Assembly: GCA_963749155.1 (NCBI GenBank)
Contig: CAVVLO010000003.1
Span: 515,352-579,351, forward strand
DNA length: 64,000 nt
Direction of reading: 5' to 3'
Source of the DNA: an uncultured Armatimonadia bacterium
Lineage (GTDB): Bacteria; Armatimonadota; Zipacnadia; CAVVLO01
The notes under the pieces were generated by a model that worked only from the letters and a program-made list of their open reading frames with translations, was not told where the DNA came from and ran no database searches. The position numbers were made by a program, and so were the translations under genes. Position 1 is the first letter of the stretch. Each line of letters starts with the position of its first letter. Of the stretch, positions 1-64,000 are shown piece by piece.

Positions 1-1
1 G

Positions 2-1361
2 ATGGAGACACCCCATCGCTATCCCCCGCCCGAGCAGGTCGCCGTGCTAAGTCGCTACGTGGCGGCGCGCTACAGCTCTTTCGAGGTGATCTTGTCGCCG
101 AGTTTCGACAGCGGCATCCACGCGGACATCACCGAGGCCGCGGCCCAGGCAGTCCGGGAGGCGGCCCCTGACAACCTGATCACGATGCACGAGGGCACAG
201 GTGTCGGGCCGTACTTCCACTCGGCGGATTGGCTCTCTTTCGATATGTACCAGAGCGGCCACAACGGCGGAGATGCCGCCAGGCAGTCGGCGCGAGCGAT
301 TGGGATGGCCGCCGAGGTGCTGGCTCTCACCCCGCGCAAGCCGCTCGTCAACGGAGAGGCCATCTACGAGGGCGATCTGGGCAGCGCGTATGACGTGCGG
401 CGCACGGCCTGGCTCACTTTCCTGTCAGGCGCGGTGGGCTACACCGCCGGCATCAACGAGGTCTACTCCTGGGAGCCTGACGTGATGAGCAGGCTGGATG
501 TGCCCTCGAGCGATATGATGGCCCTGCTTGGCCGGCTGCTGCGGACACTGCCCTGGTGGACTTTCGAAGCAGCGCCTGAGCGCCTGCTCAACCAGCCCGA
601 AGACCGCGCGCTCCTGATGGCTTTCACGCTGACCCTGGACAAATCGCTTGGGCCTGGCCTATCTGCCCAACAATGAGGGGATAATCCTCGACCTGTCAGG
701 TTGCCTGGAAACGTATGCTGCCCTCTGGATAAACCCGGCGACAGGCCAGAGAGTCGATGGGGCGGAGGTTATGTCTTCCGCAAGGACAACACTGATCCCG
801 CCTGACAGGCGCGACTGGCTGCTGGTGCTTGCGAAGCCGGATTCCGAGCCCCTGAAGCGCCTCAAGCAGGGCTTCAAACGGGGTGTTGAGAGTCGCGAGC
901 CGGTGGCCTCGATCGTCTTCGACGGGAAGACGCCCACTAATGGCCTTGTGCAGAAGAGCCCCGCCGATGGCGTGTGGACTCCTACCTCCCTCGCGGGGGT
1001 TGGGTGCCTCGCCAACGAGAATCCAGCGCGCAACAGTTATCTCTATTTCGACGTGGACGACCGCCTGGCGTTCCGGGACGGGGTAGCCCTGATGCGGGTA
1101 GAGGTCCGACTGCGCTCTGACGCCCCTCTGACAGGCCTGCAGCTTCAGTATGACGCCCGGGGACCAGCCGAGGTAGATACCCGCTACCAGCCAGTTGCCC
1201 CGGCCTCAAAGACCCAGGACGGCGACTGGACCGTAGTAATCTTCGAGGCTCCCACCCCGTATCTGGGCAACCGGGAGAACAGCGGAGCGGACTTCCGGCT
1301 CTTCTTCAACCGCGAACTCGTCCACGTGGCCTCAGTGGAGGTGCGCCTCGAAGGCGACTAG
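2..1361 (+). CDS. DUF4038/apiosidase-like glycoside hydrolase with C-terminal collagen-binding-like and extra beta domain (5' partial, one frameshift near 648-676)
   Basis: Motifs WLSFDMYQSGH, KPLVNGEAIYEG and YDVRRTAWLTFLSGAVGYTAG, then AYLP...WINPATG...DWLLVL. ORFs 2..676 and 648..1361 overlap out of frame. Confidence 0.65.
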
Positions 1362-1408
1362 CGTAGCGCCCTTCCCTGTGAAGTGTGAAAGGCCAGACAG
1401 AAACGCCG

Positions 1409-1435
1409 AGGGAGGCCCTGAAAAAGGGCCTCCCT
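1409..1435. terminator. Hairpin between convergent genes
   Basis: AGGGAGGCCCT-gaaaa-AGGGCCTCCCT, a perfect 11-bp stem. Confidence 0.6.
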
Positions 1436-1609
1436 TATTGTCTCTGTCGGCTCCGTTGTATCGGGCCACTCTTGTCCCGATACCAGGGCTAAGGCCCTGC
1501 GCGTCTACCTCTTCCTCAGCTTCACGGCGAGGAAGATGACGCAGCAAGCCCGCCAAGGCGGCGAGGGCGTAGGGTATGGATTGTTGTTGAGATTTATCCT
1601 GCACATTCG

Positions 1610-2257
1610 CTAGAGGAAGGCAGTTCTAAGCGTCACTGGGCGAATACCAGCGATTGGGGGAGGTGAACTCATCTGGCCCGTGTTAGCATCTAGGACGACG
1701 CCTTCACTTTCTGGTAGTCCGTCACTGGATCCAGCTTCCGGGTGCTTTGTCCGGATAATGTTGATGTTGTAGAAGGCGCCAGGAGTAGGCAGCTTCATGT
1801 AGCCCTTTGGATTATTCGAATAGTAAAGGCCTGGCGTTTCCTCTGGGGCATATGCGCCTCTCTCTTGTAATTCAGTTTCAGTAAGTCCGGTAGTGGCGGA
1901 CATACGCCGAAGTGCCTCGCTCACAGCCATATTACAGGCTTCTTCAGCTGATAACCTTACATCGCCAATTGTAAGATTCGGGATAGGTTCTTCACCTGCT
2001 GTAAATGAAATAACACCCTTCCCGTCGTCAGTCAGCCGCATACTCAAACTGGGTGGTATGCGACAGCCTTCTTGCCTGCCTGCAAATGATACCTGCCTTG
2101 CATGTGTTTCATGTAGAACACGTGCCGTCAGTTGTTCCACGTTGTAGCTTCCCGGGACAAGCTGCTTTGCGAAGGCCCTGGCTTTGGCAACTAAGTCATC
2201 ATCCGAGATAGTAATGCCCGGAAACCGACTTGCTCGGATGATGTAGGCTGTAATCAT
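1610..2257 (-). CDS. Hypothetical protein (AT-richer; true start may lie upstream behind a frameshift)
   Basis: 215-aa ORF with protein-like composition and no recognised motif. Confidence 0.45.
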   Translation of the reverse strand: MITAYIIRASRFPGITISDDDLVAKARAFAKQLVPGSYNVEQLTARVLHETHARQVSFAGRQEGCRIPPSLSMRLTDDGKGVISFTAGEEPIPNLTIGDVRLSAEEACNMAVSEALRRMSATTGLTETELQERGAYAPEETPGLYYSNNPKGYMKLPTPGAFYNINIIRTKHPEAGSSDGLPESEGVVLDANTGQMSSPPPIAGIRPVTLRTAFL

Positions 2258-2501
2258 AATAACGCTTCAGAAGCTCGCTACTGCTCTGAAATTCTACTTC
2301 CGGCTGGCGGTGTTCACCCAAGCCCGTCACAATGAAGCAGGCTGGATCTTTTGTTTGCTTCAATGTCAGCTAGACACAGAACAGCCAGTAAGTAATGCAA
2401 TAGCAGCTTTACCTGTAAGGGGATCTTCTGTTGCATAACTCACAGTTACATGTAACGATATACTGAGTATACATAATGTAACTAAAAATACTAGTTGTTT
2501 C

Positions 2502-3429
2502 CTATTGCGGTGGTACATCATAATACACCCCAGCTAGAGTGCCGTTGATGACTACATTATCCGTCTCGGCAACAAGGCCTTCAATCGGCCTCCGCAAGAT
2601 CGATGTTTTCTGTGTCTTGGCACCAAGCGATCGCACCATATGTTGCCTGTGAAGCCGACTGGTTTGCCTCAAGCATTCGATACCAGAATTGGTCCCCAAA
2701 GCTGTCAGCGACTTCTCCACAGACCAACACGACAGTCCATCCGATAGCACAGTCGGCACGCAATCCCCACTGCTTCCTCCAGCAGGCTGCGCGCGTAGGT
2801 CATCCACGCCTCGGGCAAGCCATAAAAGACGCAGCTACAGGCGTGGCCTTTCTCCAGCTCGCGCCAGCAGCGGATCTCGTCCACGTAGACGAACACGATA
2901 TCGGGCCGTTGCGGCTGGTGCATCAGTTGCTGCACGAGGCCATCTTCTGCGAGCCAGTTACGTTCCTTGTCCTGATACGAGTTAGCCCATCTTCGATCAA
3001 GACCGATCCGGGTGATGCGGTAGGATACGCGATTCATCTTGAAGACTGACTGGCTCGAAGGCGGCGTGCCCCCGTAGACCGGTCTAGGTAAGTGGATCTG
3101 ACTGGTGGATATGCTGCCGAAGCCACTCGCCACTTGTACGCGCCCAACGTTGTGCCCATCCGCTGATCGAACCACCGATACCCAGTACCACGCCGGAGGC
3201 CTCCGACAGCTCTACATTGGTGAGGTTGATGGTACCGCCTGCTGGATTGCCAAAATCGAAGGCTAGCTCAGCCAGCACCCGTAGGTGGCGGCTCCGATAG
3301 TGGCGCCAGTGTTAGGCCAGATGACACTCAACGTAACTGTGGGAGCGGCGTGACATACCCCCCCCAAGATGTTAAAGCAACAAGCGCAATCAGCGCCATC
3401 AGTGAGACGGTGAAGCGTTTCAAAGACAT
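2502..3429 (-). CDS. Secreted hypothetical protein, multiply frameshifted (or a pseudogene)
   Basis: ATG at 3429, next to GGGAG, gives the signal peptide MSLKRFTVSLMALIALVALTSWGG. It joins VCHAAPTVTLSV... only if the G8 run at 3358-3365 were G9. It continues through ORF pieces 3084..3278, 2705..3175 and 2502..2807. Confidence 0.4.
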
Positions 3430-3686
3430 CACTCCCATCTTTCAGATTGATGCTGCATGAAACCCTTTGTGTCTCGTGCGCGCGCCTTGCTTCCCTCCTT
3501 TGGCGGTCGTTACCCGATATGCGCTTCTCACCCAAATACAGTCTACCACTATTCTGGTTTTCCGCAACCCCTCCGGATAAGAAAGACAACTCTGTTGCAT
3601 AAAAAATATTAACTTGTGCGTTTACAACTGGCCCCAGAGACCTGCTCCCTTGCGCAGGGCGAGTCAGTATCACAGCGAAACCGGAC

Positions 3687-5147
3687 TCAGGCGAACTCCT
3701 CCGGATGACGCTTGCGGAGGGCTTCGCTAGCCCAACCGCGTTCTGTCTTCTCGAGCCAATCACAATAACGCTTGAGCTGGCCGCGCGCGTGATGCGGCCC
3801 GCCCTCGCGCATTACCTTCCACATCGGATCGATGTCATAATCGCTGGTGGCCATCTGGGCCTCTTGCCAGTCGAGGATCAGCTTCGAGCCGCGTTCGCAT
3901 ACTTCGGGGAAGTGTTCGGCCACATTGCCCTGTTCATGCGGGTCGGTGTCCAGCTTGTAGAGCATATCCTCGGGGAACAGGTGGAACCCGTCGTGGATGG
4001 TGCGCGTGTACAGCCAGTCGTCGAACCGGGCGCTACGCTGACAGACATGCACGCATTGGCTGACGACGATATGGTCTCGCGAGGCCTCGGCGCCGTTGCT
4101 GATGGCGGGCGCAAAGCTCTGGCCATCCCAGCGGTTGGGCATACTCACGCCCAGCAATTCGGCCAGCGTGGGCATCAGGTCTATATTCAGATGCAGGCCG
4201 GTATCCACATGGGCTTTCTTCGCATCGGGCCAGCGGATGATAAGCGGGATATGAGTCGTGATCTCATCGGCGGTCGCATGCTCGCCCCAGATGCCAAGTT
4301 CGCCCAGGTTCTCGCCGTGGTCGGCGCTGATGATGATGGTCAGGTCGTCCATCACGCCCTGCTTCGCCAGCGCCTCGAAGAGCATCCCGATGTGCCCGTC
4401 CACATAGCGGACCCCGCAGTCGTAGCCGTCAATCATCCGGCGGACGTCTTTCATATCGCACAGCTCGCCGGGATGCCGGGGATAGCGCGGGTTGGTCACA
4501 TTGTCGTACATATTGATTTCGCGCGCGCCGTGAGGGCCGGCCATCTGGCGATGCTGCTCCAGCACCTCGGGGGTCAGCCACGCGGGCAACGGGTCATCGG
4601 CGAAGGGGTCGCCGAAGGCTTCGGGCGCCCGGTACGGGGTATGGGGATCCCAGTAGTTGACATGGAGGAACCAGTTGTCCTCCTTGGCGTTCTGCTCAAT
4701 CCATCTGAGAGCGGTCGGAGTGATGTCTTCGGCCGATTCCATCCCGCCCTTGCCCGTATTGTAGTATTCGGTGAAGGCGGCCAGGAACCACCAGGCGCCG
4801 TGGCGCTCGGCGAAGGGGCTGATGGTGACAGGCTTGAGGCCCGCGCGCTTCAGCATCGCGCCCATCCCTTCGTTGGCCATCCGGTCGCGGAACCCGCGCG
4901 AGGAACCTTGCAGCCACATATCTCCGCAGGTGCCCCCGTGGCCGACGACTCCCGTGTGGATGCCATACCGCCCGCTCATCAGCGCCGCCCGAGAAGGCAT
5001 ACAAGGCGCATCGGAGCAGTGATAATGCGAGAACCGCACGCCCTGCCCGGCGATCTCGTCGATATTGGGCGAGGTGTCTCGGTGGTAGCCATAACAGCCC
5101 AGGTGGTCGGGCCGCAGAGTATCAATATCGAGGAATAGTACGCGCAA
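3687..5147 (-). CDS. Sulfatase (S1, Cys-type, choline-sulfatase-like), cytoplasmic
   Basis: N-terminal VLFLDIDTLRPDHLGCYGY, formylglycine motif CMPSR, DPHTPY and SADHGE. TTG start with a GGGGG RBS. Confidence 0.92.
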   Translation of the reverse strand: MRVLFLDIDTLRPDHLGCYGYHRDTSPNIDEIAGQGVRFSHYHCSDAPCMPSRAALMSGRYGIHTGVVGHGGTCGDMWLQGSSRGFRDRMANEGMGAMLKRAGLKPVTISPFAERHGAWWFLAAFTEYYNTGKGGMESAEDITPTALRWIEQNAKEDNWFLHVNYWDPHTPYRAPEAFGDPFADDPLPAWLTPEVLEQHRQMAGPHGAREINMYDNVTNPRYPRHPGELCDMKDVRRMIDGYDCGVRYVDGHIGMLFEALAKQGVMDDLTIIISADHGENLGELGIWGEHATADEITTHIPLIIRWPDAKKAHVDTGLHLNIDLMPTLAELLGVSMPNRWDGQSFAPAISNGAEASRDHIVVSQCVHVCQRSARFDDWLYTRTIHDGFHLFPEDMLYKLDTDPHEQGNVAEHFPEVCERGSKLILDWQEAQMATSDYDIDPMWKVMREGGPHHARGQLKRYCDWLEKTERGWASEALRKRHPEEFA

Positions 5148-5272
5148 CTGAGTTCCCCCCTGAAGGATGCAATCTATATTCCAGACCCTGGCTAGCTCTC
5201 TAGTTCGCTTGGAGCGTGCTTATACCTTTTACCGATGATATAATCCGCTCTGCATAACCGCCAGTAAAAGGA

Positions 5273-6169
5273 GTGGTTTCCAGAATGCAGTTGCTTGTAG
5301 CGCCTGATCTACGGACACGATTTTTCCTCTGTTGTTTCTTATTCCTGTTAGTCAGTTCTTGTCTTGTGGGATGTGGAGGCGGCAACGACGGCCCCGACCT
5401 GCGTAGCACTCTAGTCTTTGTCTCGTATCGTGATGGCAATAATCAGCTCTATGCGATGGATGAAAACGGCGACGATCTGATCCGTCTCACAAACAACCTG
5501 TTCTATGATAGCGATCCAGCAATCTCACCAGATGGCGCCAAGATTGCTTTTGTGCGTCGTGAAGGGACTGGGGACGCCGAAATATATGTAATGGACAGCA
5601 CCGGCGAGAACGAAGTAAACATTACCAATGATCCTGGTAACGATTACAATCCTTCCTGGTCTCCTGATGGCTCCAAAATCGTGTTCCATAGTGGACGCAC
5701 TGGGACTTGGCAGATTTTCGTGATAGACGCCGATGGTGGTAATGTGACCCAGGTTACCACAACCCCCCATAACTACTATCCCTGCTGGTCACCTGTCAGC
5801 GACTGGGTAGTCTATACCAGCAATAGAAACGGGAGCGGAGACGTTTATACAATCAACGTCGATGGGACTGGTGAATACCAACTCACCACTGGGGGCAATG
5901 AGGACTGGGAGCCAGCCTGGTCTCCTGATGGAGAACATATTGCCTTCAGTAGAGACGGAGCCCTCTGGGCAATGGAAGAAGACGGCAGTGATCAACACCA
6001 AGTGCTTACTGGTACTGCTGGCTCCCCAACCTGGTCTCCTGATGGCAGTCAGTTGGCCTTATCGGGTCAAGGTGACATCTATAAGGTAGATTCCGATGGA
6101 GCCAATCTTACCCAGCTTACGGATGAGATCGAAGACAAGCAGCCTGACTGGGGTATGCTCTTGAGATAG
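5273..6169 (+). CDS. TolB-like PD40/WD40 beta-propeller lipoprotein
   Basis: Lipobox LVGC-GGG and five to six repeats of PxWSPDGxxIxF. Confidence 0.85.
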   Translation: MVSRMQLLVAPDLRTRFFLCCFLFLLVSSCLVGCGGGNDGPDLRSTLVFVSYRDGNNQLYAMDENGDDLIRLTNNLFYDSDPAISPDGAKIAFVRREGTGDAEIYVMDSTGENEVNITNDPGNDYNPSWSPDGSKIVFHSGRTGTWQIFVIDADGGNVTQVTTTPHNYYPCWSPVSDWVVYTSNRNGSGDVYTINVDGTGEYQLTTGGNEDWEPAWSPDGEHIAFSRDGALWAMEEDGSDQHQVLTGTAGSPTWSPDGSQLALSGQGDIYKVDSDGANLTQLTDEIEDKQPDWGMLLR

Positions 6170-6189
6170 CCTGCAAGTGATCGAGATAC

Positions 6190-6228
6190 AAAAGCCAGCT
6201 GGAGCTTGCGCTCCGGCTGGTTTTTTTT
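6190..6228. terminator. Bidirectional rho-independent terminator
   Basis: AAAAGCCAGCTGGAGC-ttgc-GCTCCGGCTGGTTTTTTTT between convergent genes. Confidence 0.8.
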
Positions 6229-6240
6229 CGACTGGTATTG

Positions 6241-7951
6241 TTACTGGATGAAATACAGCAGTCCATCGTTGAAGTGTAGCGCAGCGAGCTCCGCGGGAGG
6301 AGGAGGGATAGGCGGACCTTCGATGACCACCGGCAGGATGGCTTCGAGCCCCTTGTGATCCAGCGCGTAGTGCCATTCGCGTCCAACCCAGTCGGAGTGA
6401 CTGGCTGCCGTAGACCAGAACAGCAGGAACACATCAGCCTCGTCTATATGATGGTAGAGGGACTTCTCCCATAACTCTCCCGGCTGCAGGTCGAGTATGT
6501 CCTGGAAGAATCCGATTCCGGCAGTTTTTAGCATCTGGACGCGCTTAAGCACTTCCGGCCGGTCCTGCGAGGCATAAGATACGAAGGCTTTGGAGAAGCG
6601 TTTGGCTTCGCCGGCTGGCGCCAGGGGTATCTGCGATTTAACTGGCGCGCCCTCAGCCACCCTCAGGCCGAAGGAGATGCGCCCGATGGGCACGGAGTTT
6701 TGGCTAACCGTAAGGGTGCCCACCGCAAGACCTGGCTCATCGCCCATAGTGACTGTGAAGCTGGCGTAGCAGGGACGCCCCTCCCAGACAACCTCATATG
6801 GGGGGGAGGTGGCTTCCAAAGCTCCCTCGAAGGAGAGACTCAGCGTGACCTTGTCGCCGACGACAAGGCGAGTTCCCAGCGAGGTCCAGCCGCGCTTCGC
6901 GGCTGTTTCGTCAAACTGGAGCGCCTGCCGCTCTGCCTCTTCGGCCTGCTCGGGCCTGTACAGCCAGGCCTGGACGAAGGTCGCCTCCCTTGGCCGCGTG
7001 GGCTCCTTCGGCGCGAACACGGAGCAGTCAACGGGCTCACCGTGGGCGTCTAACTCGGGAGATCCTCGGTTTATGCCTTCGGTGTTCCACGGCGTTCCGG
7101 GCACCGGTCAGGTCGGGCAGTGGCTCTACATAGTCTGCCGTTACACCTGGCCCCGGCTCCTCATCTATTAGCAGCAGAGGATCTTCGTCATAGTAGATCT
7201 CTTCCGAAGGTCCCAGCACCCAGTCTGTAACCCGGCCAAGCCAGGAACGCTTGGGGGGGTTGGGTTCCGCCTCGTCGGCGAAGGCGGTGTCGAAGGTGTC
7301 GTCCAGGATTTCAGTGACCTGAGGGTCCGGTCCGAGGTTAAGGACGGGTCGGCAGCGTGCTCGGTGTCCCTGACAAGTGCTTGGCTTCCTCGAGCCGCTT
7401 GTGGAGATCGAGCCCCAAGCTGGGCAGAGCTTGCCTCCTGTCAGCTGGGTGATTAAGACGCAGCCGAAGGAACGACGAGCGTTTCGTCTCGGAGACTAGC
7501 CGATTGCAGTCCAGGCCTGGCCGTCCAGGGTCCATGTCCGGTCAAGTAGTGAGCTGACCTCGGTCTCACTCAGCACGGAGGAAAGCCCGCATTCGAGCAG
7601 TGCGTGGGCAGTGGCGTGAAGGAGTGCCCGCACGAGTTGCTTCGTAGTATCCGAGCAAACCCCTGCGTCCGTGATCTGCAATCGTACGCTCTGAGGGGGC
7701 TCTGCAGAGTCTCCCAAAACCGCGATGGTCATGGCCCGGAGAGGTACCCCTGGGCTAAGCCGAAGGTCGGTTCCCACTTGCTGCGCTGCGGAAGACCAGT
7801 AGAGGATGATATCGGAGGCCTCAGAGCTGGCACTCGAGTTCGGAGGGGAATCGGAGAAGCCCAGCGAGCATCGCCGTGAGGCCCTCCTGCCGGGAGCGCC
7901 TCGAGCAGCCGTCGCATCCTGATAGTCGGTCGCAAAGAGGAGTATAACCAC
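6241..7951 (-). CDS. TIR-domain protein (C-terminal TIR_2), N-terminal part frameshifted
   Basis: AFVSYASQDRPEV...FFQDILDLQPGELWEKSLYHHIDEADVFLLFWSTAASHSDWVGREWHYAL. Upstream pieces 7496..8050, 7338..7535 and 7037..7219 can be chained from the GTG at 7951. Confidence 0.8.
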
Positions 7952-7973
7952 CCTCAGCCCCTCCCCGCCAGAA

Positions 7974-8007
7974 GATGGGAGGGCCAGCTTTCGCCGGCCC
8001 TCCCCCA
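7974..8007 (-). terminator. Hairpin directly after the GH4 stop codon
   Basis: GGGAGGGCC(GGC-gaaa-GCT)GGCCCTCCC on the minus strand, with a weak U-tract. Confidence 0.45.
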
Positions 8008-8015
8008 CTTGCTGC

Positions 8016-9434
8016 TTAGTCCTTCGCCAGTTCTCCGAAGCGGTTGGCAATCGCGAGCGCCGGGTCGAGAGGCACCTCGGCCGGCACGATGTCGGCGGGT
8101 ATGGAGATGATCGGCAGTGGCTTCAGGGCGTCCGCCTCGAACTGCGGCAGCCACTCGGCCTCGGCCTTGAGCATTTCCCTGGTCATCTCGCGAGCCTCAT
8201 ACAGTGTGCAGACCGCCGAGGTCAGCGGATCCATCGCGACCGCCTGAGCGGCCATCTCGGCGTTGCCGGTGAGCGCGGCTTCCACCGTCAGCCCGTGCAC
8301 CTGGGCATTGCTCATATTCATCGCGGCGCACTGGGGGGGCAAATCGCCTACTGTCAGCGGATGCAGGCCCATCCTGTCGGCGTACATCGGCACCTCTACA
8401 CACGAGCCCCACGGCAGATTGGTGATATAGCCATCGTTGCGCACATTGCCGTTGAAGCGGAAAGGCTTGTCCAGGGAGATTGCCTCGATGATATGCGAGC
8501 AATACTCCGCGCTGCGAGGCTGTAGTTGCTTGCTTTCGCGGGTAAGTGGGTCCACAGCGGCGAATTTATCCGCGATCATCTTGCTGTACTTGTAATAAGC
8601 GCCGCTGGCTCCGCCGAAGTCCGGCATATCACAGTACAGGTCGAGGGCCTTGCGGTTCTTGCGGAACCACGGCACATACTCCGACAGGTGCCCGGTGCTT
8701 TCGGTCATAAAGTATCCGAAGTGGCGGAACACCTCGCCGCGCACTTTCTCATTTATGTAGTATTCGGGCAGCTCGAACTTGGCGCGCAGGTCGGGATAGA
8801 GGTCGCGCCCCTCGTGGTACAGCTCGAGGAACCAGCCCATATGGTTGGTGCCCGCGCAAAGGAAGTCTATCTCTTCCTTCGGCACCTCGCAGTAGCCCGA
8901 AATCAGGTCGAGAGTTGTCTGCACGCCGTGGCAGAGGCCCACGAACTTTAGCCCTTCCACCATCCCGAGCGCATAACAGCACATTGACATCGGGTTGACG
9001 TAGTTGAGCATCGTGGCGTCCGGGCACAGCTCGCTCATATCCTGAGCCATATCCATCAGCACCGGGATGCTGCGCAAAGCGCGGAAGATGCCGCCAGGGC
9101 CAATCGTGTCGCCGATGCACTGGTCTACGCCATACTTGAGAGGTATCTCGTAGTCCCACTGGAAGGCGTCCACCCCTCCAACCTGGATCATATTGACCAC
9201 GAAATCGGCCCCCGCCATTGCTTCTCGGCGGTCGAGGGTTGCCTCAATCGTGGCTGGCAGGTTGTTCTCCTTCACCACGTCCTGGGCGAAGGCCTCGATG
9301 CGCCGAAGCTTCGGCTCGGTGCGATTCATCAGCACGAGAGTGCTGTCCTCGAGCCCTGGCGTTGCCAGGAGGTCCATCATCAGAGTCTTGGCGAAGACAA
9401 GGCTGCCCGCGCCAATCATTGCGATGCGTGCCAT
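8016..9434 (-). CDS. melA: NAD+-dependent alpha-galactosidase/alpha-glucosidase, GH4
   Basis: MARIAMIGAGS Rossmann motif, plus GDTIGPGG, NYVNP, GLCHG, GTNH and TESTGHLSEY. Confidence 0.9.
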   Translation of the reverse strand: MARIAMIGAGSLVFAKTLMMDLLATPGLEDSTLVLMNRTEPKLRRIEAFAQDVVKENNLPATIEATLDRREAMAGADFVVNMIQVGGVDAFQWDYEIPLKYGVDQCIGDTIGPGGIFRALRSIPVLMDMAQDMSELCPDATMLNYVNPMSMCCYALGMVEGLKFVGLCHGVQTTLDLISGYCEVPKEEIDFLCAGTNHMGWFLELYHEGRDLYPDLRAKFELPEYYINEKVRGEVFRHFGYFMTESTGHLSEYVPWFRKNRKALDLYCDMPDFGGASGAYYKYSKMIADKFAAVDPLTRESKQLQPRSAEYCSHIIEAISLDKPFRFNGNVRNDGYITNLPWGSCVEVPMYADRMGLHPLTVGDLPPQCAAMNMSNAQVHGLTVEAALTGNAEMAAQAVAMDPLTSAVCTLYEAREMTREMLKAEAEWLPQFEADALKPLPIISIPADIVPAEVPLDPALAIANRFGELAKD

Positions 9435-9435
9435 A

Positions 9436-10533
9436 TTAGCCTCCCACGTTTTCAGGGCCCAGGTTGCGGAAGATAAACAGCCCTTCCTTCCCTGCGGCCA
9501 CGATGTCAAGCCGGCCAGTGCCGTCCAGATCCACCACTTCGAAGAAGATGCCAGTGCCAGAGTGCGCGCCAATCTTGCCATAGTCTATGACGCACTTGGT
9601 GAAGCTCTCGCCGTTCCACTTGAAGTACCACAGGCCCACGATGTCGGTCTCGCCAGGCTCATGACCGCAGTGCGCGCGGAAGCGGTTGCCAGTCACGAGT
9701 TCACATTCGCCGTCGTTGTCGATGTCTACCCACCACATATCATGGTACTGGGAGAACCAGGGGTCTATGGGGTGCTTGGTCCACTTGCGCGAACCATCGG
9801 GCTGCGGCTCGTTCTGATACCAGTCAAGCCCGTAGCCATGCGCCTGGCCAACGATCAGCTCGTTGAGGCCATCGCCGTTGATGTCCGTCACGATCATCGG
9901 CACGCTGGAGTTGCCTGTGTCGAACTCCGCATGGAAGGTCCAGGGGTCTTTGAGCGGGTCATCGCCAGGCTCCCAGAAGCCATTAGGGCAGATGAGGCAG
10001 CCCTTGCCGTTGTTCATTATGTCGCCAAAGCCGAGGCCATGGCCCGAGGGTTGCTCCGACACGACATACTTGCCGAACTCGCCAACGCCCTTGCCCTCGG
10101 TGTCCCGGATAAGCTTGTAGAAGACCAACGGGCTGCCGGGGGTATTGGGGACTATCTCAAGCTCGCCATCCCGGTCGACATCCCAGGCGCGGGTGGTCTC
10201 GATAGAGCCGCATTTGTCCAAATCGTGCGTTGTCCACTCGACCGGCTGGCCCTGGGGATTCTCGCGCCACTGGACCATCTGGCCCCACCAGCCGCCGGTG
10301 ACGAAATCGAGATAGCCGTCTCCGTTGATATCCATCGCGATGGTGGAGAAATCGTCGTAATACTCATCCGCGGCCATAACATCGCACAGCTTGTGCTTCG
10401 TCCAGTTTGGGCCTTCATACCAGAAGGCGCCACTCACGATATCGAGCTGGCCATCGTTGTTTACGTCGAATACACCGACCGACTCGTACCGCTCATCACT
10501 AAGTTTGATCTTCTCCCACTCAATACGTCTCAT
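9436..10533 (-). CDS. FG-GAP/VCBS-repeat beta-propeller protein, no signal peptide
   Basis: Repeated D(V/I)NGDGxxD motifs. Its stop lies 1 nt before the GH4 start. Confidence 0.8.
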   Translation of the reverse strand: MRRIEWEKIKLSDERYESVGVFDVNNDGQLDIVSGAFWYEGPNWTKHKLCDVMAADEYYDDFSTIAMDINGDGYLDFVTGGWWGQMVQWRENPQGQPVEWTTHDLDKCGSIETTRAWDVDRDGELEIVPNTPGSPLVFYKLIRDTEGKGVGEFGKYVVSEQPSGHGLGFGDIMNNGKGCLICPNGFWEPGDDPLKDPWTFHAEFDTGNSSVPMIVTDINGDGLNELIVGQAHGYGLDWYQNEPQPDGSRKWTKHPIDPWFSQYHDMWWVDIDNDGECELVTGNRFRAHCGHEPGETDIVGLWYFKWNGESFTKCVIDYGKIGAHSGTGIFFEVVDLDGTGRLDIVAAGKEGLFIFRNLGPENVGG

Positions 10534-10712
10534 CAAGTAAAAGCCTCCAGCCAGCAAAGAAAGTCAGCGCCCGCCGGGAGCGCGCCCGCGTCGCAGTTAG
10601 GCAGCTATTCTCGCTCCCTGGATGCCTTCCTGCCAAGGCTTGCGGCTTTCTGGGCGCAGGGAGAACCAATTTGCTGTCAAAGTAATGGGCGTCCGTATCA
10701 GGAGGGGAGTCT

Positions 10713-13220
10713 TTGAAATCCGCCTTGTTGCTTTTTATGCTCCTACTGGCTGGCACAAGCGCCTATGCTTTACAACTGGCCTGGTTGATTGATCCTCTGG
10801 AAGGTCCGCCGAGAGTTGATTGGCAGCCTTCGATAACCGCCCTTCAAGCAGCAGGCTCGGAAGTCCAAACGCTGGACTATCAGGCCGTGGCTGCAGGGGC
10901 CCTGGCCCAGAGGGACTTTGATGCGCTGGTGCTGCCGAACGCCTCCTTGCTTCCCCCTGAGTGCGCGGCGCCACTTGAGGCCTTCCTCAAAGCCGGCGGC
11001 GACCTCGTGACCCTGCAGGGCCTTCCTTTTCAGGAGGCGCTGCTGAAGGAGGGCGATGGCTGGATAGCAGCCAACCATGTCTTCCTCGAAGGGCAGTGGT
11101 TGCCCAGGGAAGAGGCCCGCAGGAAGGCTTTGGCGGAGGTACGTCCAGTTCACTTGCTGCTCGATTTCGAGACGGAAGACCTCTCCCTCTGGCAACGCAA
11201 CTCCAACCGGATGGACCAGCCAAGCAGCTTGAGCCTTGTGGAAGTAGAAGAAGGCCAGGCCTTGCGCCTCTCCATCAAGGGCCTGACCGGCTGGGATACT
11301 CAGGCCCGCGCGCTGCCCGGGCCCATCGCTGAGGGAGACAATTGTCTCGTCTTCCGGGCTCGCAGTGATGCTCCTCAGACGCCGGCCCTGGTCGTCGAAC
11401 TGGATGAGGAGGATGGCACGCGCTGGATTGGCAAAGTGGCTCTCACCTCCGATTGGCGCTGGTATGCGCTGGTGGCCGAGGATTTCGCCTGCTGGGGCGG
11501 CTCTGGGCGAGACGCCCGAGGCGATCAACTGACCTTCCAGCGCGCAACGCGCCTGTCGCTAGGGCTTGCTTTCGGCATCAGCGTGCAGCCCGAAGGCGAC
11601 CACGCCTTGCTTGTAGATGACCTTGGCACTGCTCCGGTTGAGCTTTACGAGGCAAAAGTGTCCAGACTGGACTTTGGACTCAAAGACCTTTCAGATGCCC
11701 TTCCTCTGCCTTTGACTGGCTTAACAGCGCCAATAACAGCGGACCTTTTGCCTCTTTTGTGGCCCTCCAGCGTCCCTCTTGAAGGCGAAGAGCTGCTGCC
11801 CTTTCCGCGTCCCGAGCAAGAGGCCTGGCTGCCTCTGCTCGAAGCCTCTGACTCCCAGGGCAGGCCTCGGTGCCTGGCAGGCGCGCTAGTTCATTTCGCA
11901 GGGCCTTATGAAGGCTCCCAGTGGCTTGCTTGGGCGGTGACAGAGCCCGCCTACTATCAGTCGGAAGAGTTCCGCCAGGGCCTTCCCCAGGCCCTGACCT
12001 GGCTTGCCTCGGAAGCGACCTTGCAAAAGGCTGAGGCAAAGGCCCAAGAAGAGCTTGCAGACCGCCAGACTGTAGGAGGCTGCAATTTCCTCATCGGCAC
12101 GCAGAACTTCGGCCCGCGCTATCACTTCACCGAAGACAGCCTGCTGGTCGAATCCGCTCTCGAGATGACCGCTTTGGGCGCCACCAGCTTCAAGGGAGAA
12201 CTCAGCCGGCGCGTCTTCGCGACCAATACGCGCGAGCAACCGGTCTACGACCTGGTCGCTTCGCCCGCTGTCACGACGCTGGTCGAGCTTGCTCAGCAGC
12301 CCGATTACAGGCGCCTCTTCGCTCTGCCAATCCGTCAGTATGTCTTTTGGACTTATCCTCTCGGCGGCGCAAGCTACGTGCCGGACGAGGACGACTCGCC
12401 TCATTACGGCTTCTGCAAGCCGATGACGGCGCGCCAGCGTGAAAACGAATACCGCGAGTTCTATGACCTGACCGCCTGGCTGCTTGCGACCTACTCAGGC
12501 ACAGGCAAGCAGTTCTTCCTGGGCAACTGGGAGGGCGATGGGATGCTCGCTATCGCCTCGGCTGGATGGGGTACCAACCCCTCTGAGGAAGCCGTGCAGG
12601 CGATGATCGACCGGCTGCGAGTGCGCCAGCAAGCCGTGAGCGAGGCCAGAGCCGCAACGCCCCATCACGAGGTTGAGGTCTACCACTACCTCGAGTGCAA
12701 CAACGTGACGCGCCCGATGCGCGGCGAGGCGATGCGCACGGTCGTTGCCGATGTGCTGCCCTTCGTGGACGTGGACTATGTGTCTTATTCCAGCTACGAG
12801 GCGACCGTAAAAGTCGGTACGACCGAGCTTGCCTCCGACTACCAGCGTCATCTGGATTTCATCCTCACCAAAGCGCCGGCGGCGGTCTCAGAGGAGAAGC
12901 GCCTTCTCATCGGTGAGTTCGGCTGGCCGGCCTCGACCGCTACGCCCCTGCAGCAGAAGGAACGCACTCGCCAGGTGTTGCTCGCCGCACTAAGATGGGG
13001 CAGCCCGCTCGCCCTTTACTGGCAGCTCTACGACAACGAGGGCACTGGTTACTGGATGATCGACGACCAGGGCGTGCGCCAGCCCGTGCATACTCTCTAT
13101 CAGCGCTGCTTTGAAGGCGCGCGGCGCTGGGCAGTGGATTTCCAGGCGGAAGAAGGCCGACTTCCAACTACTGAAGAACTGCGACCTGTGGTCACCAAGT
13201 TGCTAGAAGAAGCACCCTAA
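10713..13220 (+). CDS. Large secreted protein: CBM-like galactose-binding domain plus C-terminal TIM-barrel GH-like domain
   Basis: Signal peptide, LLLDFE...LRLSI...VELDEEDGTRW (CBM-like), and a C-terminal region with GNWEGD, VDYVSYSSY, IGEFGWP and LYWQLYDNE. Confidence 0.6.
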   Translation: MKSALLLFMLLLAGTSAYALQLAWLIDPLEGPPRVDWQPSITALQAAGSEVQTLDYQAVAAGALAQRDFDALVLPNASLLPPECAAPLEAFLKAGGDLVTLQGLPFQEALLKEGDGWIAANHVFLEGQWLPREEARRKALAEVRPVHLLLDFETEDLSLWQRNSNRMDQPSSLSLVEVEEGQALRLSIKGLTGWDTQARALPGPIAEGDNCLVFRARSDAPQTPALVVELDEEDGTRWIGKVALTSDWRWYALVAEDFACWGGSGRDARGDQLTFQRATRLSLGLAFGISVQPEGDHALLVDDLGTAPVELYEAKVSRLDFGLKDLSDALPLPLTGLTAPITADLLPLLWPSSVPLEGEELLPFPRPEQEAWLPLLEASDSQGRPRCLAGALVHFAGPYEGSQWLAWAVTEPAYYQSEEFRQGLPQALTWLASEATLQKAEAKAQEELADRQTVGGCNFLIGTQNFGPRYHFTEDSLLVESALEMTALGATSFKGELSRRVFATNTREQPVYDLVASPAVTTLVELAQQPDYRRLFALPIRQYVFWTYPLGGASYVPDEDDSPHYGFCKPMTARQRENEYREFYDLTAWLLATYSGTGKQFFLGNWEGDGMLAIASAGWGTNPSEEAVQAMIDRLRVRQQAVSEARAATPHHEVEVYHYLECNNVTRPMRGEAMRTVVADVLPFVDVDYVSYSSYEATVKVGTTELASDYQRHLDFILTKAPAAVSEEKRLLIGEFGWPASTATPLQQKERTRQVLLAALRWGSPLALYWQLYDNEGTGYWMIDDQGVRQPVHTLYQRCFEGARRWAVDFQAEEGRLPTTEELRPVVTKLLEEAP

Positions 13221-13230
13221 GGAGGCTCTC

Positions 13231-16186
13231 TTGAGAAAACTCGCTTGCCTGGTATTGTTGTTGCTGGCGCTGCTGCAGGCGTTTGCTTGCGCAGCAGAGG
13301 TGACCCTTTCCGACAACGGTAATGCAACCTTCCAATGGGAGGGCTGGCGGAGTGCAACGCGAGAGATAACGCTGGAGGCCACCCTCCCTGGGATGCCTTT
13401 GATTGATCCGCCCGAATCGCACCCCTTGCCTGGCGGCGGCCTCGAACGCATCGCTCGGTATGGCGAGGAGAAGCAAGGCGCGCTCGTAACTGAACGCCTG
13501 CTGCCTTCCGCGAGCGGCCTTGATTGGGAAGTCACCTTCGAGCCGCAGGGCATCACCTGGAGCGGCCCCATGGCCCTGACCCTCCGAGCGCCGTCCGAAG
13601 GCCTTTCCCCAGTGGTGGACAGCCTGGGGCACGCCTGACCTCGCGCTCGAGAACCAGTGGCAGGACCCGCTGGCCACACGACCGAGGGAGGACCGGACCC
13701 TCATCTACGGCGGCGCCAGCGTTGTCAGTAGCGATGCCTTCAGCCTGCCTTTCGTCTGTCTCCTCGCGCCCTCGGAAGGTCTTGGGCTCTCCCTCTTGCA
13801 AGCGCCCTCTGACCTCTTGCGCGATATGAAACTCGTCTCGACGGCCGAAACCGTCACTTTCGTCCACGAGCGTCATCGGCTGGAGCAAGGCAAACCCCTT
13901 ACTTTCCACCTGCGCCTCATCGCTCACGAGGCCGACTGGCGCGCCGGCGCCCGCGAGCTTGTTACGCGCTACCCAGAGTACTTCGAGCCTGAGGCGCAGG
14001 ATGTGGACGACCTGGTGGGGCTTGGCGCCTATTCCAGCGAGGAAGGCCCGCTCGAAGCCTACAAGCTGCACCTGATGGGCTTCCGCACCAACTGGAAAGC
14101 CTCTTTCGACTTCCCCTATATGGGGATGTTTCTGCCGCCACTGCCACCAGATGAGCAATGGGATTCTTTCAACCATCGCCGCCCTTCGATCGCCTCGATG
14201 GAAGCCTATAGTAAAGCGATGCGGACGCAAGGCTTCCGCGTGCTCAACTACTTCAACGTGAACGAGTTCGGCACTGGCATCAAGTGGCCGCCGCCGGCCT
14301 CCGAGACCCCTCCGGACGCCCTTTGGAGCGACGCCAACGCCTTCCTCTACGGCCCCTTGAACGAGGCCTGGCTGCGCGATGCGGAAGGCAAGCCTGTCTT
14401 CTCCTGGGAGTGGTCGGTCGGAATGGATCCAGGCGAGCCAGCCTATCAGGCCTTCCTGCTAGAGCAAGCCAGGCGCCATCTGCGTTATCTGCCCTCCTCT
14501 TCAGGCTTCTGCATCGACAGGCTGGACTGGACGCGCTGGTACAACAAGCGCGGCGATGATGGCGCAAGCTGGGTAGAGGGCGTCCCCGCGCGGTCGCTCA
14601 TCGCCTCCTGGCACGAGGTCATCGGCAAGCTGGCGCCGCTTGTGCATGCCAAGGGCAAGGCAATCTTCGTGAATCCCCTCAACCGCCGCGTTGACCTGAT
14701 GAACCACGTAGATGGCTTTTACGATGAGATCGCCGACAGGCCCGAATGCCTGAACTCGGATGCCTTCCTGGGTCTCCTTAAGCCCTCTATTGCCTGGGTC
14801 GGCAACGCTTCGGTACTCGGTCCCAAGCCCGAGATCGGCTTGCAGCCTTTCCTTTATATGGGAGTCCAGCCGACCGCCCCTGTGCCTGGCAACGACCATA
14901 CCATCCGCCCGGATGCAGAGACCGAGCCCTTTTATCTCACTTACGGACCGCTCTTCCGAGAGCTGCGCGGCCGTCACTGGGTGCTCTCCCCTCTGGTTGT
15001 AGAAGCCGAGAACGGCGTTTTGGCCAACGTTTTCGAGGTGCCAGGCGGCTATGTCGTGCCTCTCGTGCTGGGCGGAGAGGCGAAGACGGCCACCGTCCAC
15101 CTGCGTCGGCTCGATTTTCCCTGCCCTTTGGAAGCCCTGCGGGTAGATGCCCTGCTCCCAGGCCAGACGGCTCAGCCGGTCCAGATGAAGCGCAATGGCG
15201 CAGGGCTTACTCTCGAAACCCCTCTTGGGGCGGGCTGTGCTCTTATACGCCTCTCCTGGCTCTGGGTCGACGACGCCGGGCCGGCCTTCACGAGGTCGCA
15301 GGCTGTGACTCTCCACTGCGCCCTGCCTGGCGCCGATATTCGTTACACCACCGACGGCAGCCAACCGAAGCCAGACTCGCCTGTCTACACCAGGCCTGTC
15401 GTGCTTAAGCAGACAACCGACCTACGCTTCGCGGCCTTCGTGGCGGGCAAGCAAGTTGGGCGAACGCTGCTGCGTTCCTACACGCGCTCTGAGCCGCCTG
15501 CTCCCATCACCCCAGTGCGCGAGTGCACTTTCGAGGACACCCTCACCGTGGAGCTGGAACGACCTGACTATTTCGCTGGCGGTGTGCTGCGCTACACCCT
15601 CGACGGCAGCGAAGTAACTGCTACCTCGCCCGAATGGAGCAATCCAGTCACTCTCACCGACACCACCACTTTGCGCGCGCGGCTCTTCCTGGACGGGGAG
15701 GCGAGTCAGGAGCTACTAGCGACCTACTCCAAGTGGCCGCCGGTGCCACCAGTTGCTGACATATTCTGTTCTGACTTGCCCTGGGTCAGCGCGACGACAG
15801 CCTGGGGTGGCTTCGTCAGGCGCGATCTGTCGACCCAGGATCAACCCCTTACCCTCCACGGGCAGGTGTTCGAGAAGGGACTGGGCGGTTCGGCAAGCTC
15901 GGAGATACTCTACGACCTTCAGCCCGAGTGGAAACGCTTCGTTGCGACCGTCGGAGTGGACGATGAGATGAACGACTGGGACCTGCAGAGCATCCAGTTC
16001 AGCGTCTGGGTGGACGGGGAGAAGCTCGCCGAGAGCCCAATCCTTCGCCGGGGTGACCTGTGGCGCTTCAACGTGGTACTGCCTGAGGGAGGCAAGCGGT
16101 TGCGTCTGTTCGCCTGGGATACCGGCGATTCCATCAACTGCGACCACGCCGACTGGGGCGGGGCAGGCTTCCTGTTAAGCGATTAG
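13231..16186 (+). CDS. Secreted multi-domain protein: GH-like barrel, two chitobiase/Fn3-associated domains and an NPCBM/NEW2 domain (frameshifts ~13630-13800)
   Basis: Signal peptide, SSGFCIDRLDW, IRYTTDGSQP and LRYTLDGSEVT, and the C-terminal LTLHGQVFEKGLGG...FVATVGVDD...DHADWGGA. Confidence 0.7.
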
Positions 16187-16205
16187 GAAGTAGATATCCG
16201 CAAAG

Positions 16206-16236
16206 CAAAGACGCCGGCGAGTTGCCGGCGTCTTTT
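16206..16236. terminator. Bidirectional terminator
   Basis: AAAGACGCCGGC-gagtt-GCCGGCGTCTTTT. Confidence 0.75.
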
Positions 16237-16262
16237 GGTAGTATCCGTTACTGAAGGTCCGG

Positions 16263-17195
16263 TTAGATAGGCACGTCCGAGAGCAAAGTGATGCAGTCGA
16301 CAGGCACTGCCGGATCGCTGCCAGCGACTACACCTGTCACCGCGGTATCTGCGCCAGTGACGACCGTGAAGGCGTCGGCAAAGTCCAGGCTGGTCACATT
16401 ATCGAAATCGAGATAGCCCTCCGCGGTAACTTTCAGCCAGTAGTCGCCAGGCGGCACGATAGCGCGGAAGGAGCCATCTTCCTGGTTCAAGCTGCCAGTG
16501 GCGATGGGGTTGGTGCCGCTAGCGGGATACACGGAGACCTGGGCGGTTGGCCAGGCTTCAGCAGGCAGGACGCAACCGGTCAGCGCGCCATAGGTTTCCA
16601 GATAATCGGAGGTACAGGACAGGCGGATGCCACTCGGCTTGATGTTGTATTCACCCGAGGCGCCGCGCTCGACGATAGCCCAATCGGGGTCGAAGTCTAT
16701 GACCAGAGAGGTCATCTCGCCATCTACCACGACGAAAGGCCCAATCAGCTTCATCCCGGCGTTCTGGGCGCTGGGAGTAGTTAGTGGCCAATGGGTGGCG
16801 TCGCCTTCTTCGACGATGTAGTTGACAGGGTCCTGGCCCTCCACATTGGGAGCGAGCACCAGGTGAAGCTGGCAGTATTCGCCTGCGGGGATGGTCGCTT
16901 CGCCCAGCACTTCCTGCTGGAAGGCAAGGTCCATTACATCAACCTGCCGAGGCGTGGCAAAGGAGACGATGAGGGGCAGGCCTGTGTTTTCTTGCTGGTC
17001 TGCCAACTCGTGGGGTACGGCGTAGATTGCAGATATTGCAATAACAATTGATTCATAATCGGCGGTGGGGGCATCAGTGATGGAGACGCGGACGTTGTCA
17101 GTGCTCGTTCCGCCGCCTCCACAACCTGACACCAAGGCGAGGATGACCACCAAAGCAGTCATCAGTAAAAGAACCGTAAGCTTGCGGCTAGCCAT
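16263..17195 (-). CDS. DUF4382-domain lipoprotein with C-terminal carboxypeptidase-regulatory-like domain
   Basis: Lipobox LVSGC-GGGG, VSITDAP, LTTPSAQNAGMKL, LVIDFD and PPGDYWLKVTAEGY. Confidence 0.8.
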   Translation of the reverse strand: MASRKLTVLLLMTALVVILALVSGCGGGGTSTDNVRVSITDAPTADYESIVIAISAIYAVPHELADQQENTGLPLIVSFATPRQVDVMDLAFQQEVLGEATIPAGEYCQLHLVLAPNVEGQDPVNYIVEEGDATHWPLTTPSAQNAGMKLIGPFVVVDGEMTSLVIDFDPDWAIVERGASGEYNIKPSGIRLSCTSDYLETYGALTGCVLPAEAWPTAQVSVYPASGTNPIATGSLNQEDGSFRAIVPPGDYWLKVTAEGYLDFDNVTSLDFADAFTVVTGADTAVTGVVAGSDPAVPVDCITLLSDVPI

Positions 17196-17305
17196 TACGA
17201 ACCTCCCAGTAAAACGTGAATTGAAACAGTTGTACCCTCGGACTCTCATTCTAAACCAATTATAAAAGCAGTCGACGGATTATTGACAATACAGACTTGT
17301 AAATT

Positions 17306-17386
17306 TTTGTAACACGAATTACAAATATTGGAGCAAGCCTTACCACAACCTCCCCGGTTGCCCGTCTTGGCGGCGAGTGATATTCT
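17306..17386 (+). promoter_or_regulatory. Palindromic operator and sigma70-type promoter for iorAB
   Basis: TTTGTAA-N6-TTACAAA at 17306-17325. TTGCCC-N17-TATTCT (with an extended -10 TG) at 17358-17386. Confidence 0.5.
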
Positions 17387-17443
17387 CTGATGTTCACTAC
17401 ACATCAAACAAGACGCAAGCTGAAGTCCTACGAGGAGTTTCCA

Positions 17444-19204
17444 ATGGAACTGCTTTCCGGCAATGAGGCCTTCGCCCGAGGCGCCTTCGAGGCGGGAGTC
17501 CGCCTGGCCTCTGGCTATCCTGGCACCCCCTCGACCGAGATCCTCGAGAATCTTGTCAAGCATAAAGATGAGGTTTATTGCGAATGGGCGCCCAATGAGA
17601 AAGTCGCCTTCGAGGTCGCCGCGGGTGCCTGCCTGACTGGGGCGCGCGCAATCTGCACGATGAAGCATGTCGGCCTCAATGTGGCTGCCGATCCGCTGAT
17701 GACGCTTGCCTACACGGGCACGGTGGGCGGCTTTGTTGCCCTGGTAGCGGACGATCCAGGGATGCATTCTTCCCAAAATGAACAGGACACCCGCCAATAT
17801 GCCCGTTTTGCCAAAGTACCACTCCTGGAGCCTTCCGACTCGCAGGAGGCACTCGATTTTGTAAAGCTGGGGCTGGAGCTATCCGAGGAGTTCTCCACGC
17901 CTGTAATCGTGCGCAGCTCAACGAGAGTAAGCCATTCTCGCAGCCTGGTCGAGACCGGCGAACGCCTCGTGCCCGAGCGTCCCGTTGGCTTCGTGAAAGA
18001 CCCGCCCAGTTTCGTGCCCATCCCGATGTGGGCGCGCGAGATGCGCATAAGGCTCGAAAGCCGGCTCGCTGCGCTTGAAGAAGCGGCCTGCAATTCGCCC
18101 CTTAATCGAATCGAGTGGGCAGGCAAGCGGCTTGGGGTCATCGCCTCGGGTATCGCATATCAGTATGCGAAGGAGGCCTTCCCCAAAGCTTCTTTCCTCA
18201 AGCTGGGCTGGTGCTGGCCCTTCCCCGACAGGTTGTTATTCGATTTCGCAAGTCAGGTAGAGGAAGTGCTGGTCGTCGAAGAGCTGGATGACTTCCTGGA
18301 AGAGCATCTGCGTTCGCTCGGAATCGCCTGTCACGGGAGGGATGTCATCTCGGGCATCGGAGAACTCTCTACCGAGCGCCTGCTGGAGGCCCGCGCAAAG
18401 CTCGAAGGCGGGCAGTTCAGTCTGCCGGCCCCAGTCGCCGAGGCGGCTGACCTGCCGGCGCGCCCGCCGGTGCTGTGTCCCGGCTGCCCGCATCGGCCGG
18501 TCTTCCACGCGCTGGGCAAGCACGAGGTGGTCGTCACCGGTGACATCGGTTGCTACACTTTGGGCGTGCTGCCCCCTCTTTCGCGCCTGGACACCACCTT
18601 GTGCATGGGCGCGGGCATCTCGATGGCCCACGGGATGGACAAAGCAGGCGAGCCGAAGCCCGTCGTGGGCATCGTCGGCGACTCTACCTTCTTCCATTCG
18701 GGCATCACAGGCCTGCTGGACATCGGCTACAACCGCGGCAAGTGTACTATCTTCGTGCTGGATAACCGCACCACCGCAATGACCGGCCATCAGGAGCATC
18801 CTGGCACCGGCCTGACGTTGATGGGAGAGGCGACCAGCACCGCTTCTATCGCGGAGTTCGGGCGCGCCTGCGGCATCAAGCGCGTCATCACCGTAAATCC
18901 TTACAACTTGAAACACCTTACCGAGGTAGTCGCTGAAGAGCTGGCCGCGGATGAGGCAAGTCTTATCATTACCGAGGGCGCCTGTCCCCTGCGAGAACGC
19001 AAGCGCGTGGGCATCCAGCGCTTTATTGACGCCGAGGCCTGCAAGAAATGTGGCGCCTGCCTGCGCATCGGCTGCCCGGCCATCGAATCTACCGAGGCAG
19101 GCGGGGTGCCTTCCATCAACCTGCTGCTTTGCAGCGGATGCGGGCTGTGCGCGCAAGTCTGCAAGTTCGACGCAATCAAGCTGGCAGGTGAACCAGTAGA
19201 ATGA
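17444..19204 (+). CDS. iorA: Indolepyruvate:ferredoxin oxidoreductase alpha subunit
   Basis: LLSGNEA, GYPGTPSTE, KHVGLNVAAD, LCPGCPH, GDIGC, GDSTFFHSG and two C-terminal CxxCxxC ferredoxin motifs. Confidence 0.95.
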   Translation: MELLSGNEAFARGAFEAGVRLASGYPGTPSTEILENLVKHKDEVYCEWAPNEKVAFEVAAGACLTGARAICTMKHVGLNVAADPLMTLAYTGTVGGFVALVADDPGMHSSQNEQDTRQYARFAKVPLLEPSDSQEALDFVKLGLELSEEFSTPVIVRSSTRVSHSRSLVETGERLVPERPVGFVKDPPSFVPIPMWAREMRIRLESRLAALEEAACNSPLNRIEWAGKRLGVIASGIAYQYAKEAFPKASFLKLGWCWPFPDRLLFDFASQVEEVLVVEELDDFLEEHLRSLGIACHGRDVISGIGELSTERLLEARAKLEGGQFSLPAPVAEAADLPARPPVLCPGCPHRPVFHALGKHEVVVTGDIGCYTLGVLPPLSRLDTTLCMGAGISMAHGMDKAGEPKPVVGIVGDSTFFHSGITGLLDIGYNRGKCTIFVLDNRTTAMTGHQEHPGTGLTLMGEATSTASIAEFGRACGIKRVITVNPYNLKHLTEVVAEELAADEASLIITEGACPLRERKRVGIQRFIDAEACKKCGACLRIGCPAIESTEAGGVPSINLLLCSGCGLCAQVCKFDAIKLAGEPVE

Positions 19205-19782
19205 ATACGACCAGCGTAGTGCTCGCCGGGGTCGGCGGGCAAGGCATCTTGCTCGCCAGTGAACTCGTGGCCAAAGCCGCGATGCTCTCGGGCTTCGACG
19301 TGAAAACTAACGAAGTACACGGGATGGCCCAGCGAGGGGGGTCGGTGCTCGCGCAGATACGCTTTGGCGAGAAGGTCCACAGCCCCCTCGTGGCCCTCGG
19401 TCAGGCCGATGTATTCGGCGCGCTCGAGGCCATTGAGGGCCTGCGCTATGCCAACTATCTCAAAAAAGGCGGCCTTGCCGTCTGCAGCACTCAGCGTATC
19501 ATCCCGGTCACCGTCTCCTCCCGGTCGGCCGTTTATCCTGACGATGTTGAAACCCGCCTGGCCGCCGTCTTCCCTCGACTGGTGCTCGTGGACGCCGCCG
19601 ACTTTGCGCTCAAGCTGGGGGATCTGCGCGTCGCCAATCTGGCGGTTATGGGTGCTCTTTCTCAAGGCCTCGACCTTCCCCAGGAGGCCTGGCAGGAAGC
19701 CATCCGAAGCAGCCTCAAAGAAAGCTTCCTTGAGATGAACCTCAAAGCCTTCGAACTCGGCAGGCAGGCGGCGAAAGGCTGA
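19201..19782 (+). CDS. iorB: Indolepyruvate:ferredoxin oxidoreductase beta subunit
   Basis: GVGGQGILLAS and EVHGMAQRGGSV. ATGA overlap with iorA. Confidence 0.95.
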   Translation: MNTTSVVLAGVGGQGILLASELVAKAAMLSGFDVKTNEVHGMAQRGGSVLAQIRFGEKVHSPLVALGQADVFGALEAIEGLRYANYLKKGGLAVCSTQRIIPVTVSSRSAVYPDDVETRLAAVFPRLVLVDAADFALKLGDLRVANLAVMGALSQGLDLPQEAWQEAIRSSLKESFLEMNLKAFELGRQAAKG

Positions 19783-19785
19783 AAG

Positions 19786-19890
19786 GCACAGGGGGATGTT
19801 CCCCCTGTACCCCCCGATTCGCTTCGCGCCGCAGGCCCAGTTTGGGGGTGCAGGGGCAACTCGTGAGCTTTGCTCACGCCGCCCCTGCGC
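19786..19890. repeat. REP-like palindrome cluster 1 (inverted pair of GGGGT(G/A)CAGGGG...CCCCTG elements)
   Basis: CAGGGGG-atgtt-CCCCCTG and GGGGGTGCAGGGGC...GCCCCTGC. The reverse complement of the left part matches 33277-33324, including CTGCGGCGCGAAGCGAA. Confidence 0.7.
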
Positions 19891-19900
19891 TTTTCGGTCC

Positions 19901-20818
19901 TTATCTCTCTTCAAGCCACTCGTGGTAAGGTCTGGTTGTGCCATCGAGCAATACGAAAGGCATATAGCCTTCCCACGGGCGGGTGGCGTTGCAGTCGGTG
20001 CGTTCTCTGGAGCCTGTCACGAACCGCCCACTTACCATCTGCCACGCCTGCCAGCCGATGCCAAAGCGCTCGAGCGTCTCGATAGAATCCTTCGCCAGCA
20101 GTCCGCGCTCATAGTCGTCCAGCGAGCCGACGCAACATTCGGTCGCGATGAGGGGTTTGCCGTATTCCGCAGCGATGGCAAGGTGGGCTTCACACTGGAC
20201 TGTCATCTCACCGAGTTTGCGCGTATAGGGATGGAAGCTGATGACATCTACCAGCGGCGCATAGAGGCGCACGTTATCCGTGAACATCGTCCCGATGGTG
20301 ATTGGCTGGGTCGCGCGCTGACGTAGCTGGTTACTGGCCCAGGCGAGCCAGGCGAACTCCTTCAGATTGACGTCCACAGCCTCCCAGGGGGCCTGCGGCT
20401 CGTTGCACAGGTCCCAGCAGAGGATACGTTCGTCTTTACCAAAGCGGTCTGCCAGTGCTTCCACATAGGGGCGGAAGGCCCGGAAGCCGTAATCGGCCCG
20501 CAGCAGCACTTCGTTCGGCACTCCACCCGCCGGGTAGAGCTGGTCGGTCCAGCGATTGAAGAGGACGGGCATCGCCTTGAGGCCGTTTGCGTCCAGAATG
20601 CAGAGGGCTCGGTCCAGCGCGTCCAGCTTCGCGTCCCCCACTGCAAGGAAGGCGCTCCAGTCGAGCCAGAGCCGGAGGCAGTTGCTCCCAAAGCGCAGCG
20701 CCCAGGGCACCTCCCGCTCCCACACCTCGGGCTGGAAGTGGGTCCAGGTATATTGCAGATGAGCACTGTAGCTGGGCATATAGTTGAAACCGCAGAGCTT
20801 GCTCCAGTCGTGGTCCAT
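19901..20818 (-). CDS. GH-A clan (GH5-like) glycoside hydrolase
   Basis: [21 protein letters not shown] (acid/base), DVISFHPY and KPLIATEC (nucleophile). Confidence 0.8.
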
Positions 20819-20928
20819 CTCATCGCCTCCCAGAGGCTTCGATTCGCCCTCACAGGCCTTTCTCCCTGCAGGAAGAGAGGCAGCTAGTGCGAATACCCTC
20901 CGCGAATCTGTTCCAATTGGAGGCACTT

Positions 20929-21363
20929 ATGCTTAAAGGTATCTCGCCGCTTATCAGTCCCGAGCTGCTGGAGGTGCTGGCGCGGATGGGTCACGGCGAT
21001 TCAATCGTGCTGGCCGATGCGCACTTCCCTGGGGAGTCCGTCTGCAAGCGCGTCGTCCGCGCCGATGGCCTGCGCATACCCGACTTGCTGGACGCCATCC
21101 TGCCCCTGTTCGAGCTGGACAGTTATGTCGAGGCGCCGCTCGTGATGATGGCCCCGGTGCCCGGCGATTCCCTCGATCCGACGGTGGAAGCCTCCTACCG
21201 GGCCGCGGTGGACCGCCATGCGCCCGCTACCGCGCCGATTGCGCGTATCGAGCGGTTCGAGTTCTACGAACGCGCCAAGGCGGCTTTCGCTGTCGTGATG
21301 ACGGGCGAACTGGCCAAGTACGGCAACATCCTGCTAATCAAGGGAGTCACCCCTGTCGAGTGA
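20929..21363 (+). CDS. fucU: L-fucose mutarotase / D-ribose pyranase (RbsD/FucU)
   Basis: [39 protein letters not shown] and [16 protein letters not shown]. Confidence 0.92.
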
Positions 21364-21381
21364 CCTGAAGGAGGAAGTCCA

Positions 21382-22149
21382 ATGCTCAACCTGTCCCCTT
21401 GCGTGGAGATGTTTTGGCACGACCTGCCCTATGAGGAGCGCGCCCGTAAAGCCGCCCAACTGGGATTCAAAGCTTTTGAGTTCTGGGGTTATGGCAACAA
21501 AGACTTCGAGGCCCTGAAGCGCGTGATGGGCGAGACGGGCATCAAGCTCGCGGCTTGCGGACTGACTGGCCCTGCGACCTCCATCCTGCTGCCGGAGGGC
21601 GTTGCCGGCTTCATCCAGGCTGTGAAGGACTGCATCTCCGTCTCTGAGTCACTCGGGGTGACGACTTTCATCGTGACGACAGGCAACGAACTGGAAGGGG
21701 TCCCGCGGGAGCTTCAGCGCGCGGCCCTGGTCGGTTGCCTCGAAGCGGGCGCGCCCGTGGCCGAGGATGCGGGCCTGACGCTGGTGCTGGAGCCGCTCAA
21801 CCTGCTCGTAGACCACGCCGGCTATTATCTTGCTTCCAGCTACGAGGGGTTCGAGATAATTGGTGAGGTGGGCAGCCCGGCCGTGAAGCTGCTTTATGAC
21901 ATCTACCACCAGCAGATAACGGAAGGGAATCTGGTGCCGCACTTCCTGGCCGAGATCGACAAGGTGGGCCATTTCCACTCGGCCAACCACCCGGGGCGCT
22001 TCGAGCTTTCCAACGGTGAGATCAACTACCCCTATGTGCTCGGGGCAATCAGAGACAGCTCCTATACCGGCTATGTGGGAATGGAATACCGCGTGAGCGA
22101 CCCCGCCCGCGCGGACGAACTTGTCGCCGAGGCGCTGAGCCTGGCGTAA
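21382..22149 (+). CDS. Hydroxypyruvate isomerase / sugar isomerase family TIM barrel (AP_endonuc_2)
   Basis: GFKAFEFW, LVLEPLN, LLYDIYHQQITEG, HFHSANHPGRFE and YVGMEY. Confidence 0.85.
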   Translation: MLNLSPCVEMFWHDLPYEERARKAAQLGFKAFEFWGYGNKDFEALKRVMGETGIKLAACGLTGPATSILLPEGVAGFIQAVKDCISVSESLGVTTFIVTTGNELEGVPRELQRAALVGCLEAGAPVAEDAGLTLVLEPLNLLVDHAGYYLASSYEGFEIIGEVGSPAVKLLYDIYHQQITEGNLVPHFLAEIDKVGHFHSANHPGRFELSNGEINYPYVLGAIRDSSYTGYVGMEYRVSDPARADELVAEALSLA

Positions 22150-22159
22150 GGCAACTAAC

Positions 22160-22665
22160 GGGGTGCAGGGGCAAATTGCCCCTGCGGTTTTCGGCTCTGA
22201 TTCCAGGGCTTGAGGAAAGGCGCGAGGTTGGTGTTTCGGTGGCTTCGTCTCGAAACCGGCCATGGCCTCTCGGCACGTCGTAGGGGCGGGTCTGAGACCC
22301 GCCCTGTCTTTACGTTTGTTTATCAGCAATTGGCTGGTTTCGGCCCTGAAGAGACCGAAACACCAGCCGCGAGAACCTCGCCGATGCTCGATTCACTCGG
22401 TAAAAGTGCGGGGCGCAGGGGTATTACCCCTGCACCCCGTATTGGGAAGAGGTTGGTGTTTCGGTGGCTTCGTCTCGAAACCGGCCATGGCCTCTCGGCA
22501 CTTCGTAGGGGCGGGTCTGAGACCCGCCCTGTCTTTACGTTTGTTTATCAGCAATTGGCTGGTTTCGGCCCTGAAGAGACCGAAACACCAGCCAGGAGAA
22601 CTCGCAGATGCTCGATTCACTCGGTAAAAATGCGGGGTGCAGGGGACGCGCCCTTGCACCCCGTC
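22160..22665. repeat. REP-like mosaic cluster 2, containing a 225-bp tandem duplication
   Basis: Units start at 22224 and 22449. Each holds GTAGGGGCGGGTCTGAGACCCGCCC, two GTTTCGG...CGAAAC hairpins and a GCAGGGG...TGCACCCC hairpin. Confidence 0.9.
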
Positions 22666-22692
22666 TGGGTCAGACTCCACTTATTGTTTAGG

Positions 22693-23121
22693 TTAGTTCC
22701 ACGGCCAGGGCAAGTCGCGGTCGTCATCATCATCGTCGTCCCGGTCGTCCCAGGGCCAGTCGTCATCATCGCTGTCATCGTAGCTGCGAGGCGTATAGTT
22801 TGGCAGTGTGCGAGCCTCGACGAACTTCAGGGTACGGGCATCGAACTGATAAACCGCGCCGCCCCGGATGAGATAGAGATAACGCTCATTGGAAGTTGCG
22901 ATGACGTTGCCGCTGTTCCAGGCAGGCCCGCCATAGGGATTGTTCCCCTTGCCCTGAGTGAGCACCAGGGGCGCCTGGTCGCTTGTCACCGAAGCCAGCA
23001 TCGCCATTCCTTGCAGGTCGGCTTTGGCTGAGTGCGAGGCCTGATACTTGCCTCCATACCAGGCTCCGACAGCCACGAAAAGCAACACTACAGCAAATAT
23101 CAAAAGAGTCTTCTTTTGCAT
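22693..23121 (-). CDS. Small membrane-anchored/secreted protein with Asp/Trp/Pro-rich tail
   Basis: GAGGTGGAG RBS, hydrophobic N-terminus and the C-terminus DDSDDDDWPWDDRDDDDDDDRDLPWPWN. Confidence 0.7.
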   Translation of the reverse strand: MQKKTLLIFAVVLLFVAVGAWYGGKYQASHSAKADLQGMAMLASVTSDQAPLVLTQGKGNNPYGGPAWNSGNVIATSNERYLYLIRGGAVYQFDARTLKFVEARTLPNYTPRSYDDSDDDDWPWDDRDDDDDDDRDLPWPWN

Positions 23122-23249
23122 CTTGCTCCACCTCTTTATGCGGTAACCCCGTTGCCTGGCTTTTACGCAAACACAGGGTCGGCCGCTTGGCTCTGTTGAT
23201 CTAGGATACCCAGTTTGGGGAAGGTAATATCAGGTTGATGATATGCCAG

Positions 23250-23483
23250 TTTCCGGTTTCGGGAGCAGAGACTCCCGAAACACGCGGAGAGTGAGGTCTA
23301 TTCGCTCTTGATGGCGCAGAAGGGTGCAAGGGTGGAACCCTTGCACCATCGAAGGGAGGGGCGCAGCAAGCTCCCGAAACACGCGGAGAGGCAATCCTGG
23401 CTGGTGTTTCGGCGGCTTCAGCCCCGAAACCAGCCAAGGCTCTGTGTGAGGAGGCTGGGCGGGTCTGAGATTCGCTCCCTTAC
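23250..23483. repeat. REP-like mosaic cluster 3
   Basis: CTCCCGAAACACGCGGAGAG twice, GGGTGCAAGGGTGGAACCCTTGCACCATCG, GGCTGGTGTTTCGG...CCGAAACCAGCC, and a degenerate GGGCGGGTCTGAGA element overlapping the sulfatase stop. Confidence 0.85.
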
Positions 23484-25062
23484 CCAAGCTCCGAGGCCGC
23501 GCACCGCTCGAGCAGCGGGTGAGAGAGGCTCTCCATCCAGTCCAGCAACTCCTGGCGCAGTTTTTTCGCCTGAGGCAGATGACGCGCGCGGTCTGGATTT
23601 GTCCCTAGCAGGTTGTTTACCTCATGCGGATCGGCCTCGAGGTCGAAAAGCAGGTCTGGCGCCTTGTCATGGGGGTACCAGACATACTTCCACTCGTGGG
23701 AGGCGATCAGGCTCCAGCGCGCCGGCTCTGCCCAGCCCAGCTCGGAGAAGGTATACTCCGTGCGCCCGTCGCGTCGGCCCTCGATCAGTGGTCGCAGGCT
23801 CTGGCCGTCCATCTCCCCCGCCGCAATCCCCAGATAATCCATCACCGTTGCGGGGATATCCACCGTGTTCACAGGCTGATCTATGACTGTCCCGGCGGGG
23901 ATGACGCCCGGCAGCCGCATTAGCAGCGGCACGCGGACGGATTCCTGATACGGGACGAACTTCTGCGTCAGCCCGTGGTCGCCGAGTTGCTCGCCGTGGT
24001 CCGCGCAGAAGACGACCAGCGTCCTGTCGGCGATGCCAAGGTCATCCAGCGCGCGCAGGATGCGCCCAACCTGGAAATCCACCTCGGCAATCAGCTCGAA
24101 ATACCGCGCGCGGAAGAGCTTCATATTGCGCAGCTCTACCTCGTCGAGTTGCCAGTTGTTTTGAACATAAAGCGTATTGGCCCGGTCGTGGTGCATCGTT
24201 GCAGGCAGGTCCATTGCATCCGGAGAGATACTTCCCGCGAACTGCTCGGGCACGTACCAGGGATGATGCGGCGAGAGGAAGGCCGCTGTAATCGAGAAAG
24301 GCTCTCCCGCAGAGCGCCTGATGGCCTCGACGGCTGTCTCCCCCGTCCAGCCAGTGAAGGTATGGCGAGTCGGCAACGAGTAGACGCCATACTGGCAGTT
24401 GAACTGGGCATGCGGAGTATCCTTGAGTTCCTCCTGGGTCAGGTCCATCGTGTAGGGGCGGCCGGAGATGATACTTTTACCTTCTCCGGAACCAGGCGGA
24501 CGGGCAGGCCCGAGGATATGGTCCAGGTGGCGCTGATAAGGCGCAGCAAACTTTTCGGAGACCTCGTTCGCGTAGCAATCGGTCAGGCTGAGATGACCGT
24601 GCCAGCGCCCGTGATACTCGGTATGGTAGCCCTGACGAGCCAGTTGCTGGTCATAGCTGCCAGCGCGGAAGTCGCAGTCTGCAGCATCGATTTTCGTGTT
24701 TATGGTGCAACCGCTGGTGTGGACCGTCTGACCCGAATGGAAGCAACTGCGGGCGGGGACGCATTCTGGCTGCGGCGTGAAGGCATAGGAGAAGCGCACT
24801 CCCTCGCGCGCGAGGCGGTCAAGGTTCGGCGTGTGGACATAGGGACTGCCCGCGCAGCTCAGCGCGTCGGCGCGCTGCTGGTCGGTGTTGATGAAGAGGA
24901 CGTTCAAGCGGCCCAGCTCCTTCTTTCGACAGACCCTGCTGCCGAAGCGAGCGCATCCGGCAGGATGGTCATCCCGAGGGCAAGCCCTCCAAGCCCCGCC
25001 AGCCCTCGCGTTAGGAGTTCTTTCCGAGTGATGTCACGCCCTGCACCTGTTGCAGCCCTCAT
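23480..25062 (-). CDS. Tat-exported sulfatase (Cys-type), frameshift near 24905-24920
   Basis: RBS AAGGGAGG, leader ITRKELL...GLAGLGGLALG, NVLFINTDQQRAD, CVPAR, ADHGE and LFDLEADPHE. Confidence 0.85.
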
Positions 25063-25138
25063 CGCTGCACCTCCCTTGTTCGGAGAAGACTTCGGCACAG
25101 GATGCGCATCTCCCCCCTCGGCTGCTGTTTTGGGAGAT

Positions 25139-25752
25139 GTATCGGGAACTTGTTCCCGATACATGCGGCTTAGGCTGATCCAGCAGAAAGCTGGGCGGGT
25201 CTCAGACCCGCCCCTGCATAAAGCGAAAGACCAACCCCTCGGCTGGTGTTTCGGGTTCCTGACCGAAGGTCAGGCATCTGCTCACGAAACCAGCCAAGTA
25301 TATCAGATAAAAGCTGGGCGGGTCTCAGACCCGCCCCTACTCTCGATGGTGCAGGGATCTTATCCCTGCACCTCGTTAACTGTTCGACTTGGGTGCAAGG
25401 GTAGAACCCTTGCACCATCGAGGCTAGTTACCGAGCGTACAAGCGAAAAGCGCTGGGGCAGGGGCAAGACCTACCCCCGGCTGGTGTTTCGGGTTCCTGA
25501 CCGAAGGTCAGGCCTCTGCTCACGAAACCAGCCAAGGATCTCTGAAAAAGCTGGGCGGGTCTCAGATCCGCCCCTACTCTCGATGGTGCAGGGATCTGTA
25601 TCCCTGCACCTCGTTAACTGTTCGACTTGGGTGCAAGGGTAGAACCCTTGCACCATCGAGGCTAGTTACCGAGCGTAGAAGCGAAAAGCGCTGGGGCAGG
25701 GGCAAGACTTACTCCCGGCTGGTGTTTCGGCGGCTTCAGAACCAAAATCAGC
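25139..25752. repeat. REP-like mosaic cluster 4 with a 238-bp tandem repeat (two full units plus partial flanks)
   Basis: GGCTGGTGTTTCGG recurs at 25241, 25479 and 25717. Each full unit holds a GGGCGGGTCTCAGA(C/T)CCGCCCCTAC element and an inverted pair CTCGATGGTGCAGGGA...TCCCTGCACC / GGTGCAAGGGTAGAACCCTTGCACCATCGAG. Confidence 0.9.
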
Positions 25753-25890
25753 CTTTGAAAAAATCTTTTGTAAATTCTCAGCAACCAATCCGCCAATTTT
25801 GGCTTTCTGGCACGCTTCTTGTGTAGATATAAGCCCCGGGTGGGAGGGGGTTTGGGATGGGATTTTGAGAGGTTTTCGTCCAGATTTGGC

Positions 25891-25998
25891 AACGCTTTCG
25901 ATACAAGCTGTTAGCGAGATCGCTAGCGGCCCCGAAGATTTCTCATCTGGTGCTAGTCAGAACGCCTTCGATACAAGCTGGTAGCGAGCTGCTAACGG
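25891..25998. repeat. Imperfect ~38-bp direct repeat, 70-bp period
   Basis: AACGCTTTCGATACAAGCTGTTAGCGAG... at 25891 and AACGCCTTCGATACAAGCTGGTAGCGAG... at 25961. Confidence 0.7.
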
Positions 25999-26185
25999 TT
26001 CTACCAGGGGACAAAGAAAAACTCCAGAAGCGATGTAAGCGAAATCCTCGAGTCGTCACTGCAGCTCCGTTTGGCGCCACTTGAGCCACCCCAGGCAGGA
26101 ATCTCCCTCCTTTGCGCCAACAATTCTAGGCTTAAAAAGGCAGAAAGCGGCGCTCCAGAACCGCTCTATAAAGGTGGAGAGGCAG

Positions 26186-28739
26186 ATGAACAGGTTCCTC
26201 AAAACGATAAAGACCCTTTGGATGCTTTCGATGCTTCTGGTTGGGCTTGCAGGATTGACCTGCTATGTGATGGCCGCTGAGCTACTCCCCTATCAGGATC
26301 CCTCCCAGCCTGAGGCCAGGCGCGTAGCTGACCTGCTGGGCAGGATGACGCTTGAGGAGAAGTTCAGCCAGATGGGTCATAGCGCACCAGCTATCGACCG
26401 GCTGGGTATCGCCGCTCACAACTGGTGGAGCGAAGGCCTCCACGGGGTGCTGACGGGCGGTATCACGGTCTTCCCGCAGGCAATCGGGATGGCCAGCACC
26501 TGGAATCCAGAGCTCATCCACGAGGTCGCGACCGCCATCTCGGATGAGGCGCGAGTGAAGCATATGCAGGGCGCTGTCGGCCTGACCTTCTGGAGTCCAG
26601 TCATCAATATCGGGCGAGACCCGCGCTGGGGGCGCACTGAGGAAGGCTACGGCGAGGATGTCTATCTGACTTCGCGGATCGCCGTCGCCTTCGTAAAAGG
26701 CTTCCAGGGAGACGATCCGCGTTATCTCAAGCTGGTCTCCACTCCCAAGCATTTTGCCGCCAATAATGAGGAATACAGGCGCGCTAATGGTTCTTCGACC
26801 GTGGATGAGCGCTCGCTTAGAGAGTATTACTTCCCAGCTTTCAAGACCTGTATTACTGAAGCGGGCGCCCAGTCGGTTATGTCAGCTTACAATGGCCTGA
26901 ATGGCGTCCCTTGCACAGGCAACGAGTGGCTGCTTACCGAGGTGCTGCGCAAGGAATGGGGCTTCGATGGGTATGTGGTGTCGGACTGCGATGCCGTAGG
27001 GCTTATCCGCGATGGCCATCATTATGTGGCCACCCACGCAGAAGCCGCGGCGATGGCCCTTAAGGCAGGCTGCGACCTTAACTGCGGATCGACTTATCAG
27101 ACCTCCCTCCACGAGGCGCTAGCTCAGGGGTTGATAACGGAAGCCGACCTCGATCGCGCGCTTGGGCGTCTGATGGCAGCCCGATTCAGGCTTGGGATGT
27201 TCGATCCGCCCGAACTGGTCCCCTATACGCGTATCTCGCCGGACGTCGTTGGCTCAAAACAGCATGTAGAACTGGCCCGAGAGACGGCGCGACAGTCCAT
27301 CGTGCTGCTTAAGAACGACCCGCTACCTGCTACCGGCAAGCCCTTGCTTCCCCTCGACCCGAAAAAGCTCAAATCGGTGGCGGTGCTCGGGCCTAACGCA
27401 GCGGTATGCCGGTTCGGGGGTTACAGCGGCAGTCCGCTCAATCCCCCTGTCTCCCCACTTGATGGCATCAAGGCCGCCGCTGAGGGCAAGTTCGCTGTGA
27501 ATTACGTCTCCTACTCGCTGGAGGAGGTCATCCCCACCGAGTATCTGCGTCCTGCCGAGGGTGAGGGCCAGGGGCTTACGGGGCATTACTTCGACAACAG
27601 CGAGCTGGCAGGGCAACCGGTGCTTGTCCGCCTCGATGCCAAAGTCGACTTTATGTGGGGCGATGGTTCTCCGGATGCGAAAATCAAAAACGACAACTAT
27701 TCGGCGCGCTGGACTGGCAAGCTGATTGCTCCGCGTTCTGGAGTCTATCGCCTGGGCGCGACGACCGATGATGGCGTGCGCTTGTGGCTCGATGGCAAGC
27801 TTCTTGTCGACCAATGGCACGAGCGCGGCGCCGCCACTGATCTGGCCAGCGTCACCCTCGAGGCCGGCCAGAGTTATGACTTGCGGATGGACTACTACGA
27901 AGCCGGCGGGACAACCGCTGCCAGGCTGGTCTGGGTGATGCCCAATCAGGCCCAGCCCGATGTCAGCCAGGACGATGTAAGCATCGTGGTGCTTGGCCTC
28001 GACAGCAGTATTGAGGCGGAAGGCAACGACCGCGAGACTCTAGGTCTGCCCGAAGACCAGGAGGCCTACATCAAGACTGTAGTCGCCTCCAATCCGCGCA
28101 CGGTCGTGGTACTGGTGGCCGGCAGCCCCGTCGCCATCAACTGGATCAAAGACTCACGTGCCGGCGGTCATCCAGGCCTGGTACCCAGGCGAGCAGGGCG
28201 GCAACGCCATCGCGGACGTGCTGTTTGGGAAATACAATCCCGCCGGCAGACTGCCGATGACCTGCTATCGGTCGCTCTCGCAGCTCCCACCTTTTGATGA
28301 CTACGATGTCACGAAGGGGCGCACGTATATGTACCTCGAGAAGTCGCCCCTCTTCCCCTTCGGCCATGGGCTGAGCTACACCAGTTTTGCCTATTCCAAC
28401 TTGAAAGTAAGCCCGAAGACCACTTCGGCGACCGGCACGGTGAAGGTAAGCCTGGACGTAACCAATGTCGGCGACCGCGACGGCGATGAGGTGGTGCAGC
28501 TCTACACGCACGATGTGGAATCGAGCGTGAAGCAGCCTCTCAAGCAACTCAGGAGCTTCCAGCGCCTCTCCCTGCGGAAGGGCGAGACTCGCCGAGTGAC
28601 CTTCAACCTGGCCGCGGCTGACCTCACCTACTGGGATGTAGATAAGGATGCCTTCGTTGTGGAGCCAGGCGAATTCGACATACTCGTCGGCGCCTCCTCA
28701 AGTGACATCAGGCTGAGGGACAAGATAACGATCAAGTAG
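26186..28739 (+). CDS. Secreted GH3 beta-glucosidase/xylosidase with PA14 insert and C-terminal Fn3-like domain (frameshift ~28155)
   Basis: WWSEGLHG, RDPRWGRTEEGYGED, KHFAANN, YVVSDC, PA14 YSARWTG...TDDGVRLWLDG, and then AWYPGEQGG and PFGHGLSYT in ORF 28158..28739. Confidence 0.92.
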
Positions 28740-28752
28740 GAAGCCCTGATAT

Positions 28753-28987
28753 GGGGGTGCAAGGGTAAAACCCTTGCACCATCGAGGCTAGTTGGCGAGC
28801 GTAGAAGGCGAAAGGCGCAGGGGATGTGGTCAGGATCTCTCGATGGTGCAGGGATTGCATCCCTGCACCTCGTTAGTTGTCCGGCTTGGGTGCAAGGGTA
28901 AAACCCTTGCACCATCGAAGTTTTTTGCCCTCTGGTTTCGAGGACGTGTCACCGTTTGTTTCGGGAGCAAGCTCCCGAAACACGCGA
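28753..28987. repeat. REP-like mosaic cluster 5
   Basis: GGGTGCAAGGGTAAAACCCTTGCACCATCG twice, GATGGTGCAGGGATTGCATCCCTGCACC and GTTTCGGGAGCAAGCTCCCGAAACACGCG. The linkers resemble those of cluster 4. Confidence 0.9.
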
Positions 28988-29000
28988 TGAGTGGAGAGCC

Positions 29001-30257
29001 TTACTCCAGCCCGTAGAACTTCGCGGGGTTGTCGTGGAGCCAGGCCTTGCAGATGAATTTCGCGCCGTCGAGATCGAGCTTGCCACTCGCGATACGCTCC
29101 GCCAGGGCCTCGGCGATAGTCTCCCTCGCCATTACGAGATGGCCGTAGACGTTTTCCACCGCCCAAGTATAGTCACCGCCGAAACCAAACACCTTGTTCA
29201 CGGGCACGGTGTCCAGCAGTTCAGTGATGCTCCGGCGGGTTATCTCCTGGCTGACCGCGTAGCACCAGCCCAAATTGAGGTGGACGTTGGCAAAGCTCTT
29301 GGCGAGGAATATGGCCTCGCGCGCATAGGGCATCCCCAGGTGATAGACATCCATCCTGAGCGCTGGGTAATGCTGAGCCAGCCCGATGACATGCTCCGGA
29401 TGCAGGGGGCGGAAATCACCCCAGACGCCGGTGTGGATGGCCACTGGCCAGTCCCACTCCGAGGCCTTGCGTAGCACCCAGTCGCGCACCGTTGCCGCCA
29501 GGACAGGAGTCGCAGGCTTGCCAGTTTTGACATCCAGGTAGGCGGCGCGAGCGTCGCTGGTATCCGCTGACGGAAGGCACAGTGCGCGCAACTTGAAGCC
29601 AACCGCACCGGCGGCTCGGGCTCGCTGGAGACAGCCTTCGTAGGCTTCCAGGTACTCGTCCAGCGATGCCAGCTCCTTTCCGACTTCCTCTTCGAGTGAG
29701 TGGAGGAAGGTCAGACTGCCGAAGTCCACACTGGCGTCGTGCCTGAAGAGGGGCGTGAGCAGGTCCGGGGGATCCTGCCCCTCTACCTGGCCATTCTGTA
29801 CCAGGGCTGTGCGGAGGTTGCACTTGTCGCGCAGGATCCGGTGATAAAGGCCCTTCGTATTGGCGGCCTGCAACCGCGCGGAGACCTCCTGGTAGTTGGA
29901 GTCACCAAGACCTTCGATGTCGAAGAGGTCGCGCAAGGCGATGGCGCTCGGGCGATAGTAGGTGCCAAAGTGTATCTGCTGCAGCCAGGGCCAGGCGAGC
30001 TTCCAGCGCTCTTCCAGCGGTATGGTCGTATCCAGGAAGAAGTTTCTGTTTCTGCCGCTGGCAAGGCCCTCGGTGGGCATCCCGGCACTCACCGCGTCCA
30101 CGAAAGTGTACTGATAGAAGAGCGTCAGCACATCGACTTGCCTCTCGACCCGGCGATACTCGGGCACAAGATGCTCGTGACAGTCCACACTGGTAAGCCC
30201 GCTCAGCCAGCCGATAAGGTCATCGCGGACTTGCTCATAGCGGGCCGAAAGGTTCAT
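29001..30257 (-). CDS. Amidohydrolase-superfamily protein (uronate-isomerase-like), tandem copy 1
   Basis: MNLSARY start, metal motif DCHEH, HTG, YHLG, FGFGGD and HDNPAKFY. Confidence 0.85.
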   Translation of the reverse strand: MNLSARYEQVRDDLIGWLSGLTSVDCHEHLVPEYRRVERQVDVLTLFYQYTFVDAVSAGMPTEGLASGRNRNFFLDTTIPLEERWKLAWPWLQQIHFGTYYRPSAIALRDLFDIEGLGDSNYQEVSARLQAANTKGLYHRILRDKCNLRTALVQNGQVEGQDPPDLLTPLFRHDASVDFGSLTFLHSLEEEVGKELASLDEYLEAYEGCLQRARAAGAVGFKLRALCLPSADTSDARAAYLDVKTGKPATPVLAATVRDWVLRKASEWDWPVAIHTGVWGDFRPLHPEHVIGLAQHYPALRMDVYHLGMPYAREAIFLAKSFANVHLNLGWCYAVSQEITRRSITELLDTVPVNKVFGFGGDYTWAVENVYGHLVMARETIAEALAERIASGKLDLDGAKFICKAWLHDNPAKFYGLE

Positions 30258-30289
30258 CGGTGAAGGCTCCTTTGCCCAAGGTGAAACGA

Positions 30290-30468
30290 TGCTGCCCCTG
30301 CGCCAGCGGCGCCCTCTCCCCTGGCGTGTATCGGGAGCTTGCTCCCGATACCTCCTCCGGGCTTTAGGATCGTAGTAGGGGCGGGTCTGAGACCCGCCCA
30401 GTTTTTTGCCCTCTGGTTTCGAGGACGTGTCACCGTTTGTTTCGGGAGCAAGCTCCCGAAACACGCGA
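30290..30468. repeat. REP-like mosaic cluster 6 between the amidohydrolase copies
   Basis: GTATCGGGAGCTTGCTCCCGATAC, GTAGGGGCGGGTCTGAGACCCGCCC and GTTTCGGGAGCAAGCTCCCGAAAC. Confidence 0.85.
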
Positions 30469-30481
30469 TGAGTGGAGAGCC

Positions 30482-31738
30482 TTACTCCAGCCCGTAGAAC
30501 TTCGCGGGGTTGTCGTGGAGCCAGGCCTCCGAGATGAATTTGGCGCCGTCGAGATCGAGCTTGCCACTCGCGATGCGCTCCGCCAGGGCCTCGGCGATAG
30601 TCTCCCTCGCCATTACGAGATGGCCGTAGACGTTCTCCACCGCCCAGATGTAGTCCGCGCCAAACCCGAACACCTTGTTGACCGGCACCGTGTCCAGCAG
30701 TTCGTTGATGGTGCGACGAGTTATCTCCTGGCTGACCGCATAACACCAGCACAGGTTGAGGTGCACGTTGGCGAAGCTCTTGGCGAGGAAGACAGCCTCG
30801 CGCGCATACGGCATCCCGAGGTGGTAGACCTCCATCCGGGTGCCTGGATGGCGCATAGCCAGGTCGATGACATTTTCCGGCTGCATCAGACGGAAGTCGT
30901 TCCACACGCCAGTGTGGATTGCGATAGGCCAGTCCCACTCCCCGGCTTTGCGAAGCACCCAGTCGCGTACCGTGCCCGCCAGGACAGGCGCCGCGGGCTT
31001 GCCGGCCTTTACCTCGAGATAGGCGAGACGGGCGGCGTCCATATCCGCCTGGGGAAACACCAAAGCGCCGATCTTGAACCCCACCGCGCCGGCTGAACGC
31101 GCCTTCAGGAGGTGCGTTTCGAAGGCTTCGAGATACTCGTCCAGGGTCGCAAGGGGCTTCCCCACTTCCTCCTCCAGCGCCGAGAGGAACATCGTATGGC
31201 AGAAATCGTAGCTTGCGGTGTTGCTGAAGAGGGGCGTGAAGAGGTCAGCGGGGTCCTGCCCCTCCACCATACCGTTCTGCACGATGGCGGTGCGGATATT
31301 ACACTTGTCGCGCAGGATGCGGTGATAGAGGCCTTTGGTGTTGGCGGCCTGCATCCGCGCGGAGATTTCCTGATAGTTATCCTCGCCCAGTTCTGTCACA
31401 TCGTAGAGGTCGCGCAAGGCGAGGGCACTTGGGCGATAATAGGTGCCAAAGCGGATCTGCTGCAGCCAGGGCCAGGCGAGCTTCCAGCGCTCTTCAAGCG
31501 GCATATTGGTGTCGAGGAAGAAGTTCCCTCCGATGCCGTTTGCCAGGCCTTCGGTCGGCATCCCGGCGCTCATCGTGTCGACGAAGGCGTAGAGCGAGAA
31601 CAGTGTCAGCACATCTACCTGACGCTCCAGACGGCGGTATTCGGGGACCAGATGCTCGTGGCAGTCGATGATGGTGAGGCCGCTCATATGCGCGATGAGG
31701 TCGTTCCGGGCTTCTTCATAGCGGTTGGAGAGGTTCAT
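30482..31738 (-). CDS. Amidohydrolase-superfamily protein, tandem copy 2
   Basis: MNLSNRY start, DCHEH, HTG, YHLG and FGFGAD. Collinear with copy 1 at an offset of 1481 bp. Confidence 0.85.
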   Translation of the reverse strand: MNLSNRYEEARNDLIAHMSGLTIIDCHEHLVPEYRRLERQVDVLTLFSLYAFVDTMSAGMPTEGLANGIGGNFFLDTNMPLEERWKLAWPWLQQIRFGTYYRPSALALRDLYDVTELGEDNYQEISARMQAANTKGLYHRILRDKCNIRTAIVQNGMVEGQDPADLFTPLFSNTASYDFCHTMFLSALEEEVGKPLATLDEYLEAFETHLLKARSAGAVGFKIGALVFPQADMDAARLAYLEVKAGKPAAPVLAGTVRDWVLRKAGEWDWPIAIHTGVWNDFRLMQPENVIDLAMRHPGTRMEVYHLGMPYAREAVFLAKSFANVHLNLCWCYAVSQEITRRTINELLDTVPVNKVFGFGADYIWAVENVYGHLVMARETIAEALAERIASGKLDLDGAKFISEAWLHDNPAKFYGLE

Positions 31739-31909
31739 TACTAAGGACTCCTTTCCATCAGGCAAATATTTGGTCACTAATTGCGATGTTAGCCCATAGA
31801 AAAGGTATTAAGCAAGGAAGGGAAAACGCCAATCTAGGGTAAAATGGAAACAGCAGACCGCCAGTTGCCCGACGGGCTGGTGTAAGAGTGTGCCAAGGGG
31901 AGGGTTCTG

Positions 31910-32820
31910 ATGCGCAAATTTTCAACTGATTGGGCGCGCCTTATCGCTTTAATGGTCGCGCTCAGCCTTAACGCTTCTCATTGCCGCCGGTTGCGGCGGA
32001 GGCGGGGGCACAAGCGCCACTCCGCTGACTGTGGACGAAGCGGCCACGCTAACACGGGAAGCAAGCTCGCCCACCGGACCGCTACCACCCGAGCTCGAGA
32101 GCACTTTTATGGAAGTGCTGGTCATCAGCGGGGGCGCATATCTTGACAGCAAAGCGGCCGAGGCGCGGGCAATTGGCGAAGATTATGATTTCACAGTAAA
32201 CGGTATCCACTTCGTGGGCGCAAGTTCGGTGGACGACCTGACGGGCGCCATCTCGGGCAGTGGCACCATCCAGGGCACGCTGGCAGGCACGGACACCCCT
32301 GCTGACGGGACTGTAGTGGACCTAACCCACAGCTTCAGTATGTGGCTCTCCTTTACCCAGACAGTCGCTGGCAGTATCACCCCGCCAGGCGAGCCCACTT
32401 ACGGCATCGACAGAACCTGGGAAGGCACTTTTAATGGCTCTGTGGCGGCTTTTACAGACGAGACAGAACTCACCTATGATGGAGTCTGGGTCTTCCGCAA
32501 CTCCCTCGAGATGACAGTTGACGTAACGGGCGAGGACTTCGTACTGACGCAGGACGGCACCTCTGAGGCGCGCAAGAGCGATGACTCAGGGGCGGGAGTA
32601 GAAGTAGTCTTCGACCAGGTGAGTTATTATCTGGACGATGATTTCCAGCCGTATTATACGGCGGGCACTATCAGCGTCGAGAGTTATGATGGATACACTG
32701 CCGAATTGACAGTGCAGCCTGATGGCACGATGCAGGGCGACCTCGTACGATCCGGCGGATGTGCTGGTTGGCACGCTCACGCTGGAGGGGTGGCTCCTCT
32801 CCTTCGTCGAAGTCGTCTAG
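31910..32820 (+). CDS. Acidic beta-rich lipoprotein of unknown function (frameshifts near 31970 and ~32750)
   Basis: RBS GGGGAGGG. MRKFSTDWARLIALMVALSL joins ...LLIAAGCGGGGGTSATPLTVDEAA in the frame of ORF 32031.. onward. Confidence 0.6.
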
Positions 32821-32842
32821 CAACTTGCCGAACAAGTGAAGC

Positions 32843-32876
32843 AAAAAGCCCGGGCCAAAGTGGCTCGGGCTTTTTT
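32843..32876 (+). terminator. Rho-independent terminator
   Basis: AAAAAGCCCGGGCC-aaagt-GGCTCGGGCTTTTTT. Confidence 0.8.
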
Positions 32877-32890
32877 ATGGCGTCTTTCCC

Positions 32891-33330
32891 TCTGGTTTCG
32901 GCCCTGAAAGGGTGCAAGGGTAGAACCCTTGCACCATCGGTTTTCAAGGGTCTGATGGTGCAGGGGCTCGGCCCCTGCACCTTATGGTTTCGGGAACAAG
33001 TTCCCGAAACACGCGGTAGGCGTCTGGCATCGGCGCGTCGAAGGGGCGGGTCTGAGACCCGCCCAGCCTTCTCGCGTGCTCTCTCCGAAGGGTGCAGGGT
33101 GACCGTGGTCTGGAGACCCGCCCAGCCTTTCTCGCGTGCTCTCTCCGAAAGGGTGCAAGGGTAGAACCCTTGCACCATCGGTTTTTGGAGACCCGCCCAG
33201 CCTTTATTTGTGTGTTTTGAAAGGGTGCAAGGGTAGAACCCTTGCACCATCGGTTTCTGGAGACCCGCCCAGCCTTCTGCGGCGCGAAGCGAAACCGGGG
33301 TGCAGGGGCGAGTCGCCCCTGCGCTCTTCC
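32891..33330. repeat. REP-like mosaic cluster 7
   Basis: GGGTGCAAGGGTAGAACCCTTGCACCATCGGTTT three times, GAGACCCGCCCAGCCTT four times, GTTTCGGGAACAAGTTCCCGAAAC and GGGGTGCAGGGGCGAGTCGCCCCTGC. Confidence 0.9.
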
Positions 33331-33344
33331 CCAGATTTGGGCGC

Positions 33345-35269
33345 TTACACCATATCTCCAAACCGGTCGTCGATATAGGCGACGCCGCGGCTCTTGTCGT
33401 CGAAAGCATCGGCGCGATAGGGCCACAGGCAGAAAGCGAAGTCGTCTGTCAGGCGCACGGCCTTCACCACGAGGCGGTTGGGGCCGGCCTTCAGCTTGCA
33501 GCCAATCCACGCCTCGTTGGTCGTCCACGAGGTCGACTTCTCGGTGCGGTAGACCTCTTCCCCGTTGACCCACATCACGAAGGGGCCGACGTTGCCGCCG
33601 ATGAGCACCTGGTCGCAGTCGAAGGGGGCGACGAACTCCCGGGTGAAGTAATAGCAGGCCTCGCCTGTGAAGCCGCCCATATCGTCCTGGTCGAAGTAGT
33701 CGGTTGAGCTCTCCAGCTTGAAGGGGTACTCCTCCGGCAGCGGCCCGGCCAGCAGTGCCGCCTCGTCCAGGTACGGCTTGGTTAGGTAGGCATACTGATG
33801 GGAGCCTGCCCTGCCGCAGCCGGCCAGATGAGGGTTCTTCTTCACCTCGGCGTTGTGGAAGGGGCACACCTCCCCGTATTGCTCGATGTCGTAGATGTCC
33901 CAGTAAGGGCCGTAGAGGGTCCATTGGCGCGCGCCGGCCAGGCCAAAAGTCAGGAGAGTTGCCCTTCTCCCTCCCAGCGCAGCTCGAAGAGATTCTTGTC
34001 CATCAGAGGGCCGGCGCCTTCGCGCCTGCCAACGGTGAAGCCGACCACCTGCGACTCGCCCTCGGCAAGTTCCAACTCGACCTGCTGGGGCGAAACGCGC
34101 ACGCCCTCGGGCGGGGTGAGCGAGAGAACACCCTGCTTGCGACCGCCGTTGTTCTCGACCAGCACCTCGACGTCGGTCGTGCGTTCCGCCCAGAGGGTCG
34201 GCGCGCCGAGGTAGGCAACGTTCAGTTCAACCTCGCTCACTTCCGGCCAGCGCACATGCACCAGTGGGGCCGAGGTGATCTCGACCAGCGGACTGCGAGC
34301 CAGGGTGACCTCGACACCGACCCGGGCGGTGTCCTCGGAGAACTCCGAAAGGAGAGACGTCTTGTGCGCGACCTCTACATCGCAGGCGAGGCGATCGCCG
34401 AGGCGCTCCTTCCAAGGGGCGGGGATGGCCTCGCCACCGATCAGGATACCAAGCAGCGCGCCGACGGTCGCGGCGGTGCAGTCGGTGTCCCAGCCGGAGT
34501 TCAGCGAGATAAGCAAGGTCTGGTCGAAGTCTCCCTCGCCCAGCCTCAGGGCCATCTGCAGCAGCGCCTGGTTGGTTATGGCTTTGCTGCAGTCGCGATG
34601 ACCCCAGCGGCGGATGATATCGGTCCAGGCCTGCTGCCAGTCATCGGTGCACTCGCACAGCAACTCTACCTCGCGCGTAACCTCGGCAAGCTCCGAGTCG
34701 GGCGGGATAACCGCAAGCCCGGCGTCCAGGCACTCTTCTACCGTACTGCAGAAGAAGGCCTCGGCCGCTGCGGCAGCGAGGAAACTTTCCGCATAGACAC
34801 TGGTGCGGATGTGATCGAGCTGGCCATCTTGCCTCGCGTAGTGAGCGGCAAGCTCGGGATTGCCCGGGCAGATGACACCCCAGATCTCGCTGCGGATGGG
34901 GCAGCCCATAGACTCGCGGAACCACTTGTTGTTGAAGCCGCCCGACAGCGGCGGTGCGATGCCGCGCTGCCAGTTGTAAAGGAAGGAGCCATATTCTGCA
35001 AAGTTGTACCAGCAGTGGTCCTGCCAATACTGCGCCAGGTCCCGGCTGGTGATGAAGGGGCCCTTCTCCTCAAGCAGCTCGAGCCAGACGACCTGGATGT
35101 CGAGATCATCGTTGGGCATTATCTCGGCGGGCCAACAGTCATCCAGGCAGAAGTCCATCCTCAGCTTGTGGCCCTCCACCGGGGCGCCAATAGTGCCCCC
35201 AACGGATTTCCCAATCCAGGCGCCTAGAATCTTGTCAACGTAGGTGGGGTATTCGATTGCGCGTTTCAC
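33345..35269 (-). CDS. ADP-ribosylglycohydrolase-family protein with C-terminal beta-sandwich domains (frameshift ~33950)
   Basis: KILGAWIGKSVGGTIGAPVEG, NDDLD, MGCPIRSEIWG and GWDTDCTAATVGALLG. It continues into ORF 33345..33869. Confidence 0.85.
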
Positions 35270-35291
35270 AGCTAATCCTCTCCTGATTAAC

Positions 35292-38200
35292 TTACTGCCC
35301 CAAAGGGGCTGTTATTTCCAGAGTCTGGGCGACTTCTGCCCGGCGGTACTTTCACAAACAACAGGCCCGGTCCGGCACATACAGCCAGCCCGATGGGACC
35401 GCATCGTCGAACTGGCCCACTTCAGGCACTTCCGCGCCGGCGCAGGTTACTCCGGTCGGTTTGCCAAGTCCAGCCAGCAGCACGAGATAGCTCTGCGGCT
35501 GGGGCTTCTCCAGCACGAGCTTCAACCCTCCATCCGCAAGAGGGGCCGCGTCGGTGACTTTGGCTGAGGTGGTCCAGCGCACTTCCTTCCCCGCAAGTGT
35601 GGCGGTGGAGGTCGTCCAGGATTCGTCCTCGCCCAGCATCCGGACGAAGTGCTTCACGATTATGAGCGGGTTGATACCAGGGCCGCCAGGTGTCTTGCTA
35701 CCCGTCTGCATAAAGTCGGGATACAGCCCAAGCTGCTCGCCCTCGTCATACTGCCAGCGATGGCCTGCTTCGGCGATATAGAGAGCGGTCATCCCCCAGG
35801 GAAAGGTGAGCTTGCCCAGGCTCTCCTCCATCTCGGCCAGGTCAAACAGGGCGGTTGCGAACTCCAGCCCCACCCATTGCACCGGGCGGCCTGGCCACCA
35901 TTCGTGGCCCAGCACCGAGACCGTACTGCCAAACATAAGCGGCCAGTCGGGATAGCTCCACCAGTAGATGAAGGGTAGACTGATGGTCGCCCAATAGCGC
36001 GCCTGGTCGATATACTTCAGGTCTTTTGTGAGGCGGTAGGCCGCAAGGCAGCAGCGGATGCCCAGGCCGGCGGCGCGCAGATTAGGATCGTGAAGCTGGA
36101 TCTCCCACACCTCGGCGCCCTCGGGCCGCTCGAGCGTCTCCATAAAATCACAGGCTTTGAGGCCAGCAGCGGTGAGCTCGCGGATCGCCTGTATACTCGG
36201 CCCAGGTCAGGATTGGCAACGCCGCCATCGCGGTCGTACCGAGAGAAGTGTCGCCCTCCTTCCCCGTTGGCTCGCCTTGCCATAGTATCTCGTGATAGGG
36301 GAAGGACCCATCGGCGCGCTGCTCCGCGAGGGAGGCCTTTGCCGCCCCATATTCGCCCATCAGCGCGGTAGGATTCAGCCCCCACTGCCAGCACAGGTCC
36401 CGCGTGAACAAGCCACCCCGACCCTCCGCTTTCGCGCGGTCAAGGGCCGTCTCGACCACTGCGGCGGTCTGGGCGACCTGGGCTGGGTCGAGGTCCAGCT
36501 TGTCCTCGCCCGCCAACTCGACAACCTTCCAGAGATACCAGACCAGATCGGGCGCGAGCCAGTTCTTGCTGCCGCCAAGCTCGGGAAGCTGCGAACTCCA
36601 CATCGCGGTATCGGGGTGCCAAAGGGTCTTCGTGAAAGCCGCCAGGCTGAGGTTCAGGGCCTCCGAGGGCGATACAAGCTGGCGCTCATCTCCCGGCACA
36701 GGGAAGCCTTCGCGCCTAAAGTAATCCAGCACCAGTGTGGGAAGCTCTCTCTCCGCCTGGGTTGTTAGCGTTGCGCTCAGAGTAAGCGCCTTGCCGGCAC
36801 CCAGTTGGTAGGGCCTGGCGGGCGCAGAATCGTTCTCGGCAAGCCAGTCCGGGACACTCGGCAGCGCCAGTTCGAGCAGATGGTTGTCGTAACCCTCAAG
36901 CCAGTTGGGTGAGGCGAAGCGCGCGGTCGGGTAGCGGTGCTCGCCATCCCATTTCTGCAGAGGATCCCACATAAGGCCCGCCGAGAGGCCGGCCTTCAGC
37001 ACAAACATATAGGGGAAGGTGACCATCCCCGGCTGCGGCTGGAAGCGCGGACTGCGCCCGCTGGAGGGCTCTCCGGCAAGCAGCATATCGGCCGAGGCGA
37101 AGAGGGCCCAGTCCTTTTCCGCGCCGAAGCTGCCCTCACCCGGATAGAGGCGCAAGGCCGTGAATCGCAGCAACTCGGCGTCCCCATCACAGGTGAGACT
37201 GCTCTGGACTGGCAGAAAACCGCCAGGCTCGAAACGAAACCGGACGGTCAGTGTCCAGGTTCGTCCCAAGCTGTCGGAGGCCTGACCGCTCAGTTCTGTC
37301 TTGTTCTCTAGCAGGGCCGGCTTGTCAGTGAAGACAAACCGCAGCAACTCTGGCTTGCCTTCCTCTCCCAGGCAGGTTACCTGACCGAGCCAGGGCAGCA
37401 CAGCGGTGGTCGTCCACTGGCCTGCCTGTTTTGCCTGCAGCAGCGCGGGACCCCACTCCTCCCCCATCGGCAGGAAGAGCAGTCGCTGCGCCTCATCCCC
37501 CAGCGGGGCGCCCTGCTGGAGCGCGTTGGAAGAGACAATTGGCGCCTGGGTAAGGCTCTCGGCAAGCAGGTTGCCCTCCTTATCAAGCAGCCGAACGCGC
37601 AGTTCGCGCAGGCCAGCAAAAGCAGGCAACCAGCGAAAAGTGAGGAGGCTCTCAGCGCCTGATTCCAGGGCCGGTAAAGCGAGGCGCAGTGCTTTGTCGG
37701 GCAACTCGCTTTCGCCACAGCCAAGCAGTTCCAGCGCGCAGGGGCTGGAGGGCTGGCCGCCGGTGTTCCGCGCCATAACGGTGATGGTGGTTTCCTTCCC
37801 CACGGTACTGAGGACCGCCGCGGGCCTCACGCTGACCAGTTCGAGCCGCGGTCCGACCTCATGGAAAGCGATCTGGGCCAGTTCAATCGTCGAAGCAGGG
37901 CCAACGCCGAGGATCAGGTGAGCGAAAGCGGCCCCCTCCGGCGCGCGGAAGTCGCCTCCGTGCGGGGTGAAGCTGGCCGGGATATTGGCGCCCTTCCAGT
38001 CATTGGCGTAGCTGAGATGGCGATGCTGGGCATCGAGCCAGTCGATTGTCACCTTATAGCCTGACTGACCTTCCGGCTCGCGCACAAGGCAGGTCAGAGA
38101 GTAGAGGACGCCGCTTTGCACTGGGAAAGGAGTGGAAGAGACTTGCGTCTCGACGCCTGCCGCACCTCTCTCGGTCAGCCGGATAGCAGGCCCGACAGGG

Positions 38201-38370
38201 GTATCAACGAGGGCGACCTCACCAGTTGGGCCTGGGTTGCTGGCCCAATTTGCAAGCCCCTCGGAGAAGTCGGCGTTCAGTACCAGATTCGGGGTAGCCC
38301 AGCCTGAATCCTGGGCCAGACAAGGCAAAACAAAGAGCAGCAGCACTAGCAAGGCTAGCCAGAAGGGCAT
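35292..38370 (-). CDS. Large secreted protein: CBM4/9-like and CARDB-like domains plus a putative alpha/alpha-toroid catalytic domain (frameshifts ~36150 and ~35370)
   Basis: Signal peptide, NLVLNADFSEGLANW, ITVMARNTGG, and a C-terminal piece AEVWEIQLHDPNLRAA...AYRLTKDLKYIDQARYWA...WWPGRPVQWVGL. Confidence 0.6.
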
Positions 38371-38509
38371 AAGTATTCCTCCAAGGTGGAGCGTCTACCA
38401 TTTTGGGGTTTATATGGCCACTGGTCAACTGCTATTATGCAACGCGGCAGGGGGCTGGCTCAGGCTGGCGAACCTGCGAGGCGCAAGTGAAGCGCAAGTT
38501 TAGGAGGCG

Positions 38510-41500
38510 TTGAGTTTGTTGGTGGACAAGAAGATACTTGGCAAGTTGAAGGATATTGAAGGGCGATATTTCCTTTTGCTGTTTGAGAAGGTTGGCCTGG
38601 CCGAGGCTCGTATGGCCGAGACGAAAGACCACTTCCGCACAGTCCCTGGCCCTGAGGCAGGACTTGAATGGGAGCCGGCCGAGCCGGGCGCCAAATGGGG
38701 CGGCGACTGGATTACCGCCTGGTTCGTTGCAGACTATACCGCATCGGTCGCCGATGAGGGCAAGCCGCTCTTTCTGAAAGGCAATCCCGGCGCCGAGGCG
38801 CTGTTCTTCGTAGACGGCGAACCGAACGGCGTCTTCGACCCAAACCATCCCGTCGTGCGCATCACTGGCAAAGCCGTCGCCGGCAAGACCTACCAGCTCG
38901 CGCTGGAAGCCTATGCAGGCCATACCTTCCCCGGCACTCAACCAAACGAAGTGGCGCGCCCAGTGGGGCGCGATTCCAGGACCTTCGGCGGGATGGAGGT
39001 CGGCTTTATCCGCGAGGACATCGCAGGCTTCTGCTTCGACCTGAGGACGCTCATCCAGCTTGTCGAAGTGCTGGACGGCAACACTCTGCGCCGCAACAAG
39101 GTAATGAAAGGGCTCGAGCAAGTTTTCGCAATCGTCGATGCGCTGCCGGGCGAAGGCAGTGAAGACCACTGGCGGCCCAGGCTGGCCCAGGCCCGCGAGG
39201 TTATGAAGCCCCTGCTCGAGAGCGTAAACGGCCCCACCACGCCCTGGATGCCCATCATCGGGCACTCTCACATTGACACCGCGTGGCTTTGGACGCTGGC
39301 CGAGACCTGGCGCAAGTGCGCGCGCACCTTCAGCTCGATGCTCAACCTGATGGACCAGTATCCCGAGTTGCTGTTCATCCAGACCGCGCCCTGCCACGCC
39401 GAAAAGATGCTGGAGCTTTATCCCTCCCTCTTCGAGCGGATGAAGGCGATGGCGGCCGAGGGGCGCTGGGAGCCCAATGGCGCGATGTGGCTGGAGCCTG
39501 ATTGCAATATCCCGAGCGGCGAGGCCTTTGCGCGGCAGCTGCTCGTTGGGCAGCAGTTCACGCGGGAGCATTTCGGCTACACCTCCAACACTTTGTGGCT
39601 GCCGGACGTGTTCGGCTATTCGGCCGCGCTGCCTCAGTTGCTGAAGGGCGCCAAGGTGGACTATTTCTGCACCACCAAGATAGCCTGGAACGACACGACG
39701 CGCTTCCCGTACGACACTTTCTGGTGGAAGGGCATTGATGGCACCGAGGTAGTGGCCCACTACAATGCCATCCATTGCTGGCCCGCGCCTGCCGACCTGA
39801 CCAACCAGTGGAACTGGGTGCAGCACAAGGACGCACAGGACAGGCGTATCTCGTCCTTCGGTTATGGCGATGGCGGAGGCGGGCCAATGGCCGATATGGT
39901 CGAGATGGCGCGCCGGTGTCAGGATCTGGAGGGCTGCCCGAAGGCCGTCTGGAGTCGCGTAGATGACGCCATGAGGGCTATCGAGGCCGACCTCGGCGCG
40001 AATCTGCCCACCTGGCAGGGAGAGCTCTACCTCGAAGCGCACCGCGGCACGCTGACTTCGGTCGCAGGCATCAAGCGCGGTAACCGGAAGACCGAGTTCG
40101 CGCTGAGGGAGACCGAGTTCCTCTCCACGCTGGCGATGCTGGCTGGCGCTTCCTATCCCCAAGCCGAGTTGCTGGCCCTCTGGAAGACGCTACTGACCAA
40201 CCAGTTCCATGACATCCTGCCTGGTTCGTCCATCCAGGAAGTAAATGACGAAGCAATAGCGACCTTCGCCAGGTGTATTGCCGATGCGCAGGCACTGAGC
40301 GCCGAGGCGCTTGCTGCGCTTGGCGCCGGCGAGGGCGAGGCCTTGCTCGTGGCCAACAGCCTCAGTTGGGAGCGCCAGGGCGAAGTCGAACTCGACCTTG
40401 TGCCAGATGGGATGGCGCCGGCTGGCTGCCAGAGCCAATGGGTGCAGGGCGCTTGCGGTTGCCCGAAGCTGGTCGCGGCTGGGCTCGCAATTCCGGCGCT
40501 TGGAACTCAGGTAGTAGAGCTCGTGCCTGCCTCTGAAGGAGGCGCTTCCGCCTTCCGCGTAACGGAAGAAGAACTCGAGACCCCCTTCGCCGTCCTCAAG
40601 TTTGATGAGCAGGGACGTATCGTCTCGCTGGTAGACAAAGCCAGTGGCCGCCAGGTCGTGAAGAGCGGTGGCGCGCTCAATACTTTCTGGATCGGCGAGG
40701 ACCTGCCGCAGTCCTGGGACAACTGGGATGTGGACAACGACCAGCTCCTCAAGATGGAGCAGGACTTCCGCCTCATCAGCCGGCGGGTAGTGGCTGATGG
40801 CCCCCTGCAGCTTCGCCTTCGCAGCGAGTATGAACTGGGCGCCGGCTCGCGCATCACGCAGGATATGGTCTTCCACTCGACCACCCCGCGCGTTGATTTC
40901 GACACTGTGGTGGATTGGCATGAGATCCACAAGCTGTTCAAGACGGGCTTCGAGCTGGCCGTGATGATCGAGAGCGCAAAGCACGAGATCCAGTATGGCC
41001 ATGTGGACAGGCCGACTCATCGCAACCTGCCGCAGGATATCGCCAGGTTCGAGGTCTGCGCCCACAAGTGGACGGACCTCTCGGAGGCCGATTTCGGTGT
41101 CGCGCTGCTCAATGAGTCGAAGTATGGCATCTCGGTAATCGGCACTGACGCGCGCCTCTCGCTCATCAAGAGCGGCACTCATCCCGATCCGCGCGGCGAT
41201 GAGGGCAGGCACCAGTTCACTTACAGCCTGCTGCCCCACGCGGCCTTCGGGGTTGAAAACGTGGTGCGCGAGGCCTATGAACTGAATCTGCCGCTGACTG
41301 CGGTTAGAGCCGCTCCTGACGCAAAGGCGCTGCCAGGGCTGCTGACTGTGGATGATCCCAATGTAATCGTCGAAGCCGTGAAACAGGCCGAGTCGGGCGA
41401 GGGTTTCATCGTGCGGCTTTATGAGGCTGGAAGAGGCGGCCGGAAGGCGAGAATCACCTTTGGCCTTCCCGTAAAGGCCGTGAGCCAGACCAACCTGCTG

Positions 41501-41593
41501 GAAGAGGAGCCGGAGGCGATCGAGGTCAGTAATAACGCCGTTGAGGTAGCCTTCGCGCCCTTTGAAGTGAAGACCTTGCACATCACCCTCTAG
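38510..41593 (+). CDS. Alpha-mannosidase, GH38
   Basis: GHSHIDTAWLW, WLPDVFGYS, GYGDGGGGP, GELYLEAHRGT, NQFHDILPGSSI and RFEVCAHKW. Confidence 0.95.
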   Translation: MSLLVDKKILGKLKDIEGRYFLLLFEKVGLAEARMAETKDHFRTVPGPEAGLEWEPAEPGAKWGGDWITAWFVADYTASVADEGKPLFLKGNPGAEALFFVDGEPNGVFDPNHPVVRITGKAVAGKTYQLALEAYAGHTFPGTQPNEVARPVGRDSRTFGGMEVGFIREDIAGFCFDLRTLIQLVEVLDGNTLRRNKVMKGLEQVFAIVDALPGEGSEDHWRPRLAQAREVMKPLLESVNGPTTPWMPIIGHSHIDTAWLWTLAETWRKCARTFSSMLNLMDQYPELLFIQTAPCHAEKMLELYPSLFERMKAMAAEGRWEPNGAMWLEPDCNIPSGEAFARQLLVGQQFTREHFGYTSNTLWLPDVFGYSAALPQLLKGAKVDYFCTTKIAWNDTTRFPYDTFWWKGIDGTEVVAHYNAIHCWPAPADLTNQWNWVQHKDAQDRRISSFGYGDGGGGPMADMVEMARRCQDLEGCPKAVWSRVDDAMRAIEADLGANLPTWQGELYLEAHRGTLTSVAGIKRGNRKTEFALRETEFLSTLAMLAGASYPQAELLALWKTLLTNQFHDILPGSSIQEVNDEAIATFARCIADAQALSAEALAALGAGEGEALLVANSLSWERQGEVELDLVPDGMAPAGCQSQWVQGACGCPKLVAAGLAIPALGTQVVELVPASEGGASAFRVTEEELETPFAVLKFDEQGRIVSLVDKASGRQVVKSGGALNTFWIGEDLPQSWDNWDVDNDQLLKMEQDFRLISRRVVADGPLQLRLRSEYELGAGSRITQDMVFHSTTPRVDFDTVVDWHEIHKLFKTGFELAVMIESAKHEIQYGHVDRPTHRNLPQDIARFEVCAHKWTDLSEADFGVALLNESKYGISVIGTDARLSLIKSGTHPDPRGDEGRHQFTYSLLPHAAFGVENVVREAYELNLPLTAVRAAPDAKALPGLLTVDDPNVIVEAVKQAESGEGFIVRLYEAGRGGRKARITFGLPVKAVSQTNLLEEEPEAIEVSNNAVEVAFAPFEVKTLHITL

Positions 41594-41615
41594 GCAGGAC
41601 GCATCCAAAAGGCGT

Positions 41616-41648
41616 AAAAGGGCCTCCGGAGCCATCCGGAGGCCCTTC
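41616..41648. terminator. Bidirectional terminator
   Basis: AAAAGGGCCTCCGGA-gcca-TCCGGAGGCCCTT. Confidence 0.75.
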
Positions 41649-41658
41649 TAGTTGAGAG

Positions 41659-44377
41659 TTATAACTGGCATAAGTCGCGTCGGCGACGGATAGCCTTTTC
41701 GACCTCGATGATGAGGAAGGTTAATAACGCAGCCACTGTCACGTGTCCCCAAACAGAAAGAGGCATACTACCTGTCTTGAAGACAGCCTGTAAGGCAGGG
41801 AGTTGGGTTACGGCAATCTGGGCGCCCACCATTAGTAGCACACCAAGCCAGGTCCATGGATTAGAGAAGAATCCCACCTTTTGCGGTAGCGCGCATAGAG
41901 AGCGGCAATTAAAGAGATACATAGTCTGGATAAAGACTATCGTGTTGACGGTCGCAGATCGCCGAGCCTCAAGGCTTAGTCCATTAAGGCCTTCCCACCA
42001 GAACAGCAAATAGGACAACACCAGCATCATGACAGATACCAACAGAGTCCTGAACAAGAGCTGCGTATTGAGAATAGGTTCCTTGGGAGACCTGGGAGGA
42101 CGCGACATCAAGCCTTGCTCCTTGGGCTCGAAGGCAAGCGTCATTCCGAGTAAAACGGCAGTACTCATGTTTATCCACAACACCTGAACCGGCAGTATGG
42201 GGAGTTGTGAAAGCCCAACCACCACTGCCACCGCCGTAATGAGGCCTTCGCCCCCATTAGTTGCAAGAGTCCAGGTAATGAACTTGCGCAGGTTCTCGTA
42301 AACACCGCGGCCTTCCTCAATCGCGGCGGCAATTGTGGCAAAGTTGTCATCGGTGAGGATGGCGTCAGAGGCCTCTCGTGCGGCTTCCGTGCCCTGAAGA
42401 CCCATTGCAATGCCGACATCGGCTTGCTTGAGTGCTGGAGCATCATTCACCCCATCGCCGGTCATCGCAACGATGTGACCGCTGGCCTGAAGAGCGCGCA
42501 CCAGACTTAGCTTCTGCTCAGGCGCAACGCGCGCAAAAACAGCCACTTTATCAGCGAGCTCCGGCAGCTCTTCTTCTGAAGTAGCCATGACCTCGACACC
42601 TGTCATAACCTGCAGGCTTTCCCCATCACGACTCAAGCCACAAGCCTCGGCAATAGCCCTGGCAGTCAGAGGATGGTCGCCAGTTATCATCTTGACCTTG
42701 ATTCCAGCGCGATGGCAGTCTTTTATAGCTTCGATCGCTTCTTCACGGGGCGGATCAATCATCCCTACCAGCCCAAGAAGCATCAAGCCAGTCTTCAAGT
42801 GAGAGTGATCAAGTTCGTCCTGATCCGAGTCGGCATAACTGCTGGCACAGACCAGAACTCGCAAGCCTTTGGAAGCCATCTCTTCGGCCTGGTTTCGCCA
42901 CCAGTCAGGATCTATCTGATCCAGAGTGCCTTCACTGTCCATCTCGGAATTACACAGCCCAAGCACTCTCTCGACCGAGCCCTTGACGAATATGCGCCGC
43001 CCGCCATCGCCAGGCAATTCGTGCAGTGTCGCCATATACTGGCGCTCTGATTCAAAGGGGATGGTATCAATCAAGGTAGTTTCGCTGATGAAAGCGCGAG
43101 CGCGAGGCTCTACCTTGAAGCCCAGTGTTCTAAGGGCGCCTTCGGTTGGGTCACCTTCAATCTCCCAATGACCTTCCTTCTCCACAAGGCGCGCTTCATT
43201 ACATAACAAGCCGCAAGATATCAACTCGCGCAGGGCTTTTGAGTCACGAACGCTTATGTCTGAACCGTCTTTTTGCAGTGTCCCTTCGGGTGCATAACCG
43301 CTCCCTGTAACCTCATAACTGGTGCGCGAGGCGACTAGAGTTACTGCGGTCATCTCGTTGCGTGTCAGAGTGCCTGTCTTGTCAGAACAGATAACTGTAA
43401 TGCTGCCCGTGGCTTCGACTGCGGGCAGCCGGCGGATTACAGCCTTACGCCTGGCCATCTTGGTGACACCAAGGGCCAAAATGATGGTGACAGCTGCCGG
43501 GCAGGCCCTCGGGGATAACTGCCACTGTCATCGCAACTACAGCCAGGAACATCTCTGCGGGCTGATGGCCCTGGATTATGCCAAAGCCGAAGGTGAGCAA
43601 GCCAAACAGGAGGATCGCCTTGGTCAGTTTTATACTGAAGGCCGAGAGTTTGCGTGTAAGAGGTGTCTCAAGTTGAACCGCTGTTTTTATGAGGTGGGAT
43701 ATTCGACCAAGCTCAGTTGCGTTGCCTGTTCCAATTACCACTCCAAAGCCTTGGCCATAAGTGACCAGTGTGCCTGAATATGCCATATTATTACGATCGG
43801 CTAGTCCTGTAGCTTCTTCAAGCGGTTCTGTCCGCTTCTGCGATGGCACCGATTCACCAGTAAGAGTAGATTCGTTGATCTGGAGCTCCTTGACTCGAAT
43901 CAAGCGCAGATCGGCAGGCACCCGGTCACCGCTGGCTAACTGGATTATGTCTCCAGGAACAATCTGACTGGAATCGATTTGCATCAACTCGGCTTCCCGC
44001 AATACCCGGCTTGTGACTTTTACCAGCTTGCCAAGGGCATCAATAGCTCCCTGAGCCCGAGCTTCCTGGATGTACCCAACAATCGCATTCACGAGCACAA
44101 CGCTGAGTATGACCAGCACTTCTGGCAAGTTGTGGGGCATAGTGGCTGTTAGTGCAGCCGCAGCCAGCAGGATGTAGACAAGTGGATTATGGAACTGCAG
44201 TATAAATCGAATATAGGGTGAGACAGCAGCCTTCCCCTCTACAATATTTGGGCCTGCGATTGCAAAGCGATGTGCAACTTCAACCTCATCGAGGCCATTG
44301 ACAGCATCACTTTCCAAGGATTCAAGTACTTTGTCAGTTGTGAAGGCATGCCATTCCTGTAGTTCTTTCCAGGCCAT
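41659..44377 (-). CDS. Cation-transporting P-type ATPase (P2A/PacL-CtpF-like), frameshift ~43460-43500
   Basis: TGES, IPEGLP, phosphorylation motif CSDKTGTLT, MITGDH, TGDGVNDAPAL and DDNFATI. Confidence 0.92.
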
Positions 44378-44487
44378 TCGTGAGATTACCTCCCCCTCGT
44401 GTGGTCTGCAAACAGCCAAGTATAACCTAGAGCAACACTGGAGTTCTGCCGGGCCTAATCTACAGGCACTGCCTGGCTACTCAACCT

Positions 44488-46007
44488 CTATTCTCTCGGT
44501 CCGAGATCGCGCAGGTCTTTGGTCGGCGGCCGGTAGTAGATAGGGAGGCGGGCCACCAGGGCATCTACCCCCAGATAGAAGCCTGTCGACTCAGCGCTCT
44601 TCCCCGTGCACTCGAAACGCAGCGTATGCGGCCCGGCGGCAAGCTCGCGGTAACCGAGTTTGTGGTCCTGGACTACTGTAGAGGGATCATATACGTCCCA
44701 TACGCCGACTTCTTCGCCATCAAGCAGCACCCGCCACTTGCCATAATCGTAGGAATGGACCACCGCAAGACGAGGCTCGCCCTCGAAGGCCTCCTCCAGC
44801 GTAAAGGGCAATTCCAGGAAAGCCCCTTCCGCCTGGCCCCGGAAGAAGAGCTGCGCCCCTCCGCTGCAGATGCCAAGCTGCTGAACGACCAGGTCGCCTT
44901 CGGAGTGCTGCGCCGCCTCGAAACTGCTTTCCGCCTCGAAAAGGGCGCGCTCGGTGAAGGGCAACCGCTCCGCTGCCGTCGGCAGCGCGGGCCAGGGCTT
45001 GTGAGGCTCGCTCTGGTACCAGTAGGCGACACTGCTCATCAGGTCGTCGCGCTCGATGTGGCCCGAGACCTCACCGCTTGGATGCGCATACCAGCCACGA
45101 TGCTCGATTGTCACGCGCAGCGACTTGGTGAAGTTTACCGGATCGGCGATATGCCAGCGATAGGCGCTGCCCCGGTCGCCCGCCTCATAGCCTTCCCACA
45201 CGGGCGTGCCATAATACGGGCCATCCTGCACGCGGAAGCCCCAGGCATCGCAGAAGTAGTCTTCCGTGCCTGTACCCTTGAGCCGGGCGTCCTCTTCCCC
45301 ATCGATGAAGAAGGCGTCATCGCCCTCCCCATACCATTCGCCGGACATCAGATAGACACTTTGCACAGTGCCTACGTAATGGCCCTTGCCCCGGATATCG
45401 GCAAGCTCGTAGTCCCGCTGCATCACGCAGGGATACTCCTGCCTGTACATCGCGTGGAAGTAATAGCTGTCGGGCGGCAGCTCATCAAGCTTCTGCCAGT
45501 CCACATAGTAATAGAAGGCGCGACAGGGCTCGGAAGACTCGTTGGTGACCTCGATGCGCGCCGACTTGGCGAAGGGCATCGGCCAATAGCAGTTGCGCGC
45601 CCGGCCATCGGAGCTGACCTTCACCGGAAGCGAGGTAAAGGCGACGTCCATCCCGTTGCCGATACCGAAGAAATCGCCAATTGGACACTCTACACTCGGA
45701 TGCTTTTCGCCGTCCCACCAGATACGCAGCACCATCTGGCGCGAGTAGAAACGCGCCGGGTGGTTGATGGTGGTCCATATATGCGTGATCTTGCCCGGTC
45801 CTTTCAGGTCGGCCAGGACCAGCGTTGAGCCTGGGTCCATCCACCTGCAGTCGGCGTTGCCCCCGGTCGGGTCGAAGGACGATTCGCGCATCGTATCGCC
45901 GGGCTTGGCGCGTTCAAGCCCCCCAGGGGGTCGCCCAGCGGGCCATCGGCAGAAGCAAGCAGGGCGAAAAGCAGCAGCAGGAGAATCAGAGGGAGCAAGC
46001 TGGGCAT
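44488..46007 (-). CDS. Secreted GH172 (DUF2961) glycoside hydrolase, copy A (frameshift ~45910)
   Basis: Signal MPSLLPLILLLLLFALLASA, GPGKITHIW, NCYWPMPF, WYGEGDD and GTGTEDYF, plus an extra C-terminal beta domain. Confidence 0.88.
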
Positions 46008-46070
46008 AAGGCATCGCCTCCTGAACTCTGGGACTGCCTTCTTGTTCGCCGGCCTGGAGGGCTCTCCTGC

Positions 46071-46108
46071 AAAACAAAAGGCCCCCGGTACTTGCCGGAG
46101 GCCCTTTG
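46071..46108 (-). terminator. Terminator between the two GH172 genes
   Basis: Minus strand AAAGGGCCTCCGG-caagta-CCGGGGGCCTTTTGTTTT. Confidence 0.65.
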
Positions 46109-46129
46109 GACACTCTTTTGCCTGAATTT

Positions 46130-47654
46130 CTACTTGGCTTGCAGGTCGCGCAAGTCCACGCTCGGGTCGCGAGAATAGACCGGCTCGCGCAACAGGATGA
46201 CGTCGAAGCCCAGGAAATAGCCCCGCGAGTCGAGATTCTTGCCCACGCACTCGAAGCGCAAAGTGTGCTGCCCAGCCGTTAGCGTCTGCAAGGGCAGCCT
46301 GTGCTCGTCCTTAACCACATTTTCACTGTACAGATCCCAATTTCCAAGTGGCTTGCCATCCAGCAGGGCGCGATATTTGCCGTAGTCCCAGGATTTGACC
46401 ATCTGGATGACTGGCTGGCCTTTTATCTCCTCGGGCAGGTTGAAGGTGACCTCAACCCAGGCGTCCTGGTCGGTCGGGTTGAAGAAAAGCTGCTTGCCGC
46501 CGCTCATCTCGCCCAGGTCCTGGGTTGTGAGCACATGCTCGGAATGAGTGGCGCCCTCGACCAGGCTCTCCCCCTCCACCAGCGCGCGTTCGGTAAAGGG
46601 CAACCGGTCCTTGCCCGGCGGGCAGCGCGGGCCAGGGCTTATGAGGCTCGGTCTGATACCAGTAGGCGACGCTGCTCATCAGGTCGTCGCGCTCGATAAA
46701 GCCGCTAAAAGTGCCATCGGGGAAGCTCTGCGAGCCCCAGTCCTCGATCTCGACACGCAGAGACTTCTCGAAAGCCACCGTATCAGCGATATGCCAGCGA
46801 TAGGAAGTGCCTCTGTCTCCGGTGTCAAAGCCTTCCCATACGGGCGTGCCATAATAGGGCCCGTCCTGTTCGCGGAAACCCCAGGCATCGCAGAAATAGT
46901 CCTCGGTGCCAGTGCCGCGCAGGCTTGGTTCAGCCTCCCCATCGATGAAGAAGAAGTCATCTCCCTCTCCATACCAGCCGGGGGAGGTGTGATAGACGCT
47001 TTGCACCGTGCCAACATAATGCCCCTTGCCCCGGATATCGGCCAGGAGATAGTCGCGTCCCATAATCGTGGGGTATTCCTGGCGATACATCGCATGGAAG
47101 TAAGGCGTGCCCTTGGGCAGGCTGGGCAGTTTCTGCCAGTCTACATACCAGAAGAGTGCCTGGCAGGGTTCATCGCAGTCGTTGGATACTTCGATACGCG
47201 CAGACTTCGCAAAAGGCATCGGCCAATAGCAGTTTCTCGCGCGCCCATCCGAGCTGACCTTCACCGGCAGCGAGACGAAGGGGACGTCCATCCCGTGGCC
47301 GATGACGAAGAAATCACCAATCGGCGCCTCGACACTGGGATTCTTTTCCCCATCCCACCAGATGCGCAAGGTCATCTGCCTCGGGTGGAAACGCGCCGGA
47401 TGCATAATAGTGAACCAGATATGCGTGATGCGGCCTGGGCCTTCGAGTTCGGCGATTGTAAGACTCGAATTAGGCCCGATGCCCCTGGCGTCTCCGTTGC
47501 TGTGGTACCAGCCAGGATCTGATGAAGACGAACGCAGCGTCTTGAAGTCTTTGGGCGCATCCAGTCCTTGAAGCGGGTTGCCCGTCAGCGCCTGCGGCAG
47601 CGCCAGCGCCGCGAAAGTCAGAAGCAACAAGGCAGTAATCAAGGCAGTTCTCAT
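46130..47654 (-). CDS. Secreted GH172 (DUF2961) glycoside hydrolase, copy B (frameshift ~46610)
   Basis: Signal peptide, GPGRITHIW, NCYWPMPF, WYGEGDD and GTGTEDYF. The C-terminal domain is in ORF 46130..46603. Confidence 0.88.
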
Positions 47655-47681
47655 TTTTGGCTCCTCCCTTGAAGAAACAAT

Positions 47682-50048
47682 CTACTTCCCAACTGTAACT
47701 GTGACCGGCGCCTCTGGAATCAGGCCGACCTCGAACCGGGCGAAGTCGCCCTCGATTTGCACAGTAATCGGTTTCCCGTCCACCAGCACTGTTACCTGCT
47801 TGCCGACAAAGGAGGCAGGCAAGCGCAAGGTGACCTGATACAGACCTTCTCCCACGAGACTCACTTTGGTAGAACTCTCATCCCAGCGCCCCGAGACTGT
47901 CACTCCGTTGCCAGTGCGAAGCCGCTTGAAGCTCACGCCGCGCTCCCGGTAAGAGGCAGGCAGGTCTACGAACAGGCGCAGACTGTCATCCCAGATAGAC
48001 CCACTGACCAGTTGCCCCGCCAGGGCAGCCAGGTAGGCGCCGTGGGCGCTGGTATAAGGGCCAATCCCCTCCAGCGGGCCGCCGGGGATTATCTCGCAGA
48101 ACTGTGCAGGGCCGTAGATATGCCTCATACCGCCCTGCATCTCGTCTTCGGCGACTTCCTGCTGGGCCATATCGAGGCGCATATCCGAGAGCGCCGACCA
48201 GAAATAGCACCAGGGCTGCTCGGTGCCATATTCTTCAATCCAGCTTTGCACCGCCCGGTTGCGGCGGAAGACGTCCAAATCGACGAGAGGCGCCGCTTCG
48301 GTCGGATAGAGCAACATCGAGAGCCACATCCCAGGCCGGGGCACATGGCGCGACTGGTTGTAACCCTGGGGGCCTTGTTCAAGCTGGAGCTTCGCCACGA
48401 TCTCGCGCCAGTGGGCTACTTCAGCGGCGTCCAGTCCCAGTTGCTCCGCATAATCGGCTGTCTTGGTCAGGATGACCGCGAACCAGGCGGTGGAGTAAGT
48501 CTCGTTGCTCTCCTCCACCTGATTGGCATCGAGGCCCGCCGTGCCGCCGATGTAATGGTCGCCCTCTTTGACGAATTTTTCGGCGGCGAGATAGGTCGCA
48601 ACTTTGCGCAGCAGGGGGTAGCTGGTCGAAGCGAGGAAGGCTTCATCTTTGGTGGTCTCATAGTATCTGATAGCCGTCATCGCGTGCGAGGCGTTGACCA
48701 TAAACCCGCTGTCGCCCCATTTGGGATTCATCCCCTGGGTGCCGTCGTGGCGCGTGATCCAGTGGAAGGAGCGCCCTTCAGGAGCGACGACCTTGGCAAG
48801 CCAGGTGATGACCCGGCGCACGGGGGCAAGCTGGCCTGCGGCGATGAGGCCATCGGCGGCGAAGTCGAGATCCCAGAAAGTGCCCCCGCCCCAGCATTCG
48901 GGATGGAACATCAGAAACTGCAGTGGCATACCTGTCTCGAAGCTTGTGCCACAGCGGAAGAGATAGAGGCTGCTGGTCCACATCAGCTCTCGCAGGGCAT
49001 CGCCAACGTGAACCTCGCCAGCCTGACTCCAGTAGGTGGCCCAGTCGCCCTGGTGGGTCGCTAGCAAGCCATCGAAGCCTTGCTTGAAGAGTGCATCGAA
49101 GGCGGCCTGGACGGCTTCGGGAGTGACTTCGCCGAAGTTTGGGTTGCCGATGAAGAAGACGACATCTCGGTGGACCGGCGTCGCGGTGACCTCAAGGCGC
49201 AGCTCCAGCTCGAGCCGGCTTTCACTGGCGGAGGGCCGGCAGTGTCCAGCACAGGCGAGGCCGTAAGCCAGTTGGTACTCTTCGTAAGCCTTGGTCGCGC
49301 CAGTTGTGAGCGCGCGGCCAGTCAGCAGCGCCCAGCGATCGCCAGTCTCCTGCGTCGTGACTTCATCCAGGATTGGCGCCCCGCCACTGCGCTCGCGCAG
49401 GTGGACGTTCAGCCTCGGCCAGAGGCGCGCCCGATGCGGCTTGCCGTCGGTTGAGACGAGGGAGAAACGCGCATAGACCGACTGACCTTGCTGCGGCGCA
49501 AAGACGGTAATAGTCAGCGCAACGCCCGACTTAAGTTCAAGCGTCGTGGCTACCTTGGCCCTGGCGAAATCTGTCACCCGGCGCCATTGCTTCACCTGGC
49601 CCTCAAGCTGCGTCGGATGGAAACGCTGGCCGTCCACTTCGATTTCATAGTCCGGCCAGCCCAGCGGGAAAAGGTTGAACGTCTCGGTGTTCGGCCCCAG
49701 TACCCCGCCAAGCAGTCTCTCGCCGAAGAAGTAGAGATCATCTGTATGCCAGTAATCGGGCTTGCTATATGCGGCAGTGCTGGCAAGCCTGCAGTCCAGG
49801 CTCTGAAGGCCCGAGGCGTCGACCGCCATACCCAGATAACCGGTGCCCACATAAGCGGGCAGGATGCGGTCAGGCAGAAAATCGGAAGCTTCAACCACCT
49901 GGCTTGCCGTGTAATCGACAACTGCCGAGTCGGCGAACAATCCGCGTTCGCCCTGATGCAGTAAACTCATTGAGACTCCCTCTCTTGCTTGCGCCAGTGC
50001 GGCTGAAAGCAAGCCTAGAGTAATCAGGATTAGTGTGAGGCGAGGCAT
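47682..50048 (-). CDS. Secreted (alpha/alpha)6-barrel glycoside hydrolase, GH65/GH95-like
   Basis: Signal peptide, PAYVGTGYLG, GFDGLLATHQGDWATYW, WGGGTFWDLD, RYYETTKDEAFL..YPLL and VSFKRLRTGNGVTVSG. Confidence 0.6.
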   Translation of the reverse strand: MPRLTLILITLGLLSAALAQAREGVSMSLLHQGERGLFADSAVVDYTASQVVEASDFLPDRILPAYVGTGYLGMAVDASGLQSLDCRLASTAAYSKPDYWHTDDLYFFGERLLGGVLGPNTETFNLFPLGWPDYEIEVDGQRFHPTQLEGQVKQWRRVTDFARAKVATTLELKSGVALTITVFAPQQGQSVYARFSLVSTDGKPHRARLWPRLNVHLRERSGGAPILDEVTTQETGDRWALLTGRALTTGATKAYEEYQLAYGLACAGHCRPSASESRLELELRLEVTATPVHRDVVFFIGNPNFGEVTPEAVQAAFDALFKQGFDGLLATHQGDWATYWSQAGEVHVGDALRELMWTSSLYLFRCGTSFETGMPLQFLMFHPECWGGGTFWDLDFAADGLIAAGQLAPVRRVITWLAKVVAPEGRSFHWITRHDGTQGMNPKWGDSGFMVNASHAMTAIRYYETTKDEAFLASTSYPLLRKVATYLAAEKFVKEGDHYIGGTAGLDANQVEESNETYSTAWFAVILTKTADYAEQLGLDAAEVAHWREIVAKLQLEQGPQGYNQSRHVPRPGMWLSMLLYPTEAAPLVDLDVFRRNRAVQSWIEEYGTEQPWCYFWSALSDMRLDMAQQEVAEDEMQGGMRHIYGPAQFCEIIPGGPLEGIGPYTSAHGAYLAALAGQLVSGSIWDDSLRLFVDLPASYRERGVSFKRLRTGNGVTVSGRWDESSTKVSLVGEGLYQVTLRLPASFVGKQVTVLVDGKPITVQIEGDFARFEVGLIPEAPVTVTVGK

Positions 50049-50115
50049 AAAGACGCTCCTTATACAGGCTAGGGCACTAGGTTTCGGGCTAGGTGACGGC
50101 TTCCCTGCCCGGCCC

Positions 50116-50143
50116 TTGCCCAAAGCCTTCGGGATGGTACAAT
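50116..50143 (+). promoter_or_regulatory. sigma70-type promoter for the rhamnosidase gene
   Basis: TTGCCC-N16-TACAAT with an extended -10 TG. Confidence 0.5.
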
Positions 50144-50186
50144 ACCCGCGCAGCAAGCACTCACTTTAGGTACAGGGGGAAGCCCG

Positions 50187-51841
50187 ATGGTTCAGCGTGT
50201 AGAGCCCGATCCGCGTGTCCGCGCTTATGTTATGCCTGCCCGCATCGTCTGGAAGAGCGGCGATGAGGAGAGCCTCCAGAACGCCGACCAGTTGCTCGTG
50301 CCTGGCAGCGGTCAGGTCACTATCTGGGGCGGCAATTATTGCATCCTCAAGCACACCGGTGAGGCGCCAGGCTTGCTTTTGGACTTCGGCAGAGAGCTGC
50401 ACGGGGGCGTCCAGATCGCAGTACGTCACACCGGCGAAGGCAATAGGCCAGTCCGGGTACGTGTTCGCTTTGGCGAGTCGGTCTCCGAGGCGATGGATGA
50501 ACCCAACCAGGATCACGCCGTCCACGACAATATCTGCCACTTGCCCTGGTGCGGCACCCACGAGGTCGGCAACACGGGTTTCCGCTTCGTGCGCATTGAT
50601 TTGGTAGATCCTGGCACCCAGGTCGAACTACAACAGGTGCGGGCAGTCTTCCTCTACCGCGATCTCGACTATATCGGCACCTTCCGCTCGAATGACGAAC
50701 GGCTCAATACCATCTTCGACACCGGCGCTTATGGCGTGCATCTCAATATGCAGACTGGTGTCTGGGATGGCATCAAACGCGACCGGCTCGGTCTGGATAG
50801 GCGATATGCATCCCGAGACGACGGTCATCTCAAAAATTTTCGGCGACCAGGAAGTCGTGCGATGGAGCCTCGACCTCACGCGCGATGAGACGCCCTCTGC
50901 CGAACTGGATGAACGGCATCAGCAGTTATTCGCTCTGGTGGGTCATCATCCACCGCGACTGGTACCTCCACCACGGCAATCTGCCCTATCTGATGCAACA
51001 GCGAGAATACCTGACCGCCCTGCTTGCGCGCCTCGCGGCCCTCGTGGATGAGCAGGGCGTAGAACGGATGGACGGGATGCGCTTCCTCGACTGGCCGACC
51101 AGCGAGGACCCGAACGCCGTGCATTGTGGCCTGCAAGCGCTGCTCAAGTGGGGTCTCGAGGCCGGCGCAGAGCTGTGCGAGGTGCTGGGAGAGACTGCCA
51201 CCGCCACACTTGCGAGCGCCTCCGCCAGGCGGCTGGAGCAGCATATACCCGACCCCGGCCAGGTGAAGAGCCCTGCCGCGCTGATGGCGCTCTCAGGCCT
51301 CGTAGAAGCCGCCGAGATCAACGCCAGGGTGCTCTCGCAGGACCAGTTCAGTGGCATCTCGACCTTCTACGGCTACTATGTACTGCAGGCGCGGGCCAAG
51401 GCCGGCGACTACCAGGGCGCGCTCGACGTCATCCGCAAGTTCTGGGGCGCGATGCTCGACCTCGGCGCGACGACCTTCTGGGAAGATTTCGACCTTTCCT
51501 GGGTCGAGAACAGTGCGGGGATAGACGAACTGGTGCCAGAGGGGATGCGCGACATCCACAAGGACTTCGGCAGCTATTGCTACAAGAGCCTGCGCCATTC
51601 GCTCTGCCATGGCTGGGCTTCAGGCCCGACCGCCTGGCTGTCCGAACATGTCCTCGGCTTCAGGCCGCTCTCCCCCGGCTGCAAGCAGCTTGCCATCCAG
51701 CCGCACCTGGCCGACCTCGAATGGGCTGAGGGCAGCTTCCCCACCCCTTACGGCACCGTCTGGGTGAAACACGTGAAGCAGGCCGACGGCTCCATCCTGA
51801 CCGAAGTTGAAGCGCCAACGAGCGTGGAAATAGTCCAATAA
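50187..51841 (+). CDS. Alpha-L-rhamnosidase, GH78 (frameshifts ~50790 and ~50895)
   Basis: LLDFGRELHGG, TGFRFVRID, WDGIKRDR, WIGDMHPE (alternative frame), GATTFWEDF and SLCHGWASGP. Confidence 0.88.
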
Positions 51842-51861
51842 CGAAAAAACTGCTACAGGAG

Positions 51862-51891
51862 AAACCGGAGCCCTCGTGGCTCCGGTTTTTT
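51862..51891. terminator. Terminator between convergent genes
   Basis: AAACCGGAGCC-ctcgt-GGCTCCGGTTTTTT. Confidence 0.75.
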
Positions 51892-51892
51892 G

Positions 51893-53515
51893 CTACTTGA
51901 GGGCCTCTTCTTCGGCGATGCGGGCGAAGGCTTCGAGGTCAGAGAAGTTGCCCTGCCAGGTCGTATACATAACTCCCTGCAGGTTGCCCGCCGCGCGCCC
52001 TGCGGACAGCCAATCACGCAGCTGTTCCACTGGCGCATCATAATAGCCGGCTACCAGCACCGGGTTGCCCCGCGCCGCGAAGAAAGGCAGGCTCTGGTCG
52101 CGAATCCCAAAGTGCCATGCGACGATGATCAGGTCCTTGTCCAGCCCCTCCCAGGAGCCCGCCAGGTCCCCGTTGACCAGATAGTAGTCAGCGCGCGCGT
52201 TGTGGAAGGGGTCGAACATATCGCTCCACACCGCGATGCGAGCGCCAGGGGCGATATTGCGGATCAGCCGCGCGCAGGTGGCCACGTTGTCGGCGAGGAT
52301 CGCCCCCGGACTCAGATGACGCCGCTGGCACGACTCGTCCCAGTTCAGCACCCGTAGCTCATCATGCATCATAAAGTACGTCTTCGCCTGCCACAGTGCG
52401 TGGACGCGCGCGAGCTGCCCGGCCAGCAGTTCGACCGTCTTCAATTCGGAGGGACAGATGGTCACCTGGGCATCATAGATAAGCACCGCGTGATAGCACG
52501 AAACCCGCAGCCGGGTGCCGTCGGGCAGGTCGGTCCTGATAGTCGGCGGCTCATGCCATACCTCGTAGCTGCCTGAATATGGCACTGTGCCCAGCCTTGG
52601 GTCCACGACAGGCTCGAAGTCCTTCCCCTCGACCAGCAGCTCGCCCGTGTCGTCGCGCTTTACCGTCAGCGGCGCGCCCTCGCGCCGCAGCAGGTTGAGC
52701 AGTGGCGTCTCCTCGATTGTGGCATCATCCCACCACAGCGACCCTGTCTGACCGTCCCAGCAACCGAAGTAGAGGCCGACCTCGGTGTTGTCCAGCGAGT
52801 TGAAGCTGAGGTGATGGACAGTCCAGTCCTGCGTTGGCTTAACGCCGAGGTTCTGGTAGCACAGCGACTGGTTACCGAGGACCGTGACGCGCGGCTCGCC
52901 GACAAAGTCCTGCGTCTTCACGCGCGCGCTGACGTGGTATTGACGGAAGGGAGCCACTTTCACCCGCTGGACAATGCGGGCGTTCTGCCCGTGGGGATCT
53001 CTCATCAGTGCCGCGCCGGCATCCGCGGTGACCGTATCGTCTTTCCAGTCCCACTGCGCCAGGTCGGCGAAATCCGCTCCGTTCAACGCCACCGGCGGGT
53101 CGGCCACCGGCCGCGCCTCGCCCCCCTCGACGACGAAAAGGGCCTCCTTCACCGGCATCCCCTCGGCCAGATTGGGATCCTGACAGAGCAGCTCCTCCGA
53201 GTAGCCGATGGGGCACACGCCGGGGATTATCTCCAGGTGCAGTTCTGCCGCGAGCGCTTTCACCCGCATGCAATTCGTGAAGTACCGCTCGGGCATCTCG
53301 TTCAGACGCCCGAACTTGCTGTCGGTAATGACCACTCCCGTATAACCGGCCGCCGCGGCGCGACGCCAGATACCCTCCAGCCGGTTGACGTTCTCATCCA
53401 CCAGCAGGTTGGTCTGGTAGTAGAGCCACCTGTCCGGCAGTGGCTGACTTTGCTGGGCCAACCCCCCCTGCGCAAGTATCAGGAGCAACAGTACCAGCAG
53501 CGCGCCCACTTTCAT
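51893..53515 (-). CDS. Secreted GH20-like TIM-barrel hydrolase with inserted CBM4/9-like domain
   Basis: Signal peptide, AAAAGYTGVV, YFMMHDELR, VWSDMFDPFHNA and GVMYTTW. Confidence 0.6.
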   Translation of the reverse strand: MKVGALLVLLLLILAQGGLAQQSQPLPDRWLYYQTNLLVDENVNRLEGIWRRAAAAGYTGVVITDSKFGRLNEMPERYFTNCMRVKALAAELHLEIIPGVCPIGYSEELLCQDPNLAEGMPVKEALFVVEGGEARPVADPPVALNGADFADLAQWDWKDDTVTADAGAALMRDPHGQNARIVQRVKVAPFRQYHVSARVKTQDFVGEPRVTVLGNQSLCYQNLGVKPTQDWTVHHLSFNSLDNTEVGLYFGCWDGQTGSLWWDDATIEETPLLNLLRREGAPLTVKRDDTGELLVEGKDFEPVVDPRLGTVPYSGSYEVWHEPPTIRTDLPDGTRLRVSCYHAVLIYDAQVTICPSELKTVELLAGQLARVHALWQAKTYFMMHDELRVLNWDESCQRRHLSPGAILADNVATCARLIRNIAPGARIAVWSDMFDPFHNARADYYLVNGDLAGSWEGLDKDLIIVAWHFGIRDQSLPFFAARGNPVLVAGYYDAPVEQLRDWLSAGRAAGNLQGVMYTTWQGNFSDLEAFARIAEEEALK

Positions 53516-53526
53516 CTGGCTCTTCC

Positions 53527-55374
53527 TCACTTCTCCAGCAGGGCCGGAATCCCCTCAGACAGTTGCACCTCAAGGCCAGTGATGGTTGGAGACTGCCCCG
53601 AGGAGGCCGGACGCCATTCCAGCCCCGAGGTGATGCCTGGCCGGGGGTCATCAAGCTCCAGTCCCTCGATAGTTACCTGCTCGGAGTTCTCGAACAGCAG
53701 CAGCGGGCAGGCGCGCGCCAGCCAGGCGTCCGCTTTGCTCTTGATGACGTTGTTCCTCAGCCTCACCCCGATGCACGATGCGACGTGGATGGCCGTCGCG
53801 GGCATGTCGATGAAGGTGTTATCCTCAATCAGCACATCCCGCTCGAAGGGCACATCGGCTGCGCTGAAGCCGTATTTGGGAGTGCGCACGTTGACCACGC
53901 CAACGCTCGGATTGTCGGCGTACCCCTGGCAGTAGCCGCCTCCGATGAAGGTGTTACCGCGCACGATGTAATGCTGGCCCACCGGTCCCTCCGGCCAGTC
54001 GGGCGAGTTGGCTATCTCGATGGCATTGCCCGAAGTGTTGTCTATCAGGTTGCCTTCGATAATCCCGTCTCCTGCCGAAAGCAGCACGGCATAGCGCCTG
54101 TGTTCGCGCATTATGTTGTTCCGGATTATGAACCCGCTGCCGCTTCGGTCGAGGGTGAACAGTGTATCGGCATCTGTGTGGTCCTTGCCGGCCTTCAGGC
54201 CTTCTACAGGATGCTCCAGCGTCACGCGAAGCAACCGTTGGCCCTCCAGGTCGGCGAGAGCCACGTCCACGGCTTTCACGTTGCCGCGCACGAGGCCTGT
54301 CACGGGATCGTAGACCTGCAAGGTCTCGCCCGGCAGCACCAGCGCGCCCGGTGTTACCAGCACCTCGGTTGGAGAGACAATCTGACGCACGATATTTGGC
54401 GGCACGTAGATGTTGATGGTGTCGTCGGCCATCCCCTCGAACAGACACTCTTCCACCAGCGGCCCCTTGATATTGGCCTGGCAGTGGACCCCATCAGCGC
54501 AGGTGGTGAGCAGGCGGTCGGTATCAGGCTTGAACATAACACGGAAACGCCGGAGCGTCGTGTCCCGGCTGCCGATGACCGCGCTAGCCAGCCCTCCACC
54601 CGTGTAGACGGTAAAATCCTCCACCCCACAGCCCCGGCTGATTTGAAAGTTGACCGGCGGGTTGCCCGACCGCGCAAGCTGGACATACCGGTCACCGACG
54701 GCGAAATGCTTGAGCTTCCACTCCTGCCCTGCGGCCACGTGCATCCGGAAAGTGCGGCCCGCAAGCGTCTCGAACTCGTCTATAAAGCAAAAGTCCGGCG
54801 CGCCCTTCTTCAGCCTGCGCTGGTCCCTCTCGTAGAGCATCCCCCACTTGCCAAAAGGCTTGGGCAGGTCGTTGAAATACCAGTCGGTAAGCAGTGGATA
54901 GCCTTCCTGCACCTCGAAGTCGAAGCTCTTGCCGGCTTCGTCCACCGCCGTGACAAGGCCCTGAGTAAAGGGCAGCGGGTCATAATCGATGGTCACATCG
55001 CGCACCCAGGTGTCGTCCGAGTTCTGTATCAGGAAACCGCCCGAGCGCGGGTTGAAGATGACGAGGTGAGTGGCGCCCGGGATGCCCCGGACGGTCAGCC
55101 CCTTCGCATCAATAAGCGGAAAGCAGAAGCCTCCATTGGGCTCCGGCATCACACGATACTCGCCCGGGCCAATTACTACCTCAGCGCCTGGGCCGGCGGC
55201 CTTGGCGGCCTCGATAGCGGCGCGGATGAAGGGCGCGCTGTTGTCTTGACCAGGTTGAGCGCCATAGTCGGCGACGTTGAAAGTCTTCACAGGGGCCTCC
55301 TCGGCAAGGACAGGGGAAAGAAGCAATACAAGCACCGCGAGCGCGGCGCAGAACAGACCACGGAAAAGCGTCAT
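53527..55374 (-). CDS. Secreted right-handed parallel beta-helix protein (GH110/pectin-lyase-like fold)
   Basis: FNVADYGA, TIDYDPLPFTQG, ADGVHC and FEGMADDTINI. RBS AGGAGG. Confidence 0.75.
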   Translation of the reverse strand: MTLFRGLFCAALAVLVLLLSPVLAEEAPVKTFNVADYGAQPGQDNSAPFIRAAIEAAKAAGPGAEVVIGPGEYRVMPEPNGGFCFPLIDAKGLTVRGIPGATHLVIFNPRSGGFLIQNSDDTWVRDVTIDYDPLPFTQGLVTAVDEAGKSFDFEVQEGYPLLTDWYFNDLPKPFGKWGMLYERDQRRLKKGAPDFCFIDEFETLAGRTFRMHVAAGQEWKLKHFAVGDRYVQLARSGNPPVNFQISRGCGVEDFTVYTGGGLASAVIGSRDTTLRRFRVMFKPDTDRLLTTCADGVHCQANIKGPLVEECLFEGMADDTINIYVPPNIVRQIVSPTEVLVTPGALVLPGETLQVYDPVTGLVRGNVKAVDVALADLEGQRLLRVTLEHPVEGLKAGKDHTDADTLFTLDRSGSGFIIRNNIMREHRRYAVLLSAGDGIIEGNLIDNTSGNAIEIANSPDWPEGPVGQHYIVRGNTFIGGGYCQGYADNPSVGVVNVRTPKYGFSAADVPFERDVLIEDNTFIDMPATAIHVASCIGVRLRNNVIKSKADAWLARACPLLLFENSEQVTIEGLELDDPRPGITSGLEWRPASSGQSPTITGLEVQLSEGIPALLEK

Positions 55375-55394
55375 CCAGAACCTCCTGGGCACTG

Positions 55395-56150
55395 CTAAGG
55401 TACTGGTAGATTCGCCTGAGGGGCTTCTTCCCCTGCCTCGGAGGCCTTGGGGACCTCGGCAAGGGACGCAAGCAGGGCGGCAAGCCCCCAGAGGACGAAT
55501 ACGGAGGCTGCGGTAACGACTGGCAGGAAGAGCAAGACCACGAGTAGGACAGACTCAGTTGGCGACCACCAGGCTGTAGTAGCAGCACACCAAGCGCCCA
55601 GACCAGGACGCACAGCGCAACTAGCGCGATAGATACTTCGCTCAGCTAGTCCGACGCAGTACCTGCCTGGAGGGGCGTCGCTCGAACAGAGCCAGCAACG
55701 CAGGGGCGCCGAGGTAGGCAAGCGGCAGCACGGGGCTCATCCAAGCTGCCATGAGCAGCAAGGCGGCCCCGCCTGTGGCAGAGCTGAAGGCTGGACTGAT
55801 CCGAGACACCGCTACCCCCGCCAACACTGCCAGCAGTAAAGCGGCTACGAATACTGCCAGCGTGACCACCACCGTCTGCCGCCACGCAGGCAGCAACTCC
55901 AGGTCAACAGGCGACCCAGTGCGTCGCCGTACTTCGGCTCTTAACAGCGACAGGAAACGCAAGGAAGAAGCCCACGATACCTAGCGCGCCCCAGGTGGAG
56001 TGGATCTCAAGCCCGTAGTTTTCCAGAAAGATCGGTACCATCGGTAGCACAAAATAGGTGCGGTAAAACGATCACCCAGGCAAGCAGAGAGGGACCATGC
56101 AGATAGTCTTTCCTCGATGGAGCGGGCGCAGCAGTGGCAGTTTCGGCCAT
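55395..56150 (-). CDS. Multi-pass membrane protein, frameshifted
   Basis: Several hydrophobic segments spread over ORF pieces from the ATG at 56150 through 55642..55962 and 55395..55721. Confidence 0.45.
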
Positions 56151-56207
56151 CTCGATCACCCTGAGGAGGATTCGCTACAAGCCCTTGATATCCTGCCGGA
56201 GGGCATA

Positions 56208-57572
56208 CTAAAGCGCCGGTGGCATGTTCTGGAACCTCGAGGCCCTCGACCACCAGTTCAATCCGGCTGCCAGCGGGCAGCTCTGGCTCTCCCGGCTGGC
56301 TGAACCGGGCCAGCACGAGATCGTCGGCCACTTCCACCTCGCCCGGACCCGACACCAAACGGGCGTCCAGCAACCGCACGGGCAGCCGCCAGATGACCGG
56401 CTTGCCAAGGTGCGCGGCGCGGTTCAGCGTCATCGTCAGTTTCAACCGCACCTGGCCTGGCTTCTCGATGGGAAGCCGCTCAAGGGACTGCTCATAGAGA
56501 GGTTCAGTCACGCGCGGCAGCCGGGCTTCATAGGCCGGGTCACCATAGAGCGCCCACACATCGCGGTCGTACGCCAGGCCTTCCTGATTGGAGTCAGTCA
56601 GGGGATGGCGCTCCTCGAACAGCAGCGCCTGGTTGATGAGGAACGAGGCCTCGGCGAAGGTGTACTCGTCCTGCAAGATCGAGGAAATAACTCGCTACAC
56701 CCCAGCCCATATAGCCGAACCAGGTCTCGACGGTGTCAGCCGGCGAACTGGACAGCTCCCCCGCTGCCAAGCCAACCGGCGGCCAGACAGTTGGGCTGAG
56801 TGAGGCGGCCAGCCAGGCAGTTGCCCACTGCATAGATGATTTTCGGATTCGTCGAGTGGATGTCCAGCCTTCTTTTCGCGTTGTCGCGCCCGTAGAGAGT
56901 GCCGTTATCCGCAAGGAAATAGCCCTCTGGATCGGCTGTCGGATAGTGAAGCTGCCAGCCATCGGGCCAGGCGTGGCCACTGGTGACCACGAAATCAGCG
57001 CGGCCCTGGTTGAGGGCGTCGACTAGCGCGGGGGTGTCGTCCTCGGGGCCGTCGTTCGGCTGCTGGAGGGCGCCTCCGGCCTGCTTCACCCAGTGTTCGG
57101 TCAGGTTGGCTTCGGAATGATACTCGCCCTCGGTGAGCTGGTTCAGCCAGCCGCCGCAGGTCTTCAGCAGGCCGTTCTCGACCCTCAGCGGTGGCGCTTC
57201 CAGTTGGCGCAGGGCGTCCTCGGGGCGCGCTCCAGTGAGGATTGCCCATACGGCATCGCCCCACGGGTCGGCATCGAGGGCGCGCGTAAGCTGATGCGCC
57301 CGGCGGACATACTCTTCTCCAAGCTCGCCCAGTTGCCCCACGAAGCAGCAATACTCCGGGTGGAGCCTCGAAAGCTCCCTCTTGACCGACCTTGGAAAAG
57401 CCTCGCCCTCGTAAACGACCAGCGTCCCCGAGTGCTTGTCCAGCGCCGTCTGAACGACCTCTGCCCACCCGGGCGCAGCCAGTGTCGTCTCGCTGACGAC
57501 AACGGCGTAGGGCCGCGCGCAAGCGACGGGGGCAAGGAGCAAGACTGCGACAACCAGGAGGAAGGAACGCAT
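56208..57572 (-). CDS. Secreted protein, possible clan CD (gingipain/C25-like) cysteine peptidase (frameshifts ~56670-56740; 3' end uncertain)
   Basis: Signal peptide, YAVVVS, VVTSGHA, IIYAVGNCLAG, GGAVQFAG and LYGDPA. Confidence 0.5.
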
Positions 57573-57580
57573 CAGACCAG

Positions 57581-58551
57581 CTACTCCTTCAACGCGTCGA
57601 TATGCGGCTGCAGCGCCTTGATGAAAGCCTGCATCGCCTCAATGAGCTTGTCTTGAAGCTCTGGCCAGCGGGATTCGTAGCTGACACCGAAATCCGCCAC
57701 GGGCAGCAGATAGCGCAGGTTGCCTGTCCCTCGGGCGCCTGTCCATTCAAGTGCTTCGGCCTCGAGGGCAGCCTCGATCTCTCGCTGGTCTTGACTCGCA
57801 GTTGCGTATAAAGACGGCGGTTCGCGCTCTGGATCGCTTGGCGTCGAGGGAGAGCTCGACTCTGGACGCATTCTTGTTGACACGTAGTCGACAGTACCAG
57901 AAGAATAACCGTCGCCTATGGCAGCCGGTCAGTCCTTGGAAGGGGAAGGTTGCTCCTGTAAGGCTTGATGCCGCCGCTGCTGCAGCTTCGCGAATAAGCT
58001 GGCTCCAGAACTCCTGCATCGCTTGCTGGCTCTCAGTAAGCTCGTTCTTTGCTGACCAGCGACTGCCTCGCGTTGCCTCGCTTGGGCCCGCGATCAGCGT
58101 TATCAGCGGAGCGGGAGCAGATTCACCTATCTTGACGGCCTCGAACTGCAGCAGGTAGAAGTTATTTGGGCTGTTGTCGTTGAGCCAGGAGATGGCCTTC
58201 ACATGTTCCTGACGCGGCTCTTCGACGAGCCAGATGGCGACCTTGGCTTCCATCGCAGCCATATAGGTCAGCAGCTTGCCCAAGTGGTCGTGGTCGCTCT
58301 TGCCCGAACTGGTTCTCAATGACGATCGTGTTCCCGTATCGGCTAGACGTGCCAACAGAGATCGACCCGGAAAGTTGCCGAGCGTAGCATCTCGTTCGTT
58401 CAAGCTCGGCTAAGCGCAATCCCAGCGTGTCCGGCCAGCAGGTCGCAGATGTTGCTCCCTAAGCCATGGTGTGAAGTCGCTTGTCTCGTTTGGCCAGATG
58501 TCTCGTTACCGGTACGCGTTCCAACTTCCCAAGTTGCTGCTTCAGCGCCAT
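57581..58551 (-). pseudogene. DUF4268-domain / NucS-like PD-(D/E)xK nuclease-fold protein, very heavily frameshifted
   Basis: Reconstructed LGKLERVPV-RDIWPNETSDFTPWL...IVIENQFG-KSDHDHLGKLLTY...IWLVEEPRQEHVKAISWLN...AVKIGESAPAP. Confidence 0.7.
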
Positions 58552-58554
58552 CGG

Positions 58555-59626
58555 TTACACCTTCTCCACGAGCTGACGCAGCAGGGTGAGGTAGTCTCGG
58601 TAGACTCCCAGCGAGGTGCTCGGGTGGACCGAGTGGTCGAAACTCGGCAGGTAGCCGAGATGCGGCGACCATATACTCGAGCGTCTCGGTCACATAGCGC
58701 TCCATCACCTCACCGCCCTGCGCGACGATCAGCTTGTCCAGACCGCCAATCAGCTGCAGCTTCGGATACTGCCTGCGCAGCTCCACAGGGCTGACGCCTG
58801 AGGCGCCTTCCATCGGCAGCACGCCTGTGATGCCCCCTTCGAGGAAGGCCGTCACCAGCGAGCGCATATCGCCGTCCGAGTCCACGATGATGACCTCCAC
58901 CCCGTGCGCCTTCAGGAAGTCCGTGAGTCGCTTATACCTCGGCGTCATCAGCTCGCGCGCGAGGGCCGGCGAGATCATCGGGCCGTTCTTGAAGGCCATA
59001 TCCTCGCCCAGGACGACCAAATCCACCTCGACCTCACTGACGGCCTTCTCCCAAAGCGTAATCATAAACTCGGTGTGGAAGTCCATCATCTCGACGACCC
59101 AGGCCTTCTCGTCCATAAAGGCCACCATCAGGTCCGTGAACTCCATAAAGTCGCGCCCGAAGGCCAGAAGGCCGCGACAGACAAGTCCAACGGGATAGTC
59201 GCGCGTCTTGAGCTGGGCCACGTAGTCGTCCCAGCCGGGGATGTACCGCGTCGGGTCGCTCGCATCGAGCCGGTCTTTTAGCGCGAGGAAGTCCTTGCGC
59301 GTCTTGATGGGGAACTCCACATAATGCGGCATCGCGCTGCCATGCTTGAACTCGCGCTTGAGGACGCCTGTCTCATCGCGCACCAGGCGCGTCAACTCGT
59401 CCTCCTCCAGTACCTGGCGCTCGAAGGCGGGCACAAAGTTGAAGTTTACCGGTAGCCAGGCGAAGGGGTCGTAGCCGAAGTACTGGTTGAAGTCCACGCC
59501 CGCCGGCAGTCCCTCCTCCTGCCAGCGTTCGACGGTCTCGGGCCAGTAGAACATCCATTCCATAAAAGGCAGTCGGTCGGGCTTGCCGAAGAGCATCGTC
59601 TCGCGGAACCGCTCGCGCGCGTTCAT
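58555..59626 (-). CDS. Uroporphyrinogen-decarboxylase / MtaA-CmuA methyltransferase-like protein (frameshifted C-terminus)
   Basis: MNARERF, GEDMAFKNGPMISP, IVDSDGD and LIGGLDK. DHSVHP appears in an alternative frame, and the probable TAA is at 58555-58557. Confidence 0.8.
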
Positions 59627-59666
59627 ACGCAATTCTCCCTGGGCAAAATATTGCTCTGGAGGGGCA

Positions 59667-60920
59667 CTACAGCCCCGCGTTGCCGACCATTACGCCTTCG
59701 GAGAGGACCTCCGGGGGTGCTCCGTTGCGGGCGAGCACGTTGCCGGTGAAGGCCCAGTTGGTGCCAGCGAGGCTTCCCACCCGGCCGTTGTCGGCGATAC
59801 GGCAGCCTGAGATGACCCAGTCTCGCGCGCGCTCTCCGATAACCAGCCCAGAGCCCTGGTTGTGGCGGACGGTCACCCCACTGAGGCTGAAGCTGCCGGA
59901 CTTCGCCACGAAGCCGTTATGAGCGCCAGGCCGGCCATAGGCTCCGCCATTGAAGATGGTACCGCCGGCAATCACCATAATTGCACCGGGGCTGTTCTCT
60001 TCGATCTGGATTTGCGCCTCGTCGCTGCTGGCCGCCCACAGACCCGCGATGCTGGTGTAGGCGTTGTCCACCTGGCGGATGCCAAAGATCGAGCTGTCGA
60101 AGGTCGCGTGGGTAATGAAGATCTCGCGGTTGGAGGGGTTGCCCTCCTCGCCGATTTTCAAGCCTGTGTGCAGGCCGATTATGTCGGTGGTCACGATATG
60201 CACCCCACCGTTGTTGTTGGTGAGATGCACACCGATGCAGGGGAAGTTCTCCCGGTCATGCCCGAGGATGCGCCCGCCGAAGATGCGCACCTCCGAGCCG
60301 CGCGCGACCTTGATGCCGGTGCCGCTGACCCCGCCCCAGAAGAGACAATGATCGAAGGTGGTCGTATCCGTAACCTGCTCTGTGACGATCCCGCTGCCCA
60401 TCCGGACACCCGCGCGGTCGAAAAGCAGATGGTGGAAGAAACTGCGCTCCGCCCCGCCCAGGCAAGCGATGGCAGGTGTGGTGGGCGACTTGTCGGTAGT
60501 CGTGGCAGTGATGGCCAGGTTGCGGACAGAAGACTCCCGGCACGACTTGCCCTCGGGCCACAGCAGCGCCGGGGCATCGTTCTCCTGCAGCAGCCGGGTG
60601 CTCCACCCATCGCCCGTGAGGTCTATCCGGTCGGCACTGTTTATCACCAGAGGCGCGGTCAGGCGGTACCGGCCTGCAGGGATATGAACTCGCCCTCCCC
60701 CCGCGCGCACGCAGGCGTCAATCGCGGCTTGAAGCGCCTGGGTGTCGTCGGTGACCCCATCGCCAGTGGCGCCGAAGGTGGCAGCGGACAGGCTCTGGCC
60801 TTCGGCAGCGCCCTGGGCGACGGCCGGAGCAGCCGACAGCCCCGCTGCGCCGATCCCGGCGATTAGCCCGAGCTTGAGCGCGTCCTTCCTGGTCAGTGGC
60901 CTGCCATGATCGGGTTCCAT
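59667..60920 (-). CDS. Tat-exported pectate-lyase-3-like beta-helix protein
   Basis: LTRKDALKLG leader and FGATGDGVTDDTQALQAAID...GGGRVHIPAGRY. Confidence 0.8.
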   Translation of the reverse strand: MEPDHGRPLTRKDALKLGLIAGIGAAGLSAAPAVAQGAAEGQSLSAATFGATGDGVTDDTQALQAAIDACVRAGGGRVHIPAGRYRLTAPLVINSADRIDLTGDGWSTRLLQENDAPALLWPEGKSCRESSVRNLAITATTTDKSPTTPAIACLGGAERSFFHHLLFDRAGVRMGSGIVTEQVTDTTTFDHCLFWGGVSGTGIKVARGSEVRIFGGRILGHDRENFPCIGVHLTNNNGGVHIVTTDIIGLHTGLKIGEEGNPSNREIFITHATFDSSIFGIRQVDNAYTSIAGLWAASSDEAQIQIEENSPGAIMVIAGGTIFNGGAYGRPGAHNGFVAKSGSFSLSGVTVRHNQGSGLVIGERARDWVISGCRIADNGRVGSLAGTNWAFTGNVLARNGAPPEVLSEGVMVGNAGL

Positions 60921-60930
60921 AAAGCCTCGC

Positions 60931-62448
60931 TTAGCCCTTCTCGAAACGCAAAGTCGTGATAGAGGCCATCGGCAACTCCAGCGCCTTGATGTCCACGCCG
61001 ATAAGCTTCATCGGGCGCACGGCCTGAGGTTCCTCGAAGGTGTTATGCGAGTGGAGGTCCATCCCGCCAAGCTGAGTCGCCTCGGCCAGTTTCCAGGGCA
61101 CTCCATCGCGCAGCAGCAGCGCGCCTTGGACAGCTTCCGCATGGTCGAGATTCACAAGTGAGATGAAGAGTTCGGTGCCATCGTCGTTCACGCTGCAAGA
61201 GACTGACAGCGAGTCGCGCTCAGGCGCGTCAGGCAGTGAGAGGCGTTTGGCCCCAAGCGTCTCCGAGGCCACCAGCCACCCGTCCCGGTGCGGCTTGAAC
61301 AAATCGTAAACATGATAAGTGGGCGTGGCGATAGCCTGCTTGCCCTTCGTCAGCACCAGCGCCTGCAGCACGTTCACGGTCTGGGCCATATTGGTCATCG
61401 CCAGGTCCTCTCCATGCTCGTGGAAACAATGGAAACTCGCCGCCGCGAACAGCCCGTCCATCATTGTGCTGTCCTGGTACATACCGCTCTCGACGACAGC
61501 CTCTTTGTACCAGGTGCCCCACTCGTCCAGCACGACGCCGATGGGATGGCCGTACCAGCTATAAGCGCGCGCAAGGCCGATGGTCTTCTTCAGATAGCGG
61601 TCCATTATCGAGATCTGCCCGATAAGCCTGTAGTAGTCTTCCGTCTTGAAGGCGATATCGGATATCCCCCCGGCCGAGTAGATATGGATGGCCAGGTAAT
61701 CCACCAGGTGCAGGGCGCCCTTCATCGTGTCGAGGAAGCGCTCTTCCCAGTCGGGGATGCCCGCATGCGAGCCGGAGGCGATAAAGCTTGCACCAGGGCC
61801 GGCGGTCTGCTTCATATAGGTGGCGTACTGGCGATAGAGATCAGCGTAGTATTCAGGCCGCATCGAACCGCCGCAGCCCCAGTTCTCGTTGCCGACGCCC
61901 CAGTATTTGACACCATAAGGCGCCTCGTGACCGTTCTCTTTTCGCTGCCTGGTGATGGTCGTGTCCTGAGCGGAGTTGCAGTACTCGACCCAGCTTGCGG
62001 CCTCTTGCACAGTGCCGCTGCCCACATTGGCGCAAAAATACGGCTCAGTGCCGATGAGCTTGCAGAAGCGCATAAACTCGTCGGTGCCAAACTGACAGTC
62101 CTCGGACTGGTTCCACCACAGGTTGTGGCGCTGCTTGCGCCCCTCGCGAGGACCGATACCGTCCTGCCAGTGGTAGTTATCGGCAAAACACCCCCCAGGC
62201 CAGCGCAATACGGGAAGCTCGAGCTTGGCGAGCAATTCGACCGTATCCAGGCGGATACCGCCCTCGTTTTCTATCTCCTTGTGGTCGCCGACCCAGATGC
62301 CTCGCTCCACGCACCGGCCGATATGCTCGGCGAAGTGACCGTAGAGATTGCGTCTCAAGCGGTGCCGGCGCACCTCGGGGTGGACTCGAACGGTAACTTT
62401 GCTGGTAGCAGCAGGGGCCGCTTCAATTATCTGAGATTTTCGAGCCAT
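60931..62448 (-). CDS. abfA: Alpha-L-arabinofuranosidase, GH51
   Basis: YGHFAEHIG, RWPGGCFAD, WGVGNENWGCGG, LDEWGTW and AQTVNVLQ. Confidence 0.93.
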   Translation of the reverse strand: MARKSQIIEAAPAATSKVTVRVHPEVRRHRLRRNLYGHFAEHIGRCVERGIWVGDHKEIENEGGIRLDTVELLAKLELPVLRWPGGCFADNYHWQDGIGPREGRKQRHNLWWNQSEDCQFGTDEFMRFCKLIGTEPYFCANVGSGTVQEAASWVEYCNSAQDTTITRQRKENGHEAPYGVKYWGVGNENWGCGGSMRPEYYADLYRQYATYMKQTAGPGASFIASGSHAGIPDWEERFLDTMKGALHLVDYLAIHIYSAGGISDIAFKTEDYYRLIGQISIMDRYLKKTIGLARAYSWYGHPIGVVLDEWGTWYKEAVVESGMYQDSTMMDGLFAAASFHCFHEHGEDLAMTNMAQTVNVLQALVLTKGKQAIATPTYHVYDLFKPHRDGWLVASETLGAKRLSLPDAPERDSLSVSCSVNDDGTELFISLVNLDHAEAVQGALLLRDGVPWKLAEATQLGGMDLHSHNTFEEPQAVRPMKLIGVDIKALELPMASITTLRFEKG

Positions 62449-62463
62449 ACTGGCAACTCCTTA

Positions 62464-63518
62464 TCAGGTGTTGGCTTTGAGCCAGTCAAGGAAAGCGTCC
62501 GCCTCGGCTTTGCTTGAAGCTCCGCAGCAATAAAAAACCAGGGCCGGATCCAGTTCCTTGTGCAGCGCCTTGATCGTATCAAGGGCCAGTCATATATCTG
62601 GACGCTCTTGCCGGCCTGCTGGCAACGCTTGAGCAAGTCCATCCACTCATAAGTGGGCGGGTTGCCCGCTCCAGGCACCCATTGCATACAGTCTATCTCC
62701 TTGATGGCAAGGATATCCTCCAGGTGGGGCAGTGCATCCGGACCGTCAAGGTGATAAACCACATGGTCATGATAGGTGGCCTCTTCTTCAAGGGCCGGTA
62801 TTACCCAGCGCCGAGAGTCGGCCGGTGAAAGCAGGCAGATGAAATCGCACTGGATGGTCGCGTATTTGCCTTCCGAATAGGCCGGCGCCCAGCCCCCAAA
62901 GCCTTGCTCGGCATTACGACCAGCTTCAAAAAGGGCATCGCACATTGGCGCATAGACTGCGCGCACTTCGCGCATTACCCGGTCAATCGTCTCGGGCTCG
63001 TCCATCCCATCGATACAAAGCTGTTCTGGGCCCCGGATAGCCGCTGGGCAGTCATAATTGCTGTGCATATCGAGCGTGCCCAGCAGCGCCTTGCCCAGGA
63101 AGCGCTCCGCCGCCATCCGGTGGAACTCGAGCATCCGCTTCCACCAGTAGTTGTCGTCCTGCAGCTCGAAGTGGAAGTCATCCCAGCTAGTCACAAAGGG
63201 CTTGACCCAGTTGGTGCTCATATCAGAGGTAAACTGGAGATTGCCGCCGAGGAAAGCGCTCATCTGATCGGGGCCAAAATCGAGCCCGGCGCAAGGGATA
63301 GCCTCTCCACCGTAGTAGGCTGTCTCGAAATGGGCTTCCCATTTATCCAGCGAAGCCGCAAGGTTGCCCATCGACTTGTCATAATAAGAGGGACCCCAGG
63401 CTACGGGCGCCTCACCAGCAGGCGCGGTGATAACGCAGACAGGCCTGTCGAGCAGCTCATGGTTCCAGAAGGCGCGCCAGTATTCTTTGGCTCTATCAAA
63501 ATCGGGCTTGTATAGCAT
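62464..63518 (-). CDS. URO-D-like / corrinoid methyltransferase-like TIM barrel (frameshift near the C-terminus)
   Basis: WRAFWNHELLDRP, DFGPD, AIRGPEQLCID, IQCDFICLLSP, YHLDGPDALPHL and QWVPGAG. Confidence 0.7.
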
Positions 63519-63646
63519 CTGTTTCTCCTGTTATCAAAGGTGATTCTGAGTGTTCGCCTCAAGAGGCGCTTCTCCTCTGAAAGCCTCAGTCCTGTCCGCC
63601 GGGAAATCTGAGAACGCTAGCCCTTGAAATTTCCTTTAGAAACTTG

Positions 63647-63675
63647 TTGCAGGGCTGCGGACATCGGGGTAGTAT
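63647..63675 (+). promoter_or_regulatory. sigma70-type promoter
   Basis: TTGCAG-N17-TAGTAT upstream of the radical-SAM gene. Confidence 0.45.
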
Positions 63676-63727
63676 ACGCCTGCCTGAGAGGCTAGCAAAC
63701 CTCTCCGAAGGGAGTCTGCCACAAACG

Positions 63728-64000
63728 ATGAGTGAAAAAGGTATTGTATTCAACATCCAGCGGTTCTCTATCCACGATGGACCTGGCATACGCACCACTG
63801 TATTCCTTAAAGGTTGCCCTCTGAGCTGTGAATGGTGCCATAATCCCGAGGGGCTCGAATACGCGCCTCAGATCCGCCTGGCCGTGAACCTGTGCCAGCT
63901 TTGCGGGCGCTGCGTCGAAGCCTGCGAACTTGGGGGCCACGAAATCACCGAGGCGGGCCATCAGCTCCATCTCGAGCCTTGTATCCGGTGCAGCTCTTGT
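63728..64000 (+). CDS. Glycyl-radical enzyme activating protein (radical SAM with ferredoxin-like insert), 3' partial; absent from the ORF track
   Basis: Hand translation gives MSEKGIVFNIQRFSIHDGPGIRTTVFLKGCPLSCEWCHNPEG...CQLCGRCVEAC...CIRCSSC, with the CxxxCxxC motif. GGGAG lies upstream. Confidence 0.92.
   Translation, partial: MSEKGIVFNIQRFSIHDGPGIRTTVFLKGCPLSCEWCHNPEGLEYAPQIRLAVNLCQLCGRCVEACELGGHEITEAGHQLHLEPCIRCSSC

Follow-up and report, generated by a model that had tools for sequence, protein, structure and literature searches.

Seven intergenic spacers between 19.78 and 33.35 kb of the 64-kb stretch of DNA analysed here (the window) are mosaics of three hairpin families, A, B and C, at a level far above chance. 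The initial annotation suggested that this block is a recombination hotspot or a cassette-shuffling system driven by HUH-family nucleases acting in trans, which raises the question of whether the genes between the spacers are mobile or whether only the repeats around them have spread.

The composition of the seven spacers from three modules was borne out by pattern matches exceeding shuffles or expectation, and by a hairpin map based on perfect stems of at least 7 bp, in which A, B and C hairpins were placed across all seven spacers, S1 to S7 (table 1). The module A pattern GGGCGGGTCT[C/G]AGACCCGCCC with up to three mismatches had eight matches, all within 22284–33064, and none in 100 shuffles. 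The module B arm GGTGCAGGGG with at most one mismatch occurred 50 times versus 8.75 expected, 40 of the 50 matches falling within 19802–33308. The module C motif given previously (TTTCGG, 2–4 nt, CCGAAAC) had no literal match, the real stems being longer, for example GTTTCGGGAGC-AA-GCTCCCGAAAC, with bulged long forms also present. Of 17 elements folded as DNA, 15 had energies of −10.4 to −17.8 kcal/mol and the other two −5.2 and −7.5, compared with shuffle means of −1.2 to −8.9 for the same elements. Confinement of the elements to the block held for 26 of the 27 catalogued in the window, the exception being a solitary C-type hairpin near the window start, and the GATG tag ascribed to family B proved to be a CGAT foot on one side only, carried by 28 of 29 copies across the genome.

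Table 1. Spacers, hairpin elements and genes discussed in the text. Positions are those of the window except where contig C1 is given; a slash separates the copies of a repeated unit.
Feature	Position	Strand	Context and contents
Solitary Cc-type hairpin	1459–1482		GTATCGGG...CCCGATAC; outside the block
Spacer S1	19786–19900		Between convergent iorB-like (+) and GH5-like (−) genes; B-like 19788–19808; B3 19850–19888
Spacer S2	22150–22692		Convergent genes; B3 22165–22185; 225-bp unit twice (22224–22448 and 22449–22674), each with bulged long C, GTAG-footed A (22284–22304/22509–22529), second long C (22332–22368/22556–22594) and B (22415–22433/22633–22663)
Spacer S3	23122–23479		Between two minus-strand genes; C 23256–23281; B1 23323–23347; bulged long C 23398–23436; degenerate A with 3 mismatches 23457–23477
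Spacer S4	25137–25753		Between divergent sulfatase and GH3 genes; before the tandem array, Cc 25137–25164 and A 25193–25213; 238-bp unit ×2.1 (25227–25730), each with long C containing an inner hairpin, A (25316–25336/25553–25573), B2 (25348–25372/25585–25610) and B1 (25392–25416/25630–25654)
Spacer S5	28740–29000		Convergent genes; B1 28756–28780; B2 28845–28869; B1 28889–28913; C 28957–28982
Identical 129-nt tract, copy one	28919–29047		Linker, C hairpin and 3′ end of amidohydrolase 1
Amidohydrolase 1 (Amidohydro_2)	29001–30293	−	
Spacer S6	30294–30481		Between two minus-strand amidohydrolase genes; Cc 30328–30351; GTAG-footed A 30379–30399; C 30438–30463
Identical 129-nt tract, copy two	30400–30528		Begins within S6
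Amidohydrolase 2 (Amidohydro_2)	30482–31777	−	
Spacer S7	32821–33344		Convergent genes; terminator-like hairpin 32843–32875; B1 32911–32935; B0 32957–32981; C 32987–33010; A 33044–33064; tandem zone 33049–33276 of 60-nt and 72-nt units with half-A arms and B1 at 33152–33176 and 33224–33248; last element B3 33302–33322
RAYT-A	C1:88275–88838		Motifs NHIH, WQ, YIKANP
RAYT-C genes	C1:420.9–421.8 kb and 423.7–424.5 kb		C-flanked REPtrons

The genome of 4.17 Mb contains approximately 153 such elements at 62 sites, comprising 31 copies of A, 36 of B and 86 of C, the last figure being inflated as the C pattern also found 21 hairpins on the reversed genome. In a de novo census of 698 distinct perfect hairpins with stems of at least 9 bp, the nine commonest arms all belonged to A, B or C, and one additional small family (arm GGGAGGCCC) had five copies genome-wide; A, B and C are the sole sizeable hairpin-repeat families of the genome. 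With stems of 7–12 bp and stable folds, they are short repeated palindromes as expected of REPs (20–40 bp). An unpaired GT[AG]G foot is found in family A alone, where 29 of the 31 copies carry GTAG on one side and none carries a foot on both sides, whereas family C mostly carries (C/G/A)CGT. According to the available text of Di Nocera et al. (2013, PMC3733652), classical REPs usually exceed 100 copies and most published families are dispersed, whereas the copies here are fewer and clustered.

The genome-wide count proposed in the initial annotation showed an uneven distribution of the elements. Of the 62 sites, 31 have another site within 5 kb against a random mean of 8.5, and none of 5000 permutations reached 31. 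Two blocks totalling 32 kb (0.8% of the genome) hold 61 of the 153 elements (40%), and REP-rich zones were located at C1:350–500 kb, C3:200–550 kb and C2:1.30–1.50 Mb, with more than 1 Mb in total almost free of REPs. Stem variants are likewise regional: 8 of 11 copies of B1 and all three of B2 lie in this block, across four spacers, and 7 of 14 copies of B0 lie in the contig C1 block.

No RAYT-type enzyme is encoded in the window, as had been stated, and the recommended search for HUH-family nucleases acting in trans identified three RAYT (HUH/Y1) genes in the genome, all on another contig (C1) and each flanked by family A or C. A fourth RAYT or a cognate gene for family B was not found by Pfam PF01797, NCBIfam NF047646 or tblastn across the genome, so that B is a CGAT-footed palindrome without an enzyme gene of its own in this genome. 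RAYT-A, in a REPtron region at C1:88.2–88.9 kb, has family A copies on both sides and a further in-frame A copy between its HUH and Tyr motifs that encodes VGAGLRPA. The hallmarks of RAYT subclass 2.4 in the accessible part of Quentin et al. (2018, PMC6006769) are an in-frame REP between HuH and Y and the motifs NH[IFV]H, WQ and YIxNNP; RAYT-A shows these features, its YIKANP departing from YIxNNP at the fourth motif position. A homologue labelled as Planctomycetota (48% identical) has a REP dimer at the same site as the in-frame A copy. Where this homologue starts, RAYT-A has CTG instead of ATG, GTG or TTG, and the gene may be inactive because a canonical start codon is absent at that position.

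The two RAYT-C proteins are 60% identical, encoded 2.7 kb apart and each flanked by its own C subtype. They score 95 (RAYT-C1) and 88.6 bits (RAYT-C2) against NF047646 REP_Tyr_transpos (cut-off 80), and their motifs are EHLH/DHLH, WK and YIHFNP/YIHANP, compared with DHLH, WE and YIHYNP in subclass 2.2. Bulged long C hairpins adjoin RAYT-C1, and long, often bulged REPs are a trait of subclass 2.2. Based on these sequence features, family A is probably the cognate of a subclass 2.4 (Bertels group 4) RAYT and family C probably that of two RAYTs similar to subclass 2.2.

Tandem amplification, also reported initially, is evident in units of 225, 238, 60 and 72 bp within the window. The segments of the S2 array (22224–22674) are 98–99% and 82% identical, those of the S4 array 95% identical, and a B-C-A unit of approximately 202 bp is repeated on contig C1 and recurs with similar linkers on contig C6. 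Clusters enlarge through tandem duplication of multi-hairpin units. The loop of the S1 B3 hairpin contains a small second hairpin (19862–19878), and S3 includes a chimeric element at 23357–23385, its left half B and its right half C. Together with the tandem arrays and a 1,482-bp amidohydrolase unit that is skipped in relatives, this chimera supports REP-linked recombination at the spacers, in agreement with the view that they are recombination prone.

In the 1,482-bp unit, a single amidohydrolase gene is enclosed by two identical REP-bearing repeats of 129 nt. The two amidohydrolase proteins are 78% identical, a level that marks the tandem pair as old, and the gene bodies have 39–57 identical columns per 60-column alignment window, whereas the tracts 28919–29218 and 30400–30699 are 94% identical. 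These tracts start immediately after a B hairpin and an A hairpin, respectively, and their first 129 nt are identical, matching the earlier observation of a gene duplication ending at element edges. The spacer upstream of amidohydrolase 2 (31778–31910) is free of hairpins of all three families in the hairpin map.

Relatives were represented by short Logan contigs of metagenomes (runs X1, X3 and X7). In a relative approximately 92–95% identical, both gene pairs bridged by contigs (small protein and sulfatase; amidohydrolase 2 and the next gene) keep the order and orientation seen in the window and the spacer contents alone differ, which answers the comparison of gene order called for previously. 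An X7 contig carries the small protein and sulfatase in window order with S3 shrunk to a single C element; 205 nt of S3 (23268–23472) are replaced by 28 nt in a related strain, and the module order of S7 differs in relatives. An X1 contig (depth 16.9, shorter side 153 nt) links S5 to the 3′ end of amidohydrolase 2, omitting 1,482 nt. Amidohydrolase 1 is skipped in one contig each of X1 and X7, the X7 joint having just 20 nt on one side, and is covered in a minor X1 strain and in X3. A contig that crosses an exact repeat of 129 nt might in principle reflect an error in the assembly graph. Some related strains appear to be without amidohydrolase 1.

We infer, with a probability of about 0.85, that the spacers hold BIME-like clusters made up of three REP families, seeded by RAYTs and locally amplified, and that the genes between them are ordinary chromosomal genes and not mobile cassettes. 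RAYT single-strand DNA nucleases acting in trans would place individual hairpins in gaps that tolerate them between single-gene units, a step drawn from established knowledge of RAYTs. The data here show that spacers holding hairpins then grow and are reshaped locally by tandem unit duplication and by recombination or conversion of hairpins and linkers, and that stem variants remain regional because of this local growth. REP-bearing repeats can further act as substrates for unequal recombination leading to gain or loss of a whole gene, as exemplified by the amidohydrolase 1 unit. Local variants could have spread via gene conversion instead of short-range transposition, and the data fit both. 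A more far-reaching and rather doubtful version is that REP-dense blocks are zones of short-range propagation in which bracketed genes are prone to gain and loss, giving local, REP-driven variation in gene content between strains without dedicated cassette machinery. New hairpins of several families, including the orphan CGAT-footed one, would then be copied preferentially into hairpin-holding spacers within a few kb, and the resulting REP-bearing repeats would turn bracketed single genes into gain- and loss-prone modules.

It is very unlikely that HUH nucleases excise and re-insert REP-bracketed whole genes, making the block a mobile cassette array. In favour of this idea, clusters bracket single genes, the amidohydrolase 1 unit is bounded by REP-bearing repeats and is seemingly carried by only part of the related strains, and IS200/IS605-type enzymes mobilise DNA between two hairpin ends. 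Against it, no close paralogue beside another REP cluster exists for any of the 12 block proteins, the sole close pair being the tandem amidohydrolases. Gene order and orientation are preserved at both junctions bridged by the relative's contigs, the bracketing clusters are variable mosaics with tandem duplicates instead of matched left and right ends, and the amidohydrolase break lies inside a 129-nt identical direct repeat, as homologous unequal exchange predicts. The initial proposal therefore stands as regards recombination and the existence of RAYTs in trans, but its cassette shuffling is unsupported. Genes also alternate with imperfectly conserved palindromic sites as in an integron, where the palindromes would be attC-type sites for a tyrosine recombinase. 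The two Phage_integrase-family genes of the genome, however, are at C1:143.8 kb and C2:1.11 Mb with none on contig C3, block genes point both ways, and the sites consist of short perfect hairpins, several copies to a mosaic, in place of a single attC for each cassette; the lack of an integrase next to the block and the mixed gene orientation refute an integron-like array.

The regional nature of the REP-rich zones beside the extensive, nearly REP-free sequence, and the sharing of family A among distant phyla, would suit an island gained by horizontal transfer from a donor rich in REPs, with REPs that came along and did not spread in this genome. Such an origin has little probability, given that the GC content of the block (0.585–0.622 per 2 kb) matches that of its flanks, REP-rich 25-kb windows are not tetranucleotide outliers (Mann–Whitney p = 0.46), this genome itself encodes the cognate RAYTs alongside matching REP subtypes, and the stem variants almost confined to the block (B1 and B2) speak for amplification on the spot. 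Somewhat less remote, but still improbable, is that the hairpins are under selection as signals in RNA or DNA (terminators, mRNA stabilisers or protein binding sites) and cluster where these particular genes need them. Convergent genes flank four of the seven spacers and unidirectional genes two, placing most hairpins 3′ of genes, some hairpins are followed by T-rich tails (e.g., 30379–30399 then AGTTTTTTG), and such roles of REPs are reported for other bacteria in the available text of PMC3733652. Terminator-like sites are not enriched, however (13 versus 11.5 in shuffles), the S4 cluster lies between divergent promoters, no Rfam family was matched at gathering score, and near-identical tandem copies and fast turnover from strain to strain fit selfish or neutral dynamics better, although selection for signals and selfish or neutral dynamics do not exclude each other.

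Read as RAYT-seeded REP clusters, the spacers share with the E. coli REP/BIME system and its TnpA_REP (subclass 2.2) the recurring linkers that join hairpin clusters into composite units, the bulged long stems (in the Cd subtype) and RAYTs exceeding the NCBIfam REP_Tyr_transpos equivalog cut-off. Enterobacteria are known to undergo duplications mediated by REPs. BIMEs, in contrast, combine variants of one family, spaced regularly with alternating orientation and with a set of linker motifs, whereas three unrelated stems are mixed here, the RAYT-C motifs differ from those of subclass 2.2 given above, and the population here is far smaller. Thermomicrobium roseum likewise differs in having a single family, GTAG-23, in small target palindromes (Di Nocera et al. 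2013, PMC3733652). The part of that source available to us describes several coexisting REP families, each with its own REPtron, in S. maltophilia (SMAG), P. fluorescens and R. baltica. Genomes with several REP families, REPtrons specific to one repeat and clusters reiterated in tandem have all been published before; different repeat families interleaved in mosaic spacers are also a feature of such genomes and of Neisseria mosaic intergenic regions. Those genomes have hundreds of dispersed copies, whereas here 40% of about 150 elements occupy 0.8% of the genome.

The locus represents no new kind of element, and this known kind of bacterial repeat is unusual here mainly by its low number and its crowding into few regions. 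It is a small, clean REP population in a lineage without a close sequenced relative, in which three families and three RAYT genes can be fully listed. Regional clustering, block-private stem variants and recurring three-family composites make it a convenient system for studying how REP clusters nucleate and grow, and it could show whether REP-bearing repeats drive strain-to-strain gene gain and loss.

Family A resembles the REPs of subclass 2.4 (Bertels group 4) REPtrons, as far as these are described in the available portion of Quentin et al. (2018, PMC6006769), in being a long REP whose stem has three G-C pairs at its base and which bears a GT[AG]G foot, and RAYT-A likewise has NHIH and WQ motifs, flanking REPs and an in-frame REP between HUH and Tyr. 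It differs in the one-sided foot, in the lack of a canonical start in RAYT-A and in having 31 clustered copies. Letter-for-letter identical occurrences of the family A sequence were found in many phyla, which agrees with the range of phyla published for subclass 2.4. Five other genomes with this same REP have 59–104 copies each, spread over many contigs in the two for which positions were listed.

The window (C3:515352-579351) belongs to a 4.17-Mb genome assembled in seven contigs. The window block is REP-rich on account of seven spacers packed with small perfect hairpins from three families (A, B and C), which part single, mostly unrelated genes. Read together, the hairpin map and the ORF table show only one other block spacer longer than 100 bp, a divergent one at 31778-31910, and it has no A, B or C hairpin. 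The mosaics described in the initial annotation are confirmed by match counts: module A occurred eight times in the window, always inside the block, and never in 100 shuffles, and the B arm had 50 matches in the window versus 8.75 expected, 40 of them within the block. Predicted DNA hairpin energies were -10.4 to -17.8 kcal/mol in 15 of 17 folded elements, far lower than in shuffled sequence. Some details needed revision. The literal pattern first proposed for C had no match because the real C stems are longer, the tag of B was corrected to a one-sided CGAT foot, and confinement to the block holds for nearly all elements, with one C-type hairpin outside it (1459-1482).

Features of the window block, the second REP-dense block and repeats in the genome (C1, C3 to C6, contigs; RAYT-A, TnpA_REP-type gene)
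Feature	Location	Description
Block genes	window 19.78-33.35 kb	GH5-like, then RbsD/FucU, then xylose-isomerase-like TIM barrel
Block gene	window 19.78-33.35 kb	142-aa protein without Pfam match
Block genes	window 19.78-33.35 kb	sulfatase; GH3 glycosidase
Amidohydrolases 1 and 2	window 29001..30293 (-); 30482..31777 (-)	Amidohydro_2, two genes
Block genes	window 19.78-33.35 kb	two further genes without Pfam match
129-nt tracts	window 28919-29047; 30400-30528	linker, C hairpin and last codons
Tandem unit	window	225 bp, 2 copies
Tandem unit	window	238 bp, 2.1 copies, 95% identity
Tandem units	window	60 bp and 72 bp
B-C-A unit	C1:429.3-429.8 kb; again at C1:431 kb and 434 kb	about 202 bp; at least 3 repeats at the first location
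RAYT-A	C1:88275-88838 (L001:1168-1731)	motifs NHIH, WQ, YIKANP
Second REP-dense block	C1:416000-435999 (L128)	GDSL lipase, metallophosphoesterase, GNAT, peptidase S51, Gfo/Idh/MocA, HisF-like, NAGPA, alpha/beta hydrolase, LamG-like; both RAYT-C genes
Contig-end repeat family	C1:961-982 kb; C4:130-158 kb; C6:50-59 kb; C3:676-679 kb; C5:529-533 kb	motifs about 2 kb apart

The genome contains 698 perfect hairpins with stems of at least 9 bp, and each of the nine commonest arms is from family A, B or C; these are therefore its hairpin-repeat families, a small additional family of five copies aside. A stricter catalogue lists 31 A, 36 B and 86 C elements (153 at 62 sites), the C count being somewhat inflated since its pattern also matches 21 hairpins in the reversed genome. 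A first, looser C definition was dropped for this tightened version on account of about 200 chance matches in the reversed genome. The 159-kb and 63-kb contigs hold no catalogued element. The local concentration noted in the window extends to an uneven distribution genome-wide: 31 of the 62 sites have a neighbor within 5 kb (random mean 8.5; 31 reached in none of 5000 permutations), and the densest 100 kb hold up to 14 sites, versus a random mean of 5.5 and maximum of 11. Two blocks account for 61 of the 153 elements, 26 in the window block and 35 at C1:417-435 kb, and 18 of the 62 sites are of mixed family, with all three families present at eight. In composition, 25-kb windows rich in REPs do not stand out (p = 0.46). 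An element was found in 57 of 1,409 gaps of at least 80 bp, a rough approximation from a crude GC3-based gene caller that miscalled amidohydrolase 1 and missed a frameshifted gene, and whose run-length test was left unused. Some REP-rich zones are close to a minimum of the cumulative GC skew; each contig necessarily has such a minimum, and the contigs are unordered. The REP-rich region C1:300-480 kb is a stretch of negative GC skew in an otherwise positive-skew contig (cumulative minimum at 478.5 kb), which could reflect an inversion or be related to replication.

No HUH enzyme is encoded in the window, as had been noted, and the genome has three such genes, all on contig C1. A weak RAYT-like tblastn match at about 60985-61185 of the window (E = 0.18) was dismissed as chance, having in-frame stops and lying antisense to a 505-aa ORF. 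GTAG-footed A copies stand on both sides of RAYT-A, and RAYT-C1 and RAYT-C2 are each flanked by their own C subtype, bulged long hairpins in the former and GTTTCGGGAG-6-CTCCCGAAAC in the latter, which bears out the identification of the hairpins as REPs. Families A and C thus flank RAYT genes, and B has no cognate gene in the genome. By analogy with known systems, the three C1 enzymes would act in trans, as the initial annotation proposed. Family B falls outside the CGTC super-family of Di Nocera et al. (2013, PMC3733652), in which stems open with A-T pairs and terminate in CCA tails.

RAYT-A also contains one A copy, encoding VGAGLRPA, which keeps the reading frame and separates the HUH motif from the Tyr motif. 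According to Quentin et al. (2018, PMC6006769), an in-frame REP at this position is unique to TnpA_REP subclass 2.4 (Bertels group 4), whose REPs are long with three G-C pairs at the stem base and which is scattered over many phyla; RAYT-A has exactly this feature. The gene is open for 206 codons but has no ATG, GTG, or TTG at the start position of its homologue, and may therefore use a rare start or be decaying (the 48% identical homologue begins with ATG where RAYT-A has CTG, and a canonical start first occurs in RAYT-A 36 codons downstream). RAYT-C1 and RAYT-C2 are 60% identical, lie 2.7 kb apart and score 95 and 88.6 bits against NCBIfam REP_Tyr_transpos (cut-off 80); their motifs, EHLH/DHLH, WK, and YIHFNP/YIHANP, are nearest to subclass 2.2. 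The second REP-dense block, in which both are found, has the same architecture as the window block, with single genes parted by hairpin arrays.

The exact 22-nt A core has at least 120 occurrences, in genomes whose labels cover many phyla. Eighty of these loci yielded 89 distinct cores with unrelated flanks, 61 with a one-sided GT[AG]G foot, 18 with a double foot and 10 with none. Five genomes with the core hold 59-104 copies each, spread over many contigs in the two whose positions were listed, and three of the five contain RAYT-A homologues of 36-53% identity. One Planctomycetota-labelled homologue has an in-frame REP dimer at the same site as RAYT-A. These occurrences fit the description of subclass 2.4 in PMC6006769.

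Adjacent near-identical copies show that clusters have grown by local tandem duplication of multi-hairpin units, non-hairpin linker DNA included; the B-C-A unit also occurs on contig C6 with similar linkers. The chimeric element at 23357-23385 pairs a left arm of type B with a right half of type C, and half-A arms adjoin the B variant B1 in spacer S7, both of which point to recombination among hairpins. Stem variants carry compensatory changes and are regionally distributed: the window block holds eight of 11 copies of B1 (GCAAGGG/CCCTTGC) and all three of B2, together across four separate spacers, the C1 block holds seven of 14 copies of B0, and 12 of 15 copies of the C variant Cc are on contig C3. 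This pattern shows either short-range copying or conversion. Amidohydrolases 1 and 2 are old paralogues (gene bodies with 39-57 identical columns per 60-column alignment window; proteins 78% identical). The 129-nt tracts at their 3' ends are identical, both beginning directly after a hairpin, and look like the result of recent conversion or exchange.

The genome set contains no relative closer than class level; among the 30 nearest genomes, which are class-level kin, A and B occur in none and C in one, and sulfatase-anchored protein scans of genome and metagenome contigs returned no relative. Related strains of 90-99% identity were found in Logan contigs of four metagenome runs (X1, X2, X3 and X7) from four studies. 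The contigs are short ones from de Bruijn graphs. Wherever they span neighboring genes the order is unchanged, and spacer contents turn over fast between strains. One X7 contig has the small protein and sulfatase in the same order as the window, with 28 nt in place of the 205-nt interior of spacer S3, so that one C element is left; a second X7 contig, spanning amidohydrolase 2 and the gene next to it, has the S7 modules ordered differently. In X1, a contig of depth 16.9 runs from S5 straight into the 3' end of amidohydrolase 2, omitting 1,482 nt, and its shorter side measures 153 nt; the X7 joint at this place has just 20 nt on one side. The amidohydrolase 1 body is without cover in X7 and covered in X3 and a lower-depth X1 strain. 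One REP-bounded gene, amidohydrolase 1, therefore seems to vary in presence among strains, its breakpoint falling within a direct repeat, as expected from unequal homologous exchange. A joint of 19837 to 33293 with three extra letters (X1 and X2, two studies), which would delete the entire 13.5-kb block, was set aside as evidence; its shorter side measures only 28 nt, and it could just as well be an S1 allele in which the B3 hairpin has a simple loop like that in S7.

The initial annotation is therefore partly right: its observation is confirmed, its reading of the hairpins as REPs is supported, with RAYTs that would act in trans, and its recombination-prone spacers are borne out by the tandem units, the chimeric element and the 1,482-nt unit that related strains skip. 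Its proposal that REP-bracketed genes are shuffled as cassettes lacks support, since no block gene has a moved paralogue and order is unchanged at every junction bridged by the relatives' contigs, where only spacer contents vary. An integron-like array is excluded because the genome has only two tyrosine recombinases, both on other contigs. It is possible that the hairpins act at transcript 3' ends, but terminator-like sites are not enriched (13 versus 11.5 in shuffles); none of the known RNA families reached its gathering score. According to Di Nocera et al. (2013, PMC3733652), a genome may contain several REP families, each with its own REPtron, and large clusters are units reiterated in tandem along with flanking DNA. 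The genome described here provides a second example of the distribution exception in that paper, this one with several families, and adds an orphan CGAT-footed family.

Several block genes are split by single-base frameshifts, namely the sulfatase between signal peptide and body (24904-24910), a lipoprotein-like gene at 31911-32820 (31963 and 32747) and GH3, which forms two overlapping ORFs (28158-28297). The relatives' contigs are one base shorter at 24909 (X3, X7), 31963 (X1, X2, X7) and 32747 (X7), and the frameshifts are probably assembly indel errors rather than pseudogenes. Upstream of GH3 is a pair of direct repeats (25890-25998), each about 40 nt long and the two separated by 70 nt; both contain a TAGCGA...TCGCTA-type palindrome and resemble the operator sites of a regulator. 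One X7 contig omits 99 nt in this region (25918 to 26018). Outside the REP block, the window has a 1,640-bp tandem duplication at 44981-47427 with copies 77-95% identical. The genome has a further repeat family with no relation to A, B or C; it is concentrated toward the ends of contigs and probably explains where the assembly breaks.
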